Of a stretch of DNA of 64,000 nt, positions 1 through 64,000 are shown piece by piece. The stretch comes from an uncultured Rhodospirillales bacterium. GTDB lineage: Bacteria > Pseudomonadota > Alphaproteobacteria > Rhodospirillales > UBA2165. Position numbers and translations under genes: made by a program. The stretch covers positions 1,453,099 to 1,517,098 of the forward strand of contig CAJXKD010000001.1 in NCBI GenBank assembly GCA_913055735.1. Reading direction: 5' to 3'. The notes under the pieces are model-generated. The model had not been told where the DNA came from and did not search any database. It was given only the letters and a program-made list of their open reading frames with translations. Numbering within the stretch: the first letter of the stretch is position 1; every line of letters starts with the position of its first letter.

Positions 1-17
1 AGTTGGCAACGGCATTT

Positions 18-2597
18 CTAAACGACAAAGTTGAGAATCCTATTCGGAACAAAAATGACTTTCCGGACTGATTTTCCCGACATGGCTTCGGCAACTTGCG
101 GAAGAACCTTCGCCGCCGCTTCGGCTTCAGATTGGCCGCCATCCCTCGGCAACTCGATGGTTCCCCGCATTTTGCCGCCAACCTGAACGGCAATAGTAAC
201 CGTTTCATCGATCAAAAGGGAAGGATCAGCCTCGGGCCACGGCGTATCGGCCAACAAGGTCGTTTGCCCAAGCTGGCGCCAAAGCTCTTCGGCTAGGTGT
301 GGCACCATAGGATTCATTAACTGCACGATGGTTTCGAGCCCCTCGCGCAATACCCATCCAGCCGCCGTAGCGTCTGACGGCGCAGTACCGTCGCCGACAA
401 AATCATAAAGCACGTTGGTCAACTCGCGGATACGCGCGACACCCCGGTTGAAGCCAAATTTCTCAAGATCGTCAGAGAGCGCCGCGATCGTTTTGTGCGT
501 TGCACGCCGCACCTCGAGTGCCGCGTCATCAAGTGCCGCTGGTGCAGGTGCGTTGGCGGCGGCCAAGTCAACCGCCGGATCTGTCACGAGGCGGTAGACC
601 CGATTGAGGTAGCGCCATGCGCCGTCGACGCCGGCATCCGTCCATTCCAAATCCCGTTCGGGCGGACTATCCGAAAGCATAAACCAGCGGGCAGTATCGG
701 CGCCGTAGGTCTCAATAATGGTTTCCGGATCGACGACGTTCCGCTTCGACTTGCTCATGGACTCCGAACGCCCGACACTTACCGGCTTGCCGGTTTCGAC
801 ATGTGTCGCCGTGCCGTCGGATTTCTTGTCGACTTCTTCCGGAAACAGCCAATGCCCATTGGGATCACGGTAGGTTTCGTGGCACACCATGCCCTGGGTA
901 AAGAGCCCGCTAAACGGTTCTTTCACCGAGAGGTAGCCGCATTTTTCCATAGCGCGTGTGAAGAAGCGGGCGTAGAGCAGGTGCAAAATCGCGTGTTCGA
1001 CGCCACCGATGTATTGATCAACCGGGAGCCAATAATCGACCGCTTCATCGACGGGCCGTTCCGACCTCGGCGAACAGAAGCGCGCAAAATACCATGATGA
1101 ATCGACGAACGTATCCATCGTGTCGGTATCGCGCTCCGCCGCCGCGCCGCATTTCGGACACAGAGTGTGTTTCCATGTGGGGTGGCGCACCAGGGGGTTG
1201 CCGGGCTTGTCGAAGGACACGTCCTCTGGAAGCAGAACCGGCAGCTGGTCCTCGGGAACCGGGACAACGCCGCATGCTTCGCAATGAATAACGGGAATGG
1301 GGCATCCCCAATACCGTTGCCGTGATATTCCCCAGTCTCGGAGGCGGTATTCGGTGACGCCAACGCCCGCATCGAGCTCTTCCAAACGGGCGATGGCCGC
1401 TGCCTTTGCTTCGGCAACCTTCAGTCCGTCCAGGAAGCGGGAGTTAAATGCCGTGCCGTCTCCTGTATAGGCTTCATCGCCGATTTCAACATCCGCGGGA
1501 TCGGTATCCGATGGAAGGACGACCGGGATCACCGGCAGATTATATTTGCGGGCGAAGTCCAGGTCTCGCTGGTCGTGTGCCGGGCAACCGAAAATGGCGC
1601 CGGCGCCATACTCCATCAAAACAAAGTTGGCGACGTAGACGGGCAGTTCCAGATCAGGATCGAATGGATGCGCGACTTTCAGACCGGTGTCGTATCCGAG
1701 CTTTTCGGCCGTTTCGATCGCCTCCTCGCTGGTTCCCAGACGGCCACACTCGGCGATGAAATCGGCCAAGTCGGAATTTGACGATGCGAGTTCAGCTGCC
1801 AACGGATGGTTTGGCGATAAGGCGCAGAACGAGGCGCCGAAAAGTGTATCCGGCCGGGTTGTGAAAACCTCGATACGGTCATCGCGGCCCCGGACCTTGA
1901 AATAGAACCTGGCACCTTCCGAGCGCCCGATCCAATTGGTCTGCATCAGACGGACTTTTTCCGGCCACCGGTCAAGCGCCGACAAGGCTTCCAAAAGGTC
2001 CTGAGCGTAGTCGGTAATCCGCAGAAACCACTGCGAGAGACGGCGCTTCTCGACGATCGCATTCGATCGCCAGCCGCGGCCGTCGATAACCTGTTCGTTG
2101 GCAAGGACCGTATGATCGACGGGATCCCAATTGACCCAAGATTCGCCGCGGTAAACAAGATCGGATTTCAGGAAATCGATGAACATCCGTTGTTGGTGGC
2201 GGTAATATTCCGGGTGGCAGGTGGCGATCTCCCGATCCCAATCGATGGATAGGCCCATGGATTGGAGCTGTCCCCGCATGGTGTCGATATTTTCGTATGT
2301 CCATTTCGCCGGATGAATGCCGCGCTCCATGGCAGCGTTTTCCGCCGGCAGCCCAAACGCATCCCATCCCATGGGGTGCAGCACATTGAATCCTTTGGCC
2401 TTCTTATAGCGCGCGACGACGTCTCCCATGGTGTAGTTTCGGACGTGGCCCATATGGATGCGGCCGGAGGGATAGGGAAACATCTCCAGGACGTAGTATT
2501 TAGGTCGCGCCGGATCCTCGCCGACGCGAAACGTTCCCCTTTTCCGCCATTCATCCTGCCAGCGGATCTCGGTTTCTTTGGGATTGTATCGCGCCAT
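18..2597 (-). CDS. leuS: leucine--tRNA ligase
   Basis: ORF 18..2681. Class I aaRS signatures are visible: [15 protein letters not shown] (HIGH region) and SMSKSKRN (KMSKS). Start trimmed to [10 protein letters not shown] (ATG 2595-2597), the usual LeuS N-terminus. Confidence 0.95.
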
Positions 2598-2636
2598 GAG
2601 GCTGCCTCGGAGTATCACTGAATTGAGGGAGAGTTG

Positions 2637-2662
2637 GCTAAATAGCGCCGCTAAATAGCGCC
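2637..2662. repeat. perfect tandem direct repeat, 2 x 13 bp (GCTAAATAGCGCC), 40-65 nt upstream of the leuS start
   Basis: Read directly: 2637-2649 and 2650-2662 are identical. Confidence 0.9.
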
Positions 2663-2736
2663 TCTGGGGGAGGCTTGGCAAGCCATCCCTGATATTCAGT
2701 ATGAGGGTCGCGGAGAGCCGAAAGCGCGCAGGCGGT

Positions 2737-3282
2737 TCAGCGGCTTACGCTTTGATTCCGCAGTTGCCGCGCCCGCGTAAGGATGGCGTCCTCCAGTTTC
2801 CGGGACGATTCCTTTTGCACCTCGGCATTTTGCCATTCGCCGCTGGTGTTCTGTGTTTGCCGGAACAACGAAACACGCACACCATCCGCGCGTAGAACGC
2901 GATCAAGGATAAAGACATTGAGTTTAAACCGTTCCCCGGGGGCTTCCGGCAGCGAATACCAGTCAGTGATGATAACGCCGCCGAAGGGATCGGCAGAGCT
3001 TATGGGCCATACGGAAACGGTATCCAGTGTTGCCCGCCACAGGAATACATTGACCCCGATCCCGCTTCCGAGCCCCGTGTTCGTTTCTGCATTGTTGTTG
3101 CCGAACAGGCCCCCCGTCCCAAAAACGGTTTCCCGTTTCGACAAATCGACGATCTGGCCATCGATGATGATCTCGTCCGGATTCACCGGTTCGGTTTCGA
3201 CACTGTCACAAGCCGACACCGCCAAGACGGCAAATAACGCCGTCCCGATATAAACGGACCTTATCAGCGAAAACGTGTTCAT
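2737..3282 (-). CDS. small lipoprotein, DUF3576-like
   Basis: ORF 2737..3405 trimmed to [25 protein letters not shown] (signal peptide plus lipobox LAVSA|C). The family name is from memory of alphaproteobacterial leuS neighbourhoods. Confidence 0.6.
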
Positions 3283-3766
3283 TCGGATTTGAAACTCTTC
3301 CACATTTCTTGGGACGGGTCTGCGGCGTCTCACCAGGAAGGCCAGCGAAACCATTCTATTCCCATCATAGCGGGGCCGAATTGACGGTGCCAGCCAAACA
3401 ATCATCGACCAAAAAATTCTGTGGCAACAATCACACAGGGTGCGGCAAACCGGCCTCCAACATCCAATCGAAACACCGTTGTCACACCACCTTCATTTTC
3501 CTCTGATTTTCTGCCCAACGCCGCGGCTGTTGGACCGCACACCGACACGTAGTTCGGCATTGGCGGCAGGTTCGAGCGGGCTTCGATCGGGGCCTAGGCG
3601 AAATCTGGGCGAGAGCCGGGTTGAAATCATCGAGGAAAGGCCATTGGGAGGCCCCATTCAGGGAAACCTAGACGACCGTAGTGATATAGAAGATAGAACT
3701 CGATTCCACCCGGTGATCAGACCGACCGCACCCGCACAAACTCGATATCGTTAGGAGCAAAAACAG

Positions 3767-4888
3767 ATGAAAAACTATCTCAGCACGACGACGGCCTTGG
3801 CCGCCGCGGGAACGGTGGTCTTGGCGAGTTCTGTTGCCATGGCGCAGAGCGCTCCCGAGAAGATCAAGCTTGGTCTCGCCGGGTCGTTCAAGTCGACCAT
3901 CGGTTATGCCGAGCAGGAGGGCGCGTTTGAGGATGCTGTCAACGCGCATTACGGCACCATCAATATGGAGAATGACTCCGAGGTCCATTTTAAGGGCAGC
4001 ACCAGCCTGGACAACGGTATGCGCGTGGATGTGATCGTTCAGTTGGAAACGGATCAGGCCAGTGCCAATACCGGATCGGTAATTGATGAAACCTACCTCA
4101 AGTTGACCGGCGGTTTCGGTGACCTTCGGTTGGGCTCGACCCATGCGGCGACCAACAAGCTCGCCAATACGGTCCCGCAATCGGGCATGAAGGATATCGA
4201 TGGTGACGACTATCAGGACTATGTCGTCAATCCGACCGGTACCGATATGCAGGACGACAACATCGGCACCAGCGACCATATGAAGATCGTGTATTTCACG
4301 CCGAAGTTCAATGGCTTCCAAGCGGGCGCAACCTACACGCCGTCAACATCCAACAGCGATTCGCCGCCGATCACAGGCGGCGCGTCCAGCGGTACGTCCG
4401 CCGACCAATACTGGTTCGATTTTGGGCTCGCCTACAGCAATACGTTCGGTGACGTGTCGTTGGATGCCGACGTCAGCACCTGGCGCAAAGGCGGCAGCGT
4501 CGATCAGGAGGGTTACCGGTTCGGTGCCGTCGTCGGTATGGCCGGGTTCACGGTTGGCGGTACTTATGCTGATGTCGAGAACGAAATCGATGGCATTACG
4601 TCCACGACCGCTGTGAGCGACTATGAAGTTTATGGTGCGGGCGTCACCTATGCGTCTGGACCTTGGGAAGTAGGCGTTTCCTACTACCACTCGAAAACGC
4701 CCCTGCAGGCATCCGTAGCAGGTGCCGACGAGGCGACACACATTAAGGTCGCCGGGACCTATGATATCGGCCCGGGGGTCCAGGTTGGTGCGGACATCGT
4801 TTCTGCCGAGTACGAAGACGAAACGACGGCGGCGGGGTCGAACAACGAAGGCTGGGCGGTCATCGCCGGCATCAAGGTTAGCTTCTGA
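3767..4888 (+). CDS. outer-membrane porin, paralogue 1 of 3
   Basis: 373 aa. Signal peptide ends AMA|QSAPEK, and the C-terminus is ...GIKVSF (aromatic OM beta-barrel terminus). RBS is TTAGGAG, and the gene has its own terminator. Confidence 0.85.
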   Translation: MKNYLSTTTALAAAGTVVLASSVAMAQSAPEKIKLGLAGSFKSTIGYAEQEGAFEDAVNAHYGTINMENDSEVHFKGSTSLDNGMRVDVIVQLETDQASANTGSVIDETYLKLTGGFGDLRLGSTHAATNKLANTVPQSGMKDIDGDDYQDYVVNPTGTDMQDDNIGTSDHMKIVYFTPKFNGFQAGATYTPSTSNSDSPPITGGASSGTSADQYWFDFGLAYSNTFGDVSLDADVSTWRKGGSVDQEGYRFGAVVGMAGFTVGGTYADVENEIDGITSTTAVSDYEVYGAGVTYASGPWEVGVSYYHSKTPLQASVAGADEATHIKVAGTYDIGPGVQVGADIVSAEYEDETTAAGSNNEGWAVIAGIKVSF

Positions 4889-4918
4889 TCCGACCGTAGT
4901 TTTAATTTCTCTCCGTGG

Positions 4919-4950
4919 ACGGGCGGCTCTTGGGCCGCCCGTTTCTTTTG
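4919..4950 (+). terminator. rho-independent terminator of porin 1
   Basis: ACGGGCGGC-tcttgg-GCCGCCCGT followed by TTCTTTTGT. Confidence 0.8.
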
Positions 4951-5208
4951 TCAGGGGCGCGCATTCGCATCGGCGTTTTTTTGTGACAAAATGATCGTTG
5001 CAAGAATACAACAAGTATAAACTTCGTTTTTGTTGCGCGGCGAACCCGCTTGACCGGTGTTAGATGTCATGGCTTTATCACAATACATTGCTCATTTTCT
5101 GTGCATGCGGCGCGTTGAATCTATGTTGCCTAAATATAGGTCAATTTGACAGAGAGCAGTGGCCGACCGGAGGACGCGACATCTACTAGGATCGTCAGGA
5201 GAAACAAA

Positions 5209-6330
5209 ATGAAGAATATCCTCAAATCAACGACCGTGTTGGCGGCGGCAGGGTTGATCGCTCTGTCCGGTGCTGATGCATCGGCGCAAAGCGCCCCCGA
5301 AAAACTCAAGCTCAGTCTCGGCGGCTTCTTTGGTTCCTGGGTGGGGTATGCCGAGAATGACAGTTCATTCGAGAACGCCGTCAATGCGCATTACGGCTCC
5401 ATCAACATGGAAAACGACTCGGAAGTCTTTTTCGTTGGCGATACGACGCTCGACAACGGGATCAACGTTTCGGTCGTGGTCGAGCTCGAAACGGACCAGG
5501 CAAATGCCAATACCGGCAGCGTCTTGGATGAAACCTATCTCAAACTTTCCGGTAGCTTCGGCTCTCTCTTGGCAGGTTCAACCGTCGCCGCCGGTGACGC
5601 CTTGGCCAATTTCGCGCCGTCCGCGGGCGTGCTTGGCCATAACGGCGACGATTTTAGTGAATATGTCATCAACCCAACGGGTACCGGTACGCCGGATGTG
5701 GAGATCGGCGACGATACTTCGATGAAGTTGGTGTACTACACGCCGACCTTTAGTGGTTTCCAGGCTGGTGTGACCTACGTCCCGTCGACCAGTAACAGCG
5801 ATACGCCCCCCATAACGGGCGGTGCGGCCAGCGGCACGACGGCTGAGGAATCTTGGGCAGACATCGCCCTTGCCTACAGCGGCACGGCCGGCGCCGTCGA
5901 TTTCAGCGCCGATGCCGGTTACTGGGTAAAGGGTGGTTCGACCGATCAGGAAGGTTATCGTGTTGGCGCCAACGTGGTCTTCTCAGGCTTCACGGTCGGT
6001 GGTGCCTATGCCGATGTCGACAATGAAATCGGTAATATCACCTCTGCCACATCGGTTAGCGACTACAAAGCCTATGACCTTGGTGTGAGCTATGAAACGG
6101 GTCCGTGGGTTGTGGCCTTGTCCTACTACCACACGGAATCGCCGCTTTCGTCCGCCACGGCCGGTGACGACGAGACCACCCACTACATGGTCAGCGGTAC
6201 CTATGCGATTGGGCCTGGTGTTTCGCTTGGCGCCAATATCTTCATGGCCGAGTACGACGATGAAACCACCGCTGCCGCGTCAAACAACGAAGGTTGGGGC
6301 GTCGTTGGCGGAATTATGGTGGAGTTCTAA
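5209..6330 (+). CDS. outer-membrane porin, paralogue 2 of 3
   Basis: ORF 5146..6330 trimmed to ATG 5209 (MKNILKSTTVLAAAGL...ADASA|QSAPEK) behind RBS TCAGGAG. C-terminus is GGIMVEF. Long blocks are shared with paralogues 1 and 3. Confidence 0.85.
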   Translation: MKNILKSTTVLAAAGLIALSGADASAQSAPEKLKLSLGGFFGSWVGYAENDSSFENAVNAHYGSINMENDSEVFFVGDTTLDNGINVSVVVELETDQANANTGSVLDETYLKLSGSFGSLLAGSTVAAGDALANFAPSAGVLGHNGDDFSEYVINPTGTGTPDVEIGDDTSMKLVYYTPTFSGFQAGVTYVPSTSNSDTPPITGGAASGTTAEESWADIALAYSGTAGAVDFSADAGYWVKGGSTDQEGYRVGANVVFSGFTVGGAYADVDNEIGNITSATSVSDYKAYDLGVSYETGPWVVALSYYHTESPLSSATAGDDETTHYMVSGTYAIGPGVSLGANIFMAEYDDETTAAASNNEGWGVVGGIMVEF

Positions 6331-6360
6331 GTCGGCAAACGACGCCATAAACGTTGAATT

Positions 6361-6394
6361 TCGGGCGGTCTTCGGGCCGCCCGATTTCTTTTTC
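6361..6394 (+). terminator. rho-independent terminator of porin 2
   Basis: TCGGGCGG-tcttcggg-CCGCCCGA followed by TTTCTTTTTC. Confidence 0.8.
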
Positions 6395-6688
6395 AAATGC
6401 AGTGCGCGGTTATTAACCAGCCGAAACAATCATTTGCCAATGGATCGCCATCGTCCGGAAGCAGACAAAACGCGCGTGGCATTTTGGAACCAGGGTGGAA
6501 AAAACAATACGAAATCCGCCGGGCTCAGTTGTTGCAATAACGCCACATCTTGGAAATTATGACACAGCAACGATACCAGTCCCCTTGACCGTTCGGGGGC
6601 TTAGTTGTCATATATTTACCACTTAAATTCTTCAGCCTGAATTCGGGCAGTCCTGCCCGTGGGATGAGGGATCGTTAGGAGGAGTAGC

Positions 6689-7822
6689 ATGAAGAAAACC
6701 CTTTATTCGACAACGGCTTTGGCCGCCGCGGGCTTGTTTGCGCTCACGGGGACTGACGCCGCTGCCCAAAATGCCCCCGAGAAAATTTCTCTTGGTCTCG
6801 GTGGTTTCATGAAAAGCTGGGTGTCCTACAGTGAGCAGGAATCCGCTTTCGAAGATGCCAACAATGCTCACTATGGCTCGATGAACATCATCAACGACTC
6901 GGAAGTTTACTTCCGTGGTAACACCACGCTCGACAATGGCGTGCGCGTTGACGTTGTTGTCCAGCTTGAAACCGATCAGGCTCGCGCCAACAGCGGTTCC
7001 GTGATCGACGAAACCTACCTGAAATTGACCGGTGGTTTCGGTGATCTGCGTATGGGTTCGACGAAAGGCGCCAGCTTCGTTCTGGGAAAGAATGCGCCGA
7101 TCAACGGTATCATTCACTCGTATAACCCTGACACGCTGAACTTCGTCATCAACCCGAACGGTCAAGCCTTCTTTACGGCGGCGGTCGACATCGGTGCCGG
7201 CGATCACATGAAAATCGCCTACTTCACGCCGAAGATGAGCGGTTTCCAGGCCGGTGTGACCTACGTTCCGTCGACCAGCAACTCCGACACTCCGGCGATT
7301 TCGGGTGGCGCGGCCAGCGGTACCAGCGCGGAAACGTCCCTGGCCGACTTGGCCATCACCTATGACGGAAACTTCGGCGATGCCAGCGTTGGCGTCACGG
7401 GTGCTGTGTGGAAGTCCGATGGGTCCGGTACGAGCGATTACACCGGTTACAGCATCGGTGCGAAGGTCGGTTTCGCCGGTTTCACCATCGGTGGCCGCTG
7501 GGGTGAGCATGACGACGACCAAGGCAACGTCACGACCGGTTCGAGCATTGCCGATCAGGAATCCTACAACCTCGGCGTAAGCTACAAGACCGGCGCTTGG
7601 ACGGTCGGTGCGTCCGTGGGCCACCGGGAAGCTCCTGTTACTGAGGGCTCGACCCGCGATGATTCCAGCACGGTCTACTCCGTTGGTGCCAAGTACAACA
7701 TTGGCCCGGGCGTCGACGTCGGTGGTAACATCCTCATGGCCGAATATGAGGACACGACCACGGCGGCGGGCTCCAACAACGAAGGTTGGGCTGTTGTTGC
7801 CGGTGTCAACGTTGCGTTCTAA
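6689..7822 (+). CDS. outer-membrane porin, paralogue 3 of 3
   Basis: 377 aa. Signal peptide is ...TDAAA|QNAPEK, C-terminus is AGVNVAF, and RBS is TTAGGAGG. Confidence 0.85.
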   Translation: MKKTLYSTTALAAAGLFALTGTDAAAQNAPEKISLGLGGFMKSWVSYSEQESAFEDANNAHYGSMNIINDSEVYFRGNTTLDNGVRVDVVVQLETDQARANSGSVIDETYLKLTGGFGDLRMGSTKGASFVLGKNAPINGIIHSYNPDTLNFVINPNGQAFFTAAVDIGAGDHMKIAYFTPKMSGFQAGVTYVPSTSNSDTPAISGGAASGTSAETSLADLAITYDGNFGDASVGVTGAVWKSDGSGTSDYTGYSIGAKVGFAGFTIGGRWGEHDDDQGNVTTGSSIADQESYNLGVSYKTGAWTVGASVGHREAPVTEGSTRDDSSTVYSVGAKYNIGPGVDVGGNILMAEYEDTTTAAGSNNEGWAVVAGVNVAF

Positions 7823-7852
7823 GTTCGCTTAGAAACAAACGTTTCGGTTTGA

Positions 7853-7885
7853 GGGAGCGGCTTTCGGGCCGCTCCCTTTCTATTT
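7853..7885 (+). terminator. rho-independent terminator of porin 3
   Basis: GGGAGCGGC-tttcgg-GCCGCTCCC followed by TTTCTATTT. Confidence 0.8.
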
Positions 7886-7910
7886 GGGGTAAGGTGTGGC
7901 CTGGTTGGCT

Positions 7911-8519
7911 TCAGGAAATGCCGGAAATTCCAGCGATGCCGGTAAAAGCGGTTCCGAAAAGCCGGCGGCCATTACGGGTGCCGATCCCGCCCAGCGCATA
8001 AACAGATACATCACTATCCTTGGCCCAGGCCGTCGTGCGTAAAATGCCGAGAGGTTGTGCTTTGGGATGGCTTGCGGTCGCAAATATGGGTGAGAGGAAA
8101 ACGGCATCTGCGCCAATATCCTTGGCGCGGTTTAGCTCTCTCGGATTATGGGCCGCGGCTGTGACAAGAAAGCCGGGCCGGCGTTGGATCGGGAGGGCCA
8201 TTGGCCCAATCCGTCGAACCATCCAGGCAGGCAGATGCGTCCCGTCCGCGCCGATTTTTGCGGCCAGCCGCCAGTTTCCCGCGATCAACAGCTTCAGATG
8301 GCGTCTCCGGCACAGTCGCAACAAGGCGATGGCCAAGTCTTCACGCCGCGGATCGTTGTAGTGACGGAACAAAATACCGCTGCCCCTTGGGAGTCTTTTG
8401 GCTGAAGGGAAAGGATCCGGCAAACGATGCTCGTCCGTGATCAGGACGATCGGCGGTAAATCCTTGTGTGGCGCCGCACTCAAATTGAGCCGGCGGGCGA
8501 TGTTTGCTAGGGTCGTCAC
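7911..8519 (-). CDS. thiamine-phosphate synthase (ThiE/TenI) family protein
   Basis: 202 aa. The TIM-barrel phosphate-binding pattern resembles ThiE/TenI (...ADGTHLP..., ...VYALGGIG...). The family call comes from motif reading only. Confidence 0.6.
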   Translation of the reverse strand: MTTLANIARRLNLSAAPHKDLPPIVLITDEHRLPDPFPSAKRLPRGSGILFRHYNDPRREDLAIALLRLCRRRHLKLLIAGNWRLAAKIGADGTHLPAWMVRRIGPMALPIQRRPGFLVTAAAHNPRELNRAKDIGADAVFLSPIFATASHPKAQPLGILRTTAWAKDSDVSVYALGGIGTRNGRRLFGTAFTGIAGISGIS

Positions 8520-8550
8520 GGTTCAGTCTTATCAGAAAATCAGACCCGTA

Positions 8551-9270
8551 ATGTTGTCATCCGCACAGATCGCCGACAACTTGAAATCCGTCCACATGCA
8601 GATAGCGGAGGCGGCCGATGAGGGCGGGCGCACACCTGGCGATATCACCCTCGTCGCCGTGTCCAAAACCCATGGACCCGACGCGGTATTGGCGGCGATC
8701 GATGCCGGCCAGCGGGTGTTCGGTGAAAACCGGGTGCAAGAGGCGCAGACGAAATGGCCCGGCATCAAAGAAACCCATCCGGACGTCAAGCTGCACCTGA
8801 TTGGCCCACTGCAACGCAACAAGGCCCGGCAAGCACTTGACTTGTTCGACGTGATCGAAACGATCGACCGCCCCAAGCTCGCTGCTGCCCTAGCGCGCCT
8901 GATGGATGAAACCGGGCACCGCCCCGAATGTTTCATCGAGATCAATACCGGCGAAGAACCCCAGAAATCAGGTATTTTGCCAGCCGATGCGGATTCCTTT
9001 ATTCGGACGTGCCGCGAGGACTATCAGTTGCCGGTCACCGGCCTAATGTGTATCCCCCCTGTCGACGAAGAACCGTCACTGCATTTCGCGCTGCTGCGGA
9101 ATATCGCCGAGCGAAACGGTCTCGCAAAGCTTAGCATGGGGATGAGTGCCGACTTCGATGTCGCCATTCGATTTGGTGCAACATTGGTTCGTGTGGGAAC
9201 GGCGATTTTCGGCCCGCGCGGCACCTGGCCCGGCACTGCCGACGCTACGTCTCCGGCGTCTCAGGGTTAA
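8551..9270 (+). CDS. yggS: YggS-family pyridoxal-phosphate homeostasis protein
   Basis: ORF 8398..9270 trimmed to MLSSAQIADNL (ATG 8551). Motifs LVAVSKTHG (PLP lysine), FGENRVQE and LHLIGPLQRNK are present. Confidence 0.85.
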   Translation: MLSSAQIADNLKSVHMQIAEAADEGGRTPGDITLVAVSKTHGPDAVLAAIDAGQRVFGENRVQEAQTKWPGIKETHPDVKLHLIGPLQRNKARQALDLFDVIETIDRPKLAAALARLMDETGHRPECFIEINTGEEPQKSGILPADADSFIRTCREDYQLPVTGLMCIPPVDEEPSLHFALLRNIAERNGLAKLSMGMSADFDVAIRFGATLVRVGTAIFGPRGTWPGTADATSPASQG

Positions 9271-9769
9271 TCCGCAGCCAAGTTTCCGGATCGCATGCCG
9301 CGAGGACGGATCTCAGATCGTCGATCTCCAACGCGACACACCCCTCGGTTGGCACATAGCCCTCTTTGGCGATGTGCATAAAGATGGCGCTGCCTTTTCC
9401 GGGTTCCACAGGGTCGTCGTTGTAGCCGACAACGGCGATGATGTCGTAGACGTCGTCATCCCGCCAAAGCGTTTCGCAAGATGCTGGATGCGGCAACGTG
9501 ACCAGCTGATTGTAGTCCTGGTGTTCTGGGTCGTCGCACCAGCCCGCGGCCTTGTCGATTGCAGATAGCGGGAGGGCGGTTTTCGGCGCGCTGACTTTGT
9601 CGGCCCGAAAAAAAACACGCCGCAGCTGAAAACGACCGATCGGTGTCGCGCCATCCCCTTCGTGCTTTGTCTTCGAAACCCCACCTCGACCGAGAACACA
9701 TCGGAACGTTTGCGCACCACAGGACAAACGTGCGGGTGGATCAACGACGATTTCGGAACAGGACGCCAT
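9245..9769 (-). CDS. L,D-transpeptidase (YkuD) family protein
   Basis: 174 aa with a catalytic-type motif, SAIFMHIA...PTEGCVAL (His...Cys). Its 3' end overlaps yggS convergently by 26 nt. Confidence 0.65.
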   Translation of the reverse strand: MASCSEIVVDPPARLSCGAQTFRCVLGRGGVSKTKHEGDGATPIGRFQLRRVFFRADKVSAPKTALPLSAIDKAAGWCDDPEHQDYNQLVTLPHPASCETLWRDDDVYDIIAVVGYNDDPVEPGKGSAIFMHIAKEGYVPTEGCVALEIDDLRSVLAACDPETWLRINPETPET

Positions 9770-9824
9770 GATCGCACTGTACCCTGCGGAAGGGTTGTGC
9801 CCAAGAACTCACGCGATCGACCAC

Positions 9825-10796
9825 CTACCGAATTGTCGACACGGAGGAATTTTCGCCATCTGTCTGCAGGCGTGCGGTCGTCTCGTATTTATCGAGGGCG
9901 CGCATCATGGCATTGAAAATCCAGCCGTTTTCAATTTCAACAGGGGTCTCAGTGCTTCCGCCCGATGGAGGCCGGTTCACCGGCGCGGATGCCGGCGCGG
10001 CCGAAATGGAATCCGTTGGCATCTCATCGTTCATCGCGGCGCCACTTGACGCGCCTTCTAGTAGCGCCGGGGACGTCGTTCGTTCCGGACTCAGGGCTTC
10101 CAGGTCCGGACGTGCTGCTGGCCTGTATCGGGCAGTGTTCGCTCTATAAAATGAATCGATCGCCGTGGTGCCGTCGGCAAGCGCGTAGGGACTTTGGCGG
10201 GCGACGGGAATTGCGGCCATACCGGCCGTATCGAAAGCTGCCGTCTCCTTCGATATAGTATTTCGTGAATTGCGATCCTGAGCGCGGGCGAATCCGATTT
10301 CTTGTGAAATGGATCCCGTTTCCGCTCGGCGTTCCGGCGCGGCAGTTTGATTGTCCAGGGGGCGTCGCGTCTCCGTTACTGACGCGACTTGAACCGGTGC
10401 TCCTGTTTCCTCACCGGTGAAGAACGCAACGACATGTTCGCCCAGATCTTTTCCCGACGAATGCTCTACCATGACGTTAGCGGTCGAAAGGGCGGCGCCG
10501 ATGGGGCCGCCGAATAAGGTGCCACCTAGAATGCGCGCGCCGGGATCGATCTCATCTCCCGTTAGGGAGCGGTAGAGCGTCGAGACGACGGGTATGTGCT
10601 GGAGGGGGTTGATGACGTCCAAGAAATCCCAGAAGGAAAATCCGTCCTCCCCGAACATCTTGATTTCCTGCCGAGGCGTCGATCCGTTCTTCGCGGGATC
10701 GCCGGGAACAGCAAGCACCTGCTGAGCCGTGGATACGACTTCCGAAACCATGATTATTTCCCGTTCCTTTGGATTTTCCTTTCCGGAGCAATCCAT
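9825..10796 (-). CDS. hypothetical protein (conserved-looking core FGEDGFSFWDFLDVINPLQHIPVVS)
   Basis: Long ORF with coding-like composition and no recognisable domain. An alternative start is MVSEVV at 10751. Confidence 0.5.
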   Translation of the reverse strand: MDCSGKENPKEREIIMVSEVVSTAQQVLAVPGDPAKNGSTPRQEIKMFGEDGFSFWDFLDVINPLQHIPVVSTLYRSLTGDEIDPGARILGGTLFGGPIGAALSTANVMVEHSSGKDLGEHVVAFFTGEETGAPVQVASVTETRRPLDNQTAAPERRAETGSISQEIGFARAQDRNSRNTISKETAAFDTAGMAAIPVARQSPYALADGTTAIDSFYRANTARYRPAARPDLEALSPERTTSPALLEGASSGAAMNDEMPTDSISAAPASAPVNRPPSGGSTETPVEIENGWIFNAMMRALDKYETTARLQTDGENSSVSTIR

Positions 10797-11089
10797 ATGC
10801 CATTGCTTTTTCTTTTTATTTCAATGCATTAGGGGGGCGGCGCTTAGTGGAAGACCCTGCGAGGCGGCAAAATTTTCCCTCTGCTGTTCGCAAAGGCCCG
10901 GGAATAGTCGGGGATAAGCGGCGTTTCTTCACAAGGACGTAGGGTTTGCGCGGCCAAAAGAGGCTGGCGGTGCCGGGGTCCTGTTGTATGGTAATGGGTG
11001 TCAGACAGGCTAAGTAAATGGGTAAGACAACGAACGGTACGTGTGGTCGGCGTGCCCTTACACCGGTAGGAAATCAGGTAATTACGTCC

Positions 11090-11779
11090 ATGAGTTCAGG
11101 TAGACGCGTTCTTATCGTCGACGACGACAACAACCTGCGTGAAACACTCGCGGAGCAGTTACAGATTCATGAGGAATTCATCTCCGAAGCGGTCGACACG
11201 GCCAGCGCCGCGATAGAGCGCGTGAAGGAGCAGTATTTCGACATCATCCTTTTGGATGTCGGATTGCCGGATATGGATGGTCGTGAAGCATGCCGCGTGT
11301 TGCGCCGGAACGGCGTTAAATCGCCGATTATCATGCTGACGGGGGCGGATACAGATGCCGATACCATTCTCGGCCTTGATGCCGGCGCCAATGATTACAT
11401 CACTAAACCATTTCGCATCGGCGTGTTGATGGCGCGCATTCGCGCCCATATGCGGGAACATGAACAAAGCGAATATGCCGTGTTCAGTATCGGCCCTTAC
11501 AGTTTTCGCCCGGCTGCGAAACTGATGCTGGATACCGAGACCAACAAGAAGGTTCGGCTAACCGACAAGGAAACATCGATCATCAAGTATCTTTATCTTG
11601 CCGGCGACCGGACAGTCAGCCGCGATACGCTTCTCGGCGAGGTCTGGGGGTACAATGCCGATGTGACGACCCATACATTGGAGACTCACGTGTATCGGTT
11701 GCGCCAAAAGATCGAACGCGATCCGTCTAGCGCCGAGATCCTGGTCACGGAACCCAACGGTTACCGCCTCGTTCCCTGA
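11090..11779 (+). CDS. OmpR/PhoB-family response regulator (orphan, no adjacent kinase)
   Basis: ORF 11018..11779 trimmed to MSSGRRVLIVDDD (ATG 11090). It has a receiver domain (LLDVGLPDMDG, ITKPF) and a winged-helix output domain (TLETHVYRLRQKIE...NGYRL). Confidence 0.9.
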   Translation: MSSGRRVLIVDDDNNLRETLAEQLQIHEEFISEAVDTASAAIERVKEQYFDIILLDVGLPDMDGREACRVLRRNGVKSPIIMLTGADTDADTILGLDAGANDYITKPFRIGVLMARIRAHMREHEQSEYAVFSIGPYSFRPAAKLMLDTETNKKVRLTDKETSIIKYLYLAGDRTVSRDTLLGEVWGYNADVTTHTLETHVYRLRQKIERDPSSAEILVTEPNGYRLVP

Positions 11780-11785
11780 AACTTC

Positions 11786-12577
11786 CTAGATATCGAATGA
11801 AGCGATCACCGGCGCGTGGTCGGACGGTTGCGGCCATCCGCGGCCGTCTTTCAGGATTTCAACCGATCTCAATGCGGGAACCAGCTCTTCGCTGATCCAT
11901 ATGTGATCCAGCCGCCGTCCGCGGTCCGCGGCGCGCCAGTCCTTTGCCCGATAACTCCACCAGCTGTAGATCTTTTCGTCGGTTGGGATCAGGTGCCGGA
12001 CGGCATCGATCCAGCGCCCGGCCTGTTGCAGGCCCGCCAGCCGCTCGATCTCAATTTCCGTATGGGACACCACCTTGCGCAGCTGCTTATGTGACCAGAC
12101 ATCGGTTTCCAGCGGCGCGATATTTAAATCGCCGACGAGAATACGTTTGGCCGAAGGGTCTCTCCGCTCCTGGCACCATTCCGTCATTTCATCGAGGAAC
12201 GAGAGTTTGTGTGCAAACTTGTCATTCACCGTTGGGTCCGGCTCGTCGCCGCCCGCCGGCACATAGAAATTATGCAGTTCAATCCCGCCCGCGAGCGCGA
12301 CGCCTGTATGCCGGCAATCTGGTTTGCCGCACCAGTCCCGGCCGCCATTTTCGGTCATGGGTAGCCGGGACAGAATGGCGACACCGTTGTAGCTTTTCAT
12401 GCCGCGAATGGCTTGGTGCGGATATCCAAGGGCCTCGATGTCTGCACGCGGGAACAGCTCGTCGACAACTTTGGTTTCCTGAAGGCAGATGATATCGGGG
12501 TTTGCGGCATCGATCAGGCGCGCCAGATTGTCGAGACGAAGGCGCACGCTGTTAATGTTCCAAGTGGCAATTTTCAT
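11786..12577 (-). CDS. xthA: exodeoxyribonuclease III
   Basis: MKIATWNINSVRLRL...ICLQETK...SDHAPV is the ExoIII/AP-endonuclease signature. Confidence 0.9.
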   Translation of the reverse strand: MKIATWNINSVRLRLDNLARLIDAANPDIICLQETKVVDELFPRADIEALGYPHQAIRGMKSYNGVAILSRLPMTENGGRDWCGKPDCRHTGVALAGGIELHNFYVPAGGDEPDPTVNDKFAHKLSFLDEMTEWCQERRDPSAKRILVGDLNIAPLETDVWSHKQLRKVVSHTEIEIERLAGLQQAGRWIDAVRHLIPTDEKIYSWWSYRAKDWRAADRGRRLDHIWISEELVPALRSVEILKDGRGWPQPSDHAPVIASFDI

Positions 12578-12834
12578 GTCATGAGGTCAGCGATGGGACG
12601 GAAATATGGGCTATTTCAGCAATGAAATTCGGGTCTGAAAAGGGCTGATTTTCTAGAAAAAATTCCCGGGGTTCCGGGAATAATAGGGCGCAATAAGTAT
12701 TAACCGCAATATATGGTAGAACCCACATAATAATTGAAGTTTATTGACACAATACCCAATATGTAGTGGTGTAAACCTCGGGGTTCACCTTTTATAGGAA
12801 TCCTGCGTGGCTTTAATCACCGAAGGGTCAAGAC

Positions 12835-13065
12835 ATGCCTGGTATTTACGATACGGTAAAACGTTTCTTCATCAACGTCACTGAAGCATTCTTGCTATTG
12901 ATCGCGTTGTCGGTCGTGGCAAGCATCGTCTTCGGACCCAGCCTGCCATTTGTTGGCGGTGTGACGGAAAATCTCCTGTCGCTCATCACGCAACTCGGTA
13001 ACGCTGGGTTGGTAGGCTTGATTGCCGCGGGCATTCTGATTTGGCTCGTCAGCAAGCGCGCCTAG
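12835..13065 (+). CDS. small two-helix membrane protein, hypothetical
   Basis: 76 aa with two hydrophobic segments and a basic tail (SKRA). It is visibly AT-richer than its neighbours, is preceded by an AT-rich 257-bp spacer, and is followed by a strong terminator. Confidence 0.45.
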   Translation: MPGIYDTVKRFFINVTEAFLLLIALSVVASIVFGPSLPFVGGVTENLLSLITQLGNAGLVGLIAAGILIWLVSKRA

Positions 13066-13140
13066 CGTTCGAACCCTAAATCGCCCAACAATGTCGGCAT
13101 GGTGATTGTCGCCATGCCGTCGTATTAGAACCTGTCATAT

Positions 13141-13177
13141 GGCCGCCCCGCATTTCCTGGGGCGGCCTATATATTTT
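13141..13177. terminator. bidirectional rho-independent terminator between convergent genes
   Basis: GGCCGCCCC-gcatttcct-GGGGCGGCC followed by TATATATTTT. Confidence 0.75.
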
Positions 13178-13194
13178 CAGAAATCTTTTTCGGC

Positions 13195-13842
13195 TCAGTT
13201 CTGATCGACGGGAACCGTAAATTTGAACAAGCCGGGATCGAGATTGATCCCGGTTTCGACATTGTTCAGCGCCACGGTCGTTTGCGTTCCCTGCGCGTCG
13301 AGGACGGTCCATTTGCGCAACGCCAATGGGCGATCCGAAAAAACCAGCGTGATAGCACCTTCGTCTGGCTCGTCGGTTTGCTGCACGGTGAGGCGCAGGG
13401 TGCCGGCATCGCGGGCGAAATGCGAAACGGTGATCTCATTCGAGAACGAAAGATTTTCTTTGGTCAGCACGCCAATGGGTGTGGCGTTGACGAAAACCTG
13501 CGTCGTTTGGTCCAGCTCCTTGTCGTAATAGTAAAGGATCAGTCCGCTCGACACGATCAGGATGGGAACCGGCGGGTCGTATTCAAACCGGATCTTTCCC
13601 GGGCGGTGCAAATATAACTTTCCCTCGGCCACGGTGCCGTTGGAAGCGACCTGGATAAATCCCGCCCGCAATGTCTTCAGGCCGTTGAGGTAATCTTCGA
13701 TCCGCGCGATATCCGCCCTGTCCTTTTCGCTCAAAGGGACGGGCATAGCGGCTTCCGCAGCCTGCGCCGTCGGGGCGGCGGCCCAGGGCAACATTGCCGC
13801 GATGATGGAAATGGCCAATAGCCACGTACGCATGCGCGTCAT
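13195..13842 (-). CDS. LolA-like outer-membrane lipoprotein carrier protein
   Basis: 215 aa with signal peptide ...APTAQA|AE. FIQ...GKLYLHRPGKIRFEY is the LolA-fold pattern. It lies directly downstream of ftsK, as is typical in alphaproteobacteria. Confidence 0.75.
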   Translation of the reverse strand: MTRMRTWLLAISIIAAMLPWAAAPTAQAAEAAMPVPLSEKDRADIARIEDYLNGLKTLRAGFIQVASNGTVAEGKLYLHRPGKIRFEYDPPVPILIVSSGLILYYYDKELDQTTQVFVNATPIGVLTKENLSFSNEITVSHFARDAGTLRLTVQQTDEPDEGAITLVFSDRPLALRKWTVLDAQGTQTTVALNNVETGINLDPGLFKFTVPVDQN

Positions 13843-13939
13843 AATCCTGATGCAAATATCGTCATCATATAGTCGATAGAGGATCGGATCCGGCCGCGCA
13901 ATGGCCGGTCAAAAGGTTCCATCCAGTTTAGATAGACGA

Positions 13940-16288
13940 TCAGTGGCTGCCCGCAAGCACTTCACGGCGCCCGACGCGATCAGCTTTGCTGATGACGCCT
14001 TCCGCTTCCATGCGTTCGATGATGCGGGCCGCCCGGTTATAGCCGATTTGCAGATGACGTTGGACGAAACTGGTCGAGGCTTTGCCCTCGCGGGTAACGA
14101 TCGCCACGGCTTGGTCGTAAAGCTCGTCGCCGGAATTGTCGCCTCCCATGCCGGGGATGGAAAAGCCGCCCTCGACATCTTCGGTAACCGCCTCTTCGTA
14201 AGTGGGCTCCCCCTGTGCCTTGAGGAACGACACCACGTGTTCGACTTCTTCATCGCTGACGAAGGGGCCGTGAATACGGCTGATCTGACCGCCACCCGCC
14301 ATGTACAGCATATCGCCTTGGCCCAGGAGCTGTTCGGCGCCCTGTTCACCCAGGATTGTCCGGCTATCGATCTTGGAGGTCACTTGGAAGCTGATCCGGG
14401 TGGGGAAATTGGCTTTGATGGTGCCGGTGATCACGTCCACCGACGGCCGTTGGGTGGCCATGATCAGGTGGATGCCGGCGGCCCGTGCCATTTGCGCCAG
14501 ACGCTGGATGGCGGCTTCGATGTCCTTGCCGGCAACCATCATCAAATCCGCCATTTCGTCGACGACGACGACGATGGACGGCAACGGATCCATGCTGAGC
14601 GGCTGTTCTTCGTAGATGGGTTTGCCGGCTTCGTCGAAGCCGGTCTGAACCCGGCGGCTCAGCACTTCGCCTTTTTTGCGGGCTTCCGCGAGGCGGGCAT
14701 TATAGCCGGCGATGTTACGCACGCCCATCTGCGACATGGCGCGATATCGTTCTTCCATTTCGCGGACTGTCCACTTCAGGGCCACGATTGCCTTCGATGG
14801 ATCGGTCACGACCGGCGCCAACAAATTGGGAATGCCGTCATAGACCGAGAGTTCGAGCATCTTGGGATCGATCATGATGAAGCGGCATTCTTCCGGGGGC
14901 AGACGGTAGAGCAGCGACAGGATCATGGTGTTGATGGCGACGGATTTGCCTGACCCCGTAGTGCCGGCGATCAGCAGATGCGGCATGCGGGCGAGGTCCA
15001 CCATGACTGGAGCGCCGCCGATATCCTTGCCGAGCACAAGCGTCAAATTTCCGGAACTGCGTTCAAACGAGTCGGACGCCAACAGTTCGCGCAGATAAAC
15101 GGTTTCGCGCGAGGCATTTGGAAGCTCGATGCCGATAACACTGCGGCCCGGCACCACGGCAATGCGGACCGACAAGGCGCTCATCGAACGAGCAATATCG
15201 TCGGAGAGACCGATCACGCGGGATGTTTTTGTGCCGGGCGCAGGCTCCAGTTCATAGAGGGTGACAACGGGGCCTGGCCGGACTTTGACGATCTCGCCGC
15301 GAATGCCGAAATCCTCGAGCACCGATTCCAAGAGGTTGGCATTCTGTGCCAAGGCATCCTTATCCGCTGTTTTCCGCCCGTCACCGGGGGGAGCCTCCAA
15401 CAGATCGAGCGGCGGCACTTGATAAGAATCCGCCACGGGAAGGGAGAGCGATCCTTGGCGCGCGTCCTTGGCGCGTTTACCCGCGGGCGGCTTGCGGACC
15501 GTGTCGACCACGGCTTTGGTTTTGCGCCGCCGGGCTGGCTTGGGTTTGGTTACGGCTTCGCGATGGTCCGGGATTTCAATTTCATCTTCGTCGACGGCAC
15601 CGAACCCGGGTTCGTTCCGCACACCGCGATCTTCGCGGTTCCACCGGAACATACTGATCCATGTCCACAGTTGCGTTGCGGCACCCCACGAGGTGTCCAC
15701 CAGAAAGCGCCATTCGCGACGCTCCAACCCAGCCGAAAAAGCGAGCAAAGCAATGGCCAGAATGAAACAAACAACCGCGAGCAAAACCGATACCACCGTC
15801 GAATAGGCAGCAGGCACAAAAATAAGGGCAGTATCAAGAAGGACGGCTCCCGACACGCCACCCAAGCCGGCACGCAACGGCCATGCCTCGGGCGGCGGCA
15901 GCGGCGCCAATGCCACGGCCGCTGCCAAAATTGCGGCGATAACGGCGAGCGTGCGGAACCACATGAGCGATAGGAGTTTGCGTCCGGTCAGACGCCAAGC
16001 CCAAGCAATTAACACGGCCGCCGGCGCCCAAGCCGCCAGTCCGAACAACTGCCACATAAGATCGGCGACGACGGCGCCCGGCAGGCCCAACAGGTTCTGG
16101 ACCGGTTCCGCACCGGCGCTATTGAATGACGGGTCCGAGGAATGATAGCTCGCCAACGCCACGGCTAACAGGACGGCAAGCGCCAATACGCCAAGGCCGG
16201 CGAGTTCGATTACGCGCCGCTGAAGTGCCTCCGACAATGATGCCGGAAGCAGGGTCCTTTTGGATCCTTGAGACAGGGTTCGAGCCAT
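13940..16288 (-). CDS. ftsK: DNA translocase FtsK
   Basis: 782 aa with N-terminal TM helices, a basic/Pro-rich linker, Walker A (GTTGSGKS), DEMADLMM, and a C-terminal gamma winged helix (ASTSFVQRHLQIGYNRAARIIERME). Confidence 0.95.
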   Translation of the reverse strand: MARTLSQGSKRTLLPASLSEALQRRVIELAGLGVLALAVLLAVALASYHSSDPSFNSAGAEPVQNLLGLPGAVVADLMWQLFGLAAWAPAAVLIAWAWRLTGRKLLSLMWFRTLAVIAAILAAAVALAPLPPPEAWPLRAGLGGVSGAVLLDTALIFVPAAYSTVVSVLLAVVCFILAIALLAFSAGLERREWRFLVDTSWGAATQLWTWISMFRWNREDRGVRNEPGFGAVDEDEIEIPDHREAVTKPKPARRRKTKAVVDTVRKPPAGKRAKDARQGSLSLPVADSYQVPPLDLLEAPPGDGRKTADKDALAQNANLLESVLEDFGIRGEIVKVRPGPVVTLYELEPAPGTKTSRVIGLSDDIARSMSALSVRIAVVPGRSVIGIELPNASRETVYLRELLASDSFERSSGNLTLVLGKDIGGAPVMVDLARMPHLLIAGTTGSGKSVAINTMILSLLYRLPPEECRFIMIDPKMLELSVYDGIPNLLAPVVTDPSKAIVALKWTVREMEERYRAMSQMGVRNIAGYNARLAEARKKGEVLSRRVQTGFDEAGKPIYEEQPLSMDPLPSIVVVVDEMADLMMVAGKDIEAAIQRLAQMARAAGIHLIMATQRPSVDVITGTIKANFPTRISFQVTSKIDSRTILGEQGAEQLLGQGDMLYMAGGGQISRIHGPFVSDEEVEHVVSFLKAQGEPTYEEAVTEDVEGGFSIPGMGGDNSGDELYDQAVAIVTREGKASTSFVQRHLQIGYNRAARIIERMEAEGVISKADRVGRREVLAGSH

Positions 16289-16421
16289 TCGTTGCTTTTA
16301 CGAAACGGATATTTACAAAACGTTAACGAATTCCGAAGAATCGGCGAAAATCAGCGGATTCTGGTCGGCGAAAAATTAACATATGGATGGACGGCGTGCC
16401 ATACGCCTTGAACGGATGGGA

Positions 16422-17615
16422 CTAGGCGAGTGCGTCCACGACGCGGTGCAAACCGTCGGCCACGGTTTCGGGGTCGTGGACCAGGGCGATCCGGATATAA
16501 CGTTGTCCGGGATTGACCCCGTCGGCGCCCGGCCGGGCGAGATAGGCGCCGGGGATGACCTTTACACCGGCATCGGTCCACAGCGTCTGGGTTGCTTGTT
16601 CACTATCGCCGACATCCAGCCAAAGATAAAATCCGCCATCCGGGTGATAATATCCGAAGCGCCGACCGATGATTTGATCGGCGCGATCGAATTTTTCCCG
16701 ATACAGCGCGCGGTTAGCGTCGACATGTGTTTCATCGCGCCATAAGGCGGCTGCAGCCGCGGCAAGCGGCGGCGGTATGGTCGCACCGCCATAATTGCGA
16801 AGGCGTTTGAGCAATTGGATAAGTTTTGCGTCGCCGGCAACGAAGCCCGACCGTAGGCCCGGCGCGCTCGATCTTTTGGACAAGGAATGAAAGGCGAGCA
16901 CGTTGCTCAAGCCGCCTCCCATCGCGGCGCAGGCCTCCATGATGCCCGTTGGCGCCACGCTGTCGTAGATCTCGGCATAACACTCGTCCATGGCGAGCAC
17001 GAAATCATACTTCCGGGCCAATCCGACGATATGCTCGAGATAGGCGCGATCCGCGGCCATGCCCTGTGGGTTTGCCGGGCTGCACAGAAACGCCAGCGCC
17101 GTCCGTTCGAGAACGGCGGGATCGACGGCGTCGAAGTCGGGCAGAAATCCGGTGTCTGCCGTTGCCGACATATAGACCGGCTCGGCGCCCGACATAACCG
17201 TCGCGCCGACATAGACCTGATAGAACGGATTGGGGATTAGGACCGCGGGAGTCTGCCCCCTTTTTGTGCGCGAGATGGCGATGTCGCCCGCCATGTAGAG
17301 AGCTTCCCGTGTGCCGGACACCGCGCAAACGTGGCGTGAGGGATCGATCATGCCGTCGGGCAACTGGTAGCGGCGTTTCAGCCAATCGGAGATCGCATCC
17401 AACAAATCGGCACTGCCGGCGACGGGCGGATACTTCCCCCACTCGTTTGCATGTGTCGCAACCGTTTGCGCAATGAGTTCGGGCGGCGCGTGCTGCGGCT
17501 CGCCCAGCGACATCACCAGCGGTTCCATCCCGGCAGGCGGCGTGAGACCGTCGAGCAGGGCACGTAGCCGGTCGAAGGGGTAGTCGGTGAGCTCATCGAG
17601 CGCGGTGTTGAACAT
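16422..17615 (-). CDS. class I/II PLP-dependent aminotransferase
   Basis: ORF 16422..17687 trimmed to MFNTALDELTDYPFDRL (ATG 17615). PLP-lysine motif HSLSKRSSAPGLRSG is present. Confidence 0.85.
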   Translation of the reverse strand: MFNTALDELTDYPFDRLRALLDGLTPPAGMEPLVMSLGEPQHAPPELIAQTVATHANEWGKYPPVAGSADLLDAISDWLKRRYQLPDGMIDPSRHVCAVSGTREALYMAGDIAISRTKRGQTPAVLIPNPFYQVYVGATVMSGAEPVYMSATADTGFLPDFDAVDPAVLERTALAFLCSPANPQGMAADRAYLEHIVGLARKYDFVLAMDECYAEIYDSVAPTGIMEACAAMGGGLSNVLAFHSLSKRSSAPGLRSGFVAGDAKLIQLLKRLRNYGGATIPPPLAAAAAALWRDETHVDANRALYREKFDRADQIIGRRFGYYHPDGGFYLWLDVGDSEQATQTLWTDAGVKVIPGAYLARPGADGVNPGQRYIRIALVHDPETVADGLHRVVDALA

Positions 17616-17652
17616 TATTCTTCCGAACGCTGGGGCGAAGTTTGGTTTCCGC

Positions 17653-17685
17653 CAAAATAAGTGCCCCGCGCCAGGGGCGCGGGGC
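17653..17685 (-). terminator. rho-independent terminator after glnK (second unit)
   Basis: Perfect 10-bp stem GCCCCGCGCC-agg-GGCGCGGGGC, followed on the minus strand by ACTTATTTTGG. Confidence 0.8.
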
Positions 17686-17767
17686 AAGCCTTGACTGGCT
17701 CGTGGCCAATATTAGTCCGCTCCCAATGAAGCGGCAAGCTGGGCAGCGAGAGCCGCCCGATCAAGGT

Positions 17768-18106
17768 TTATAACGCTTCCGCGCCGGTCTCACCGGTCCG
17801 GATGCGCACGGCTTCGCTCAGCTCGTAGACGAAAATTTTGCCGTCGCCGATGCTGTTGCTGTTGGCGGCCTCGCGGATGGTACTTACCACCCGTTCGGCC
17901 AAATCGTCCGACGTGGCAACTTCGATTTTGATCTTCGGCGTGAAGTTGATGGTGTATTCGGCGCCACGGTAGATTTCCGTATGGCCCTTTTGGCGGCCGA
18001 ACCCCGAAACTTCGGTGACCGTGAGCCCTTGGACGCCGATTCCGGTTAAGGCCTCGCGGACCGCGTCCAGCTTCGCAGGCTTGATGATCGCCACTATGTA
18101 TTTCAT
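17768..18106 (-). CDS. glnK: nitrogen regulatory protein P-II
   Basis: ORF trimmed to MKYIVAIIKPAKLDAV (112 aa). The T-loop GRQKGHTEIYRGAEY carries the Tyr51 site. RBS is AAGGAG. It lies 37 nt downstream of an amt gene. Confidence 0.9.
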   Translation of the reverse strand: MKYIVAIIKPAKLDAVREALTGIGVQGLTVTEVSGFGRQKGHTEIYRGAEYTINFTPKIKIEVATSDDLAERVVSTIREAANSNSIGDGKIFVYELSEAVRIRTGETGAEAL

Positions 18107-18143
18107 GGCTTTTCTCCTTTCGTTTTCTGCTGGCATACGGTGG

Positions 18144-19466
18144 CTAGAAGTCGTAGCCGCGTTCGCCGTGGGCCGTGATGTCGAGCCCTTCCGTTTCCTC
18201 TTCGGCGGTCGTCCTCAGACCGGTTACACCCTGCACAATTTTAATGATGATGTAACCCGCAACGCCAGCCCAAACGATGGTAATCACCGTGCCAATGAGC
18301 TGCGCCATGAAGGCGGCGCCGATGTCGTGACCTTCGACCAATCCGCCGAACGACGGATGGGCGAATACGCTGGTTAGGAAAATACCCAGGATACCGCCGA
18401 CACCGTGAACGGCGAACACATCCAACGAGTCGTCGAGTTTGAACATATTTTTCACAACGCCGATCATCAAGAAGCAGATGACGCCGGCGAGTACGCCATA
18501 AACCAGCGCGCCGACGGGGCCGACGAAGCCGGAGCCGGGCGTGATCGTGGCCAGCCCCGCGATGGCGCCGGTCGCGATACCCACCAAGCTGGGCTTACCG
18601 AACTTGATCCACTCGATGACGACCCAGGTCAGGCAGGCGGCGGATGCCGAAATGTGGGTCACCGTCATGGCCATACCGGCACTGCCGTCGGCGGCCAGCG
18701 CACTGCCCGCGTTGAAGCCGTACCAGCCGACCCATAGCATAGCCGCGCCGATCATCACCAGACCGGGACTGTGCGGCGGCCGCAAATCGTGCGGAAAACC
18801 CTTCCGGGCACCGAGCGCCGCGGCCAGCAAGAGAGCGGCAACGCCCGCGTTGGCGTGAACCACCAATCCGCCGGCGAAGTCCATGACACCGACACCGGCC
18901 AGGCTGTCGCTTGCCCACCCGAGGTCGGCCAACAGACCACCGCCCCAGATCCAATGGGCCGATGGCGCATAAACGACCAGCAGCCATAGGCCACTGAATA
19001 AAATGACCGCGCTGAATTTGATGCGCTCCACGTAGGTGCCGACGATCAGGCCGGGCGTGATGATGGCAAAGGTCATTTGGAACATAAAGAACACGTTCTC
19101 TGGGATATCGCCGAACAACGTTCCGGTACCGATCCCGGCGAGGAAAGCCTTGCCAAGGCCACCCCACCATTCGTTGCCGTCGCCAAAGGCGATGGAATAT
19201 CCCGCCACCAGCCACAGGATCGACGCCAAACAGCAGATGGCAAAACAATGCATGAGAACAGACAGCACGTTGCGCGATTGCACGAGCCCGCCATAAAAAA
19301 GCGCAAGGCCCGGCATGGTCATGAACAGCACCAAAGCCGTTGCCGTGATGATCCAGGCTGTATTGCCGCCGCTAAGGCTTGCCGTTTCTTGTGCCACGGC
19401 CGTTTCCGGAAAGGCCGCCGCCAGAACAGCGAGCCCGATAGATAGAAATGTCGCAGGGATGCGCAT
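18144..19466 (-). CDS. amtB: ammonium transporter (Amt family), copy 2
   Basis: ORF 18144..19607 trimmed to MRIPATFLSIGLAVLAAAFPETAVA|QE (ATG 19466, RBS GAGGAGGA). Amt motifs DFAGGLVVH and DVFAVHGVGG are present. Confidence 0.9.
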   Translation of the reverse strand: MRIPATFLSIGLAVLAAAFPETAVAQETASLSGGNTAWIITATALVLFMTMPGLALFYGGLVQSRNVLSVLMHCFAICCLASILWLVAGYSIAFGDGNEWWGGLGKAFLAGIGTGTLFGDIPENVFFMFQMTFAIITPGLIVGTYVERIKFSAVILFSGLWLLVVYAPSAHWIWGGGLLADLGWASDSLAGVGVMDFAGGLVVHANAGVAALLLAAALGARKGFPHDLRPPHSPGLVMIGAAMLWVGWYGFNAGSALAADGSAGMAMTVTHISASAACLTWVVIEWIKFGKPSLVGIATGAIAGLATITPGSGFVGPVGALVYGVLAGVICFLMIGVVKNMFKLDDSLDVFAVHGVGGILGIFLTSVFAHPSFGGLVEGHDIGAAFMAQLIGTVITIVWAGVAGYIIIKIVQGVTGLRTTAEEETEGLDITAHGERGYDF

Positions 19467-19584
19467 CGAATGTCCTCCTCTTCTCACCCCCGCGCGGCAT
19501 AGACGGCCATCGCCGCCGTGCAAACACAGAGCGTTTGCCGGCGGTCGGCCGGTTGATTTTGACTTGCCACGCAAACCACCCGTT

Positions 19585-19599
19585 ACAAGAAACGTGCCG
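19585..19599 (-). promoter_or_regulatory. candidate sigma-54-type (-24/-12) promoter upstream of amtB copy 2
   Basis: The minus strand reads CGGCACGTTTCTTGT, versus consensus TGGCACG-N4-TTGCW. The -12 C is replaced. The same GGCACG-N-TTCTTG string recurs upstream of glnK copy 1. Confidence 0.3.
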
Positions 19600-19703
19600 A
19601 ACGGCAAATTTTCTGAAAACGTTTCTTTTTCAGATGGTTGCGAAGATGAAGCAGAGAAATCCGTGGGTGCGCGGCTGACTAACAGGCAGGCAAAAACGGA
19701 ATT

Positions 19704-19722
19704 TTGCTCAACAATTGAGCAA
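19704..19722. promoter_or_regulatory. perfect 8-bp inverted repeat TTGCTCAA-CAA-TTGAGCAA (candidate activator/operator site)
   Basis: Read directly. It lies about 140 nt upstream of the candidate -24/-12 start and has TGC-N11-GCA spacing like NtrC-type sites. Confidence 0.3.
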
Positions 19723-19902
19723 ATGGGATAAGATGATTTTTCGAGATAGAGGTATCAAAAAAGGGTGGGCCGCCCCACGGCGTGGCGGACGCGGGACGGC
19801 CCGTTGGCGGTAGAAACAAGGGAGGACATGCCTGTTCAACCGCCAAAGGCGGGGCTGCCCATTGCAGGCGGCCCCGCCGTTGGTTGGTCGCGGTGAGGCC
19901 GC

Positions 19903-21201
19903 TTAGCGGACCGATTCACCGTGTTGCGTGAGGTCGATGCCTTCGGCTTCGGCATCCGCGTCCACCCGCAGACCGATGGTCTTGTCGACGATGAACAGGA
20001 TGACGGCCGATGCGACACCGCTCCAGATGATGGTGGCAATGATGCCGTAGATCTGTGTCCAGATCTGACCGACGTTGCCTTCCAAGGCACCCGGCGTTCC
20101 GCCGATGGCTTCGACAGCGAAGACACCGGTCAGGATGGCGCCGGTGATCCCGCCGAGGCCATGAACCGCGAACACGTCGAGCGAGTCGTCGTATCCGAGT
20201 TTCGGCTTCAGCCAGGCAGCGCCCCAGAAGCAGACGATACCGGCGATGACACCGATGATCAGCGCTCCGCCGGGGCCGACGAAGCCCGAGGCCGGCGTGA
20301 TCGCCACCAGACCGGCAACGGCACCGGAAATGATGCCGAGAACGGTCGGTTTACGGTGAGTGGCCCATTCGACGATCATCCAGGCCAGTGCCGCGCCACC
20401 GGTTGCAACCTGGGTGACCAGCATGGCCATTCCCGCGCCGCCATTGGCACCCACGGCGGAACCGGCATTGAAGCCGAACCAGCCGACCCACAGGAGGGAG
20501 GCGCCAATCACCGACAGGACAAGGTTGTCGGGGGCGAGATTTTCGGTCCCGTAGCCTTTGCGCTTGCCGATCATGATCGCTGCAACCAAGGCCGCGACAC
20601 CGGAGTTGATGTGAACGACGGTGCCACCGGCGAAATCGAGAACGCCATCGCTACCCAGGAAGCCACCGCCCCATACCCAGTAGGTAATGGGCGAATAGAC
20701 GACGATGGACCAGATGCCGATGAACCACAGCATGGCCGAGAACTTCATGCGTTCGGCGAACGCACCGGTAATCAGCGCCGCGGTGATGATGGCAAAGGTC
20801 GCCTGGAAGACGATGAACACCGTTTCGGGAATGGTCCCGCTTAGGGCGTCTACCGTCACGTGGTTCAACAGCGTGTAGCCGAACCCGCCGACGAAGTTCA
20901 CCGAGCTTTCGGCGAAAGCCAAGCTGTAGCCGATCACCATCCAGATCACGGTGACCAGGGCGGTGATGACAAAGCTTTGGCCGAGCGTGCCGAGCACGTT
21001 TTTCTTGCGGACCATACCGCCGTAGAACAGCGCCACGCCGGGAATGGTCATGAGCAGCACGATCGCGGTTGACGTCAGCATCCACGCCGTGTCGCCCGTG
21101 TCGAGCGTAGGTGTATCCTGCGCAAAAGCAGGATCGGCGGTCAGGCCAACCGCCGCCGCGGCCAGGCCGACGAGCACCGAGAGTTTCAAATATTTATTCA
21201 T
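19903..21201 (-). CDS. amtB: ammonium transporter (Amt family), copy 1
   Basis: ORF 19903..21228 trimmed to MNKYLKLSVLVGLAAAAVGLTADPAFA|QD (ATG 21201), 7 nt after AGGAGG. Motifs DFAGGTVVH and DVFAVHGLGG are present. Confidence 0.9.
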   Translation of the reverse strand: MNKYLKLSVLVGLAAAAVGLTADPAFAQDTPTLDTGDTAWMLTSTAIVLLMTIPGVALFYGGMVRKKNVLGTLGQSFVITALVTVIWMVIGYSLAFAESSVNFVGGFGYTLLNHVTVDALSGTIPETVFIVFQATFAIITAALITGAFAERMKFSAMLWFIGIWSIVVYSPITYWVWGGGFLGSDGVLDFAGGTVVHINSGVAALVAAIMIGKRKGYGTENLAPDNLVLSVIGASLLWVGWFGFNAGSAVGANGGAGMAMLVTQVATGGAALAWMIVEWATHRKPTVLGIISGAVAGLVAITPASGFVGPGGALIIGVIAGIVCFWGAAWLKPKLGYDDSLDVFAVHGLGGITGAILTGVFAVEAIGGTPGALEGNVGQIWTQIYGIIATIIWSGVASAVILFIVDKTIGLRVDADAEAEGIDLTQHGESVR

Positions 21202-21214
21202 CAGGATTTTCCTC

Positions 21215-21553
21215 CTATAGAGCTTCATCGCCTGTTTCCCCGGTGCGGATACGAACCGCCTGGGCTAGGTCGAGGACAAAAATTTTGCCATCGCCGATAT
21301 TGCCGGAATTAGCGGCCTCGCGGATTGCCTCCACGGCAACATCCACCTGGTCATCCGCCACGGCGACCTCAATTTTCGTCTTTGGCACGAAGCTGATCGC
21401 GTACTCGGCGCCGCGGTAAATTTCGGTATGGCCTTTTTGGCGACCGAAACCCGACACCTCGCTCGAGGTCAGCCCCTGAACGCCGCAGCCGATTAGGGCT
21501 TCTCGCACGGCTTCCAGTTTTGCCGGCTTGATGATCGCGGTGATCAGTTTCAT
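21215..21553 (-). CDS. glnK: nitrogen regulatory protein P-II
   Basis: 112 aa beginning MKLITAIIKPAKLEAV, with T-loop GRQKGHTEIYRGAEY. It lies 13 nt upstream of amt copy 1. Confidence 0.9.
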   Translation of the reverse strand: MKLITAIIKPAKLEAVREALIGCGVQGLTSSEVSGFGRQKGHTEIYRGAEYAISFVPKTKIEVAVADDQVDVAVEAIREAANSGNIGDGKIFVLDLAQAVRIRTGETGDEAL

Positions 21554-21740
21554 CGTTGGTTTCCTTTCACATAAAGGTTCGAACGGGAGGCAACTCCGTT
21601 AGAACGATGCCCCCGCGGCAACGGATTTCGTTGCCGCCGCGGCATTGGCTCAATTTGAATTCAGGCGTCCTCATAAGATGTCTTTGCCACACGCGTGGGC
21701 AGACCTTTCCCCCGAGACCCCAACTCAAACGCCAAACCTT

Positions 21741-21757
21741 TCTCAAGAACCGTGCCA
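21741..21757 (-). promoter_or_regulatory. candidate sigma-54-type (-24/-12) promoter upstream of glnK copy 1
   Basis: The minus strand reads TGGCACGGTTCTTGAGA: a perfect -24 TGGCACG with -12 TTGA instead of TTGC. Confidence 0.3.
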
Positions 21758-21935
21758 GACACACGGAATCATTTGTTTTCAATTGGTTATGAGAGAATGT
21801 CTAGCACGATACCCGGGAAGCGGGCGGGAATTATGGTTAAAAAATGGTCATTTTTTAAAACTGACCCATTTTTATGCACTAAATCTGAATTAATCCCGGG
21901 TGGACTTTTCGGCCGATCCGGCGCATGACCAGACG

Positions 21936-23159
21936 ATGGCTGGGAATCTGGAAAATCGGCATGACGTTTTGATTGTCGGCGGCGGTTTCGTCGGCGGCGC
22001 GCTGGGTTGCGCCCTGGCGGGGGCAGGGCTGTCCTGTCTGGTGATCGATCACGATGACCCGTCGGCGCAACTCGATGCCGGTTTTGACGGGCGATCGTCG
22101 GCCATTGCGGCGGCGCCCCGGCGGCTGCTTCGCCGTCTCGGGATCTGGCAACATGTTGAGGAAAAGGCGACGCCGATCGAGGATATCCGCGTCGCCGACG
22201 GGTCGTCGCCCTTTTTCCTGCATTACGACCACACGGATTTGGGGGAAGAGCCGCTGGGCCATATGGTCGAGAACCGCCATCTGCGGCAGGCGGTGCTGGC
22301 ATCGATGAAAACGGTGCCGCGTCTCCACCATCTTGCGCCGGCGGAAGCGGTTGCGCTCGATCAGGAGGGTAGTAGGGTCCGGTTGACGCTAAAGGACGGA
22401 CGGACCGTTGAGGCGCCCCTGGTGATCGGGTGTGATGGCCGGGGATCCTGGTTACGATCCGCGGCGGAAATTCCCCTGACCAAATGGTCGTATGAGCAAG
22501 TCGGCATCGTGTGTACGGTCCGTCATGAACGGTCTCATGACAATGTGGCGCACGAACATTTTCTGCCCTCGGGTCCCTTTGCCATACTACCCCTGACAGA
22601 CAATCGTTCTTCCATCGTATGGACCGAGAAAGCCAATTTGGCGCCGGCATTGCTGGCGTTGCCCGACAACGCGTTCCTCGAAGAGCTGTCGTGGCGTTTC
22701 GGGGATTTCCTGGGAAAGTTGGAGGTTACCGGGCCGCGCTGGTCCTATCCCTTGTCCTTACAATTCGCGCAACGGATTACGGACCGCCGCGTGGCGCTCG
22801 CCGGCGACGCGGCGCAAGCCATGCATCCCATCGCCGGCCAAGGCCTCAATCTCGGTCTGCGCGATGTGGCGGCATTGGCCGAGGTCGTTGTCGACGCGCG
22901 GCGTCTCGGCTTGGATATCGGGGCGGGTAAGGTGCTCGACCGGTATGCAAGTTGGCGACGGTTCGACAGCCATCTGATGTTGGCTCTGACGGACGGTCTG
23001 AACCGCTTGTTCTCCAACGACGTTGCGCCCGTGCGCGTGGTGCGCGATGTCGGACTTGCCGCTGTCGAACACATGGCCCCGTTGAAGGCCTATCTGATGC
23101 GCCATGCCATGGGCGAAGCGGGAAATTTGCCGCGATTGCTTAAAGGCGAAGCGCTCTAG
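21936..23159 (+). CDS. UbiH/UbiF/VisC/COQ6-family FAD-dependent ubiquinone-biosynthesis hydroxylase
   Basis: ORF 21900..23159 (GTG) trimmed to ATG 21936 (MAGNLENRHDVLIVGGGFVGGALG). Motifs are the dinucleotide fold GGGFVGG, then GDAAQAMHPIAGQGLNLGLRD. Confidence 0.85.
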   Translation: MAGNLENRHDVLIVGGGFVGGALGCALAGAGLSCLVIDHDDPSAQLDAGFDGRSSAIAAAPRRLLRRLGIWQHVEEKATPIEDIRVADGSSPFFLHYDHTDLGEEPLGHMVENRHLRQAVLASMKTVPRLHHLAPAEAVALDQEGSRVRLTLKDGRTVEAPLVIGCDGRGSWLRSAAEIPLTKWSYEQVGIVCTVRHERSHDNVAHEHFLPSGPFAILPLTDNRSSIVWTEKANLAPALLALPDNAFLEELSWRFGDFLGKLEVTGPRWSYPLSLQFAQRITDRRVALAGDAAQAMHPIAGQGLNLGLRDVAALAEVVVDARRLGLDIGAGKVLDRYASWRRFDSHLMLALTDGLNRLFSNDVAPVRVVRDVGLAAVEHMAPLKAYLMRHAMGEAGNLPRLLKGEAL

Positions 23160-23548
23160 GCGGGGTCGCGGCTCAACCCATTCGCCGCGAGATCATCGAG
23201 ATAAGCCTGCCACATCTCTTCCCGGCGCTCGCCGAACCTGTAAAGGGTTTGCCAGGAATAGATACCCGTATCGTGGAGATCATCGAAGGTGATCCGAATG
23301 GCGTAATTGCCGACCTGCTCGATATCCATGATACCGACATGGCGGCGGCCGGCGACGGTTTGACGTTGATCCGGTGAATGGCCTTGAACTTCGGCGGACG
23401 GAGAATGAACCCGGAGGAACTCGGCAGAGAACCGAAAGGACATACCGTCATCGAAGTCGATTTCGAGCGCCTTTTCCTTGCTTTTGACCCTGATTTCGAC
23501 TGGTTTGTGGGCGGCGCTGGAGGCGCTGCGATCCTCCAATCCGGTCAT
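23156..23548 (-). CDS. DUF971 (gamma-butyrobetaine-hydroxylase-like N-terminal domain) protein
   Basis: 130 aa. The pattern LEIDFDDG...[14 protein letters not shown]...[19 protein letters not shown] is typical of DUF971. Confidence 0.7.
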
Positions 23549-23733
23549 TCGGCGCCGTCGAGTTTACGCGCTTCGTCCACCAGCATGATGGGGATTCCGT
23601 CCCGGATCGGATAAGCGAGCCCCGCTTTTTCGCTGATCAGCTCCTGTGCATTTGCGTCGTACTTAAGCGGTCCCTTGGTCAACGGACACACCAAAATTTC
23701 CAGGAGTTTCGGGTCAATTTGCGCGGCCGTCAT
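23545..23733 (-). CDS. Trm112-family small zinc-ribbon-like protein
   Basis: 62 aa with [14 protein letters not shown]...[16 protein letters not shown]. Confidence 0.8.
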
Positions 23734-23757
23734 GTCGAGATCTCCCTGTGTATCTTG

Positions 23758-24417
23758 TCAATGCTTCGCGGCCGAACTTTCGTTCTCGGCCATGGAAAGA
23801 AGGGTCATCAACACGTCGCTCATCTCTTGCAGTGTCGCCGCTTCGAGGAGAGCTTGTTTCTCCGTCACATCGAATGGGCACATCATGGCCATCGATGTGA
23901 CCACCGCGTCGTCATCGGCTTCCTGTAACGCTTTCCAATCGATACGCGCGCCGCGCGCGGTGAAATAAACTTTCAACAGATCGAGCAGCCGCTCCCGATC
24001 AAGTGTCAACACCGCGGTTTCTTCAAGATCATGCTTAAATGGATCGTAATCGGCACGCACACGCCGATACCCGTTGCGCCCTTCGATTTCCTGATCGATG
24101 TGGAAGCGGCAAATGCCGCGGAGGGTGATCATGATGCGTCGGTCGTCGGTCTCGCTGAAGGAAATGATCCGTCCCGCGCAGCCGATCTTAAAGAGCCCTG
24201 CTGTTTCGGGGACGGGATCGCGCAGAAGCTCCAGCGGTTGCACCATCCCGATCATGCGTTTTTCCGCCATCGCGTCGATCGCCATATTGAGATAGCGCGG
24301 TTCAAATAAGTTGAGCGGCAGCCTCCCTTTGGGCAGGAGCATGGCGCCGGGCAACGGGAAAATCGGTATGTCTTGCGGCAGTTCCTCGAAAGGGATGCCG
24401 AAAGGATCCGGCATCAT
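23758..24417 (-). CDS. LON-protease N-terminal (substrate-binding) domain protein
   Basis: IPIFPLPGAMLLPKGRLPLNLFEPRYLNM is the Lon N-domain signature. Confidence 0.8.
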   Translation of the reverse strand: MMPDPFGIPFEELPQDIPIFPLPGAMLLPKGRLPLNLFEPRYLNMAIDAMAEKRMIGMVQPLELLRDPVPETAGLFKIGCAGRIISFSETDDRRIMITLRGICRFHIDQEIEGRNGYRRVRADYDPFKHDLEETAVLTLDRERLLDLLKVYFTARGARIDWKALQEADDDAVVTSMAMMCPFDVTEKQALLEAATLQEMSDVLMTLLSMAENESSAAKH

Positions 24418-25355
24418 GAGAACAGCACGGACGAGAGTTTGCGGCGGCCTTCCACGGCGACAGGGTTGCTGAAACCCAATGCCTCGAAGATTTCGAGCAA
24501 CTGTTGGCGGGCCGCGTCGTCATTCCAAGTGCGGTTCCGTTTGATGATCTCGACCAATTGATCGACGGCTTCCTCTGCGGCACCTTGTCCATACAGCGCG
24601 AGCGCAAGATCGTAACGGGCCTGATGATCGTTTTCGTTCTGGGCAAGCGCTTGACGGAGTGGCTCGACATCGCTGCCGGCGCCACTTTTTTCTGACAGAT
24701 CAAGTGCGGCACGGACCGAATTGATTTCGGGCGAATGCTTCAAACTCTCCGGCAGGCCATCGATAAACTCGCGGGCCCGGTCCTGCTGACCGGTGGCCAT
24801 AAGGCACTTGGCAAGCCCCGCATTCGCGGCGGCATTTTCGGGGTCGCTCGATAGAAGCTGATTGAATATGGCGCCGGCTTGTTGGGCGTCGCCCGCGGCA
24901 AGCAGCTGTTCGGCTTGCTCGACCGCATGTTCCACCGGTGAGCCGGCCCCGCCGGTGAGCTTTTCAATGAACTGCCGAAGCTGGCTTTCGGGCAGTGCGC
25001 CCGTAAAGGCATCGACAGGCCGCCCGCCATGGAACGCATAAACCATGGGAATGGATTGCACCCGCAGTTGCTGTGCGAGGCCCTGGTTCTCGTCGACATT
25101 GATCTTCACCAGCTTGACGGCGCCAGCATATTCGCGCGCCAGCTTTTCCATCAATGGCCCGAGCTGCTTACAGGGACCGCACCAGGGTGCCCAGAAATCC
25201 ACCAATACCGGTGTTTCGGCCGAGGCCTCGATGACGTCGGCCGCAAACCCCTTCATATCGGAGTCCTTAATCAGATCCGTTGGGGTTGCGCCGGCCGGGG
25301 CGCCAGGTCCGGGGGCCCCGCTGGGGGTTCCATCTGGATTCAGAATGGTGGACAT
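24414..25355 (-). CDS. thioredoxin-domain/TPR co-chaperone (YbbN/CnoX-like)
   Basis: Thioredoxin active site FWAPWCGPC, followed by a TPR-like C-terminal half. Confidence 0.85.
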   Translation of the reverse strand: MSTILNPDGTPSGAPGPGAPAGATPTDLIKDSDMKGFAADVIEASAETPVLVDFWAPWCGPCKQLGPLMEKLAREYAGAVKLVKINVDENQGLAQQLRVQSIPMVYAFHGGRPVDAFTGALPESQLRQFIEKLTGGAGSPVEHAVEQAEQLLAAGDAQQAGAIFNQLLSSDPENAAANAGLAKCLMATGQQDRAREFIDGLPESLKHSPEINSVRAALDLSEKSGAGSDVEPLRQALAQNENDHQARYDLALALYGQGAAEEAVDQLVEIIKRNRTWNDDAARQQLLEIFEALGFSNPVAVEGRRKLSSVLFS

Positions 25356-25492
25356 GATTTTCTGTTCCGTCTTCGTCTAGGTCCTAGATTTCGTTCCCAT
25401 AATTGGCCGAAAGAGTCGGATGTGCAAGGGGCCGCGGGAACACCCCTGGAACGTCGGAGAATTCCGGGCGAAAAGGTCCGGGATGATCTCGC

Positions 25493-25987
25493 TCAGCCGC
25501 CGATGGACATAATGGCGGGTTCGAACCCGCAATCGCGGATAAAGGCCAGCAGGTCGTCGGATCGAATGGCGGTTGTCGCCCGGTTGGTCAGGGGGTGATA
25601 GTTGACCAGTTCGTGTTCCATCATGGCTGCATCGAGGACCACGTGGATGCCTTTCGCTGTCTCGTTGATCAGGGCGAAGGGCGTGACCGAACCGGGTTCG
25701 ATGCCGAGGCGCTCGTATAGCAATTCCGGCTTGGCGAAGGATAGCCGTGCCGCGCCGATCTGTCCGGCCAGAGATTTCAAATCGATCTGCGTGTCCTCCA
25801 AGGCGACGACCAGCCACAGCTCGCCTTTCTTGTCTTTAAGGAACAGGTTCTTGCAATGGCCGCCGGGAATACTGCCACGCACCCGCTGGGCCTCCTCGAC
25901 GGTGAAGACCGGATCGTGGCGGTGGGTGGTCGCTGCGATGTTCAACTTGTCGAGGCGTTGGAAGAGGTCTTGTTCGCTGGCAGGCAC
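25493..25987 (-). CDS. YbaK/ProX-type aminoacyl-tRNA editing domain protein
   Basis: ORF 25493..26083 trimmed to GTG 25987 so that it no longer overlaps the upstream gene. Motifs GGHCKNLFLKDKKG and EPGSVTPF are present. Confidence 0.7.
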   Translation of the reverse strand: MPASEQDLFQRLDKLNIAATTHRHDPVFTVEEAQRVRGSIPGGHCKNLFLKDKKGELWLVVALEDTQIDLKSLAGQIGAARLSFAKPELLYERLGIEPGSVTPFALINETAKGIHVVLDAAMMEHELVNYHPLTNRATTAIRSDDLLAFIRDCGFEPAIMSIGG

Positions 25988-26019
25988 GTTGGTCCCCCGG
26001 TTCTCGGTTGGGGGACAGA

Positions 26020-28017
26020 TTAAATTCTCTGCTTCGTGATGTCGAATGCCTCGGGCGTTTCCCCCGCCAGGTATTTGTTCCACATGACGTCGTAAGCGGC
26101 TTCCAGCTCCGCCACATGCTGGTCGTAATCGAGCATCCGTTCCCGCATGAGCTCCCGCAAGCCACGACGCAACGCGGCACGGCGTTTATCGTCCCGGGCC
26201 AAGTTAACGGCGGCATCGACGTAGCCATCGCCATCCCGCGCGATGAGATCGGGGAGGTCCAGCTTGGTCAGATAGTTCAATCCCTGGCGGCCCATAAAGG
26301 TGTCGCCCGCCAATGTCACCACCGGCACGCCCATCCACAGCGCATCGCAACTCGTGGTGCCGCCGTTGCAGGGAAAGGTGTCGAGGGCGATGTCGACGTG
26401 ATTGTAGGCAGCGAGATGATCGGCGCGCCCCGGGATGTGCGCTAGGAAATCAACACGATCGCGAGGGATTCCGTGGCCGGCCATTCGGTTGGCGAGCGAT
26501 TGCCAATCCGCGGGATCGTCGGAAGCGTTGATGTTCTTGATCAGCAACCGTGCGCCGGGGACATTGGCGAGGATCCGCCCCCACAACACCATGATATCGG
26601 GCGTGATCTTGGCGATATTATTGAATGTCCCAAAGGTAATATGTCCGGCGGTTTCGGCCGGTGGTGGGCTCACGTCGGGGCAATTATCGGGCGGCAGGTA
26701 GCAATTGCGGTTCGTGACCTTGACCAGCTTCTCGACGTAAAACGCGTCCATCGTGCTACCGGGATCGGTCAAATCCTCGGTAATCATGTAGTCGATGGCG
26801 GCAATGCCGGTGGTCGACACGAGGTTGTGGTAACACACCTGAACCGGCGCCGGTTTGTAGGCTAAGGCCAACCGGTGACGGGCGCGGTAGGATGACACCA
26901 GCGCCAGGATATCGACGCCGTCGGAATGGATTTGCCCCGCGATGTCGGCGGGGTTGAGGTTGCCGACATCGCGCCACATGCCGGCGAATTGCCGCAGCCG
27001 CTCGGTGGTCGCATCGCTGTCCCGGTTGCCCGCGTAAACGACCGTGTCGAATCTGGATGGATTATGGCGGCTGATGACCGGCTCGAAAAAGTAAGACGTC
27101 ACGTGCGTTCCGAACTCATAAGACAGGTAACCGATTTTGAGTTTCTTGGGGCGGTGTGACGGACGCGCATGTGAAAACACGGCCGTCGATGCGGCGACCT
27201 TTCGGCCCCAATCGCGGTTCGCTTCGAACAATTGCTGTGCGGTGACCTTGGGATGAAATGCCAGATAAAAAAGATAGCTCGAGTAGACGGCCTCGTTGAA
27301 CGGCGCGAGGTTATGGGACCGATGAAAGCTTTCCATGGCACCGACGATATCGGCCTGCTCGATTTTGCAGTTGCCGAGCAAGGCGTGGGCCTGGGAAAAA
27401 CCAGGCTCGGCATTTACGGCCCGCTGTAAGTACCGCTGGGCACGGCTGTAGTGGCGCAGATCGAAATGATTTGTGCCGAGAGCCGTGAGAAGTTCGGCGT
27501 CGTTCCCATAGCGATCGACAAGCTTTTCCAACTGATCGGCGGCCTTTTCCAGGTGTCCCTGTGCGCGCAGGAGGAAAGCCTCGACCAGTGTGATCCGGTC
27601 CGGGTCGCCGTTCGTGGCGCGGGCCGTATCCAGACATTCGATGGCGCTGTCGACGTCGCCGGCGGCCACGTGCAGCCGCGCCAGTTGAATCCAGTTGTCG
27701 CCGTTTCGCGGCTCAAGTTCCAGTGCGCGTGAAATCGCCGCTATGGCCGCTTCTCGATCGCGCGCTGCCCATTTCGCGGCCGACAACGTCGCCAGCGCTT
27801 CGGGAAAGTGAGGTTGCCGGTCGAGCGCCCGTTCGACCAATTTGACGGCGGTCGGATGATCGCCGCGATCGAGAGCAATCGCTCCCAAAAGATGCAGCGC
27901 ATTGGGCTCGCTCGGATCGCGGTCGAGCACGCTCCGGTAAAGGACCGAGGCATCGTCGAGGCGTCCCGCCGTGTGGTGGGCGAGCGCCTGGTTGAGGATT
28001 TCCGGTGTATTGGTCAT
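26020..28017 (-). CDS. TPR-repeat protein fused to a GT41 (O-GlcNAc-transferase/SPINDLY-like) glycosyltransferase domain
   Basis: 665 aa. About 250 aa of TPR repeats are followed by ITFGTFNNIAKITP...LDTFPCNGGTTSCDALWMGVPVVT (GT41 C-terminal lobe). Confidence 0.8.
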   Translation of the reverse strand: MTNTPEILNQALAHHTAGRLDDASVLYRSVLDRDPSEPNALHLLGAIALDRGDHPTAVKLVERALDRQPHFPEALATLSAAKWAARDREAAIAAISRALELEPRNGDNWIQLARLHVAAGDVDSAIECLDTARATNGDPDRITLVEAFLLRAQGHLEKAADQLEKLVDRYGNDAELLTALGTNHFDLRHYSRAQRYLQRAVNAEPGFSQAHALLGNCKIEQADIVGAMESFHRSHNLAPFNEAVYSSYLFYLAFHPKVTAQQLFEANRDWGRKVAASTAVFSHARPSHRPKKLKIGYLSYEFGTHVTSYFFEPVISRHNPSRFDTVVYAGNRDSDATTERLRQFAGMWRDVGNLNPADIAGQIHSDGVDILALVSSYRARHRLALAYKPAPVQVCYHNLVSTTGIAAIDYMITEDLTDPGSTMDAFYVEKLVKVTNRNCYLPPDNCPDVSPPPAETAGHITFGTFNNIAKITPDIMVLWGRILANVPGARLLIKNINASDDPADWQSLANRMAGHGIPRDRVDFLAHIPGRADHLAAYNHVDIALDTFPCNGGTTSCDALWMGVPVVTLAGDTFMGRQGLNYLTKLDLPDLIARDGDGYVDAAVNLARDDKRRAALRRGLRELMRERMLDYDQHVAELEAAYDVMWNKYLAGETPEAFDITKQRI

Positions 28018-28163
28018 TTTGCCGGGGATAGGTTTGCAGCAGGACGGTTAACAAACGCTATCCGCTGGCCTTTCAGGGCCTAAATCCGGCGAAGTTGGAC
28101 CTTGCAAACCAAGACGTTTGACGTATTATCTGCCGCTCCCAGCCCAGGTTTGTGGCCGGATAT

Positions 28164-28238
28164 GCGGGCGTAGCTCAGGGGTAGAGCGCAACCTTGCCAA
28201 GGTTGAAGTCGTGAGTTCGAATCTCATCGCCCGCTCCA
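28164..28238 (+). tRNA. tRNA-Gly (anticodon GCC), CCA encoded
   Basis: Cloverleaf folded by hand: acceptor GCGGGCG/CGCCCGC, D stem GCTC/GAGC, anticodon stem CAACC/GGTTG with loop TTGCCAA, T arm GTGAG-TTCGAAT-CTCAT, and discriminator T plus CCA. Confidence 0.9.
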
Positions 28239-28313
28239 TTTCTTCTTCCCATCCATTTTTCCAATCGCGCCGTCGTCGTATACTCTGTCTCGAATGGACT
28301 GAGGGCAGACCGT

Positions 28314-28901
28314 ATGAGCGACCAACTGGCACCGTTGAAACATTTCGTAACCGACATGAGCGCGGTGGTCGCGCGCGCGGGCACTGACGAGGCGATCATT
28401 CTCGAGGAGGGTGCAGCGCTTTTAGGCCAACTGGTCGGCCGGGACGCCGGGGAAAATTGGTTGCCGGAACCCTACGCGGGTGCGGCCGGGGACAGCTATG
28501 GCCAATACCTTCTTTATCGCGCGCCGGACGGCGGCTTTTCGGTGGTCAGTTTCGTCTGGGCGCCGGGGCAATCGACGCCGGTGCATGATCACACGGTGTG
28601 GGGATTGGTCGGGGTGTTGCGCGGCCAGGAACGGAACGTTCCCTATGAGCGCGCGGACGATGGCCGGCTGACGGCTGGTGCACCGGAAATTCTGTCGGCC
28701 GGTGAAGTGTGTGCGGTGTCGCCGACGATTGGTGATATTCACCAAGTATCCAATGCGCTGACAGACGAAACCTCGATCAGCATCCATGTCTACGGCGCGG
28801 ATATCGGCGAGGTGAAACGTCACACCTTTGATCCCAAAACGGGTGCCGCCACGACGTTTGTCTCGGGTTACAGCGACGCTCCCATACCAGATCTTTCCTA
28901 G
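28314..28901 (+). CDS. cysteine-dioxygenase-type-I-like cupin (thiol dioxygenase family; possibly a 3-mercaptopropionate dioxygenase type)
   Basis: 195 aa. The cupin metal triad pattern is TPVHDHTVWG...GDIHQVSN. Overall layout is CDO-like. Confidence 0.7.
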   Translation: MSDQLAPLKHFVTDMSAVVARAGTDEAIILEEGAALLGQLVGRDAGENWLPEPYAGAAGDSYGQYLLYRAPDGGFSVVSFVWAPGQSTPVHDHTVWGLVGVLRGQERNVPYERADDGRLTAGAPEILSAGEVCAVSPTIGDIHQVSNALTDETSISIHVYGADIGEVKRHTFDPKTGAATTFVSGYSDAPIPDLS

Positions 28902-28913
28902 GCCCGACCGTTC

Positions 28914-29777
28914 CTAAAGAGCGTTTACGGGCAGCTTCAGGTAAGAGACGCCGTTGTCTTCCGGCGGCGGCATCTGGCCGGCGCGCATATTCACCTGAAC
29001 CGACGGTAACAACAGGTTTGGCATGTCGAGCGTCTTGTCGCGCTCGGTGCGCATCTTGACGAACTCTTCCTCCGTCACGCCGTCATGGATGTGGATGTTC
29101 TTCGCCTTTTCCTCGGCAACGGTGGTTTCCCAGGCGTATTCGTCCCGCCCCGGTGCCTTGTAGTCGTGGCACAAGAACAACCGCGTGTCTTCCGGCAGGG
29201 CGAAGATTTTCTGGATGGACCGATACAGCGTTGCCGCGTCGCCGCCCGGAAAATCGGCACGCGCGGTGCCGTAATCGGGCATGAACAGCGTGTCGCCGAC
29301 GAACGCCGCGTTACCGACCACATAGGTGAGACAGGCCGGTGTGTGGCCGGGCGTATGGATGACGCGAGCTTCGAGGTCGCCGATGGAAAACGTCTCGCCA
29401 TCCCCGAACAGATGGTCGAATTGATCGCCGTTGGTATGGAAAGATTTCTCGGCGTTGAACACCTTGCCGAAGATTTCCTGCACATCGGCAATGTGCGCGC
29501 CGATGGCCGTTTTGCCACCGACCTTCTCTTTGAGATAGGGCGCTGCGCTCAGATGATCGGCATGGGCATGGGTCTCGAGGATCCAGTCGACGGTCAGCCC
29601 CTGATCTTTGACGAAGGTGATGATTTCATCGGCGGACGCGGTGGTCGTCCGGCCGGAATTCCGGTCGAAATCAAGCACGGAATCGATAATCGCGGCGCGT
29701 TTGCCTTTCGGGTCCCAAACCACATAGGAGACCGTATAGGTGGGTTCGTCGAAAAACGCTTTGACTTCGGGATTCAT
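28914..29777 (-). CDS. MBL-fold metallo-hydrolase, persulfide-dioxygenase (Blh/ETHE1-like) type
   Basis: 287 aa with ETHAHADHLSAA (HxHxDH), HTPGHTP and VGDTLFMPDYGTARADFPGG. It is divergent from a BigR/SqrR-like regulator. Confidence 0.8.
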   Translation of the reverse strand: MNPEVKAFFDEPTYTVSYVVWDPKGKRAAIIDSVLDFDRNSGRTTTASADEIITFVKDQGLTVDWILETHAHADHLSAAPYLKEKVGGKTAIGAHIADVQEIFGKVFNAEKSFHTNGDQFDHLFGDGETFSIGDLEARVIHTPGHTPACLTYVVGNAAFVGDTLFMPDYGTARADFPGGDAATLYRSIQKIFALPEDTRLFLCHDYKAPGRDEYAWETTVAEEKAKNIHIHDGVTEEEFVKMRTERDKTLDMPNLLLPSVQVNMRAGQMPPPEDNGVSYLKLPVNAL

Positions 29778-29831
29778 GCTTCACCTCTTGCTTTGCCTCA
29801 AACGGCGGCTGTTCGTGCGTTCTCTTTACAC

Positions 29832-29864
29832 TTGACATATATTCTAATTTGCATATATTTGCAA
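29832..29864. promoter_or_regulatory. face-to-face overlapping divergent promoters and probable operator (blh-like gene <-> arsR-ygaP-sulP)
   Basis: Plus strand: TTGACA(29832-37)-N16-TATATT(29854-59). Minus strand: TTGCAA(29864-59)-N17-TATATG(29841-36). CATATATT occurs twice, 16 bp apart. Confidence 0.4.
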
Positions 29865-29866
29865 GT

Positions 29867-30214
29867 ATGATTATTGATCGTATGGAGCGGACGGCCGATC
29901 AGATTAGCGACCTGATGAAAGTCCTTTCTAATCAGACGCGGCTCCTGATTTTGTGCCAATTGGTGGACGGTGAAAAGTCTGTCGGCGAATTGGCGCATCT
30001 TCTGAATGCCCGCGAACAGGCGGTATCGCAACAGTTGGCCTTGCTGCGCAAGGACGGCTTGGTGCGGGGCCGGCGGCAGGGACAGGTGGTGTTCTATTCC
30101 GTCGCCCGCGACGACGTCGCGCCTTTAATGAATTTTCTTCACGACACATATTGTATGGTGCCCCCACATTCCTTGCAGGCGCCTTCCCCAAAGGAGAATA
30201 AACATGTCCGATAA
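29867..30214 (+). CDS. ArsR/SmtB-family regulator, two-Cys BigR/SqrR-like (copy 1)
   Basis: ORF 29849 (TTG)..30214 trimmed to ATG 29867 (MIIDRMERT...). It has a wHTH (SVGELAHLLNAREQAVSQQLALLRKDGLV). Cys30 (LILC) and Cys96 (TYC) are 66 residues apart. Confidence 0.85.
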   Translation: MIIDRMERTADQISDLMKVLSNQTRLLILCQLVDGEKSVGELAHLLNAREQAVSQQLALLRKDGLVRGRRQGQVVFYSVARDDVAPLMNFLHDTYCMVPPHSLQAPSPKENKHVR

Positions 30215-30767
30215 GACAATGCAGGAGGTCACACCGGAAACCCTGAAAAGCTGGTTGGATGACGACAAGGCGGTGCTCATCGACATTCGCGAGCCTGACG
30301 AGTTTACGCGCGAACATATTCCCGGTGCGCGGCTGGTGCCTCTTTCCGGCTTCAATCCCGATGACTTTCCGCACGATCATGAAAAGGCCGGTGTTTTCTA
30401 TTGCCACATGGGCGACCGTACCGCGCGCAACGCCGCGCGCATCCTGGCGACCGGGTTTACCCAGGTCTATCAGCTGCAGGGCGGTGTACAGGCCTGGAAG
30501 CGGTCGGGTCTTCCTCTCAACGTAAACAAGAAGGCTCCATTGGCGATCATGCGTCAGGTTCAGATCACGGCGGGTTCGCTTGCCTTGCTTGGCGCTATTC
30601 TCGCCTGGTTCGTCTCGCCTTGGTTCATCATCCTCAGCGGCTTTGTCGGCGCCGGGTTGATTTTCGCGGGCGTTACCGGCGAATGTCCCATGGCGGCGAT
30701 GCTGCAACGGATGCCGTGGAACCAGAACGTGGGCGTAACAGATACGGCTCACGGCGCAACAGCTTAG
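30204..30767 (+). CDS. rhodanese-domain membrane protein (YgaP-like, rhodanese + DUF2892)
   Basis: Active-site loop is FYCHMGDRT. The C-terminal two-helix segment ends in GECPMAAML. RBS is AAGGAG. The start overlaps the arsR stop by 11 nt. Confidence 0.85.
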   Translation: MSDKTMQEVTPETLKSWLDDDKAVLIDIREPDEFTREHIPGARLVPLSGFNPDDFPHDHEKAGVFYCHMGDRTARNAARILATGFTQVYQLQGGVQAWKRSGLPLNVNKKAPLAIMRQVQITAGSLALLGAILAWFVSPWFIILSGFVGAGLIFAGVTGECPMAAMLQRMPWNQNVGVTDTAHGATA

Positions 30768-30789
30768 ATAGCGCGGCGGGGCGCCCATT

Positions 30790-32517
30790 ATGACGTTGCG
30801 GACGATGGGGCGGTTTCTGCCCATCGTGCAGTGGCTGCCCCGTTATCGACGTGCCGATTTGTCGGCCGATACGTTGGCTGGTTTGATCGTCGCCATCATG
30901 CTGGTCCCGCAGGGCATGGCCTATGCCTTGCTTGCCGGCATGCCCCCGGAAACCGGTCTCTATGCCAGCATCGTTCCCTTGATCCTTTATGGCTTGCTCG
31001 GCAGCAGCCGGGCGCTGGCCGTGGGGCCGGTCGCCATCGTTTCGTTGATGGTAGCAAGCGCCGTCGGCGGCCTTGCCGAGACGGGCAGCGACGCATATCT
31101 TGCCGCCGCGCTGCTCCTGGCATTGCTCAGCGGGGTGCTGCTCATTGCCATGGGTGCCGCGCGACTCGGTTTCCTGGTCAATTTCATCAGTCATCCCGTC
31201 ATCTCCGGCTTCATCAGCGCGGCGGCACTGGTCATTGCGCTCAGCCAACTGAAGTACCTGTTGGGGCTCGACATTCCGCGCAGCCACCTGATCACCGATA
31301 CGCTGGCCTTCGCCGTACGTCACGTGGGGGACATCAACTGGGTGACCGCGGCGATCAGCGTCGCGGCGATTGCGTTGCTCGTCTATTGGGGGCCGGTAAC
31401 AAATGCCGTGCTTGGACGGATGGGCATCGGCCAGACGACGTGTGTGGCGGTATCGCGGGCGAGCCCCCTCGCCGCCGTGCTGGTCTCGACCGTTGTCGTT
31501 TGGGCGTTCCGCTTCGATCTCAGCGTCGGTGTGCGTATTGTCGGGGACATTCCGGCCGGACTGCCGCCGTTGACCATGCCGCCTTTTGACAGCGCGTTGT
31601 GGCTGGATCTGTTGCCCGCGGCCGCGCTGATCACCATCGTCGGCTTTCTCGAAAGCGTGTCCATCGCCAAGGCGCTGGCCAGCAAGCGCCGTCAGAAGAT
31701 CGACGCCAATCAGGAACTGGTGGCTTTGGGTGTCGCCAATCTCGGGGCGGCGTTCACCGGCGCTTATCCGGTTGCTGGCGGCTTCGGCCGGTCCATGGTC
31801 AATTTCACCGCCGGTGCGGTGACGCCCATTGCGTCCATCGTTACCGCGATTCTGATCGCGCTCTCCATTCTCGTGTTCACGCCCCTGTTCTATTTCCTGC
31901 CGACGGCGGTTCTGTCGGCGGTGATCGTCGTCGCGGTGGCGCGTTTGGTCGATGTCGCGACGTTGCGGCACGCCTGGGTTTACAACAAAGCGGATGCGGC
32001 CTCCCTCATCGCGACCTTCTTTGCCGTTTTGTCGCTCGGGGTCGAAATTGGCATCGTTACCGGGATCGGCCTGTCCCTGGTGTTGTATCTCTATCGCACC
32101 AGTAAGCCGCATGTCGCCATCGTCGGCCGCGTTGGTTCAAGCGAGCATTTCCGCAATGTTCTGCGCCATCAAGTACGCACCTGCCCCCACGTGTTGGCCA
32201 TGCGTATCGACGAAAGCCTCTATTTCGCCAACACCAACTATCTTGAGGACTATCTCCTGGCGAAGGTGGCCGACGATCGGCGCATCAAGCACGTCGTGCT
32301 GATTTGCAGCGCCATCAATTTCATCGATACCAGTGCCCTCGAGTCCCTCTTCCGGGTGATCAGCGAGCTAAAGGATGCCGGCGTTACGTTGCACCTGGCC
32401 GAGGTGAAGGGCCCGGTGATGGACCGCCTCAAAAAGACCGAGCTGTTGGATCATCTCCTGCCGGGTAAGGTGTTCCTGAGCACCCATGAGGCGATGACCG
32501 ACCTCGATTGCGTCTAA
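30790..32517 (+). CDS. SulP-family anion permease with C-terminal STAS domain
   Basis: 575 aa with WLPRYRRADLSADTLAGLIVAIMLVPQGMAYALLAG (SulP signature) and a STAS tail (...LHLAEVKGPVMDRLKK...). Confidence 0.9.
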   Translation: MTLRTMGRFLPIVQWLPRYRRADLSADTLAGLIVAIMLVPQGMAYALLAGMPPETGLYASIVPLILYGLLGSSRALAVGPVAIVSLMVASAVGGLAETGSDAYLAAALLLALLSGVLLIAMGAARLGFLVNFISHPVISGFISAAALVIALSQLKYLLGLDIPRSHLITDTLAFAVRHVGDINWVTAAISVAAIALLVYWGPVTNAVLGRMGIGQTTCVAVSRASPLAAVLVSTVVVWAFRFDLSVGVRIVGDIPAGLPPLTMPPFDSALWLDLLPAAALITIVGFLESVSIAKALASKRRQKIDANQELVALGVANLGAAFTGAYPVAGGFGRSMVNFTAGAVTPIASIVTAILIALSILVFTPLFYFLPTAVLSAVIVVAVARLVDVATLRHAWVYNKADAASLIATFFAVLSLGVEIGIVTGIGLSLVLYLYRTSKPHVAIVGRVGSSEHFRNVLRHQVRTCPHVLAMRIDESLYFANTNYLEDYLLAKVADDRRIKHVVLICSAINFIDTSALESLFRVISELKDAGVTLHLAEVKGPVMDRLKKTELLDHLLPGKVFLSTHEAMTDLDCV

Positions 32518-32606
32518 AAGGTCCGATTCCGGAATAGCCTTTGCTTGAAATAATTGGGTCGCTTGACCACTATGGCGGCGCGATAACAAATCACTGGGGA
32601 AAAACG

Positions 32607-33653
32607 ATGCTTGCCGACCGCATCGAAGGAAAATGGATCGATACCTTCGCTAAGGTATTCGAGCTTTGCAAAGTCGAAAAAGGCGAGGAAATCGCCATTT
32701 TATCGGAAACCCAATCCCGTCAATTGAATGTCCATCTGGCCGAACTCGCCCTATTGCGCCTGGGCGCACGGCCCTTCCATGTCATCGTGCCGACCCCGCC
32801 GCAAGCCGCGCCGGTGCCGGTGCGTTCCACCGGCGCGTCCGATGCGGTGCGTCAGTTGGGCCCGGTGGTGAAGGCTTTGGCCGCAAGTTCGATGGTTGTC
32901 GATCTTACGGTCGAGGGCATGCTGCATGCGCCCGAACTGCCCGCCATTATCGCCGATGATGCGCGGGTGCTGATGATTTCCAATGAACATCCCGAGGCAC
33001 TCGAACGTTTGCTGCCCGATCCCGCGTTGACCGAAAAGGTCAAAGCGGCGGTCAAGAAAATGCGCGGGGCCAAGCAGATGAAAGTCACGTCCACCGCGGG
33101 TACCGATCTCACCATCGGTATCGAGGGCGCGCCCAGCGCCGGGGTGTGGGGCTATTGCGACCGGCCCAAAACGGTGGCCCATTGGCCGGGCGGCATCGTC
33201 GTCGCTTTCCCGCCCGCCCACTCGGTCAACGGCACGCTGGTGCTCGATGCGGGTGACATCAACCTCACCTTCAAGCGCTACCTGCAGGACCCGGTGCGGC
33301 TGACCATCGAGGACGATTTCGTCACCGACATCGCAGGCGAGGGTACCGACGCCGAATTGTTCCGCCGCTATTGGGCGGCGTGGGGCGACAAAGAAGCCTA
33401 CGGCGTGTCGCATGTCGGCTGGGGCCTCAATCCGGCGGCCCGCTACGAAGCCATGGCCATGTACGATCAGCGCGATTTCAACGGTACCGAACTGCGTGCC
33501 TTTGCCGGCAATTTCCTCTATTCGACGGGCGCCAACGAGTTCGCCAAGCGTCACACGTTGGGCCATTTCGATCTGCCGGTGCGGGGGTGTACGGTTACCC
33601 TTGACGGCGAGGCGGTGGTGGAGAACGGCGATCTCGTCGACGGCAGCGAATGA
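32607..33653 (+). CDS. NicX-like (M29-fold) 2,5-dihydroxypyridine-type ring-cleavage dioxygenase
   Basis: ORF 32541..33653 trimmed to ATG 32607. The blocks GTLVLDAGDINLTFKRY, VSHVGWGLNP, FAGNFLYSTGAN and GHFDLPVRGC parallel the NicX His/Ser/His/Asp iron site, as recalled from P. putida NicX. Confidence 0.75.
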   Translation: MLADRIEGKWIDTFAKVFELCKVEKGEEIAILSETQSRQLNVHLAELALLRLGARPFHVIVPTPPQAAPVPVRSTGASDAVRQLGPVVKALAASSMVVDLTVEGMLHAPELPAIIADDARVLMISNEHPEALERLLPDPALTEKVKAAVKKMRGAKQMKVTSTAGTDLTIGIEGAPSAGVWGYCDRPKTVAHWPGGIVVAFPPAHSVNGTLVLDAGDINLTFKRYLQDPVRLTIEDDFVTDIAGEGTDAELFRRYWAAWGDKEAYGVSHVGWGLNPAARYEAMAMYDQRDFNGTELRAFAGNFLYSTGANEFAKRHTLGHFDLPVRGCTVTLDGEAVVENGDLVDGSE

Positions 33654-34426
33654 GTTTTCCCATCACATATATCGAGGCCGGCAGCGGCCCGGCAGTGATT
33701 TTCCTGCATGGCATCGGCGGCGACGCGGAGGCTTTCTCAAAGCAGGTGGATTACTTCGCCCGCGAACATCGGGCCATTGCCTGGAACATGCCCGGCTATC
33801 GCGGCTCCGACCTGCTCGATCCCATGACTTTCCCCGGGCTTGCGAAGGCGCTGCTGTCGCTGATGGATCATCTCGGCATCGACAAGGCCCATGTGGTCGG
33901 CCATTCCATCGGCGGCATGATCGCCCTCGAGTTCGCCGCGACCTATCCCGACCGGGTGCTCAGCGTCGTGCTTGCGCAGACCAGCCCCGCCTTCGGCCGC
34001 CCCGACGGCGACTTCCAGAAACAGTTCATTGCCGACCGGCTCGGGCCCCTCGACGCGGGCCAGACCATGGCCGAGATCGCCGACGAGGTGATCGCCACTT
34101 TTTTCGGCCCCAACGCGGCGCCCGCCGATATCGAAGTGGCGCGCAAGGCGATGGCCGCGGTGCCGGAGGCAACCTATCGCGCGGCCATGCATTGCCTGGT
34201 CGCCTTTGATCGGCGTGATGCCTTGTCGAACCTATCGGTGCCCACGCTCGTGCTCGCCGGCGAAAAGGACAGCAACGCCCCCGCGCCGATGATGGAGCGC
34301 ATGGCGGGCAAGATCCCCGGCGCCGAATACGCCTGCATGGCTGGGGCCGGCCATCTCGCCAATCTTGAATGTCCCGAGGCGTTCAACGACGCCATCGGCA
34401 GTTTCATAAACAAACTCAAAAACTGA
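33650..34426 (+). CDS. alpha/beta-fold hydrolase (NicD-like deformylase candidate)
   Basis: 258 aa with VIFLHGIGG, nucleophile elbow GHSIGG, and C-terminal AGHLANLE. An ATGA start/stop overlap joins it to the upstream gene. Confidence 0.8.
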   Translation: MSFPITYIEAGSGPAVIFLHGIGGDAEAFSKQVDYFAREHRAIAWNMPGYRGSDLLDPMTFPGLAKALLSLMDHLGIDKAHVVGHSIGGMIALEFAATYPDRVLSVVLAQTSPAFGRPDGDFQKQFIADRLGPLDAGQTMAEIADEVIATFFGPNAAPADIEVARKAMAAVPEATYRAAMHCLVAFDRRDALSNLSVPTLVLAGEKDSNAPAPMMERMAGKIPGAEYACMAGAGHLANLECPEAFNDAIGSFINKLKN

Positions 34427-34445
34427 TCACCAGGAGACCAGACGC

Positions 34446-35702
34446 ATGGCGCGCGCATCCCTTCCCGTCGATCCCCCCATGTACGACCCGAAGTCGTTCG
34501 GCCTGACCAAGAAACAGGCCCAACTGACGGCCAAGGCCCGCAAGCTGGGCGCCGAGAAATTCGCGCCGCGTGCCGACAAGTGGGATCGTGAAGCCATCTT
34601 TCCCATGGAGAACTACAAGGATCTGCACAAAGCAGGCTTTCTCGGCATTTGTGTGCCGGAGAAGCATGGCGGTATCGGCGCGGATTACATGACCTATGCG
34701 CTGACGGCGGCGGAAATCGGCCGCTATTGCGGCACCACCTCGCTTACTTGGAACATGCACGTCAGTTCGTGTTTGTGGACCGGCGATCTCGCCGACGATC
34801 TCAAGATGACGGCGGCGCAACGCAAATCACACAACCGCCGCCGCGCCATTCACTACAAGCGCATCGTCGAGGACGGGGCCATTTACGCGCAGCCCTTTTC
34901 CGAAGGCGGTGCCGCGGCGGCCGGCGCCGCGCCGTTCGGCACCACGGCGACAAAGACCAAAGGCGGCTGGCTGATCAACGGCAAGAAGATTTTCGCTTCC
35001 CTCGCCGGGTCGGCGGACTATTACGGCGTGTTGTGCACGGAGAAGAAACCCAACCTGTCGCGCCGCGACACCATGTATGTGGCGGTGCCCGGCGATGCGG
35101 AGGGCGTGTCGGTCGTCGGCGATTGGGATCCGCTGGGTATGCGCGGCACCGTGTCGCGTAACCTGCTGTTTGACAATGTGTTCGTTCCCGATGATGCGGC
35201 GCTGATGCCCAAGGGCGTTTATTTCCTCGCCGCCACCCGCTGGCCGCACATGTTCCTCACGCTGACACCCACCTATATGGGTATCGCTCAGGCGGCCTAT
35301 GATTTCACGGTGAAGTATCTGCGCGGCGAAGCGCCGAACACGCCGCCCGTAAAACGTCGCATGTATCCGACCAAGCAGCACGCGATCGCCGAGATGCACA
35401 TGAAGCTGGAGCAGACCAAGGCGATTTGGTTCCAGGCCATCCGCGAGGCTGGCCCCAACCCGACCAAGGAACAGATATTGCGTGCCTACACGGCGCAATA
35501 TTCGGCGATGGAGAATGCCAACGAGCTTTGCCGCCTGGCCATCCGCACCTGCGGTGGGCAGTCGATGCTCAAGAGCCTGCCGCTGGAGCGTCTTTACCGC
35601 GATAGCCGTTGCGGTTCACTGATGTTGCCGTGGACTGCGGAAATCTGCGTCGACCGGCTGGGCCGCGAGGCGCTCTACAATCCGGGCGAAAGCGACGAAT
35701 GA
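34446..35702 (+). CDS. acyl-CoA-dehydrogenase-fold flavoprotein, non-canonical (MCAD-type catalytic Glu not evident)
   Basis: 418 aa with the ACAD N/M/C domain pattern (FLGICVPEKHGGIG..., ...GGQSMLKSLPLERLYRD...). The position of the usual YEGT motif reads LMLPWT. Confidence 0.8.
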   Translation: MARASLPVDPPMYDPKSFGLTKKQAQLTAKARKLGAEKFAPRADKWDREAIFPMENYKDLHKAGFLGICVPEKHGGIGADYMTYALTAAEIGRYCGTTSLTWNMHVSSCLWTGDLADDLKMTAAQRKSHNRRRAIHYKRIVEDGAIYAQPFSEGGAAAAGAAPFGTTATKTKGGWLINGKKIFASLAGSADYYGVLCTEKKPNLSRRDTMYVAVPGDAEGVSVVGDWDPLGMRGTVSRNLLFDNVFVPDDAALMPKGVYFLAATRWPHMFLTLTPTYMGIAQAAYDFTVKYLRGEAPNTPPVKRRMYPTKQHAIAEMHMKLEQTKAIWFQAIREAGPNPTKEQILRAYTAQYSAMENANELCRLAIRTCGGQSMLKSLPLERLYRDSRCGSLMLPWTAEICVDRLGREALYNPGESDE

Positions 35703-37234
35703 CCGATATCTCGCACTGGCTGAAAACGCATGCGGCCTTCGATCCGGAAAAGGTCGCACTGCGTCATGCCGGCGGCGAGGAAACCTACGCGCAGTTTGCT
35801 GATCAGGTTCGATGTCATGCGGCCATGCTGCAGCACGGGCTCGGCATCGGGCGCGGCGATCGTATTGCCTATCTCGGCCCAAATACCGCCGACTTCCTGT
35901 TTCTGTTTTTCGCCGCTGCACGCCTCGGCGCGATGTTTCTACCGCTCAATTGGCGCCTGGCACCGGGGGAACATGCCTATATCATCGCCGATGCGTCACC
36001 CAAGGCGGTGTTCTGCGATGCCAGTTTCATCGAGCATACGGACACTTTTCGGGGCCGGTATCCGACGATCGCCTTTGTCGATTGCAACGGCGGGACCGAC
36101 GGATGGAACTCTTTACGCGGCCTGCTCGATGACACGTCTGGCCAGGACGTGCCCCGATTGGGCGATCTCGCCGATCCCCTGTTGCTGGTCTATACATCAG
36201 GCACTACAGGACGCCCCAAAGGCGCGGTCCTCACCCAAAATGCGGTGCAGGTCAACGCGCTCAATAGCCTCCATATGCACGATCTGCGCAGCGACGACCG
36301 CATCCTCACGATGATCCCGTTGTTTCATGTGGGCGGACTTAATATTCACACGACACCCGCCTTCTATGCCGGCGCAACGGTGACCTTGCATGAACGGTTC
36401 GATCCCGGGATGGCGCTCAAGACTATCGAAGAAGAAAAAATTACCCTCACCGTTATGGTGCCGGCCGTCATTCAGGCGGCGATGAAACACCCAAAATGGG
36501 ACGCGGCCAATCTGTCGTCGTTGCGGATGCTGACCACCGGCTCGTCAATCGTGCCCTTGCCGCTGATCCAGGCGTTCCATGACCTTGGTGTTCCCGTGGT
36601 ACAGGTCTATGGCGCGACGGAAACAGCGCCCGTGGCGATATACCAGCGGGCCGCGGATGGGTTCCGCAAGCCCAGTTCGACCGGGAAGGCAGCGCTTCAC
36701 TGCGACGTACGGGTCGTAGACGACAACGGCCACGATGTGGCGCCCGGCGTATCGGGCGAGATCTGGGTGCGGGGCGGCAATATCCTGCGCGAATACTGGA
36801 ATAATCCCGACGCGACGGCGGCAGCCTTGACCGATGGTTGGTTCCATACCGGTGACGTCGGTTATCTGGATGAGGAAGGCGACTATTTCATCAATGACCG
36901 CAAGAAAGACGTGATTATCTCGGGCGGTGAAAACATTTATCCAGCCGAGGTGGAAGCGGTGCTACACGAAATGACGGAAATTGCCGATGCGGCGGTTGTC
37001 GGCCGAGCCGATGACCGGTGGGGAGAAGTACCAATTGCTGTCGTCGAAGCAAAGGAAGGTGCGCAGATCGACGTGGCCGCGATCCTCGGGCGTTTCGATG
37101 GTGTGCTGGCGCGCTTCAAGCATCCCAAGGACATCATCGTCGTAGACGCACTGCCGCGGAATGCCATGGGCAAGGTGCTGAAATACGAAGTGCGGGGCCT
37201 GGCGGTGAAAAGCCCGGATTACGCTGGGCAATAG
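35699..37234 (+). CDS. AMP-forming acyl-CoA ligase (ANL superfamily)
   Basis: ORF 35609..37234 trimmed to ATG 35699 (ATGA overlap with the ACAD stop). Motifs LLVYTSGTTGRPKG, YGATE, GWFHTGD and ISGGENIYPAEVE are present. Confidence 0.9.
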   Translation: MTDISHWLKTHAAFDPEKVALRHAGGEETYAQFADQVRCHAAMLQHGLGIGRGDRIAYLGPNTADFLFLFFAAARLGAMFLPLNWRLAPGEHAYIIADASPKAVFCDASFIEHTDTFRGRYPTIAFVDCNGGTDGWNSLRGLLDDTSGQDVPRLGDLADPLLLVYTSGTTGRPKGAVLTQNAVQVNALNSLHMHDLRSDDRILTMIPLFHVGGLNIHTTPAFYAGATVTLHERFDPGMALKTIEEEKITLTVMVPAVIQAAMKHPKWDAANLSSLRMLTTGSSIVPLPLIQAFHDLGVPVVQVYGATETAPVAIYQRAADGFRKPSSTGKAALHCDVRVVDDNGHDVAPGVSGEIWVRGGNILREYWNNPDATAAALTDGWFHTGDVGYLDEEGDYFINDRKKDVIISGGENIYPAEVEAVLHEMTEIADAAVVGRADDRWGEVPIAVVEAKEGAQIDVAAILGRFDGVLARFKHPKDIIVVDALPRNAMGKVLKYEVRGLAVKSPDYAGQ

Positions 37235-37515
37235 TTCTTGTGCAGAAAGCGTAAGAGCTTGGAGATCTTCTTTTTGGCCAGCGAATAATAAATGGTCTGC
37301 CCGTCGCGGCGGGTTTTGACCAAACCGTCCTTGCGCAGCAGAGCGAGCTGCTGGGACATGGCCTGTTCGCGAACGTCGAGCAACTTGGCCAATTCGCCGA
37401 CGGAAGATTCCCCTTCGACAAGCCGGCATAGGATCAACAGCCGATTGCGGTTGGACAGAACCTTCATAAGGTCCGAAACCTCCTCAGCGGATTTTTGCAT
37501 GTCTTTTAGGTTCAT
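37219..37515 (-). CDS. ArsR/SmtB-family regulator, two-Cys BigR/SqrR-like (copy 2)
   Basis: ORF 37219..37551 starts at a TTG. I trimmed it to ATG 37515 (MNLKDMQKS...), which aligns residue-for-residue with copy 1, including Cys30 (LILC) and Cys96 (NYC). Confidence 0.8.
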   Translation of the reverse strand: MNLKDMQKSAEEVSDLMKVLSNRNRLLILCRLVEGESSVGELAKLLDVREQAMSQQLALLRKDGLVKTRRDGQTIYYSLAKKKISKLLRFLHKNYCPA

Positions 37516-37601
37516 ATTTGCGAACCTATGATGATATCTATTTTCCGTCAAGCCGGATTGGTTGCGAAGCTCAGATTTTCAGGCCTCCGTTGAAAAAATC
37601 C

Positions 37602-37619
37602 CATTGATGCGCATCAATG
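37602..37619. promoter_or_regulatory. perfect 18-bp palindrome CATTGATGCGCATCAATG in the divergent intergenic region (operator candidate)
   Basis: Verified by hand as its own reverse complement. It lies between arsR copy 2 and the dehydrogenase/OFOR operon. Confidence 0.45.
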
Positions 37620-37686
37620 CGGTTAAAAGTCATTGTCCGCAAAATCGAGCCAAATTGCAGACTGCGGTCTGGGAGGACAGTGCGCC

Positions 37687-38844
37687 ATGGATGCTTCGAT
37701 GTATAAACCGGAGACGTCCGCCGCCGATATTAAGTCGCTCTTCGGTTTCGGCGACGGGCTTGGCCCCAACAAAGTGATCCACGTTCATGAAGACTCCATC
37801 GGCCTCGATGGGGTGCTGGTCGTCGACAATGTGGCGGCCGGCCCGTCTATCGGCGGTCTGCGCATGGCCCCCGACGTGACCACCGAGGAATGCTATCGCC
37901 TCGCGCGGGCGATGACCCTCAAGAACGCAGCGGCCGGGCTGCCGCACGGCGGCGGCAAGTCGGTGATTAAGGCGGACCCCCGTATGCCGGCGACCAAGAA
38001 GGAAACGCTGGTACGCGCCTTCGCCTGCGCTCTGCGCGGGGTCGAGGACTATATCTTCGGCCCTGATATGGGTACCAACGAACTTTGCATGGGCTGGGTG
38101 CGTGACGAGATCGGCCGGTCAGTCGGTCTGCCGCGTGCGGTCGGCGGTATTCCCTTGGACGACCTCGGAGCGACCGGCTGGGGCCTGCATCACGCGGTTA
38201 AGACGGCATTGGATTTCGTCGATATGAAGCTCGACGGCGCACGGGTCGTTGTTCAGGGGTTCGGTGCGGTGGGCTATCACGCGGCCCGTTTCCTCAAGGG
38301 TGACGGCGCCAAGCTAATCGCGGCTTCCGATTCCCAAGGCGGGATCCGAAACGATGAGGGTCTTGATGTTGCCGCCCTTCACGCCTTCAAACAAACCGGG
38401 AAGAGCGTCGCCGAATTCGACGGCGGCACACCGCTCGATCGTGACGATCTCATCGCTGTGCCTTGCGATATTTGGGTGCCGGCGGCGCGGCCCGACGTCA
38501 TTACTGCCGACAACGTGGACCGGTTGGAAGCGCGCTTGGTTGCGCAAGGGGCCAATATTCCGGTGACGCTGGAGGCGGAGAGGCGTTTGCACGAACGCAA
38601 TATTCTTAGCCTCCCCGATTTTATTGCCAATGCGGGCGGCGTGATCTGTGCCGCGATGGAATGGCACGAAGCGAGCGAATCGGCGGCGTTCCAGGCGATC
38701 GAAGACAAGATTACGCTCAATGTTCGCGAGGTGCTGGAGCGCGCGACGACGTCCGGCGAGTTGCCCCGAGACGCGGCGGTGACCATGGCTCAGGATCGCG
38801 TGCGGGCCGCGATGAATACCCGGCGTTGGAGAACGTTCTACTAA
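37687..38844 (+). CDS. Glu/Leu/Phe/Val-family amino-acid dehydrogenase
   Basis: ORF 37633..38844 trimmed to ATG 37687 behind GGGAGG. Motifs are GPSIGGLRM, LPHGGGKSVI (catalytic Lys region) and NAD fold VQGFGAVG. Confidence 0.85.
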   Translation: MDASMYKPETSAADIKSLFGFGDGLGPNKVIHVHEDSIGLDGVLVVDNVAAGPSIGGLRMAPDVTTEECYRLARAMTLKNAAAGLPHGGGKSVIKADPRMPATKKETLVRAFACALRGVEDYIFGPDMGTNELCMGWVRDEIGRSVGLPRAVGGIPLDDLGATGWGLHHAVKTALDFVDMKLDGARVVVQGFGAVGYHAARFLKGDGAKLIAASDSQGGIRNDEGLDVAALHAFKQTGKSVAEFDGGTPLDRDDLIAVPCDIWVPAARPDVITADNVDRLEARLVAQGANIPVTLEAERRLHERNILSLPDFIANAGGVICAAMEWHEASESAAFQAIEDKITLNVREVLERATTSGELPRDAAVTMAQDRVRAAMNTRRWRTFY

Positions 38845-38866
38845 ATCGCTTGGGAAGGAGGCATAG

Positions 38867-39799
38867 ATGTACCGGATCCGCTTTCATGGCCGTGGCGGCC
38901 AGGGAATGAAAACGGCGAGCCGCGTGCTCGGATCGGCCTTCTTTCACGAGGGCTTCGAAGTCCAGGATGCCCCGCGCTACGGCGCCGAGCGCCGGGGCGC
39001 GCCGATGAACGCCTATGTTCGCGCCGACCGGGCGCCGATTTACGAGCGCGGCATCATTCTGCGACCTGATCTTGTGATTGTTGCCGACGATACCTTGGTG
39101 CCGATCCCTGCCGCGGGCGTTTTGCAAGGGTTGGATAACCGGAGCGTTTTGTTGATCGACAGCGCCACACCGGAAGACGAATGGCGCAAACGCACCAACA
39201 TCGGTGGTCCCATACTCGTGCTGCCGTTGCCTGACACGGTCGATCGTTCCTCTCTGGCGATGATCGGAATTGCCTGTGCGGGGGCCGCCGCGCGTCTGAT
39301 CGGGGTAATTTCCGAAGACGCCCTCGAGCAAGCGGTGCGCGATGAGCTGGCGCCCTTGGGCGAGGCGGTCGTGGAGAAAAACATCCAAGCGGCCATGGCT
39401 GGTTATGCCGCCATGTCTGACCACGCAGGAACGGTTTCCGAGGGCGTTCCCGCTGCGGCCAGTGGCGCCGGTTCGCCGGACTGGGTGGACGTGCCGGTCG
39501 AAGAAGTGCGGCTTTCCGGTCCGGCTATTCATGCCGGGGCAACGTCGGTGGAGGTGCGCACAGGCCTATGGCGTACATTTCGGCCGGTGATCCATTACGA
39601 TCGCTGCAACCACTGCAACTGGGTTTGCAGCTCTTTCTGTCCGGATAACGCCATATCCGTTGCCGAAGATGGCCGCCCGGTGATCGATTATGATCACTGC
39701 AAGGGGTGCATGATCTGCGTCGTCCAATGTCCGCCGCATGCCATCGAGTCGGTTCTCGAGGTCGAGGCGGCAGCCGCGGAACGAAGGGGGTCGGCATGA
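38867..39799 (+). CDS. 2-oxoacid:ferredoxin oxidoreductase, fused gamma + delta (2x[4Fe-4S]) subunit
   Basis: The N-terminus IRFHGRGGQGMKTASRVLG is a gamma signature. The C-terminus carries CNHCNWVCSSFCP and CKGCMICVVQCP ferredoxin motifs. Confidence 0.85.
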   Translation: MYRIRFHGRGGQGMKTASRVLGSAFFHEGFEVQDAPRYGAERRGAPMNAYVRADRAPIYERGIILRPDLVIVADDTLVPIPAAGVLQGLDNRSVLLIDSATPEDEWRKRTNIGGPILVLPLPDTVDRSSLAMIGIACAGAAARLIGVISEDALEQAVRDELAPLGEAVVEKNIQAAMAGYAAMSDHAGTVSEGVPAAASGAGSPDWVDVPVEEVRLSGPAIHAGATSVEVRTGLWRTFRPVIHYDRCNHCNWVCSSFCPDNAISVAEDGRPVIDYDHCKGCMICVVQCPPHAIESVLEVEAAAAERRGSA

Positions 39800-41040
39800 C
39801 CCGCGCGCTGATCACCGGCAATGCCGCTGCCGCTTGGGGCGGGCGGTTGGCGCGTATGGATTACGTGCCGGCTTTCCCCATTACCCCGCAAACCGAAATC
39901 ATCGAAACCATCGCGAAATGGACCGAGCGTGGCGACATCGCCACACGCATGGTGATGTACGAATCCGAACACAGCATGATCACCGGGGCCGGTGCCGCGG
40001 CCGCCACCGGGGTTAGGGTATTTACCGCCACCTCCAGCCAGGGTCTGCTTTATGGGATGGAGATGCTCTACACCGTCGCGGGCTGGCGTGCCCCGTTTGT
40101 GCTGGTCAACGTTTCGCGTGGCTTGGCCTCGCCCATCACGCTTGAGCCCGATCACAACGACATCATGGCGGCGCGTGATAGCGGGTTCCTGCAAATCCAT
40201 TGCGCGACGTGTCAGGAGGTCGTCGACAGTGTGTTGATGGCCTACCGTCTTGGCGAGGATCATCGGGTACGCTTGCCTGTGATCGTCAACCTAGACGGTT
40301 TTTATCTGTCTTTCACCCGCGAGGCCGTGGACCTGCCGTCGGCCGACGCGGCGGCGGAATTCCTGCCCGCCTTCGATCCGCAAGGCACCGAATTTCGCGC
40401 CGGAAAGCCGGTGAGCCAGGCAGTCGCGGTCTTGGGAGGCGGCACCTATTCCTATTTCCGCTACGAACAGCATCTGGCCGCGCAGGCCGCACTTCCCGTT
40501 TATGACGAGGTTGCCGCCGAGTTCAACGACCGCTTCGGCCGTTTGCATCCGGCGATCGAGTCCTATCGGGCCGAAGATGCTGAGATGGTGTTCGTTATGA
40601 TGGGATCCTTTGCGACAAAGGCCAAGGACGCGGTGGACCGGCTGCGCGAGGCGGGTATCGCGGCGGGCCTTCTGCGCCCGCGTTTGTTCCGGCCGTTCCC
40701 GCGAGATGCGTTCCGGTCCGCCTTGGTGGGCAAGAAAGGCGTTGCGGTGATCGATCAGAACCTGTCCATGGGCATGGGGGGTGTGCTGCATTCGGAATTG
40801 GCGTCGGCACTTTACGGCGCCCCGGATGCCCCCCGCGCCTTGACCAGTTTCGTCGGCGGCCTGGGCGGACGCGATATCGCGCCGGCCGAATTCTATGAAA
40901 TGGCGCACGCGACCCTGCGGGCCGCTGAAACCGGCGAAACGCCGCCGCCACGCCTTATGTATACCCACAGCGAATTGCGCGAGATGCGCAAATTGCAGGC
41001 GGCCGCCCATGTGGAACGCCATGAACAGGATATTGCGTGA
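39796..41040 (+). CDS. 2-oxoacid:ferredoxin oxidoreductase, alpha subunit
   Basis: ORF 39706..41040 trimmed to ATG 39796 (ATGA overlap). MTRALITGNAAAAWGGRLARMDYVPAFPITPQTEI is typical of PorA/VorA. Confidence 0.85.
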   Translation: MTRALITGNAAAAWGGRLARMDYVPAFPITPQTEIIETIAKWTERGDIATRMVMYESEHSMITGAGAAAATGVRVFTATSSQGLLYGMEMLYTVAGWRAPFVLVNVSRGLASPITLEPDHNDIMAARDSGFLQIHCATCQEVVDSVLMAYRLGEDHRVRLPVIVNLDGFYLSFTREAVDLPSADAAAEFLPAFDPQGTEFRAGKPVSQAVAVLGGGTYSYFRYEQHLAAQAALPVYDEVAAEFNDRFGRLHPAIESYRAEDAEMVFVMMGSFATKAKDAVDRLREAGIAAGLLRPRLFRPFPRDAFRSALVGKKGVAVIDQNLSMGMGGVLHSELASALYGAPDAPRALTSFVGGLGGRDIAPAEFYEMAHATLRAAETGETPPPRLMYTHSELREMRKLQAAAHVERHEQDIA

Positions 41041-41975
41041 TGACCGACGTACATTTCCAACGCATGAAGGATCTTCCCTCGACGCATTTGCTTGGAGCTG
41101 GAACGGCCATGTGCGCCGGCTGCGGCGGCCTCGAGATGATCAAGGAGGTCTACGACGTCCTCGGCGAGAACACCGTGTTCGTCAATGCGGCGGGCTGCAT
41201 GACTTTGTTGTCGGTCTATCCGTTTACGCCGTTTCGAGGCTCTTGGCTCTACACCGCGATGGCGTCGTCGCCGGCGGGCGCGCAGGGCGTGCGCGATGCC
41301 CTCGATATCCTCAAAGCCAACGGCCGCATGACCGAGGAAGAAGACCTCGAGGTGGTGGTCCTTTCCGGCGATGGCTCGGCGTCGGGCATGGGCTTGTCGG
41401 CGACGTCGGGGGCGATCGATCGCGGCCTCGATTTCATTTATCTCTGTTACGACAACGAAGGCTACGGCAATACCGGCCAGCAAACGTCACCGGAATCGCC
41501 GCACGGTGCGCGTACCGCGACGGACGCCGTCGGTCCCGGCAACATCGGCTACAAGAAAGACTTGTTCTCCATCTGGGTAGCCAACAAACCCGCTTATGCC
41601 GCGACAGTCGTTGGCGCCGAACCACTCGATCTCGCCCGCAAGATCGAAAAGGCACACGAACTCGAGGGACCACGGCTTATTCTATCATTGGCGCCCTGCC
41701 CGACCGGCTGGGGCTATGATCCCGCGCATACCGTCGAAATTGGCCGCTTGGCGGTGAAAACCGGCGTTTGGCCGCTGAAGGAATATGTCGACGGCAAAGT
41801 CGTGCATACGCGCCATCCCGGAAAACGAACGCCGGTCGAAGCCTACCTCGAGACCCAGGATCGTTTCCGCCATCTGTTTGAACCGGTGCGCAACGACAAG
41901 GTGATCGCCGAAATTCAGGCGCGGGTAGACGCCTATTGGGCCGAGGTGGACGTGGACGATGGCACAAAAGCCTGA
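41040..41975 (+). CDS. 2-oxoacid:ferredoxin oxidoreductase, beta (TPP-binding) subunit
   Basis: MCAGCGG (cluster Cys), GDGSASGMG...YDNEGYGNTGQQ (TPP motif). The start overlaps the alpha stop (GTGATG). Confidence 0.85.
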   Translation: MTDVHFQRMKDLPSTHLLGAGTAMCAGCGGLEMIKEVYDVLGENTVFVNAAGCMTLLSVYPFTPFRGSWLYTAMASSPAGAQGVRDALDILKANGRMTEEEDLEVVVLSGDGSASGMGLSATSGAIDRGLDFIYLCYDNEGYGNTGQQTSPESPHGARTATDAVGPGNIGYKKDLFSIWVANKPAYAATVVGAEPLDLARKIEKAHELEGPRLILSLAPCPTGWGYDPAHTVEIGRLAVKTGVWPLKEYVDGKVVHTRHPGKRTPVEAYLETQDRFRHLFEPVRNDKVIAEIQARVDAYWAEVDVDDGTKA

Positions 41976-43680
41976 TTCCCATCCGGACAAACTGACCAAG
42001 AGCTACTGCCATGTGGGCGGTGACCTTCCGCTTCTGGGCGACACCATCGACGAATGGTTCAAGAAAATCGTCGCACAGTTCCCCGACCGCGACGCCATCG
42101 TTTGCCGTCACCAAGACCGGTGCCTGACCTATCGCGAATTCGACGAGAAGATCGATGCAGCGGCAAAAGGGTTGCTGGGTCTGGGTTTCGCGCGCGGCGA
42201 CCGGATCGGTGTTTGGTCCACCGACAATATCGAATGGCTGATCCTCCAGATGGCGACGGCCCGCATTGGTGCCGTTCTGGTCAATATCAATCCGGCCTAC
42301 CGGCCCCGTGAGCTGGCCTATGCGCTGCAGACATCCGAAGTACAGGGCCTGTTCGTGATCCCGGCATTCAAGAGCAGCGACTATGTCGCGATGCTGCTCG
42401 AAATCATGCCGGAATTAAAAACGGCGGGTGAACCCGAATTCGAAGCCGAATTTCCCCATCTACGCCGCGTGGTGATTTTCGATCCCGCCTGTCCTGACGC
42501 GACGCATGCGCCCGCCGAAGGCTTCGTGACGTGGCAACGGTTTCTGAACGTCGGCCAAACCATCTCTTCTGCCTTGTACCATCAAGCAACCACGGGCCTC
42601 GATGCCGATGACGACATCAATATCCAATACACATCGGGCACGACTGGATTTCCCAAGGCTGTGGTGCTGACCCACCATAATATTCTCAACAACGCCTATT
42701 TTACGGCGCGGGCCATGCGCTTCACCGAACAGGATCGGCTTTGTGTGCCGGTGCCGTTCTATCATTGCTTCGGCATGGTGTTGTCCAACCTGTTATGCTT
42801 TTCCGTCGGCGCCTGCCTGGTGATCCCCGCCGAGCACTTCGATCCTTTGGCGGTGCTGGAAGCGATCGATGCGGAAAAATGCACCGCGTTGCATGGTGTG
42901 CCGACCATGTTCATCGCCGAACTGGAGCATCCCCGGTACGCGGAGTTCGACCTTTCCAGCCTTCGCACGGGCATTATGGCCGGCGCGCCGTGCCCGCCCG
43001 AGTTGATGACACGGGTGATGAAGGACCTGCATTGCCCCGAAATTCTGATCGGCTATGGCCAGACAGAAGCATCGCCGATCACCCATTTGACCCGTCCCGA
43101 CGACAGTTTGGAGCGGCGCACCGAAACCGTCGGCACGAACCTGCCTCATCAGGAAGTGAAGATCATCGATCCCGACGGGCGTACGCTGCCCATCGGCGAT
43201 ATCGGCGAAGTCTGCTTTCGCGGCTATCACGTGATGCGTGGTTATTACGGCAATGAAGAAGCGACGGCCAAGACCATTGATTCCGCCGGGTGGCTTCATT
43301 CCGGCGATCTCGGCGCCATGGACGCGGATGGCTACGTGCGGATTACCGGCCGCCTCAAGGATATGATCATCCGCGGTGGCGAAAATATCTATCCGGCGGA
43401 GATCGAAGCCTTTTTGTTTACTCATCCGAAGATCGCACAAGTCGCGGTATTCGGCGTGCCGGACGAACGGATGGGTGAAGAGGTTGCCGCCTGGGTTCAA
43501 TTGCACGAAGGCAAAACGATGACGGCGGAGGAACTAACGAATTTTTGTGCTGGCGAGATCGCGCATTTCAAAGTTCCCAAGACCATCCGTTTCGTCGATG
43601 GGTTCCCCATGACGGTAACCGGCAAGCTTCAAAAATTCCGCATGCGCGAAATTATGGCGGAAGAACGCGGCGCGGCTTAA
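41959..43680 (+). CDS. AMP-forming acyl-CoA synthetase (ANL superfamily, medium/branched-chain-like)
   Basis: 573 aa with IQYTSGTTGFPKAV, GYGQTE, GWLHSGD and IIRGGENIYPAEIE. The start overlaps the beta-subunit gene by 17 nt. Confidence 0.9.
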   Translation: MAQKPDSHPDKLTKSYCHVGGDLPLLGDTIDEWFKKIVAQFPDRDAIVCRHQDRCLTYREFDEKIDAAAKGLLGLGFARGDRIGVWSTDNIEWLILQMATARIGAVLVNINPAYRPRELAYALQTSEVQGLFVIPAFKSSDYVAMLLEIMPELKTAGEPEFEAEFPHLRRVVIFDPACPDATHAPAEGFVTWQRFLNVGQTISSALYHQATTGLDADDDINIQYTSGTTGFPKAVVLTHHNILNNAYFTARAMRFTEQDRLCVPVPFYHCFGMVLSNLLCFSVGACLVIPAEHFDPLAVLEAIDAEKCTALHGVPTMFIAELEHPRYAEFDLSSLRTGIMAGAPCPPELMTRVMKDLHCPEILIGYGQTEASPITHLTRPDDSLERRTETVGTNLPHQEVKIIDPDGRTLPIGDIGEVCFRGYHVMRGYYGNEEATAKTIDSAGWLHSGDLGAMDADGYVRITGRLKDMIIRGGENIYPAEIEAFLFTHPKIAQVAVFGVPDERMGEEVAAWVQLHEGKTMTAEELTNFCAGEIAHFKVPKTIRFVDGFPMTVTGKLQKFRMREIMAEERGAA

Positions 43681-43698
43681 ATATACCTTCCGTCTGGC

Positions 43699-43739
43699 GC
43701 AAATATATACTTGCGAAGGTATGAAGGTAAGAATATATT
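43699..43739 (+). promoter_or_regulatory. candidate sqr promoter (TTGCGA-N17-TATATT) overlapped by near-palindrome GCAAATATATACTTGC
   Basis: -35 at 43711-16 and -10 at 43734-39. The 16-bp element at 43699-43714 is 14/16 self-complementary. Further ATATATT cores occur at 43733-39 and 43784-90. Confidence 0.35.
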
Positions 43740-43855
43740 ATTAGCTGATTATACGCCTTGTGACCGCGCCGCGCGGACCAAACATATATTAATAAGCCTC
43801 ATTTTGAGGTGCGCGACGATGGGATGGGGGAGCCTTCCGGGAAAGGAGTCTGAAC

Positions 43856-45145
43856 ATGTCTCACATCGTCATTCTAGGGGCCGGTCTGGGTGGTATCCCC
43901 ATGGCCTATGAAATGCGCGCGCAACTCGGCAAGGAAGATCGTCTGACGGTCATTTCCGACCGTGACCATTTTCAGTTCACACCGTCCAATCCGTGGCTCG
44001 CCGTCAATTGGCGGAAACCCGACCAAATAACAGTCAAGCTCGAGCCTATTTTCAAAAAACGCAAAATAGGATTCCATTCGGTCGGTGCCAAAAGGGTCGT
44101 GCCTGAGAAAAACCAAGTTGAGCTCAACGATGGCCAAGTTGTCGATTACGACTATCTCGTGATCGCAACAGGGCCCGAACTCGCCTTCGACGAGATCGAC
44201 GGGTTGGGACCGCATACCGGCTTCACCCAATCGATCTGTACGGTTGAACATGCCACGACGGCATCGGAGGCCTGGGAAAAGTTCGTCAAAAATCCGGGGC
44301 CCATCATCATCGGTGCGGTGCAGGGGGCGTCCTGCTTCGGCCCTGCTTACGAGTTTGCGTTCATCGTCGATACGGAGTTGCGCCGCCGCAAGCTGCGTGA
44401 CCAGGTGCCCATTACTTATGTAACTCCGGAGCCCTACATCGGACATTTGGGCTTGGACGGGGTCGGCGATACCAAGTCGATGTTGGAATCCGAATTCCGC
44501 CAGCGCCACATCAAATGGATCACCAACGCCAGCGTCGAAAAGGTCGCCGATGGCACCATGACCGTGGTTGAACACAACGCAGATGGCGAAGAAAAAGAAC
44601 GTCACGACCTGCCCTTCGGTTACAGCATGATGCTGCCGGCGTTCCGCGGCATTCCGGCTGTGTTCGGTATTGAGGGGCTGACCAATCCGCGCGGTTTCAT
44701 CACCATCGACGAGTTCCAGCGGAACCAAAAGTATCAGAACGTGTACTCGGTGGGTGTCTGCGTCGCCATCGCGCCGCCGGAGGCGACCCCTGTCGCCACT
44801 GGCGTTCCCAAGACCGGGTTTATGATCGAAAGCATGGTGACGGCCGCCGTGCATAACATTCGCCAGGCAATGGATGGTAAGGATCCAACGCATAAAGCCA
44901 CCTGGAATGCCCTTTGCCTCGCCGATTTCGGCGACACGGGCGTGGCCTTCCTCGCCATGCCTCAAATTCCGCCACGCAACGTCAGCTGGGCGTCCGAAGG
45001 CAAATGGGTCCATCTCGCCAAGATCGCGTTCGAGAAATACTTTTTGCGCAAGGTGCGGACGGGTAACGTCGATCCCATCGTCGAGAAGTACGTACTCAAG
45101 CTGCTCGGCATTGATAAACTCAAGACACCGGCGCCCGGCGAGTAA
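43856..45145 (+). CDS. sqr: sulfide:quinone oxidoreductase (type-I-like SQR)
   Basis: 429 aa. FAD fold is IVILGAGLGG. Three Cys sit in SQR-like contexts (QSICTVEH, GASCFGPAYE, NALCLADFGD). RBS is AAGGAG. Confidence 0.85.
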   Translation: MSHIVILGAGLGGIPMAYEMRAQLGKEDRLTVISDRDHFQFTPSNPWLAVNWRKPDQITVKLEPIFKKRKIGFHSVGAKRVVPEKNQVELNDGQVVDYDYLVIATGPELAFDEIDGLGPHTGFTQSICTVEHATTASEAWEKFVKNPGPIIIGAVQGASCFGPAYEFAFIVDTELRRRKLRDQVPITYVTPEPYIGHLGLDGVGDTKSMLESEFRQRHIKWITNASVEKVADGTMTVVEHNADGEEKERHDLPFGYSMMLPAFRGIPAVFGIEGLTNPRGFITIDEFQRNQKYQNVYSVGVCVAIAPPEATPVATGVPKTGFMIESMVTAAVHNIRQAMDGKDPTHKATWNALCLADFGDTGVAFLAMPQIPPRNVSWASEGKWVHLAKIAFEKYFLRKVRTGNVDPIVEKYVLKLLGIDKLKTPAPGE

Positions 45146-45163
45146 GGTCCGGAGAAAGAAAGA

Positions 45164-46153
45164 ATGTATCGAATCTTTCGTTTTGGACGACGGCTCGCCA
45201 GCGCCTTGGCCATGTTTTTCGTGCTGGCTCATGGCGCTGTCGCGGCGGAAACCTTCGCCGTTACGGTGTCGCAGATCGACGACCGTAAAGCCGTATTTGC
45301 TACCGTGCAAAGCGTCGATCAGACCGTTGCCCGAACTCAGATCGGTGGCACTATCCGAGAGCTGACAGTTGATGAGGGGGCCCCCGTTTTTCACGGGCAG
45401 ATCATCGCTCGTGTCCACGATCCGAAGCTGGCGTTGCAGATATCGGCGCTTCAGGCACGCAAAAAATCCCTAGAGGCCCAACTCAAACTCGCGACCATTG
45501 AAATGGAGCGGGCACGTGATCTGCGCCGTAGCGGCGTGGGAAGCCAAGCGCGCCTTGACGACGCACAAACCCAACTCGACGTGGTGACGTCCGATCTTGC
45601 GGCGTTAAAAGCCGAGATCAAAGTCATTGAGCAACAAGTAACCGAAGGCGACGTGCTGGCACCAACGGACGGGCGTGTTCTGAAGGTGCATGTCACCGAC
45701 GGTAGTGTCGTGCTTCCAGGCGACATCGTCGCGACCATCGCAACCGAGACTTATATACTGCGTCTTCACCTGCCCGAGCGGCACGCGCGGTATATTTCGC
45801 CCGACGACCGCGTCCTCGTCGGCACGCGGGGCATGGAAACGGTCGCGCAGGATCTGGTCGAAGGCCGTGTCCGCCAGGTTTATCCCGAAATGGAAGATGG
45901 CCGTGTCGTTGCCGATGTGGAGGTTCACGGCCTTGGCGATTTCTTCGTCGGGGAACGCACTCGCGTTTATGTGGCGACCGGCAAGCGCGAGGCTATCATC
46001 GTGCCCGAGGGCTATATTTATCAGCGTTTCGGCGTCAGCTTCGCCCGTCTCGAGAACGGCAAGGAAGTGGCGGTTCGGGTCGGTTTGCCGGTAGACGGCG
46101 GCCTTGAAATCCTCGCCGGCTTGCGTCCCGGAGACGTTTTGGTGCGTCCATGA
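45164..46153 (+). CDS. RND efflux periplasmic adaptor (MFP/HlyD family)
   Basis: Signal/anchor, coiled-coil segment (LQARKKSLEAQLKLATIEMERARDL...), and beta-barrel C-terminal part. It begins 18 nt after the sqr stop. Confidence 0.85.
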   Translation: MYRIFRFGRRLASALAMFFVLAHGAVAAETFAVTVSQIDDRKAVFATVQSVDQTVARTQIGGTIRELTVDEGAPVFHGQIIARVHDPKLALQISALQARKKSLEAQLKLATIEMERARDLRRSGVGSQARLDDAQTQLDVVTSDLAALKAEIKVIEQQVTEGDVLAPTDGRVLKVHVTDGSVVLPGDIVATIATETYILRLHLPERHARYISPDDRVLVGTRGMETVAQDLVEGRVRQVYPEMEDGRVVADVEVHGLGDFFVGERTRVYVATGKREAIIVPEGYIYQRFGVSFARLENGKEVAVRVGLPVDGGLEILAGLRPGDVLVRP

Positions 46154-49100
46154 AGCTGGGAATCTCGGGCGGGATCACCCGCGCTTTTATCCAATCACCG
46201 CTGACCCCGCTGTTGATGATCGCGGCATTCCTGATGGGTGGGATCGCGCTCTGGGATCTTCCGCGTGAAGAGGAACCGCAGATCAGCGTGCCCATGGTCG
46301 ACATCATGGTCGAGGCCCCCGGTTTGCGCGCCGTCGACGCTGTCGAATTGGTGACGGAGCCGCTGGAAGACATCGTCAAGGGCATTGACGCGGTCGAGCA
46401 TGTGTACTCCCGCACCGAAGACGACCGCGTCCTCGTAACTGCGCGCTTTTTTGTCGGCACCGATGAAGACCGAGCCATCTTGCGGGTTCACGAAGACGTC
46501 CGCGCCAACCTCAACCGGATTCCCGTCGGCATTCCAGAGCCGCTGATCATCGGGCGCGGCATCAATGATGTCGCGATCATCACACTGACCTTGTTTCCCA
46601 AGGACGCCACCGATGACCGATGGACCGACAACACGCTTTACCGCCTCGCCGACGAGTTACAACACGAATTGATCAAGGTGAAGGATTCCGGCCTTACCTA
46701 TATTGTTGGTGGCCGGCCCGATCAAATCCGGATCGAGCCCGATCCGGAGCGGCTGTCGCTCTATGGCATCACCCTCAATCAACTCGTCGAAAAGGTGCGC
46801 AACGCCAATCGCTCCTTCCTCGCGGGGGCGTTGCGCGAAACCAATGCCGAGGTGCCCGTGTTTGCCGGGCAGACCCTGCGCGGCGTACCCGATGTCGGTT
46901 TGCTCACGATTACCAGCCGTGACGGTCGGCCGGTCTACGTCAAGGATGTGGCGAATATCGTTGTCGGCGCCGAGCCGCCCGACAGCCGGGCTTGGCATTT
47001 GACGCCGACCCTCGACGGTTTCGACCGCCGCCCGGCGGTGACCATCGCGTTCGCCAAGCGCCAAGGGGCCAATGCCGTTACCGTCTCCGAGGAACTGCTC
47101 GCCCGGCTCGACATGGTCCGGGAACGCCTCTTGCCGGAGGGCGTCGAAGTCGCGGTCACCCGCAACTACGGCGAGACGGCCCGCGACAAAGCGGACGAGT
47201 TGCTGTCACACCTTCTCGGCGCCACGGTGGTGATCGTTCTGATCATCGCCGTGTTTATCGGCTGGCGCGAGGGCATCGTGGTCATGGTGGTGATCCCCGC
47301 GACCATCCTGCTGACCTTCTTCTCGGCGTGGCTGATGGGCTTCACTATCAACCGGGTCAGTCTGTTCGCGCTCATTTTCGCCATCGGTATTCTGGTCGAC
47401 GACGCCATCGTGGTGGTGGAGAACATCGTCCGCCATTGGCATATGGACGACGACCGTAGCATCGTCGCCGCCGCTATCGACGCGGTGGCCGAAGTCGGCA
47501 ACCCGACGATCATCGCGACGTTGACGGTCATTTCCGCGCTGCTGCCCATGATGTTTGTTTCCGGCCTCATGGGCCCCTATATGAGCCCCATTCCCGCCAA
47601 CGCGTCGGCGGCAATGGTGTTCTCCTTCTTCGTGGCCGTCGTCATCACGCCGTGGCTTCTCGTCAAGCTGCATGGCCTGATGTCGCGCGGCAAAAAGAAA
47701 GACGGGCATGCCGCCGAGGAGGAAAACGCCCTCGGCCGGATCTACCGGGGTTTGGCGCGGCCCCTGGTCAAAGGCCGCGCCCCGTCACTGCTGTTCCTGT
47801 TGATCGTGGCGGTGGCGACGGTGGCCTCCATGGGACTGTTCGTCAGCAAGGATGTCGTCGTCAAACTGCTGCCCTTCGACAACAAATCCGAACTTCAGGT
47901 GGTTGTCGATCTTCCCGAGGGCAGCAGTTTGGAAGCGACCGAACGTACCTTGATGGCGGCCGCCGACCGGCTGGTCACGATCCCGGAACTTTCGAACATT
48001 CAGCTGTATGCCGGTGCGTCGGCGCCATTCGGCTTCAATGGCCTGGTGCGGCAGTTCTATCTGCGCACCCGGGCGGAGCTCGGCGATCTGCAGGTCAACC
48101 TGCTGCCCAAGGAAGAGCGCGACCGGACGAGCCATGTGGTCGCGCTCGAGGTGCGGGAGCTTCTAAAGGATCTGCCTACGCCTGAAGGCACCAGCATCAA
48201 GGTGGTGGAAGTGCCGCCGGGCCCGCCGGTTTGGGCGACATTGCTGGCGGAAGTTTATGGCCCTGACGAACAAAGCCGCCGGTCGGCGGCCATGCAGGTC
48301 CGCGAGGCCTTCTCCGCCGTCGATTTCGTCGTCGATATCGATGACAGCTATGGCGTGCCCAGTGAGCGCTTCCGCGTCGAGATCGATCAGGAGAATCTCG
48401 AGTTTCACGGTGTCGAGGAAGCGGATGTCTATGACACCATCGCGTCCCTGATCGGCGGGGTGAGCGTCGGCTACTCTCATCGCGGCCAGGGTGCCAATCC
48501 GGTAGAGATCGCCGTTCGCCTTCCCAATAGCGACCTGTTCCCGAGCGAACGTCTGTGGTCGACGCCGGTGCCGTCGCGGGGCGGGGTGGTTGAGTTGGGC
48601 GACGTGGTGCGGCTCAAGCGCGAACGTGCGTCCTATCCCCTGTTCCGCCGCGATGGGCGCTACGCCGAAATGGTGACGGCGGAACTCGCCGGGCAGTTCG
48701 AAGCGCCGATATATGGCATGCTCGCCGTCGAGGACGTCTTGAAAAACCGTTTCGGCGATGCAGGCCCGACGATCGGCTATCACGGCCAGCCCGCCGACGA
48801 ATCCAAGATCACGCTGCTTTGGGATGGGGAGTGGGAGGTGACCTATACGACCTTCCGCGATCTCGGGGCCGCCTTCGGTGTCGCCCTATTGGCCATTTAT
48901 CTCCTGGTGGTCGGGCAATTCTCGAGCTTCCGGCTGCCCATCGTCATTATGATCCCCATCCCCTTAACCTTCACCGGCATCCTTGTCGGTCACTGGCTGG
49001 TTGGGGCGGCGTTTACCGCGACGTCCATGATCGGCTTCATCGCCCTCGCCGGTATTATGGTGCGCAACTCGATTCTGTTGGTGGATTTCATCCGTGCCCG

Positions 49101-49350
49101 TCAGGCCGAGGGGGCGCCGCTGAGGGTATGCCTGCTGGACGCGGGCGCGATCCGGGTGCGGCCGATCTTCCTCACCGCGATTACCGCCATGGTCGGCGCA
49201 GCCTTCATTCTGCTCGATCCGATCTTCCAGGGACTGGCGGTGTCGCTGCTGTTCGGTCTCGCCTCGTCGACCATCCTGACGCTGTTCGTTATTCCCGCCC
49301 TTTATGTTTGGCGGCGGGACGACGGACGCGGTTTCGGAGAAGCGGTCTAG
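46150..49350 (+). CDS. RND-family efflux permease (AcrB-like, 12 TM)
   Basis: 1066 aa with two large periplasmic loops and conserved TM4-type GILVDDAIVVVENI. ATGA overlap with the adaptor gene. Confidence 0.9.
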   Translation: MKLGISGGITRAFIQSPLTPLLMIAAFLMGGIALWDLPREEEPQISVPMVDIMVEAPGLRAVDAVELVTEPLEDIVKGIDAVEHVYSRTEDDRVLVTARFFVGTDEDRAILRVHEDVRANLNRIPVGIPEPLIIGRGINDVAIITLTLFPKDATDDRWTDNTLYRLADELQHELIKVKDSGLTYIVGGRPDQIRIEPDPERLSLYGITLNQLVEKVRNANRSFLAGALRETNAEVPVFAGQTLRGVPDVGLLTITSRDGRPVYVKDVANIVVGAEPPDSRAWHLTPTLDGFDRRPAVTIAFAKRQGANAVTVSEELLARLDMVRERLLPEGVEVAVTRNYGETARDKADELLSHLLGATVVIVLIIAVFIGWREGIVVMVVIPATILLTFFSAWLMGFTINRVSLFALIFAIGILVDDAIVVVENIVRHWHMDDDRSIVAAAIDAVAEVGNPTIIATLTVISALLPMMFVSGLMGPYMSPIPANASAAMVFSFFVAVVITPWLLVKLHGLMSRGKKKDGHAAEEENALGRIYRGLARPLVKGRAPSLLFLLIVAVATVASMGLFVSKDVVVKLLPFDNKSELQVVVDLPEGSSLEATERTLMAAADRLVTIPELSNIQLYAGASAPFGFNGLVRQFYLRTRAELGDLQVNLLPKEERDRTSHVVALEVRELLKDLPTPEGTSIKVVEVPPGPPVWATLLAEVYGPDEQSRRSAAMQVREAFSAVDFVVDIDDSYGVPSERFRVEIDQENLEFHGVEEADVYDTIASLIGGVSVGYSHRGQGANPVEIAVRLPNSDLFPSERLWSTPVPSRGGVVELGDVVRLKRERASYPLFRRDGRYAEMVTAELAGQFEAPIYGMLAVEDVLKNRFGDAGPTIGYHGQPADESKITLLWDGEWEVTYTTFRDLGAAFGVALLAIYLLVVGQFSSFRLPIVIMIPIPLTFTGILVGHWLVGAAFTATSMIGFIALAGIMVRNSILLVDFIRARQAEGAPLRVCLLDAGAIRVRPIFLTAITAMVGAAFILLDPIFQGLAVSLLFGLASSTILTLFVIPALYVWRRDDGRGFGEAV

Positions 49351-50027
49351 CTGTCCAAGTCTGGCGCTTCGAGGGGCTTCCAATCGTTGGCAAGACGTAG
49401 GGTTGCACCGGTGCGATCCTGCAGTTCGTCGAAGGTCATGCCGTCGATCATTTCGCGCACCACCATGCCGTCGGGGGTCCGGTCGATCACCGCGATATCG
49501 GTGAACACCCGGCTCACGCATTCGCGTCCCGTCAGTGGTAGCTCGGTCTTCTTGACGATCTTGGGCGAGCCGTCCTTGGAATTGTGATCGCAGATCACGT
49601 AGACCTGCTTCGCCCCGTAGGCAAGGTCCATGGCGCCGCCGACGGCTGGGGCGGTCTTTGAATTGGGCAGCCGCCAGTTGGCGAGATCGCCGTTCTCCGC
49701 AACCTCATAGGCGCCGAGGACGGTGTAATCCAGGTGCCCGCCCCGGACCATAAGGAAGGAGTCCGCGTGGTGGAAGAAGGCGCCGCCCGGGTTCATCTTA
49801 ACCGGGCGCTTGCCGGCATTGACCAGTTCCGGATCTTCGGGATCGCCCGGGTCCAGGGCCTTCATGCCGAGAATGCCGTTTTCGGAGTGGAAAATGATCT
49901 CGCGGTCATCGGGGGTTTGGTCGAGCACCGCCAGCGGGATGCCGACGCCAAGGTTGACGACCGATCCTTCGGGGATGTCGTGGGCACAGCGCCACGCCAT
50001 CTGGAGACGATTAAGGGGCTGGGTCAT
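49347..50027 (-). CDS. 3-oxoacid CoA-transferase, subunit B
   Basis: NLGVGIPLAV...FHSENGILG (catalytic Glu motif SENG). Confidence 0.9.
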   Translation of the reverse strand: MTQPLNRLQMAWRCAHDIPEGSVVNLGVGIPLAVLDQTPDDREIIFHSENGILGMKALDPGDPEDPELVNAGKRPVKMNPGGAFFHHADSFLMVRGGHLDYTVLGAYEVAENGDLANWRLPNSKTAPAVGGAMDLAYGAKQVYVICDHNSKDGSPKIVKKTELPLTGRECVSRVFTDIAVIDRTPDGMVVREMIDGMTFDELQDRTGATLRLANDWKPLEAPDLDS

Positions 50028-50698
50028 GCGTTCATGGGCTCCACTTCAACGACGCGGTCAACGAAGATGCTGGGCGTCACGATAACTTCCGGATCGAGCT
50101 CTCCGAGCTCGACGACCGTCTTGACCTGGGCGATGGTCATTTCCGCTCCCATGGCCATGACGGGGTTAAAATTCCGCATGGATTTAGTATAGACCAGATT
50201 GCCCCAGCGGTCGCCCTTGAGGCCCTTCACGAGGGCGACATCGCCGCGAATGGCGCGCTCCATAAGGTATTCCTTGCCGTCGAACTCGCGCACTTCCTTG
50301 CCCTCGGCAAGGGGTGTGCCCCAGGCGGTGCGGGTATAGAAGGCGGGAACCCCGGCAGCCCCGGCGCGGACCCGTTCGGCGATGGTCCCTTGGGGCACAA
50401 TCTCCAGGTCTATCTTGCCGGCCTCGTAAAGCTCCTCGAACACGGTGGAGCCTGGTACCCGCGGGTAGGAACAGACCAGCTTGGCGACGCAGCCCTCGGC
50501 CAGCATTCGCCCGATCCCCGCTTCGCCGGACCCGGCATTGTTGGTAACGATGGTCAAATCGCGGACTTTCCGCCGGGCCAGTGCGTCGCATAGCTCCTGC
50601 GGCTCGCCGGTCATGCCGAACCCGCCGATCAGCACGATGGAGCCGTCCTTGACGTCGGCGACGGCTTCTTCGGCACTTTCTCTTATTTTATTGATCAA
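50024..50698 (-). CDS. 3-oxoacid CoA-transferase, subunit A
   Basis: ORF 50024..50755 trimmed to TTG 50698 (INKIRESAEEAVADVKDGSIVLIGGFG) behind GGGAGGA. The start call is tentative. Confidence 0.8.
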   Translation of the reverse strand: MINKIRESAEEAVADVKDGSIVLIGGFGMTGEPQELCDALARRKVRDLTIVTNNAGSGEAGIGRMLAEGCVAKLVCSYPRVPGSTVFEELYEAGKIDLEIVPQGTIAERVRAGAAGVPAFYTRTAWGTPLAEGKEVREFDGKEYLMERAIRGDVALVKGLKGDRWGNLVYTKSMRNFNPVMAMGAEMTIAQVKTVVELGELDPEVIVTPSIFVDRVVEVEPMNA

Positions 50699-50810
50699 TT
50701 CCGATCCTCCCGTCCGTAGTCCGCACAAATTGGTAAATCGGACATGGTAAGTCAATCACCCGCGACCTATAACCGGGCCAACAATCAACAGCAGAGTGGG
50801 AGGAATCCTC

Positions 50811-51203
50811 ATGGCCGATTCCGCATCTTCGCCATTTGCCGGCGATGGGCCGGAACTGACGTTCCGCAAAGGCCTCGACTCCGGCGAGTTCAAAATCCAG
50901 AAATGTAACGATTGCGGCAGCACCATCTATTACCCGCGCGCCGTCTGCAATCATTGCGGCTCCGCCAACTACAGCTGGCACACCGCGTCGGGGAACGGCA
51001 CCGTTTATTCGACCAGCGTCGAGCGCACGCCGCCGGAAAAGGGCGGTAATCAGAACCTCGCCATCATCGATCTCGAGGAAGGCGGCCGTCTAATGAGCCG
51101 CGTCGTCGATATCGATCCCACCGAGGTCAAGATCGGCATGGCGGTCAAGGCCTTCATCGGCGAGATCGGCGGCACCAAGCTGATCCTGTTCCGTCCCGCC
51201 TAA
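50811..51203 (+). CDS. DUF35 Zn-ribbon/OB-fold protein (thiolase partner)
   Basis: CNDCGSTIYYPRAVCNHCGS is a rubredoxin-like ribbon, followed by an OB fold. ATG 50811 sits behind GGGAGGA. Confidence 0.8.
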   Translation: MADSASSPFAGDGPELTFRKGLDSGEFKIQKCNDCGSTIYYPRAVCNHCGSANYSWHTASGNGTVYSTSVERTPPEKGGNQNLAIIDLEEGGRLMSRVVDIDPTEVKIGMAVKAFIGEIGGTKLILFRPA

Positions 51204-51225
51204 GCCAGTCACAGGGAGAAGAAGA

Positions 51226-52386
51226 ATGACACATCCTCTACGCGGCTCCTCCGCCGTCGTCGGCATCGGCCTGACGGAGTTCGGCGATCTGCCTGGCAAG
51301 ACGGCCATCGAAGTATTGGCCGAAGCCTCCCACAACGCCCTCGCTGACGCAGGCCTCACCCTCCGGGACGTGGACGGGTTGTTTACCTCGTCCATGGAGC
51401 GCGTGTTCCACCCGCTTCAGGTCTGCGAATATCTCGGCGTGCAGCCCAAGGTCATCGACGGCACCAACATCGGCGGCTCGGCTTTCGTCAATTGCGTTCA
51501 TACCGCGGCGATGGCCATCGCTACCGGCGAATGTGAGGTCGCGTTGATCTGCTACGGCTCCATTTCCCGGTCCAACCGCAAGAACAAGGTGCGCGGCGCC
51601 AATCCCAACGCGGGCGCGCTGCACATGTCGGAATACCAATCGCGCCAGCCCATCGTGTCTTATGCCATGGCCGCCGCGCGGCACATGTATCAATACGGCA
51701 CGACGCGGGAGCAGTTGAGTCATGTCGCGGTTTCGGCCCGCCAATGGGCGATGAAGAACCCGCGCGCCGAGATGCGCGACCCGTTGACGGTCGAGGAAGT
51801 TTCGAACGCGCGTCTGATCTGCGATCCGTTCACGCTGTTCGATTGTTGTCTGGTGTCCGACGCGGGCGCGGCAATCGTCATGACGTCGGCAGAGCGGGCC
51901 AAGGACTTCCCGCACAAGCCGGTCTATCTGCTTGGCATCGGCACCGCCATCACCCATGACCAGATCGGCCAAATGCCCGATCTAACGGTGACGGCGGCGG
52001 CACAGTCGGGCCCGCGCGCGTTCGCGATGGCCGAGATGAAACCCTCCGACATCGACGTCGCGGAGTTCTACGACGCTTTCACCATCAATACGCTGCTGTT
52101 CCTGGAAGACCTCGGCTTCGTGCCGAAAGGCGAGGCGGGCCCCTTCGTGGCCGACGGCAATATTGCGCCCGGTGGTTCATTGCCGGTGAATACCAACGGC
52201 GGCGGGCTTTCCTGTGTGCATCCCGGCATGTACGGCATGTTCGTCACCATCGAGGCGGTCGAGCAGTTGCGTGGTGGGTGCGGCGAGCGGCAGATCGACG
52301 GCGCTCAGGTCGCGCTCGCCAACGGCAATGGCGGCGTGCTGTCGAGCCAGGTGACGGCCATCTACGGGACCGACGAGACATTGTAA
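51226..52386 (+). CDS. thiolase-fold protein (SCP-x/DUF35-associated type)
   Basis: 386 aa. It has a thiolase-like N-terminal region and C-terminal NTNGGGLSCVHPG and GNGG motifs. Confidence 0.8.
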   Translation: MTHPLRGSSAVVGIGLTEFGDLPGKTAIEVLAEASHNALADAGLTLRDVDGLFTSSMERVFHPLQVCEYLGVQPKVIDGTNIGGSAFVNCVHTAAMAIATGECEVALICYGSISRSNRKNKVRGANPNAGALHMSEYQSRQPIVSYAMAAARHMYQYGTTREQLSHVAVSARQWAMKNPRAEMRDPLTVEEVSNARLICDPFTLFDCCLVSDAGAAIVMTSAERAKDFPHKPVYLLGIGTAITHDQIGQMPDLTVTAAAQSGPRAFAMAEMKPSDIDVAEFYDAFTINTLLFLEDLGFVPKGEAGPFVADGNIAPGGSLPVNTNGGGLSCVHPGMYGMFVTIEAVEQLRGGCGERQIDGAQVALANGNGGVLSSQVTAIYGTDETL

Positions 52387-52397
52387 GGCAGGCCGCA

Positions 52398-52442
52398 CAA
52401 AAAACACCGGCATCGGGACCACCGATGCCGGTGTTTTGTTTT
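52398..52442. terminator. bidirectional rho-independent terminator
   Basis: Perfect 14-bp stem AACACCGGCATCGG-gacca-CCGATGCCGGTGTT, flanked by A-run and T-run. Confidence 0.85.
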
Positions 52443-52451
52443 GAATAGGGG

Positions 52452-52883
52452 TCAAAGACCCTTGATTTTGATCTTACGTTCCTTGGCTTCCGGTGCGGAC
52501 TTCTGCACCTTGATGCTGAGGACGCCGTTCTTCAGCTCGGCTGCAACGTTGTCGGGATTCGTGTCCTCCGGCAGGCGGAAGGAGCGTTCGAAGGCGCCGT
52601 AATGGCGTTCGTCGAAATAGAGCTTATGCTCCTCGCTCAGTGTTGCCGGCTTCTTCTCGCCTTTCACGATCAATGTGTGGTCGTTAAGCGTGATGTCGAC
52701 GTCGGCTTCCGCCACGCCCGGTAGCTCGATGTTGATTTCATAGTAGGCCTCCGTCGACGAGGCGTCGGCGGCCGGGGAATAGTATTCCGCGAATTTCGTT
52801 CCCATGTGGCGGAACGGGTCGGCATATGTAGGCCACCAATCCGCGCCCTGACGGAACGGCGCGGTATGGGATTTCTCAACCAT
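52452..52883 (-). CDS. Hsp20/alpha-crystallin-family small heat-shock protein
   Basis: Alpha-crystallin domain pattern: YEINIELPGVAEADVDITLNDHTLIVKGEKK...FERSFRLPEDT...AELKNGVLSIKV. Confidence 0.9.
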   Translation of the reverse strand: MVEKSHTAPFRQGADWWPTYADPFRHMGTKFAEYYSPAADASSTEAYYEINIELPGVAEADVDITLNDHTLIVKGEKKPATLSEEHKLYFDERHYGAFERSFRLPEDTNPDNVAAELKNGVLSIKVQKSAPEAKERKIKIKGL

Positions 52884-53002
52884 GGCTCGCTCCTAAGTTA
52901 TCAGCTTCTCTTACCGGGTTGCTCCGGATTCATCTTGCCGAGACTCTCTGCTACACACCCGGTTGGCGCCTTGATGGACGTCAATCGGCCGTTCGGTTTC
53001 CG

Positions 53003-53554
53003 CTATGCGGCCTGCGGTAGATCGTGAAGGTGCACGTCGTGCGCGGAATGGGTCGACAGGATTTTTTGCGCCTTTTCCTCGTGCGCGGCATCGCGGGTGT
53101 GGACCCATAGCAGCAACCCGCCTTTTTCCAACTGTTCGTTCAGATAGTCGGCGTGGTGTTTCTCGAGCATGGCCGACAGGACGGTGCCGATAGCGGCGCC
53201 CGCACCGCCTGCCAGCGCAGCCGCCCCCGCGGCGGCGGCAACGGTCCCACCGGTGGCGACGACAAGGCCGATGGCCGTTGCGGCCGCGACATAGAGGGGG
53301 GCACCGATCAGCGCGCCTTCGGCATCGCCGATGGTTTCCGGCGCCATATAGGCGGCTCGGGATGATTGCGGGTCGTCTTCCAAATCCTCGACCTTTTCAT
53401 AGATATGGCCGAGCTTTTCCTCGACGGCCTGATGGCCGGCCAGCAGGCTTAGATCGACGCGGTTGAAGCCCGAACTCAGCAGTTCGTCGATGGCGGCTTG
53501 TAATGTTTCGGCGTCGTCGAAAACGCCGACGGCCTCACGAACGGTCGTGGACAT
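53003..53554 (-). CDS. hypothetical Gly/Ala-rich membrane-associated (stress-type) protein
   Basis: ORF 53003..53614 trimmed to MSTTVREAVGVF (ATG 53554) behind GGGAGGA. A central G/A-rich hydrophobic stretch is present. Co-oriented with hsp20. Confidence 0.55.
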   Translation of the reverse strand: MSTTVREAVGVFDDAETLQAAIDELLSSGFNRVDLSLLAGHQAVEEKLGHIYEKVEDLEDDPQSSRAAYMAPETIGDAEGALIGAPLYVAAATAIGLVVATGGTVAAAAGAAALAGGAGAAIGTVLSAMLEKHHADYLNEQLEKGGLLLWVHTRDAAHEEKAQKILSTHSAHDVHLHDLPQAA

Positions 53555-53721
53555 GTGCGTATCCTCCCACTTGTGATAGGCGAAAACCCTATACCCGACG
53601 TGTCGTGGGCTCATTGATAACGATCAAACTGGACCCATCCCGTCTGTTCATTTAAGGGTTGATGACAATAAATCGATTCGTCCGAATGGACGGCGGAATG
53701 AAGACCAGGGAGGCTCATTTT

Positions 53722-54753
53722 ATGAAAGCGATGGTTCTCGACGGACCCAACCAACCCTTCAGATTGGCCGAGGTGCCGGACCCGGTCGCCGGTTCCGGCG
53801 AAGCAGTGGCCAAGGTCATTGCCTGCGGGTCCGGATTGACCATTCAGCACGTCAAAGCGGGGCGGACGCCCGCCGAATTCCCGCGCATCATCGGCCATGA
53901 AATCGCCGCTGAAATCGTCGAGGTGGGGCCGGGTGTGGACAACCTTGCCGTCGGCGACGCGGTGACGGCGCACTATTATCTGACCTGCGGCCACTGCCGC
54001 TGGTGCCTCTCCGACCGTGAATCCCTATGTCAGACCAATTCCGGCAATGTCGGGCGCATCATCGATGGCGGCTATGCCGAATACATCAAACTGCCGGCGC
54101 GCACTTTCATCAAGTTTCCGGAAGGCCTCGACTACAAGGCACACCCGGCCGAAGCGGGCGTGGCGGCGGATGCCTTGGCGACGCCGGTAAAAGTATTGAA
54201 GCGCGCCCGGGTCAAACCAGGCGAATGGGTCGCGGTGTTCGGTGCTGGCGGCGGGGTCGGCATCCACATGGTGATGATGGGCGCCTATGCGCATGCGCGG
54301 GTGATCGCCGTCGATACCAAGCCGGAAAAGTTCGATGCCTGTAAGAAGGCGGGGGCCGAAATTTGCATCGACGGCGGCCGCAACGATCTTCCCGAGGCGC
54401 TTTTGGACATAACCGGCGGCGGCGTCGACGTGGCCGTGGATTTCGTCTCCGCGCGCCAGACGTTGGAGACCGGGTTCAAGTCGTTGGGCATCGGTGGCCG
54501 CTTGGTAACCTTGGGCGGCTCCGGCCAGCCGTTCGAGGTGACGGCATCTTCCTTGCTGTTCGGCGAGCGCGAAGTGCTGGGCAGCCGCTATTGCACCAAG
54601 GGCGAGTTGGTCGAAACCTTGGAACTGGTTGCACGCCGCGAAGTGTGGCCGTTGGTGACGGATGTCCGCCCGCTGGAAGAAGCCGAAGCGCTGCACGCCG
54701 ATGTGGAGGCGGGCCTGGTCATCGGCCGTGCCGCCCTGATGGTGGCGCCGTAA
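53722..54753 (+). CDS. zinc-dependent alcohol dehydrogenase (MDR) family oxidoreductase
   Basis: ORF 53659..54753 trimmed to MKAMVLDG (ATG 53722) behind GGGAGG. Motifs are GHEIAAEIVEVG, structural-Zn cysteines CGHCRWC, and VFGAGGGVG. Confidence 0.85.
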   Translation: MKAMVLDGPNQPFRLAEVPDPVAGSGEAVAKVIACGSGLTIQHVKAGRTPAEFPRIIGHEIAAEIVEVGPGVDNLAVGDAVTAHYYLTCGHCRWCLSDRESLCQTNSGNVGRIIDGGYAEYIKLPARTFIKFPEGLDYKAHPAEAGVAADALATPVKVLKRARVKPGEWVAVFGAGGGVGIHMVMMGAYAHARVIAVDTKPEKFDACKKAGAEICIDGGRNDLPEALLDITGGGVDVAVDFVSARQTLETGFKSLGIGGRLVTLGGSGQPFEVTASSLLFGEREVLGSRYCTKGELVETLELVARREVWPLVTDVRPLEEAEALHADVEAGLVIGRAALMVAP

Positions 54754-54769
54754 GCCCATGGGAGCAGCC

Positions 54770-55675
54770 ATGACCCCCGTCCTCGACGCCCATCATCATA
54801 TCTGGCGGATGGCGGACCTCGCCTGGCTGCAAGGTCCCATGCAGCCGCGCATCTTCGGCCCGTACGAACCACTCCGCCGCGATTATCCCATCGATGAATT
54901 CCGCGCTGATCTCGACGGGCACGGGGTCGTCGGCTCAGTGTATATTCAGGTCAATTGGCCGCCGGGCGGCGAAGTGGACGAGGCGTGCTGGGTGCAGTCG
55001 GTGGCCGACGAAACCGGCTGGCCCAACGCCATTGTCGGTTATGTGGATTTCGCGGCGGCGGATGCCGCCGATACGTTGGCCGAACTTGCCCGTGTGCCGC
55101 TTATGCGGGGTATCCGACAGCAGCTCCATTGGCACGAAAACCCGGAGTATAAGTTCGCGCCGACGCCGGATTTGATGAACGATCCTACATGGCGCGCAGG
55201 CTTTGCCCATATTCAGGATCACGGCTGGCCGTTCGATCTGCAGGTGTTCACCTCGCAGATGACCGATGCAGCGATTTTTGCCGGGGACTTCCCGGATGTG
55301 CCGATGATCCTGCAACACGCGGGCATGCCCGAAGATACCAGTGCGGCCGGCATGGCGACGTGGCGGGACGGCATGCGACGATTTGCTGATTTGCCCAATA
55401 TCCATGCCAAGCTCTCCGGCCTGGGCACGTTCCTTCACCGCAATGATCCGGCCTTCATTGCCGAGATCGTCGGGGAAACGGTGGAGATGTTCGGCGCGGC
55501 GCGGTGCGTCTATGGCAGCAACTTTCCCATCGAGAAACTGTGGACGGACTATGGTCCGCTGATCGGTGCCTACCGCGATGCCGTGGCATCGTTACCCGAA
55601 GAAGACCAGCGCGCGATCTTCTTCGACAACGCGGTGCGGCTCTACCGCCCTGCGGGAATTGAAGCCAATCGTTGA
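54770..55675 (+). CDS. amidohydrolase-2 (TIM-barrel metal-dependent hydrolase, lactonase/decarboxylase-like) family protein
   Basis: LDAHHHIW..., ...ILQHAG..., ...SNFP... is the amidohydrolase_2 pattern. An alternative start is ATG 54758. Confidence 0.75.
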   Translation: MTPVLDAHHHIWRMADLAWLQGPMQPRIFGPYEPLRRDYPIDEFRADLDGHGVVGSVYIQVNWPPGGEVDEACWVQSVADETGWPNAIVGYVDFAAADAADTLAELARVPLMRGIRQQLHWHENPEYKFAPTPDLMNDPTWRAGFAHIQDHGWPFDLQVFTSQMTDAAIFAGDFPDVPMILQHAGMPEDTSAAGMATWRDGMRRFADLPNIHAKLSGLGTFLHRNDPAFIAEIVGETVEMFGAARCVYGSNFPIEKLWTDYGPLIGAYRDAVASLPEEDQRAIFFDNAVRLYRPAGIEANR

Positions 55676-55840
55676 AGCGCCTGGTGAGAATGCCTGGCGA
55701 AAGCGTCTGGACGCCCCTGGCCGTCGTCTCTATATGGTCTTTTCGGCCAATGGGTTTTCGATAGGACGGTTGACCACCGTCAATGTTCAAGACCGGGGAT
55801 CGCGTGACGATCAGGACGAGATCCAGGGAGAAAGGGAGCT

Positions 55841-56245
55841 ATGCTCGAAATCGATATTGAGAAAGTCTGTTTTATCATCGCCAAGGCGCGTGAGTTTGAA
55901 ACGCATGAATCGCTGGGCGATGAGGTGTTCGAAGGTGACGAGCCCGAGGACCACATCGAGAATATCGACGATATTTCCGATGCCCATGCGGACGAGGAAA
56001 CGGACGATAATACCGAGGACGAGATCAAGGCCTGGGTCAACGCCATGAACGAGGACGAGCAGTGTCAGGTGGTGGCGCTGGCCTGGATCGGGCGCGGCGA
56101 TTTCACCGCCGACGATTGGGACGAAGCCTTGCGCATCGCGACCGAGGAACATAACGACCGCACTGCCGAGTATCTTCTCGGTATGCCGTTGTTACCGGAT
56201 TATCTCGATGAAGGGTTGGCGGCCTTCGATCTCAGTTGCGACTGA
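55841..56245 (+). CDS. DUF3775-like acidic protein
   Basis: 134 aa with a very acidic centre and a C-terminal LLGMPLLPDYLDEGL motif. The family name is from memory. Confidence 0.6.
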   Translation: MLEIDIEKVCFIIAKAREFETHESLGDEVFEGDEPEDHIENIDDISDAHADEETDDNTEDEIKAWVNAMNEDEQCQVVALAWIGRGDFTADDWDEALRIATEEHNDRTAEYLLGMPLLPDYLDEGLAAFDLSCD

Positions 56246-58097
56246 ACTTGCGATTTAACTGAGCCAAGTCTTCCGCCATTTTTTCGATCACGGTGGTCCA
56301 ATCGCCGATGGCCGGCTGCCGGTAGAGCGTCAAGCCGGGATACCAGGGACAATCGGTTCGTTTCGTTCCCCACCGCCAATCAGGTGCGAAAGGTAAAAGG
56401 ACCCAAGCCGGGCGGCCCATTGCCCCGGCGAGGTGGACCAGTGCCGTGTCCACCGAGATGACCAAATCGAGATGTGCGAGGATCGCCGCCGTGTCGGCGA
56501 AATCCTCGATGTGGGGACTCAGGTCGGTGATTTTGTTTCCCCATCCCAGCTTATCGATATCCGCTGCCCGTCCGTCGACCTGCAGGCCGAATACGTCAAT
56601 TCCGGCAACGTCCAACAGAGGCGCGAAGGCGTCGAGCGAAAGGGAGCGGTTGCGATCGTTCTTGTGGGTCGGCCGGCCCGCCCAAACAATTCCGACCTTG
56701 AAGGATTTCCCGTCGAGCCCAAATGATTCCGCCGGCCGGGCCGACGCGCGCAAATAGGGCGTGTCCTTCGGAATCCGGCGCGCCGTTATGCGCAGTAAAT
56801 GCGGCAGGCTCATGATCGGAACTTGCAGTTGGATATCGCCGGGAATTTTTTCTCCCCGGGTAATGACCTGCTCGACACCCGGTGCCGTTTCCAGCAACCG
56901 TTTAAGCGGCGGGTGGGTTTCGACGACCACTTGGATGTTCTGCTCGGCTAGGTGACGGGCGAAGCGGATCATGTGGATGGTATCGCCGTATCCTTGTTCG
57001 GAATGGACCAGCAGCCGTTTCCCGGAAATGTCCTCGCCTTTCCAGGCCGGTATTCTGGTGTGGCGGCGCTTGAACTCGGGTAGCTTCCAGCGAACTTCGT
57101 AGTCGGCGAAACCGCCGACCAAATCGCCCGAGAGCAGCCTGGCGATACCCCTGTTCCACCGCGCATCCACATGGGTCGGGTCGATCATCACGGCCCGTTC
57201 GAGCGTCTCGACGGCGGCTTTGACCTTCCCGGCGGCTTGCAAGGCGCCGCCACGATTGGCGAGGATGCCCGCATCGTCCAGCGACATTTCCAATGCTCGA
57301 TTGAACCATGCCAATGCTTCCTGGGGTTGGCCGGCGCGGGTCAACGCGGCGCCCATGTTGTTGGCGGCATCGGCGGATTCGGGATCGAGTTTCACCGCAT
57401 GGGCGAAAACGTCGATGGCGCGGTCGATTTCGCCCCGTGCCAGTTGGACGTTGCCGAGGGCATTGTGGGCGGCAGCATTTTTCGGTGCATTCGCGATGGC
57501 CGCTTCCGCCGCAGCTTGGGCTTCGTTTAGTTTGCCGAGCCGGCGGAACGCCTCGCTCAAGTTGATGTGCGCGTCGAGAAGCGCCGGTTCCAACCGCGCC
57601 GCCATATCGAACGCGGTGGCCGCGTCTTCGGTCTCGCCACGATCGAGCAGAACGGCGCCGAGATTGTTGTAGCCAGAGGCGAACCCTGGTTTGAGGGTGA
57701 CGGCACGGCGACAGGCTTTTTCGGCAGCCGGTAAATCGCCCATGAGCCGGCGGGCATCGCCGATGTTGCTCCAGGCTTCGGCGAAATCGGGAATATGTTT
57801 CAACGCCCGTTCGTAGGCAGCGAGTGCTCCAAGGATATCCCCCTGATCCTTATAAACGTTTCCGAGATTATTGAGCGCCTCAGGGAAAGCAGGGTCTATG
57901 TCCAAGGCGCGCTTGATCTTATGTTCTGCGTCGTCGAGACGCCCGCGAGCGTGATCGAGACATCCCATGAGGTGCCAGGCATCGGCATTGCGGGGATTGG
58001 TCTCTATGACGTCACCGTAGAGTTGCGCGGCTTCGTCCAGCCGGCCGGCTTGGTGTGCGGAAAGGGCTTGTTTCAGGGTGTCTTGGGCAGGCTGCAA
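56232..58097 (-). CDS. TPR-repeat protein fused to a GT9 (heptosyltransferase-like) glycosyltransferase domain
   Basis: 621 aa. About 330 aa of TPR repeats are followed by LLVHSEQGYGDTIHMIRF...VISVDTALVHLAGAMGRPAWVLLP (GT9 signature). Confidence 0.8.
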   Translation of the reverse strand: MQPAQDTLKQALSAHQAGRLDEAAQLYGDVIETNPRNADAWHLMGCLDHARGRLDDAEHKIKRALDIDPAFPEALNNLGNVYKDQGDILGALAAYERALKHIPDFAEAWSNIGDARRLMGDLPAAEKACRRAVTLKPGFASGYNNLGAVLLDRGETEDAATAFDMAARLEPALLDAHINLSEAFRRLGKLNEAQAAAEAAIANAPKNAAAHNALGNVQLARGEIDRAIDVFAHAVKLDPESADAANNMGAALTRAGQPQEALAWFNRALEMSLDDAGILANRGGALQAAGKVKAAVETLERAVMIDPTHVDARWNRGIARLLSGDLVGGFADYEVRWKLPEFKRRHTRIPAWKGEDISGKRLLVHSEQGYGDTIHMIRFARHLAEQNIQVVVETHPPLKRLLETAPGVEQVITRGEKIPGDIQLQVPIMSLPHLLRITARRIPKDTPYLRASARPAESFGLDGKSFKVGIVWAGRPTHKNDRNRSLSLDAFAPLLDVAGIDVFGLQVDGRAADIDKLGWGNKITDLSPHIEDFADTAAILAHLDLVISVDTALVHLAGAMGRPAWVLLPFAPDWRWGTKRTDCPWYPGLTLYRQPAIGDWTTVIEKMAEDLAQLNRKFSRN

Positions 58098-58107
58098 ATG
58101 GAGTCCC

Positions 58108-58473
58108 TCAAAATTCGATGAGGGACGAGTGGATCGCTAGTGCAAATGCGGCAAAAATATAAAACAAAGCGCCAATGCCGATGACGAACAAAATGTTCGC
58201 GGCCGTATACACCGGATGCCGCACGCGCTCCTGGGCGCGGCGGTCCGCTGTGCGGCGTTCGCTACCTCCGACAATGGTCAGATAAAACCGTTTGCCGAAA
58301 AACGGAATACTCAGCCGGATGTTGACCGGGTGATTGCCCCAGTTGCTCTTATCCAGCGCTTGATGGATGGCTTGTTGCTGCCCGGCAGAAAGCGATTCGG
58401 CGACATGCGCCGGTAATCGGGTGAGCAGCCAATGGCCGCTATCTTGGCCAGATGCGGAGGGGGTCTCCGCCAT
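58108..58473 (-). CDS. hypothetical membrane protein (C-terminal TM helix)
   Basis: 121 aa, lying 10 nt upstream of and co-oriented with the TPR-GT9 gene. No recognisable domain. Confidence 0.5.
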   Translation of the reverse strand: MAETPSASGQDSGHWLLTRLPAHVAESLSAGQQQAIHQALDKSNWGNHPVNIRLSIPFFGKRFYLTIVGGSERRTADRRAQERVRHPVYTAANILFVIGIGALFYIFAAFALAIHSSLIEF

Positions 58474-58557
58474 GGTTCGTGTCTCCTGCCGTCGATGGAC
58501 GTCTTACAACCATATGGGGACCGGAATGCCTGCTGTCTATGCCCTTCGCCGCCTCAA

Positions 58558-58588
58558 TTTTCGCCCCCGTTTTCGCCGGTATTTTCGC
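58558..58588 (+). repeat. three phased direct repeats TTTTCGC(C/G) with exact 12-bp period, upstream of NAD-GDH
   Basis: Copies start at 58558, 58570 and 58582. A second 12-bp-phased pair, GTATAAG, sits at 58629 and 58641. Confidence 0.7.
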
Positions 58589-58693
58589 GGGTCGAACTGG
58601 TTGCGTCATCGTGGTTTAATGCCAACCTGTATAAGATCGCGTATAAGGAAATTCAGGCGCCTCGGGGGGCTCAAACTCGAGCGAGACAGCACC

Positions 58694-61600
58694 ATGGCTA
58701 CCGGAACAGATCGGCGTAAATCCGCGCTTTTGCGAGAAGCGGCAAAACGGCTTACGGGCCAGGGCCGGGCCAAAAGCGAGGCGTTCTTACGCCAGTATTA
58801 TGCGAACGTTTCGGTTCCGGACCTAATCGAACGGGGTGCCGACAACCTGGCCGGCGGCGCCCAAGCCATTTTCAAATTTGCCGCAAATCGCAAGCCCGGC
58901 GAAGCCAAAATCAGGGTCTACAACCCAGGCGAAGCCAAAGATGGCTGGGAATGCGGCCATACGGTTATCGAGATCGTCAATGACGATATGCCGTTTCTTG
59001 TCGACTCGGTGACCGCCGAGCTGTCGCGGCAAGGACTCATCGTCTATCTCGTTATCCATCCCGTGATACAGGTACACCGCGATGCCAGCGGAGCGCTCAA
59101 AAAAATAATTCCCAAGAAGGAATCGGGTGACGGCTTCAACACAGAATCCGTCATGTCGATCGAAGTGAGCCAACAACGGGACCCGGCTCGGCTGAAAGAG
59201 CTGGAAAAAGCCGTCAAGGCAGTTCTTGTCGATGTCAAATATGCCGTGGCGGACTGGCGCACCATGCGCAACCGGGTTCAGGAAATCATCGACGAGATGA
59301 AGCTGCGCTATGCCGAGGGCGCGGCAGCGGAAGTCGCCGAGGCGCAGGATTTTCTTCAGTGGTTGCATGATGATAATTTCACGTTTCTCGGTTACCGCGA
59401 CTACGATTTCAGTGGCACGGGCACCAAGGCGAAGGTCTCGGTCAATGCCAAGACCGGTCTCGGTATCCTACGCGATCCGGGACGTCTCGTGTTCGACGAA
59501 CTGCGTCACCTTGACAAAATGCCGGCCGACGTTCGCCGCTTTGTGCGCCGGTCAGATCCCGTCGTTGTCAGCAAGGCCGACGCCCGTTCCACCGTTCACC
59601 GGCCGGTCCGCCTCGACGCCATCGGCGTCAAGCGTTTCGACAAGGAGGGCAAGGTCGTCGGTGAACGATTGATCGTCGGGTTGTTCACCTCCGTCGCCTA
59701 CTCATCGTCGCCGCGCAACATCCCGTTTCTCCGCCGTAAGCTGGACAAGACCGTTGCCCGCGCGGGCTTGCCGGCCGCCAGCCACGACGGCAAGGCGCTA
59801 CTGCACATTTTGGAAACCTACCCGCGTGACGAGTTGTTCCAGATCCGCGACGACGACCTATTGGAGATTTCCATGGGCGTCCTGCAGTTGCAGGAACGCC
59901 AGCGCGTCGCCCTTTTCGTTCGTCAGGACGATTTCGACCGCTTTGTTTCCTGTTTGGTCTACATACCCCGTGATCGCTACACGACGGGGCTGGGTTTGCA
60001 GATCCAGAAAATTCTTTCCCGGGCATTCGACGGTGAGGTCGGCGGTTTCAATACGGAAATCGGCGATTCGCCCCTGGCGCGGTTGCACCTTTCCATCACG
60101 ACCCGAGCCCGCAAGAAGGCCAAATACGATCACGAGGCCGTGGAAGCGGAGCTTGCCGCCGCAACGCAATCCTGGGCGGACAATCTGCGCAAGAGCCTTT
60201 CGGCCGAGTTGGGAGAGGAGGTCGCGGACCGGCTTTTGAGCACATATGCCGAGGCGTTTCCGGCGAGCTATACGGAGCGATTCAGCGCGGATGCGGCGGT
60301 AGGAGACATTCAACGTCTTGAGGAAACGGTCTCGCGCGATGCCTTGAACCTGGATCTATATCGTCCGGCCGACGGCATCGAAAATGAAATCCGATTCAAG
60401 GTCTTCCACCCACATACGGCGTTGCCCTTATCCGACGTCCTGCCGGTCCTGGAACATATGGGGCTCAAGGTTATTGATGAAGTTCCGCACGATGTTCATC
60501 TCGACTACGAAACGCATCAACTCATTTTGATCCACGACTTCGGACTGGTTTCCCGCTCCGGCGACGAAGTCGATTTGGATGAGGTGCGGGACAATTTTCA
60601 TGAAGCGTTTCGCCGGGTGTGGAGCGGCGAGATGGAATCCGACGGCTTCAATGCCCTGGTTCTGAGCGCTGGTCTGACATGGCGGGAGATTTCGATTTTG
60701 CGCGCGTTCGCAAAGTATCTACGCCAAACCGGCATCCCGTTTTCTCAGGATTACATGGAACAGACGTTATGCAACAACCATTCGGTTGCAGCTAAGATCG
60801 TACGCCTGTTCCAAGCCAAATTCGATCCAGACTCGCGAACCAAGCACAATCGCTTGACCATTAAACTTGGGCAGGAAATTCTCGACGAACTGGAACTGGT
60901 CGATAGTGCCGACGAAGATCGTATTCTGAGGCGTTTCTTGAACTTGGTCGAAGCCGCTCTGCGAACCAACTACTATCAGTTCGACGCCGAGGGGCAGGCT
61001 AAACCTTATATCGCCATCAAGTATGATTCCGGTGCGGTCGAGGAGCTTCCGCTGCCGCGCCCTCTTCGCGAAATCTTCGTCTACTCACCGCGTGTCGAGG
61101 CAATCCATCTGCGCGGCGGCATGGTGGCGCGCGGCGGCCTGCGTTGGTCAGACCGGCCCGAGGATTTCAGAACGGAAATTCTCGGTCTGATGAAAGCCCA
61201 GATGGTCAAGAACACGGTCATTGTGCCCGTTGGGTCAAAAGGTGGTTTCGTGGTCAAACGCCCGCCCGTCGATGGTGGTCGCGAAGCTTTCTTGGAAGAA
61301 GGCATTGCCTGCTACAAGATCTTTATGTCGGGTCTCCTCGACATTACGGACAATATCGTCAAGGGAAAGATCGAGCCCCCCAAGCGGGTGGTTCGTGAAG
61401 ACGGCGATGATCCTTATCTTGTCGTCGCGGCGGATAAAGGCACGGCAACTTTCTCGGACATCGCCAACGGGGTTGCGCTGGATTACGGATTTTGGCTCGG
61501 TGATGCATTTGCCTCCGGCGGCAGCGTTGGATACGACCATAAGAAGATGGGGATTACCGCGCGTGGCGCGTGGGAATCGGTCAAGCGCCATTTCCGTGAA

Positions 61601-63520
61601 ATGGGCAAAGACATCCAGTCGGAAAGTTTTACCGCCGTGGGTGTCGGCGATATGTCGGGCGACGTATTCGGTAATGGCATGCTGCTCAGCGAGCACACGA
61701 AGCTGATTGCCGCGTTCAACCATATGCACATTTTTATCGATCCCGACCCTGATCCGGCGAAAAGCTTTGCCGAGCGTAAGCGCCTGTTCGGCCTCGCGCG
61801 GTCGTCCTGGAGTGACTACGACACAAAAGTGCTGTCCAAGGGTGGCGGCATTTTTGAACGGCGTGCGAAGACAGTCACGTTGACGCCGGAAATAAAAAAG
61901 GCGTTGGGCGTATCGAAAACTCAAATGACGCCCAACGAACTGATCCGGACTATCCTCACGGCCAATGTCGAGCTTCTTTGGTTCGGCGGAATCGGCACGT
62001 ATGTCAAATCTTCGCACGAGTCCAATGTCGATGCGGGCGACCGGTCCAACGATAGTATCCGCGTCGACGCGGCGGCGCTCAAATGCTCGGTGATCGGCGA
62101 AGGCGCCAATCTCGGCGTAACTCAGTTGGGTCGCATCGAATACGCGCAAGCGGGCGGGCGCCTCAATACGGACTTTATCGATAACTCGGCCGGCGTCGAT
62201 TGTTCCGACCATGAAGTGAACATCAAGATCCTGCTCAACGCGGTGGTGGCCAAAAAGGGGCTGACCGGGGCCGCGCGCAACAAATTGCTTGAAAGCATGA
62301 CTGATGAGGTCGGTCAATTGGTGCTGCGCGATAATTATCAGCAAAGCCAGGCGATCTCCGTGGTCGAAGCGGAAAGTCCGAAGACCATTGGCGTACAAGG
62401 CCGCTTTATCCGCTATCTGGAAAAAGCCGGGCGGCTCGACCGAAGCGTTGAATTCCTCCCCAACGACGAAGAACTGTCGGAGCGGGAAAGAGCGGGCAAA
62501 GGTCTGACGCGTCCCGAAATCGCGGTCCTCATGTCCTACGCAAAATTGTGGCTGTATGACGAAATTCTGGATTCCGACCTGCCCGAGGCGAAGGATCTCG
62601 AACAGGATCTCATCTCTTATTTCCCCGAGCCGCTGCGGGAAAAGTATAAAACGGCCATTTGCGATCATCAGCTGCGTCGCGAACTCATCGCTACCATGAT
62701 CACCAACAGCATGATCAATCGCGTGTGCGAAAGTTTCGTGACCGATTTGATGGAACGCACGAGCGTCTTACCTTCCGAAGTGGCGCGCGCCTATATCGTC
62801 GCCCGGGCGTGTTTCAACGTGCGCGAGATTTGGGCAGAGATCGAGTCTTTGGATAACAAAATCCCATCGACGGCACAGGTCAGTCTGCTGTTGAGGGTCA
62901 ACCAATTGTTGGAGCGGGTCACATTCTGGCTGTTGCGCAATGTAGACCATCCGATGGATCTGGGGGCGACGACGGCGGAGTTCGCGCCGTCCGTCAGACG
63001 GCTCGCGCAAAATATCGAGAACGTCATTCCGCCGGGCGTGCAGAAAAGAGCGAACGAGTGGACCGCTCGGTTCAAGCGTGAGGGTGCACCCGAACCCCTC
63101 GCACGGCAGATGGGGCATTTGATGCTCCAGGTCTCGGCCCTTGATATCGTGCGCACGGCGTCGGCTTGCAAATTGGATGTCGAGACGGTGGCCAAGTTGT
63201 ACTTCGAGATAAGCGAACGTTTCGGCATCGGCTGGCTAAGATTATCGGCGGAGGCCTTGCCGGTTGAAACCCATTGGCAAAAGCTTGCGATCGACGCTGT
63301 CATCGAAGAACTGTACGCGCACCAAAAGGCAATTACGCTGAATGTCGTGCTGGATGCAAATGGGGCCGACAACCCTCTCGACGAATGGATAAAGAAGCAT
63401 CAGGCGGATGCCGAAAGAGCATGGAGTCTGGTCAAGGAATTGAAGGCTTCCGAGCAGATGGATTTATCCATGCTGGCGGTGGCCAGCCGACGGTTTGCCG
63501 CTCTTGCCCATAACGGGTGA
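58694..63520 (+). CDS. large NAD-specific glutamate dehydrogenase (about 1600-aa class)
   Basis: ORF 58367..63520 trimmed to MATGTDRRKSALLREA (ATG 58694), giving 1608 aa. The blocks HTVIEIVNDDMPFLVDSV and GGLRWSDRPEDFRTEILGLMKAQMVKNTVIVPVGSKGGF are typical of this class. Confidence 0.9.
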   Translation: MATGTDRRKSALLREAAKRLTGQGRAKSEAFLRQYYANVSVPDLIERGADNLAGGAQAIFKFAANRKPGEAKIRVYNPGEAKDGWECGHTVIEIVNDDMPFLVDSVTAELSRQGLIVYLVIHPVIQVHRDASGALKKIIPKKESGDGFNTESVMSIEVSQQRDPARLKELEKAVKAVLVDVKYAVADWRTMRNRVQEIIDEMKLRYAEGAAAEVAEAQDFLQWLHDDNFTFLGYRDYDFSGTGTKAKVSVNAKTGLGILRDPGRLVFDELRHLDKMPADVRRFVRRSDPVVVSKADARSTVHRPVRLDAIGVKRFDKEGKVVGERLIVGLFTSVAYSSSPRNIPFLRRKLDKTVARAGLPAASHDGKALLHILETYPRDELFQIRDDDLLEISMGVLQLQERQRVALFVRQDDFDRFVSCLVYIPRDRYTTGLGLQIQKILSRAFDGEVGGFNTEIGDSPLARLHLSITTRARKKAKYDHEAVEAELAAATQSWADNLRKSLSAELGEEVADRLLSTYAEAFPASYTERFSADAAVGDIQRLEETVSRDALNLDLYRPADGIENEIRFKVFHPHTALPLSDVLPVLEHMGLKVIDEVPHDVHLDYETHQLILIHDFGLVSRSGDEVDLDEVRDNFHEAFRRVWSGEMESDGFNALVLSAGLTWREISILRAFAKYLRQTGIPFSQDYMEQTLCNNHSVAAKIVRLFQAKFDPDSRTKHNRLTIKLGQEILDELELVDSADEDRILRRFLNLVEAALRTNYYQFDAEGQAKPYIAIKYDSGAVEELPLPRPLREIFVYSPRVEAIHLRGGMVARGGLRWSDRPEDFRTEILGLMKAQMVKNTVIVPVGSKGGFVVKRPPVDGGREAFLEEGIACYKIFMSGLLDITDNIVKGKIEPPKRVVREDGDDPYLVVAADKGTATFSDIANGVALDYGFWLGDAFASGGSVGYDHKKMGITARGAWESVKRHFREMGKDIQSESFTAVGVGDMSGDVFGNGMLLSEHTKLIAAFNHMHIFIDPDPDPAKSFAERKRLFGLARSSWSDYDTKVLSKGGGIFERRAKTVTLTPEIKKALGVSKTQMTPNELIRTILTANVELLWFGGIGTYVKSSHESNVDAGDRSNDSIRVDAAALKCSVIGEGANLGVTQLGRIEYAQAGGRLNTDFIDNSAGVDCSDHEVNIKILLNAVVAKKGLTGAARNKLLESMTDEVGQLVLRDNYQQSQAISVVEAESPKTIGVQGRFIRYLEKAGRLDRSVEFLPNDEELSERERAGKGLTRPEIAVLMSYAKLWLYDEILDSDLPEAKDLEQDLISYFPEPLREKYKTAICDHQLRRELIATMITNSMINRVCESFVTDLMERTSVLPSEVARAYIVARACFNVREIWAEIESLDNKIPSTAQVSLLLRVNQLLERVTFWLLRNVDHPMDLGATTAEFAPSVRRLAQNIENVIPPGVQKRANEWTARFKREGAPEPLARQMGHLMLQVSALDIVRTASACKLDVETVAKLYFEISERFGIGWLRLSAEALPVETHWQKLAIDAVIEELYAHQKAITLNVVLDANGADNPLDEWIKKHQADAERAWSLVKELKASEQMDLSMLAVASRRFAALAHNG

Positions 63521-63556
63521 GGGGCTTACAACATCTATTATCTAATAGTGTGAGTT

Positions 63557-63607
63557 GACGAAGCACGGCCGGCTGGATAACGCGGTCCTGGGTGTTTCGT
63601 CTTTTTT
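63557..63607 (+). terminator. rho-independent terminator after NAD-GDH
   Basis: GACGAAGCAC...GTGTTTCGTC (one G-U pair) followed by TTTTTTG. Confidence 0.6.
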
Positions 63608-63616
63608 GTATTCGGA

Positions 63617-64000
63617 ATGGTGATGGCGGACGCGCCAAAGAGCGAAGTCGACGGGCCAGGGATCGATAAACGCGGTATTGCCGCCTGGTGTGTCTACGAT
63701 TGGGCGAATTCGGCGTTTACCACGGTCATCATCACGTTTGTTTTCGCAACCTACTTTACGAAATCGGTGGCCGCCGATCCGGTCATCGGATCGGCGCAGT
63801 GGAGCTTCGCTATCAGCGCATCGGGACTGGCCGTTGCGCTTCTAGCGCCGGTTCTGGGGGCCATTGCGGATCGGGGCGGTCCCCGGAAACCGTGGATTCT
63901 CGTTTTTACATCGATGGCGGTTTTGGCGACGGGGGCGTTGTGGTTCGTCGAGCCGGACCAGCATTTCCTGTATTTGGCGCTGATTGCAGCGGCCGTCGCC
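63617..64000 (+). CDS. MFS transporter, UMF1 (Atg22-like) family, 5' partial (runs off the window)
   Basis: Not in the ORF track because no stop is reached. Hand translation gives MVMADAPKSEVDGPGIDKRGIAAWCVYDWANSAFTTVIITFVFATYF..., and WCVYDWANSAF is the UMF1 hallmark. Confidence 0.7.
   Translation, partial: MVMADAPKSEVDGPGIDKRGIAAWCVYDWANSAFTTVIITFVFATYFTKSVAADPVIGSAQWSFAISASGLAVALLAPVLGAIADRGGPRKPWILVFTSMAVLATGALWFVEPDQHFLYLALIAAAVA

What the first reader, a model, noticed from the sequence alone, without database searches (positions are those of the whole stretch)
43681..49350. sqr followed within 18 nt by an RND adaptor-permease pair lacking an outer-membrane factor
A type-I-like sulfide:quinone oxidoreductase is followed, with no detectable terminator, by an MFP gene with its own GGAG RBS. 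An ATGA-coupled 1066-aa RND permease comes next. No OMF gene follows, because the next gene is convergent.

SQR releases polysulfide/sulfane sulfur at the periplasmic face of the membrane. A dedicated RND pump in the same transcription unit suggests export or periplasmic clearance of a sulfur product (polysulfide, S0, organic persulfides). I do not know of this coupling being characterised.
Basis: inference. Interest (0 to 1): 0.65.

Follow-up and report, generated by a model that had tools for sequence, protein, structure and literature searches.

The report
Sulfide oxidase gene fused to efflux pump
A sulfide-oxidising enzyme gene sits in one operon with a two-part efflux pump, and this pairing recurs across many bacteria under persulfide-sensing repressors, so the pump probably belongs to sulfide detoxification, although what it pumps has never been tested.

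Summary
It comprises a type I sulfide:quinone oxidoreductase gene (43856-45145), an 18-nt gap with a GGAG ribosome-binding site, an RND adaptor gene (45164-46153), an ATGA-overlapped 1066-aa RND permease gene (46150-49350), and then a convergent CoA-transferase gene. There is no outer-membrane factor gene.

The linkage is not chance:
- Among 80 species-level loci holding the pump's orthologue, type I SQR lies within 3.5 kb in 35, in three different arrangements.
- A small DUF2892/YgaP protein lies nearby in 57 loci and a two-cysteine ArsR (SqrR/BigR-type) regulator in 47.
- An SqrR-type operator (ATATTC-N8-GAATAT) precedes 41% of pump operons, against 1% of shuffled controls.
- All 18 alphaproteobacterial plasmid-borne type I sqr genes have this pump beside them.

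The pump fits neither the multidrug (HAE1) nor the metal (HME) curated RND model.

Earlier papers noticed the coupling: an H2S-induced sqr-RND operon in Azospira, and RND genes next to SqrR-type regulators, including R. capsulatus SqrR. They did not identify the substrate.

My best reading is a sulfide-stress efflux system that exports SQR-derived sulfane sulfur through a TolC-like channel encoded elsewhere. The substrate is inferred. Regulation of this particular promoter is not shown.

The parts
43681..43855 (+). AT-rich promoter region of the operon. It has a sigma-70-like TTGCGA (43711-43716), a 17-nt spacer and TATATT (43734-43739). ATATATT boxes lie at 43702-43708, 43732-43739 and 43784-43790. 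The best SqrR-operator-like match lies at 43733-43752. AAGGAG lies at 43843-43848.
   Evidence: there are 9 ATATATT in the window against 2 expected, and 4 of those matches (3 sites) lie here; the operator match is 9/12 with P = 0.16, which is not significant.
43856..45145 (+). sqr: type I sulfide:quinone oxidoreductase, 429 aa
45146..45163 (+). 18-nt sqr-adaptor spacer with GGAG (45151-45154); there is no terminator
45164..46153 (+). RND periplasmic adaptor (MFP), 329 aa. It has an N-terminal hydrophobic signal or anchor (residues about 11-29), an alpha-hairpin at 87-160, and no cysteine.
   Evidence: searches (TIGR01730 above its cutoff; closest solved structures are TriA/TriB and MexJ), and (hairpin pLDDT 82-97)
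46150..49350 (+). RND permease, 1066 aa. It has a 12-TM pattern with two large periplasmic loops, the TM4 pair D417-D418, R972-N973, R1002 and T1009. It belongs to a clade that falls below both the HAE1 and HME curated cutoffs.
49347..50027 (-). Convergent 3-oxoacid CoA-transferase subunit B gene. It marks the 3' boundary of the operon, and its stop codon overlaps the permease stop.
37219..37551 (-). Candidate regulator ArsR2: a two-cysteine ArsR of the SqrR/BigR/HlyU type. Its likely start is the ATG at 37515. Of the window's two ArsR paralogues, this one is closer to the ArsR genes that flank the pump in other genomes. A perfect palindrome, AGGTTC-N8-GAACCT, lies at 37507-37526.
   Evidence: (34 of 42 pump-adjacent ArsRs score higher to this one)
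29849..30214 (+). Candidate regulator ArsR1: a two-cysteine ArsR, 63% identical to ArsR2. It is divergent from a persulfide-dioxygenase-like MBL gene (28914-29777, -) and is followed by rhodanese-YgaP (30204-30767) and SulP-STAS (30790-32517). Its promoter carries ATATTC-N8-ATATAT (29839-29858).
   Evidence: and 86 (10/12, P = 0.012)

Best explanation
The locus is a three-gene operon, sqr-MFP-RND, that belongs to the sulfide / reactive-sulfur stress response.

1. SQR is a peripheral membrane flavoprotein. It oxidises HS- to zero-valent (sulfane) sulfur and passes the electrons to quinone. This is established for enzymes 50% identical to it and is inferred here.
2. The adaptor and permease are co-translated from the same mRNA. 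This is inferred from the sequence.
3. They assemble into a proton-driven RND pump. The adaptor's alpha-hairpin docks on a TolC-like channel encoded elsewhere in the genome. This is inferred.
4. The pump removes an SQR-derived sulfane-sulfur species from the periplasm or the outer leaflet of the inner membrane to the outside. This keeps reactive or insoluble sulfur from building up in the envelope. Polysulfide or S8 is the most likely substrate, and organic per- or polysulfides are possible. This step is a hypothesis.
5. Expression is probably derepressed when sulfane sulfur bridges the two cysteines of an SqrR/BigR-type ArsR repressor. Two such repressors are encoded 6 and 14 kb upstream. This regulation is well supported by operator and gene-neighbourhood evidence in relatives, but it is not shown for this promoter.
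For: Operon structure: an 18-nt gap with an RBS, an ATGA overlap, no terminator, and one promoter-like site upstream of sqr.

Conserved linkage:
- In 80 orthologue loci from different species, MFP-RND is always paired.
- Type I SQR lies within 3.5 kb in 35 loci: 27 divergent, 4 upstream and co-directional, 4 downstream.
- DUF2892/YgaP is present in 57, a 2-Cys ArsR in 47, thioredoxin in 14 and an AhpD-like gene in 9.

Reverse direction: all 18 alphaproteobacterial plasmid-borne type I sqr genes have the pump within 4 kb. So do those of Aeromonas caviae and two cyanobacteria.

Regulation in relatives:
- The experimentally used SqrR operator is ATATTC-N8-GAATGT.
- Exact matches occur in only 7 loci, and all lie in pump or SQR promoters. 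Five of those loci have no sulfur gene nearby.
- Matches of at least 10/12 occur in 41% of pump-operon upstream regions, against 1% of composition-preserving shuffles.

The outer membrane is involved: a TolC gene sits inside the cluster in Rhizorhabdus (SQR-DUF2892-TolC), other Sphingomonadales, Chondrinema and a Legionella plasmid. The adaptor has a confident alpha-hairpin.

Experimental precedent: the Azospira operon with the same gene content is strongly H2S-induced and was flagged by BarSeq fitness. R. capsulatus sqrR lies next to RND genes. How R. capsulatus gets S0 outside the cell is stated to be unknown.

The permease keeps a full proton-relay set and does not fit the drug or metal subfamily models.
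Against: - No substrate evidence of any kind exists.
- The permease has one cysteine and the adaptor has none, so no covalent sulfur relay is apparent.
- In 45 of 80 loci no SQR is nearby. The pump's most constant partners are DUF2892 and the regulator, so its substrate need not be the SQR product.
- The window's sqr promoter has only a non-significant operator match (9/12, P = 0.16), and its regulators are unlinked.
- SQR sidedness is unsettled. In R. capsulatus SQR drives intracellular persulfide pools, which fits a periplasmic capture model less well.
- In Azospira, deleting the whole operon did not change the H2S oxidation rate. Tolerance and sulfur export were not measured.
Confidence: 0.5

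Rival explanations
1. The pump belongs to the sulfide regulon, but it exports something other than the SQR product. Candidates are thiophilic metals or metal-sulfide complexes mobilised by sulfide, as the Azospira authors suggested, or thiol or quinone adducts formed under sulfide stress.
For: The Azospira paper proposes metal-sulfide toxicity as the reason for RND induction. ArsR-family regulators are classically metal sensors. More than half of the pump loci lack a nearby SQR. The CusA/CzcA model scores nearly as high as the HAE1 model (243 against 263 bits).
Against: The regulators carry the two-cysteine persulfide-sensing signature and align best to HlyU, SqrR and BigR, not to metal-site ArsRs. 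TM4 carries the HAE-type VDDAIVVVEN motif (motif assignment from my own knowledge). The HME cutoff is missed by a wide margin. The neighbours are sulfur-trafficking genes (rhodanese, DUF2892/YgaP, PDO, YeeE), not metal genes.
Confidence: 0.15
2. The pump is a general hydrophobic-compound or multidrug-type exporter that has simply been recruited into the SqrR/BigR regulon. On this reading it has no specific sulfur substrate. It could, for example, protect the envelope during sulfide stress, or handle low-molecular-weight organic persulfides coming from the cytoplasmic side.
For: The closest solved relatives of both subunits are multidrug pumps whose operons also lack an OMF gene: TriABC and MexJK. 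Sulfane sulfur is reported to induce multidrug regulators in other bacteria (titles). More distant homologues at 31-36% identity sit in non-sulfur contexts.
Against: The sulfur context persists down to about 34-36% identity and across Alpha- and Gammaproteobacteria, Cyanobacteria, Bacteroidota and an acidobacterial MAG. That breadth argues for a family-wide specific role. The family misses the curated multidrug cutoffs (419 against 1250 bits).
Confidence: 0.2
3. The adjacency in this window is incidental. On this reading the pump has its own promoter inside or after sqr and is unrelated to sulfide.
For: The window's arrangement, sqr directly abutting the adaptor gene with no DUF2892 or ArsR gene between them, was not seen in any of the 80 related loci. 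The operator match is not significant.
Against: An 18-nt gap leaves no room for a promoter or terminator, and none was predicted. The linkage recurs in 35/80 loci and beside 21/32 plasmid-borne sqr genes, in different orders. By a rough estimate of mine, a random gene would have a single-copy sqr within 3.5 kb in well under 1% of genomes.
Confidence: 0.04

Closest known systems
Azospira suillum PS operon Dsui_3440-3443 (PMC5358917)
   Same: It holds SQR, an RND permease and an RND adaptor in one operon. It is highly expressed under H2S and was flagged by BarSeq fitness. A DUF2892 gene elsewhere in that genome is also strongly sulfide-induced. These are the same components as the module seen here and in relatives.
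   Different: It is a betaproteobacterium. Judging by the locus tags, the gene order differs, with SQR between the permease and the adaptor, and there is an extra protein of unknown function. I could not test orthology of its pump to this one because the sequence was not retrievable. The pump's function was not determined there either.
SqrR (R. capsulatus) / BigR / HlyU / YgaV two-cysteine ArsR regulons, with RND genes noted next to the regulator (PMC12423496; PMC9995734)
   Same: Two such regulators lie in the window, with both cysteines conserved. Relatives have the regulator beside the pump and the ATATTC-N8-GAAT-type operator in front of it. R. capsulatus sqrR is itself listed as adjacent to an RND transporter.
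   Different: In this window the regulators lie 6 and 14 kb away and the sqr promoter lacks a convincing operator. The published work treats the RND genes only as neighbours and gives them no function.
Type I SQR of Acidithiobacillus ferrooxidans and Aquifex aeolicus (PDB 3sz0, 3hyv)
   Same: It is 50% identical to the A. ferrooxidans enzyme over 425 aligned positions. The three catalytic cysteines and the FAD motif are conserved, and the alignment runs through the C-terminal membrane-binding region.
   Different: I have no information on whether those model enzymes have an adjacent RND pump. Here sqr is the first gene of a pump operon.
TriABC-OpmH and MexJK-OprM/OpmH of P. aeruginosa
   Same: They are the closest solved structures to both the adaptor (TriA/B, MexJ) and, among others, the permease (TriC, MexK). 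They are adaptor-permease operons that borrow an OMF encoded elsewhere. That they recruit an OMF encoded elsewhere is from my own knowledge.
   Different: The similarity is remote (65 bits for the adaptor, 177-214 bits for the permease). Those are drug or biocide pumps with no sulfur context.
CusCBA-type periplasmic detoxification pumps (functional analogy only)
   Same: The concept is the same: an RND pump clears a toxic species from the periplasm across the outer membrane.
   Different: The HME family cutoff is not met. No methionine relay is evident. The TM4 motif is HAE-like.

Membership tests
Type I sulfide:quinone oxidoreductase | N-terminal FAD-binding GxGxxG and the pyridine-nucleotide-disulfide oxidoreductase fold | tested here: met
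   GAGLGG at residues 8-13; PF07992, 61 bits
Type I sulfide:quinone oxidoreductase | Three conserved cysteines (A. ferrooxidans C128, C160, C356) | tested here: met
   Cys128, Cys160 and Cys354 align to them
Type I sulfide:quinone oxidoreductase | Closer to type I structures than to other SQR types | tested here: met
   495 and 358 bits to the A. ferrooxidans and A. aeolicus enzymes, against 73 bits (A. ambivalens) and 50 bits (human). The NCBIfam type III selenoprotein model scores only 107 bits against a cutoff of 525.
Type I sulfide:quinone oxidoreductase | Sulfide-dependent quinone reduction; sidedness at the membrane | not testable with these tools
   This needs an enzyme assay and localisation experiments
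RND permease superfamily (AcrB/AcrD/AcrF, PF00873) | Full-length match to the family model above the gathering score | tested here: met
   485 bits against a cutoff of 28, covering residues 11-1053
RND permease superfamily (AcrB/AcrD/AcrF, PF00873) | 12 TM segments with two large periplasmic loops, plus the TM4 Asp-Asp and TM10/TM11 charged relay residues | tested here: met
   The hydropathy pattern is TM1, a loop at 35-351, TM2-7, a loop at 568-903, then TM8-12. D417/D418, R972/N973, R1002 and T1009 are all invariant in 17 homologues. Arg stands where AcrB has Lys940; that assignment rests on motif position and my own knowledge.
HAE1 multidrug RND subfamily | Score above the curated subfamily cutoffs (TIGR00915; NF033617; NF000282) | tested here: not met
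   263 against 940, 419 against 1250, and 345 against 1250 bits
HME heavy-metal RND subfamily (CusA/CzcA) | Score above the TIGR00914 cutoff | tested here: not met
   243 against 701 bits
RND periplasmic adaptor (MFP) | TIGR01730 above its cutoff; lipoyl and beta-barrel domains; N-terminal signal or anchor | tested here: met
   122 bits against 94.9; HlyD_D23, HlyD_3 and Biotin_lipoyl_2; a hydrophobic segment at 11-29
RND periplasmic adaptor (MFP) | Alpha-helical hairpin able to reach an OMF | tested here: met
   Helices 87-122 and 128-160 have pLDDT 82-97 in a model that is otherwise poor (mean 46)
Tripartite RND efflux system | A cognate TolC-family outer-membrane factor | tested here: inconclusive
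   There is none in the operon or in the 64-kb window. A TolC gene is present inside the homologous cluster in L066, L068, L072, Rhizorhabdus, Chondrinema and Legionella. The rest of this genome cannot be seen.
SqrR/BigR-type (two-cysteine ArsR) regulon | A regulator with both conserved cysteines is present | tested here: met
   Two paralogues have the ...LILC... and ...YC motifs. Their best PDB matches are HlyU, an ArsR-family regulator (6o8k-6o8o, which I take to be R. capsulatus SqrR) and BigR.
SqrR/BigR-type (two-cysteine ArsR) regulon | An operator (ATATTC-N8-GAATRT or a lineage variant) in the target promoter | tested here: inconclusive
   In the window's sqr promoter the best match is 9/12, P = 0.16, and ATATATT boxes are enriched. 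In relatives the feature is met: at least 10/12 in 41% of pump promoters against 1% of shuffles.
SqrR/BigR-type (two-cysteine ArsR) regulon | Derepression by sulfide or persulfide | not testable with these tools
   This needs qRT-PCR or EMSA

The most novel reading that the evidence does not exclude
This RND family, together with its small DUF2892 partner and a TolC-like channel, is the missing route by which zero-valent sulfur or polysulfide made by membrane-bound SQR leaves Gram-negative cells. That would explain extracellular sulfur deposition in organisms such as Rhodobacter capsulatus. It would also be the first RND pump with an inorganic sulfur substrate.
Probability: 0.3. Interest if true: 0.8.

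Novelty: new member of a known kind. Interest (0 to 1): 0.55.

Why it matters
It is not known how sulfane sulfur or elemental sulfur produced at the inner membrane crosses the periplasm and outer membrane. The R. capsulatus literature states this explicitly.

This pump family is conserved and controlled by a persulfide-sensing regulator. It recurs beside sqr in at least four phyla and also travels on conjugative plasmids. That makes it a concrete candidate that can be tested by genetics.

If it does export sulfur species, three things would follow:
- RND pumps would gain a new substrate class.
- Sulfide tolerance in heterotrophs would have a mechanism.
- Thousands of 'multidrug efflux' annotations in sulfide-response clusters would need changing.

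If it does not, the finding remains one more example of a noticed but unexplained gene neighbourhood.

Tried and rejected
- **Source organism.** Exact look-ups of the window's permease and of its 100%-identical database copy found no contig on record. The source is therefore known only as an alphaproteobacterium, whose closest pump homologues (68-72% identical) are in Rhodospirillales-like MAGs.
- **Operator scans of the whole window.** Scanning for ATTC-N8-GAAT and for ATATTC-N8-GAATAT with up to 3 mismatches gave no enrichment over shuffles, so I do not claim an SqrR operator in the window's sqr promoter.
- **Rhodospirillales operator variant.** The variant (TTGCTAAWTTAG-N6-CTAATATATA) is represented in the window only by a half-site-like GCTAATAATATAT.
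- **First neighbourhood clustering.** merged antisense ORFs into the 'DUF2892' cluster. I redid the census with defined queries, and my early count of 38 SQR-linked loci became 35.
- **Adaptor structure.** Single-sequence AlphaFold of the adaptor was poor overall (pLDDT 46). I used only the hairpin.
- **Heavy-metal pump.** Considered and rejected: the HME cutoff is missed, TM4 is HAE-like and the neighbours are sulfur genes.
- **Chance adjacency.** Considered and rejected because the linkage is conserved.
- **Literature.** Searches for a characterised substrate found none. The Schutz 1999 SQR localisation paper is not held.

Full report
**1. What is in the sequence**

The region holds three co-directional ORFs:
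- 43856-45145 (429 aa)
- 45164-46153 (329 aa)
- 46150-49350 (1066 aa)

The next ORF (49347-50027) lies on the opposite strand.

The first protein is a type I sulfide:quinone oxidoreductase (SQR).
- It scores 495 bits against the A. ferrooxidans enzyme (212 of 425 aligned positions identical) and 358 bits against the A. aeolicus enzyme.
- It scores only 73 and 50 bits against the A. ambivalens and human enzymes.
- It keeps the FAD motif and Cys128, Cys160 and Cys354.

The second protein passes the curated RND-adaptor model (TIGR01730, 122 bits against a cutoff of 94.9).

The third is a full-length RND permease (PF00873, 485 bits).
- Its hydropathy pattern is the canonical 12-TM, two-loop one.
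- It has an intact proton relay: D417/D418, R972/N973, R1002 and T1009, all invariant among 17 homologues.

- The sqr stop is TAA at 45143-45145. GGAG lies at 45151-45154 and the adaptor ATG at 45164.
- The adaptor and permease genes overlap in ATGA.
- No + strand terminator-like site falls between sqr and the adaptor gene.
- The only promoter-like site on the + strand lies upstream of sqr (TTGCGA-17-TATATT, 43711-43739).

The downstream convergent gene encodes 3-oxoacid CoA-transferase subunit B. No TolC-like gene was detected in the window.

**2. Is the linkage more than chance?**

The permease has hundreds of close homologues, almost all alphaproteobacterial. A scan of one genome per species returned at least 599 matching loci, of which the best 80 were kept.

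I searched those 80 loci with the window's proteins and with recurrent neighbours.
- The adaptor and permease genes are always paired.
- A type I SQR (58-68% identical) lies within 3.5 kb in 35 of 80 loci, or 29 of the 62 loci with full flanks.
- SQR appears in three arrangements: divergent upstream (27), co-directional upstream (4) and co-directional downstream (4).
- A roughly 66-aa DUF2892 / YgaP-type membrane protein, or a rhodanese-YgaP, is present in 57 loci.
- A two-cysteine ArsR regulator is present in 47, a TrxC-like thioredoxin in 14, an AhpD-like protein in 9, and TolC and persulfide dioxygenase occasionally.

The window's own order has sqr abutting the adaptor gene with nothing between them. 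That order was not seen in the sample. The four co-directional relatives have DUF2892, or ArsR plus DUF2892, in between.

I then started from SQR instead. Thirty-two plasmid or chromid records carry a type I sqr. Comparing coordinates with the permease hits shows that:
- all 18 alphaproteobacterial records have the pump within 4 kb;
- Aeromonas caviae and the cyanobacteria Kovacikia and Pseudanabaena ABRG5-3 do too;
- Pseudoalteromonas, Synechocystis and Picosynechococcus do not.

Annotated examples include:
- Rhizorhabdus pIBU218, a conjugative plasmid, where SQR-DUF2892-TolC-AhpD-like is divergent from rhodanese-adaptor-permease-ArsR;
- P. denitrificans PD1222, where the pump sits beside ArsR, a PDO-like MBL-fold gene, DUF2892, YeeE and a sulfurtransferase.

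The DUF2892/ArsR context persists in permease homologues down to about 34-43% identity in Vibrio, Salinivibrio, a Legionella plasmid and a Bacteroidota plasmid. It is lost in the Polaromonas homologue (36% identical) and the Sulfurovum homologue (31%).

**3. Regulation**

The window encodes two paralogous ArsR proteins, 63% identical to each other.
- Both carry the two cysteines of persulfide sensors.
- Both align best to HlyU, SqrR and BigR.
- One (29849-30214) heads a rhodanese-YgaP and SulP operon divergent from a persulfide-dioxygenase-like gene.
- The other (37219-37551) resembles the pump-adjacent ArsRs of other genomes more closely: 34 of 42 score higher to it.

The oligonucleotide used experimentally as an SqrR operator is cATATTC-N8-GAATGT (supplement of PMC9995734).
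- Exact matches to ATATTC-N8-GAATRT occur in only 7 of the 92 loci fetched.
- Each match lies just upstream of the pump operon or of an adjacent sulfur-oxidation gene: SQR in L049, and an FAD-dependent oxidoreductase beside the pump in P. denitrificans (L085).
- Five of those loci otherwise show no sulfur gene nearby.

Scoring the best match in the 300 nt upstream of each pump operon gives at least 10/12 in 31 of 76 loci (41%). The figure is 0.5% for random windows and 1.0% for 40-nt block shuffles of the same regions. Rhodospirillales-type loci use a variant, TTGCTAAWTTAG-N6-CTAATATATA. At family level, control by an SqrR-type repressor is therefore well supported.

For this window the evidence is weak.
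- The sqr promoter is unusually rich in ATATATT boxes. Three sites lie here, two more lie in the ArsR1 promoter, and there are 9 in the whole window against 2 expected.
- Its best operator match is only 9/12 (P = 0.16). The ArsR1 promoter reaches 10/12 (P = 0.012).

I treat regulation of this particular operon as inferred.

**4. What kind of pump?**

The permease misses every curated subfamily cutoff:
- 419 against 1250 bits for RND_permease_2;
- 263 against 940 bits for HAE1;
- 243 against 701 bits for HME.

Its best solved relatives score only about 170-240 bits. So it is not in a characterised drug or metal clade.

The adaptor's closest solved relatives are TriA/TriB and MexJ. From my own knowledge, those pumps' operons also lack an OMF gene and borrow one encoded elsewhere. 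The missing OMF gene is therefore ordinary.

A single-sequence AlphaFold model is poor overall. It does give a confident two-helix hairpin at residues 87-160, which is the element that contacts TolC-type channels. TolC genes embedded in homologous clusters support a tripartite, outer-membrane-spanning assembly.

The permease has a single cysteine and the adaptor has none. Any sulfur substrate would have to be handled non-covalently.

**5. Literature**

- In Azospira suillum PS an operon encoding SQR, an RND permease, an RND adaptor and an unknown protein is highly expressed under H2S and was the single operon flagged by BarSeq fitness. A DUF2892 gene was among the most induced. Deleting the operon did not change the H2S oxidation rate. 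The authors speculated about metal-sulfide toxicity (PMC5358917).
- The Dahl laboratory noted a set of two-cysteine ArsR regulators encoded next to RND transporter genes. Their table lists R. capsulatus SqrR itself, Rhodopila, Rhodomicrobium, Rhodoplanes, R. palustris, Erythrobacter, Tsuneonella and Halorhodospira (PMC12423496).
- The SqrR work states that it is unknown how extracellular sulfur globules arise in R. capsulatus (PMC9995734).

I found no paper in the library that assigns a substrate to such a pump.

**6. Interpretation**

Shown here:
- the gene content and operon-like structure;
- the family-wide, multi-arrangement, multi-phylum linkage of this pump to SQR, DUF2892/YgaP, rhodanese and persulfide-sensing repressors;
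- strong enrichment of the operator upstream of pump operons in relatives.

Inferred:
- The pump works with an OMF encoded elsewhere.
- It is induced by sulfide in this organism.
- Its substrate is an SQR-derived sulfane-sulfur species.

The substrate inference rests on established properties. RND pumps capture substrates from the periplasm or outer leaflet. Type I SQR releases polysulfide or S0 at the membrane.

Weaknesses of that model:
- The sidedness of SQR is unsettled.
- More than half of the pump loci lack a nearby sqr.
- There is no chemical evidence at all.

Rivals that remain open are metal or metal-sulfide export and a recruited general exporter. Coincidental adjacency is effectively excluded.

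**7. Verdict**

The coupling is real, conserved and regulated. It has already been noticed in the literature but never explained.

This window adds a new member, with an unusually tight sqr-adaptor fusion, to a known but uncharacterised kind. Interest is moderate. It would be high if the pump proved to export sulfur.

Noticed in passing
window 28314-32517: A second sulfur-handling cluster: a cysteine-dioxygenase-like cupin (28314-28901, +), an MBL-fold persulfide-dioxygenase-like gene (28914-29777, -; 59-66% identical to PDO-like genes near the pump in other genomes), a two-cysteine ArsR (29849-30214, +), rhodanese-YgaP (30204-30767, +) and a SulP-STAS anion transporter (30790-32517, +). This is a BigR/YgaVP-like unit 14 kb upstream of sqr.
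   Followed up: partly
window 37507-37526: A perfect 6-N8-6 palindrome, AGGTTC-ATATTTGC-GAACCT, overlaps the likely start codon of the second ArsR gene. Its spacing matches the SqrR operator but its half-sites differ. The sqr promoter carries the related hexamers ACCTTC (43685-43690) and a tandem GAAGGTA-T-GAAGGTA (43715-43729), at a different spacing. This is unexplained.
   Followed up: partly
window 29833-29869 and 37513-37551: Both ArsR genes have a promoter-like -35/-10 pair whose -10 element ends only about 7 nt before the likely ATG. This suggests leaderless or near-leaderless transcripts. Related loci show the same layout, with the ArsR ATG directly abutting the operator.
   Followed up: no
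window 3767-7822, especially 6610-6642: Three tandem porin genes (Porin_4; 3767-4888, 5146-6330, 6689-7822). Upstream of the third lie an ATATATT box and the window's only intergenic perfect ATTC-N8-GAAT (6627-6642). A sulfide-regulated porin is conceivable but untested.
   Followed up: no
related loci L001-L092 (e.g. L047 6820-7017, L049 6734-6931; PDEN_RS23390): A roughly 66-aa DUF2892 protein with two predicted TM helices and a conserved FTGFCP motif is the most constant neighbour of the pump (57/80 loci). It is often the gene immediately upstream of the adaptor gene. It could be a small pump subunit or a sulfur-handling partner. In the window it exists only as the C-terminal domain of rhodanese-YgaP (30540-30713).
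   Followed up: partly
L082 (Rhizorhabdus wittichii pIBU218), also Sphingomonas MM-1 and Sphingopyxis DBS4 plasmids: The whole sqr/DUF2892/TolC plus rhodanese/adaptor/permease/ArsR module is carried on plasmids; pIBU218 is typed as conjugative (MOBF/MPF_F) and carries it next to an integrase and IS6100. The module is therefore horizontally mobile.
   Followed up: no
window 49347-49350: The stop codons of the RND permease gene (+) and the convergent CoA-transferase B gene (-) overlap. That leaves no intergenic space for a terminator for either transcript.
   Followed up: no
window 37633-43680 and 49347-52386: The sqr operon is embedded in carbon-metabolism genes: Glu/Leu/Phe/Val dehydrogenase, a three-subunit 2-oxoacid:ferredoxin oxidoreductase, two acyl-CoA synthetases, 3-oxoacid CoA-transferase A/B and a thiolase-like gene. 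There is no obvious sulfur link, and this flanking differs from that of every related locus examined.
   Followed up: no
L085 9296-11021 (P. denitrificans PD1222 plasmid 1): Next to the pump there is no type I SQR. Instead there is a 449-aa FAD/NAD(P)-binding oxidoreductase with a DUF5368 partner, preceded by an exact ATATTC-N8-GAATRT operator (11203-11222). It may be a different sulfide- or persulfide-oxidising flavoprotein that fills the SQR slot.
   Followed up: no
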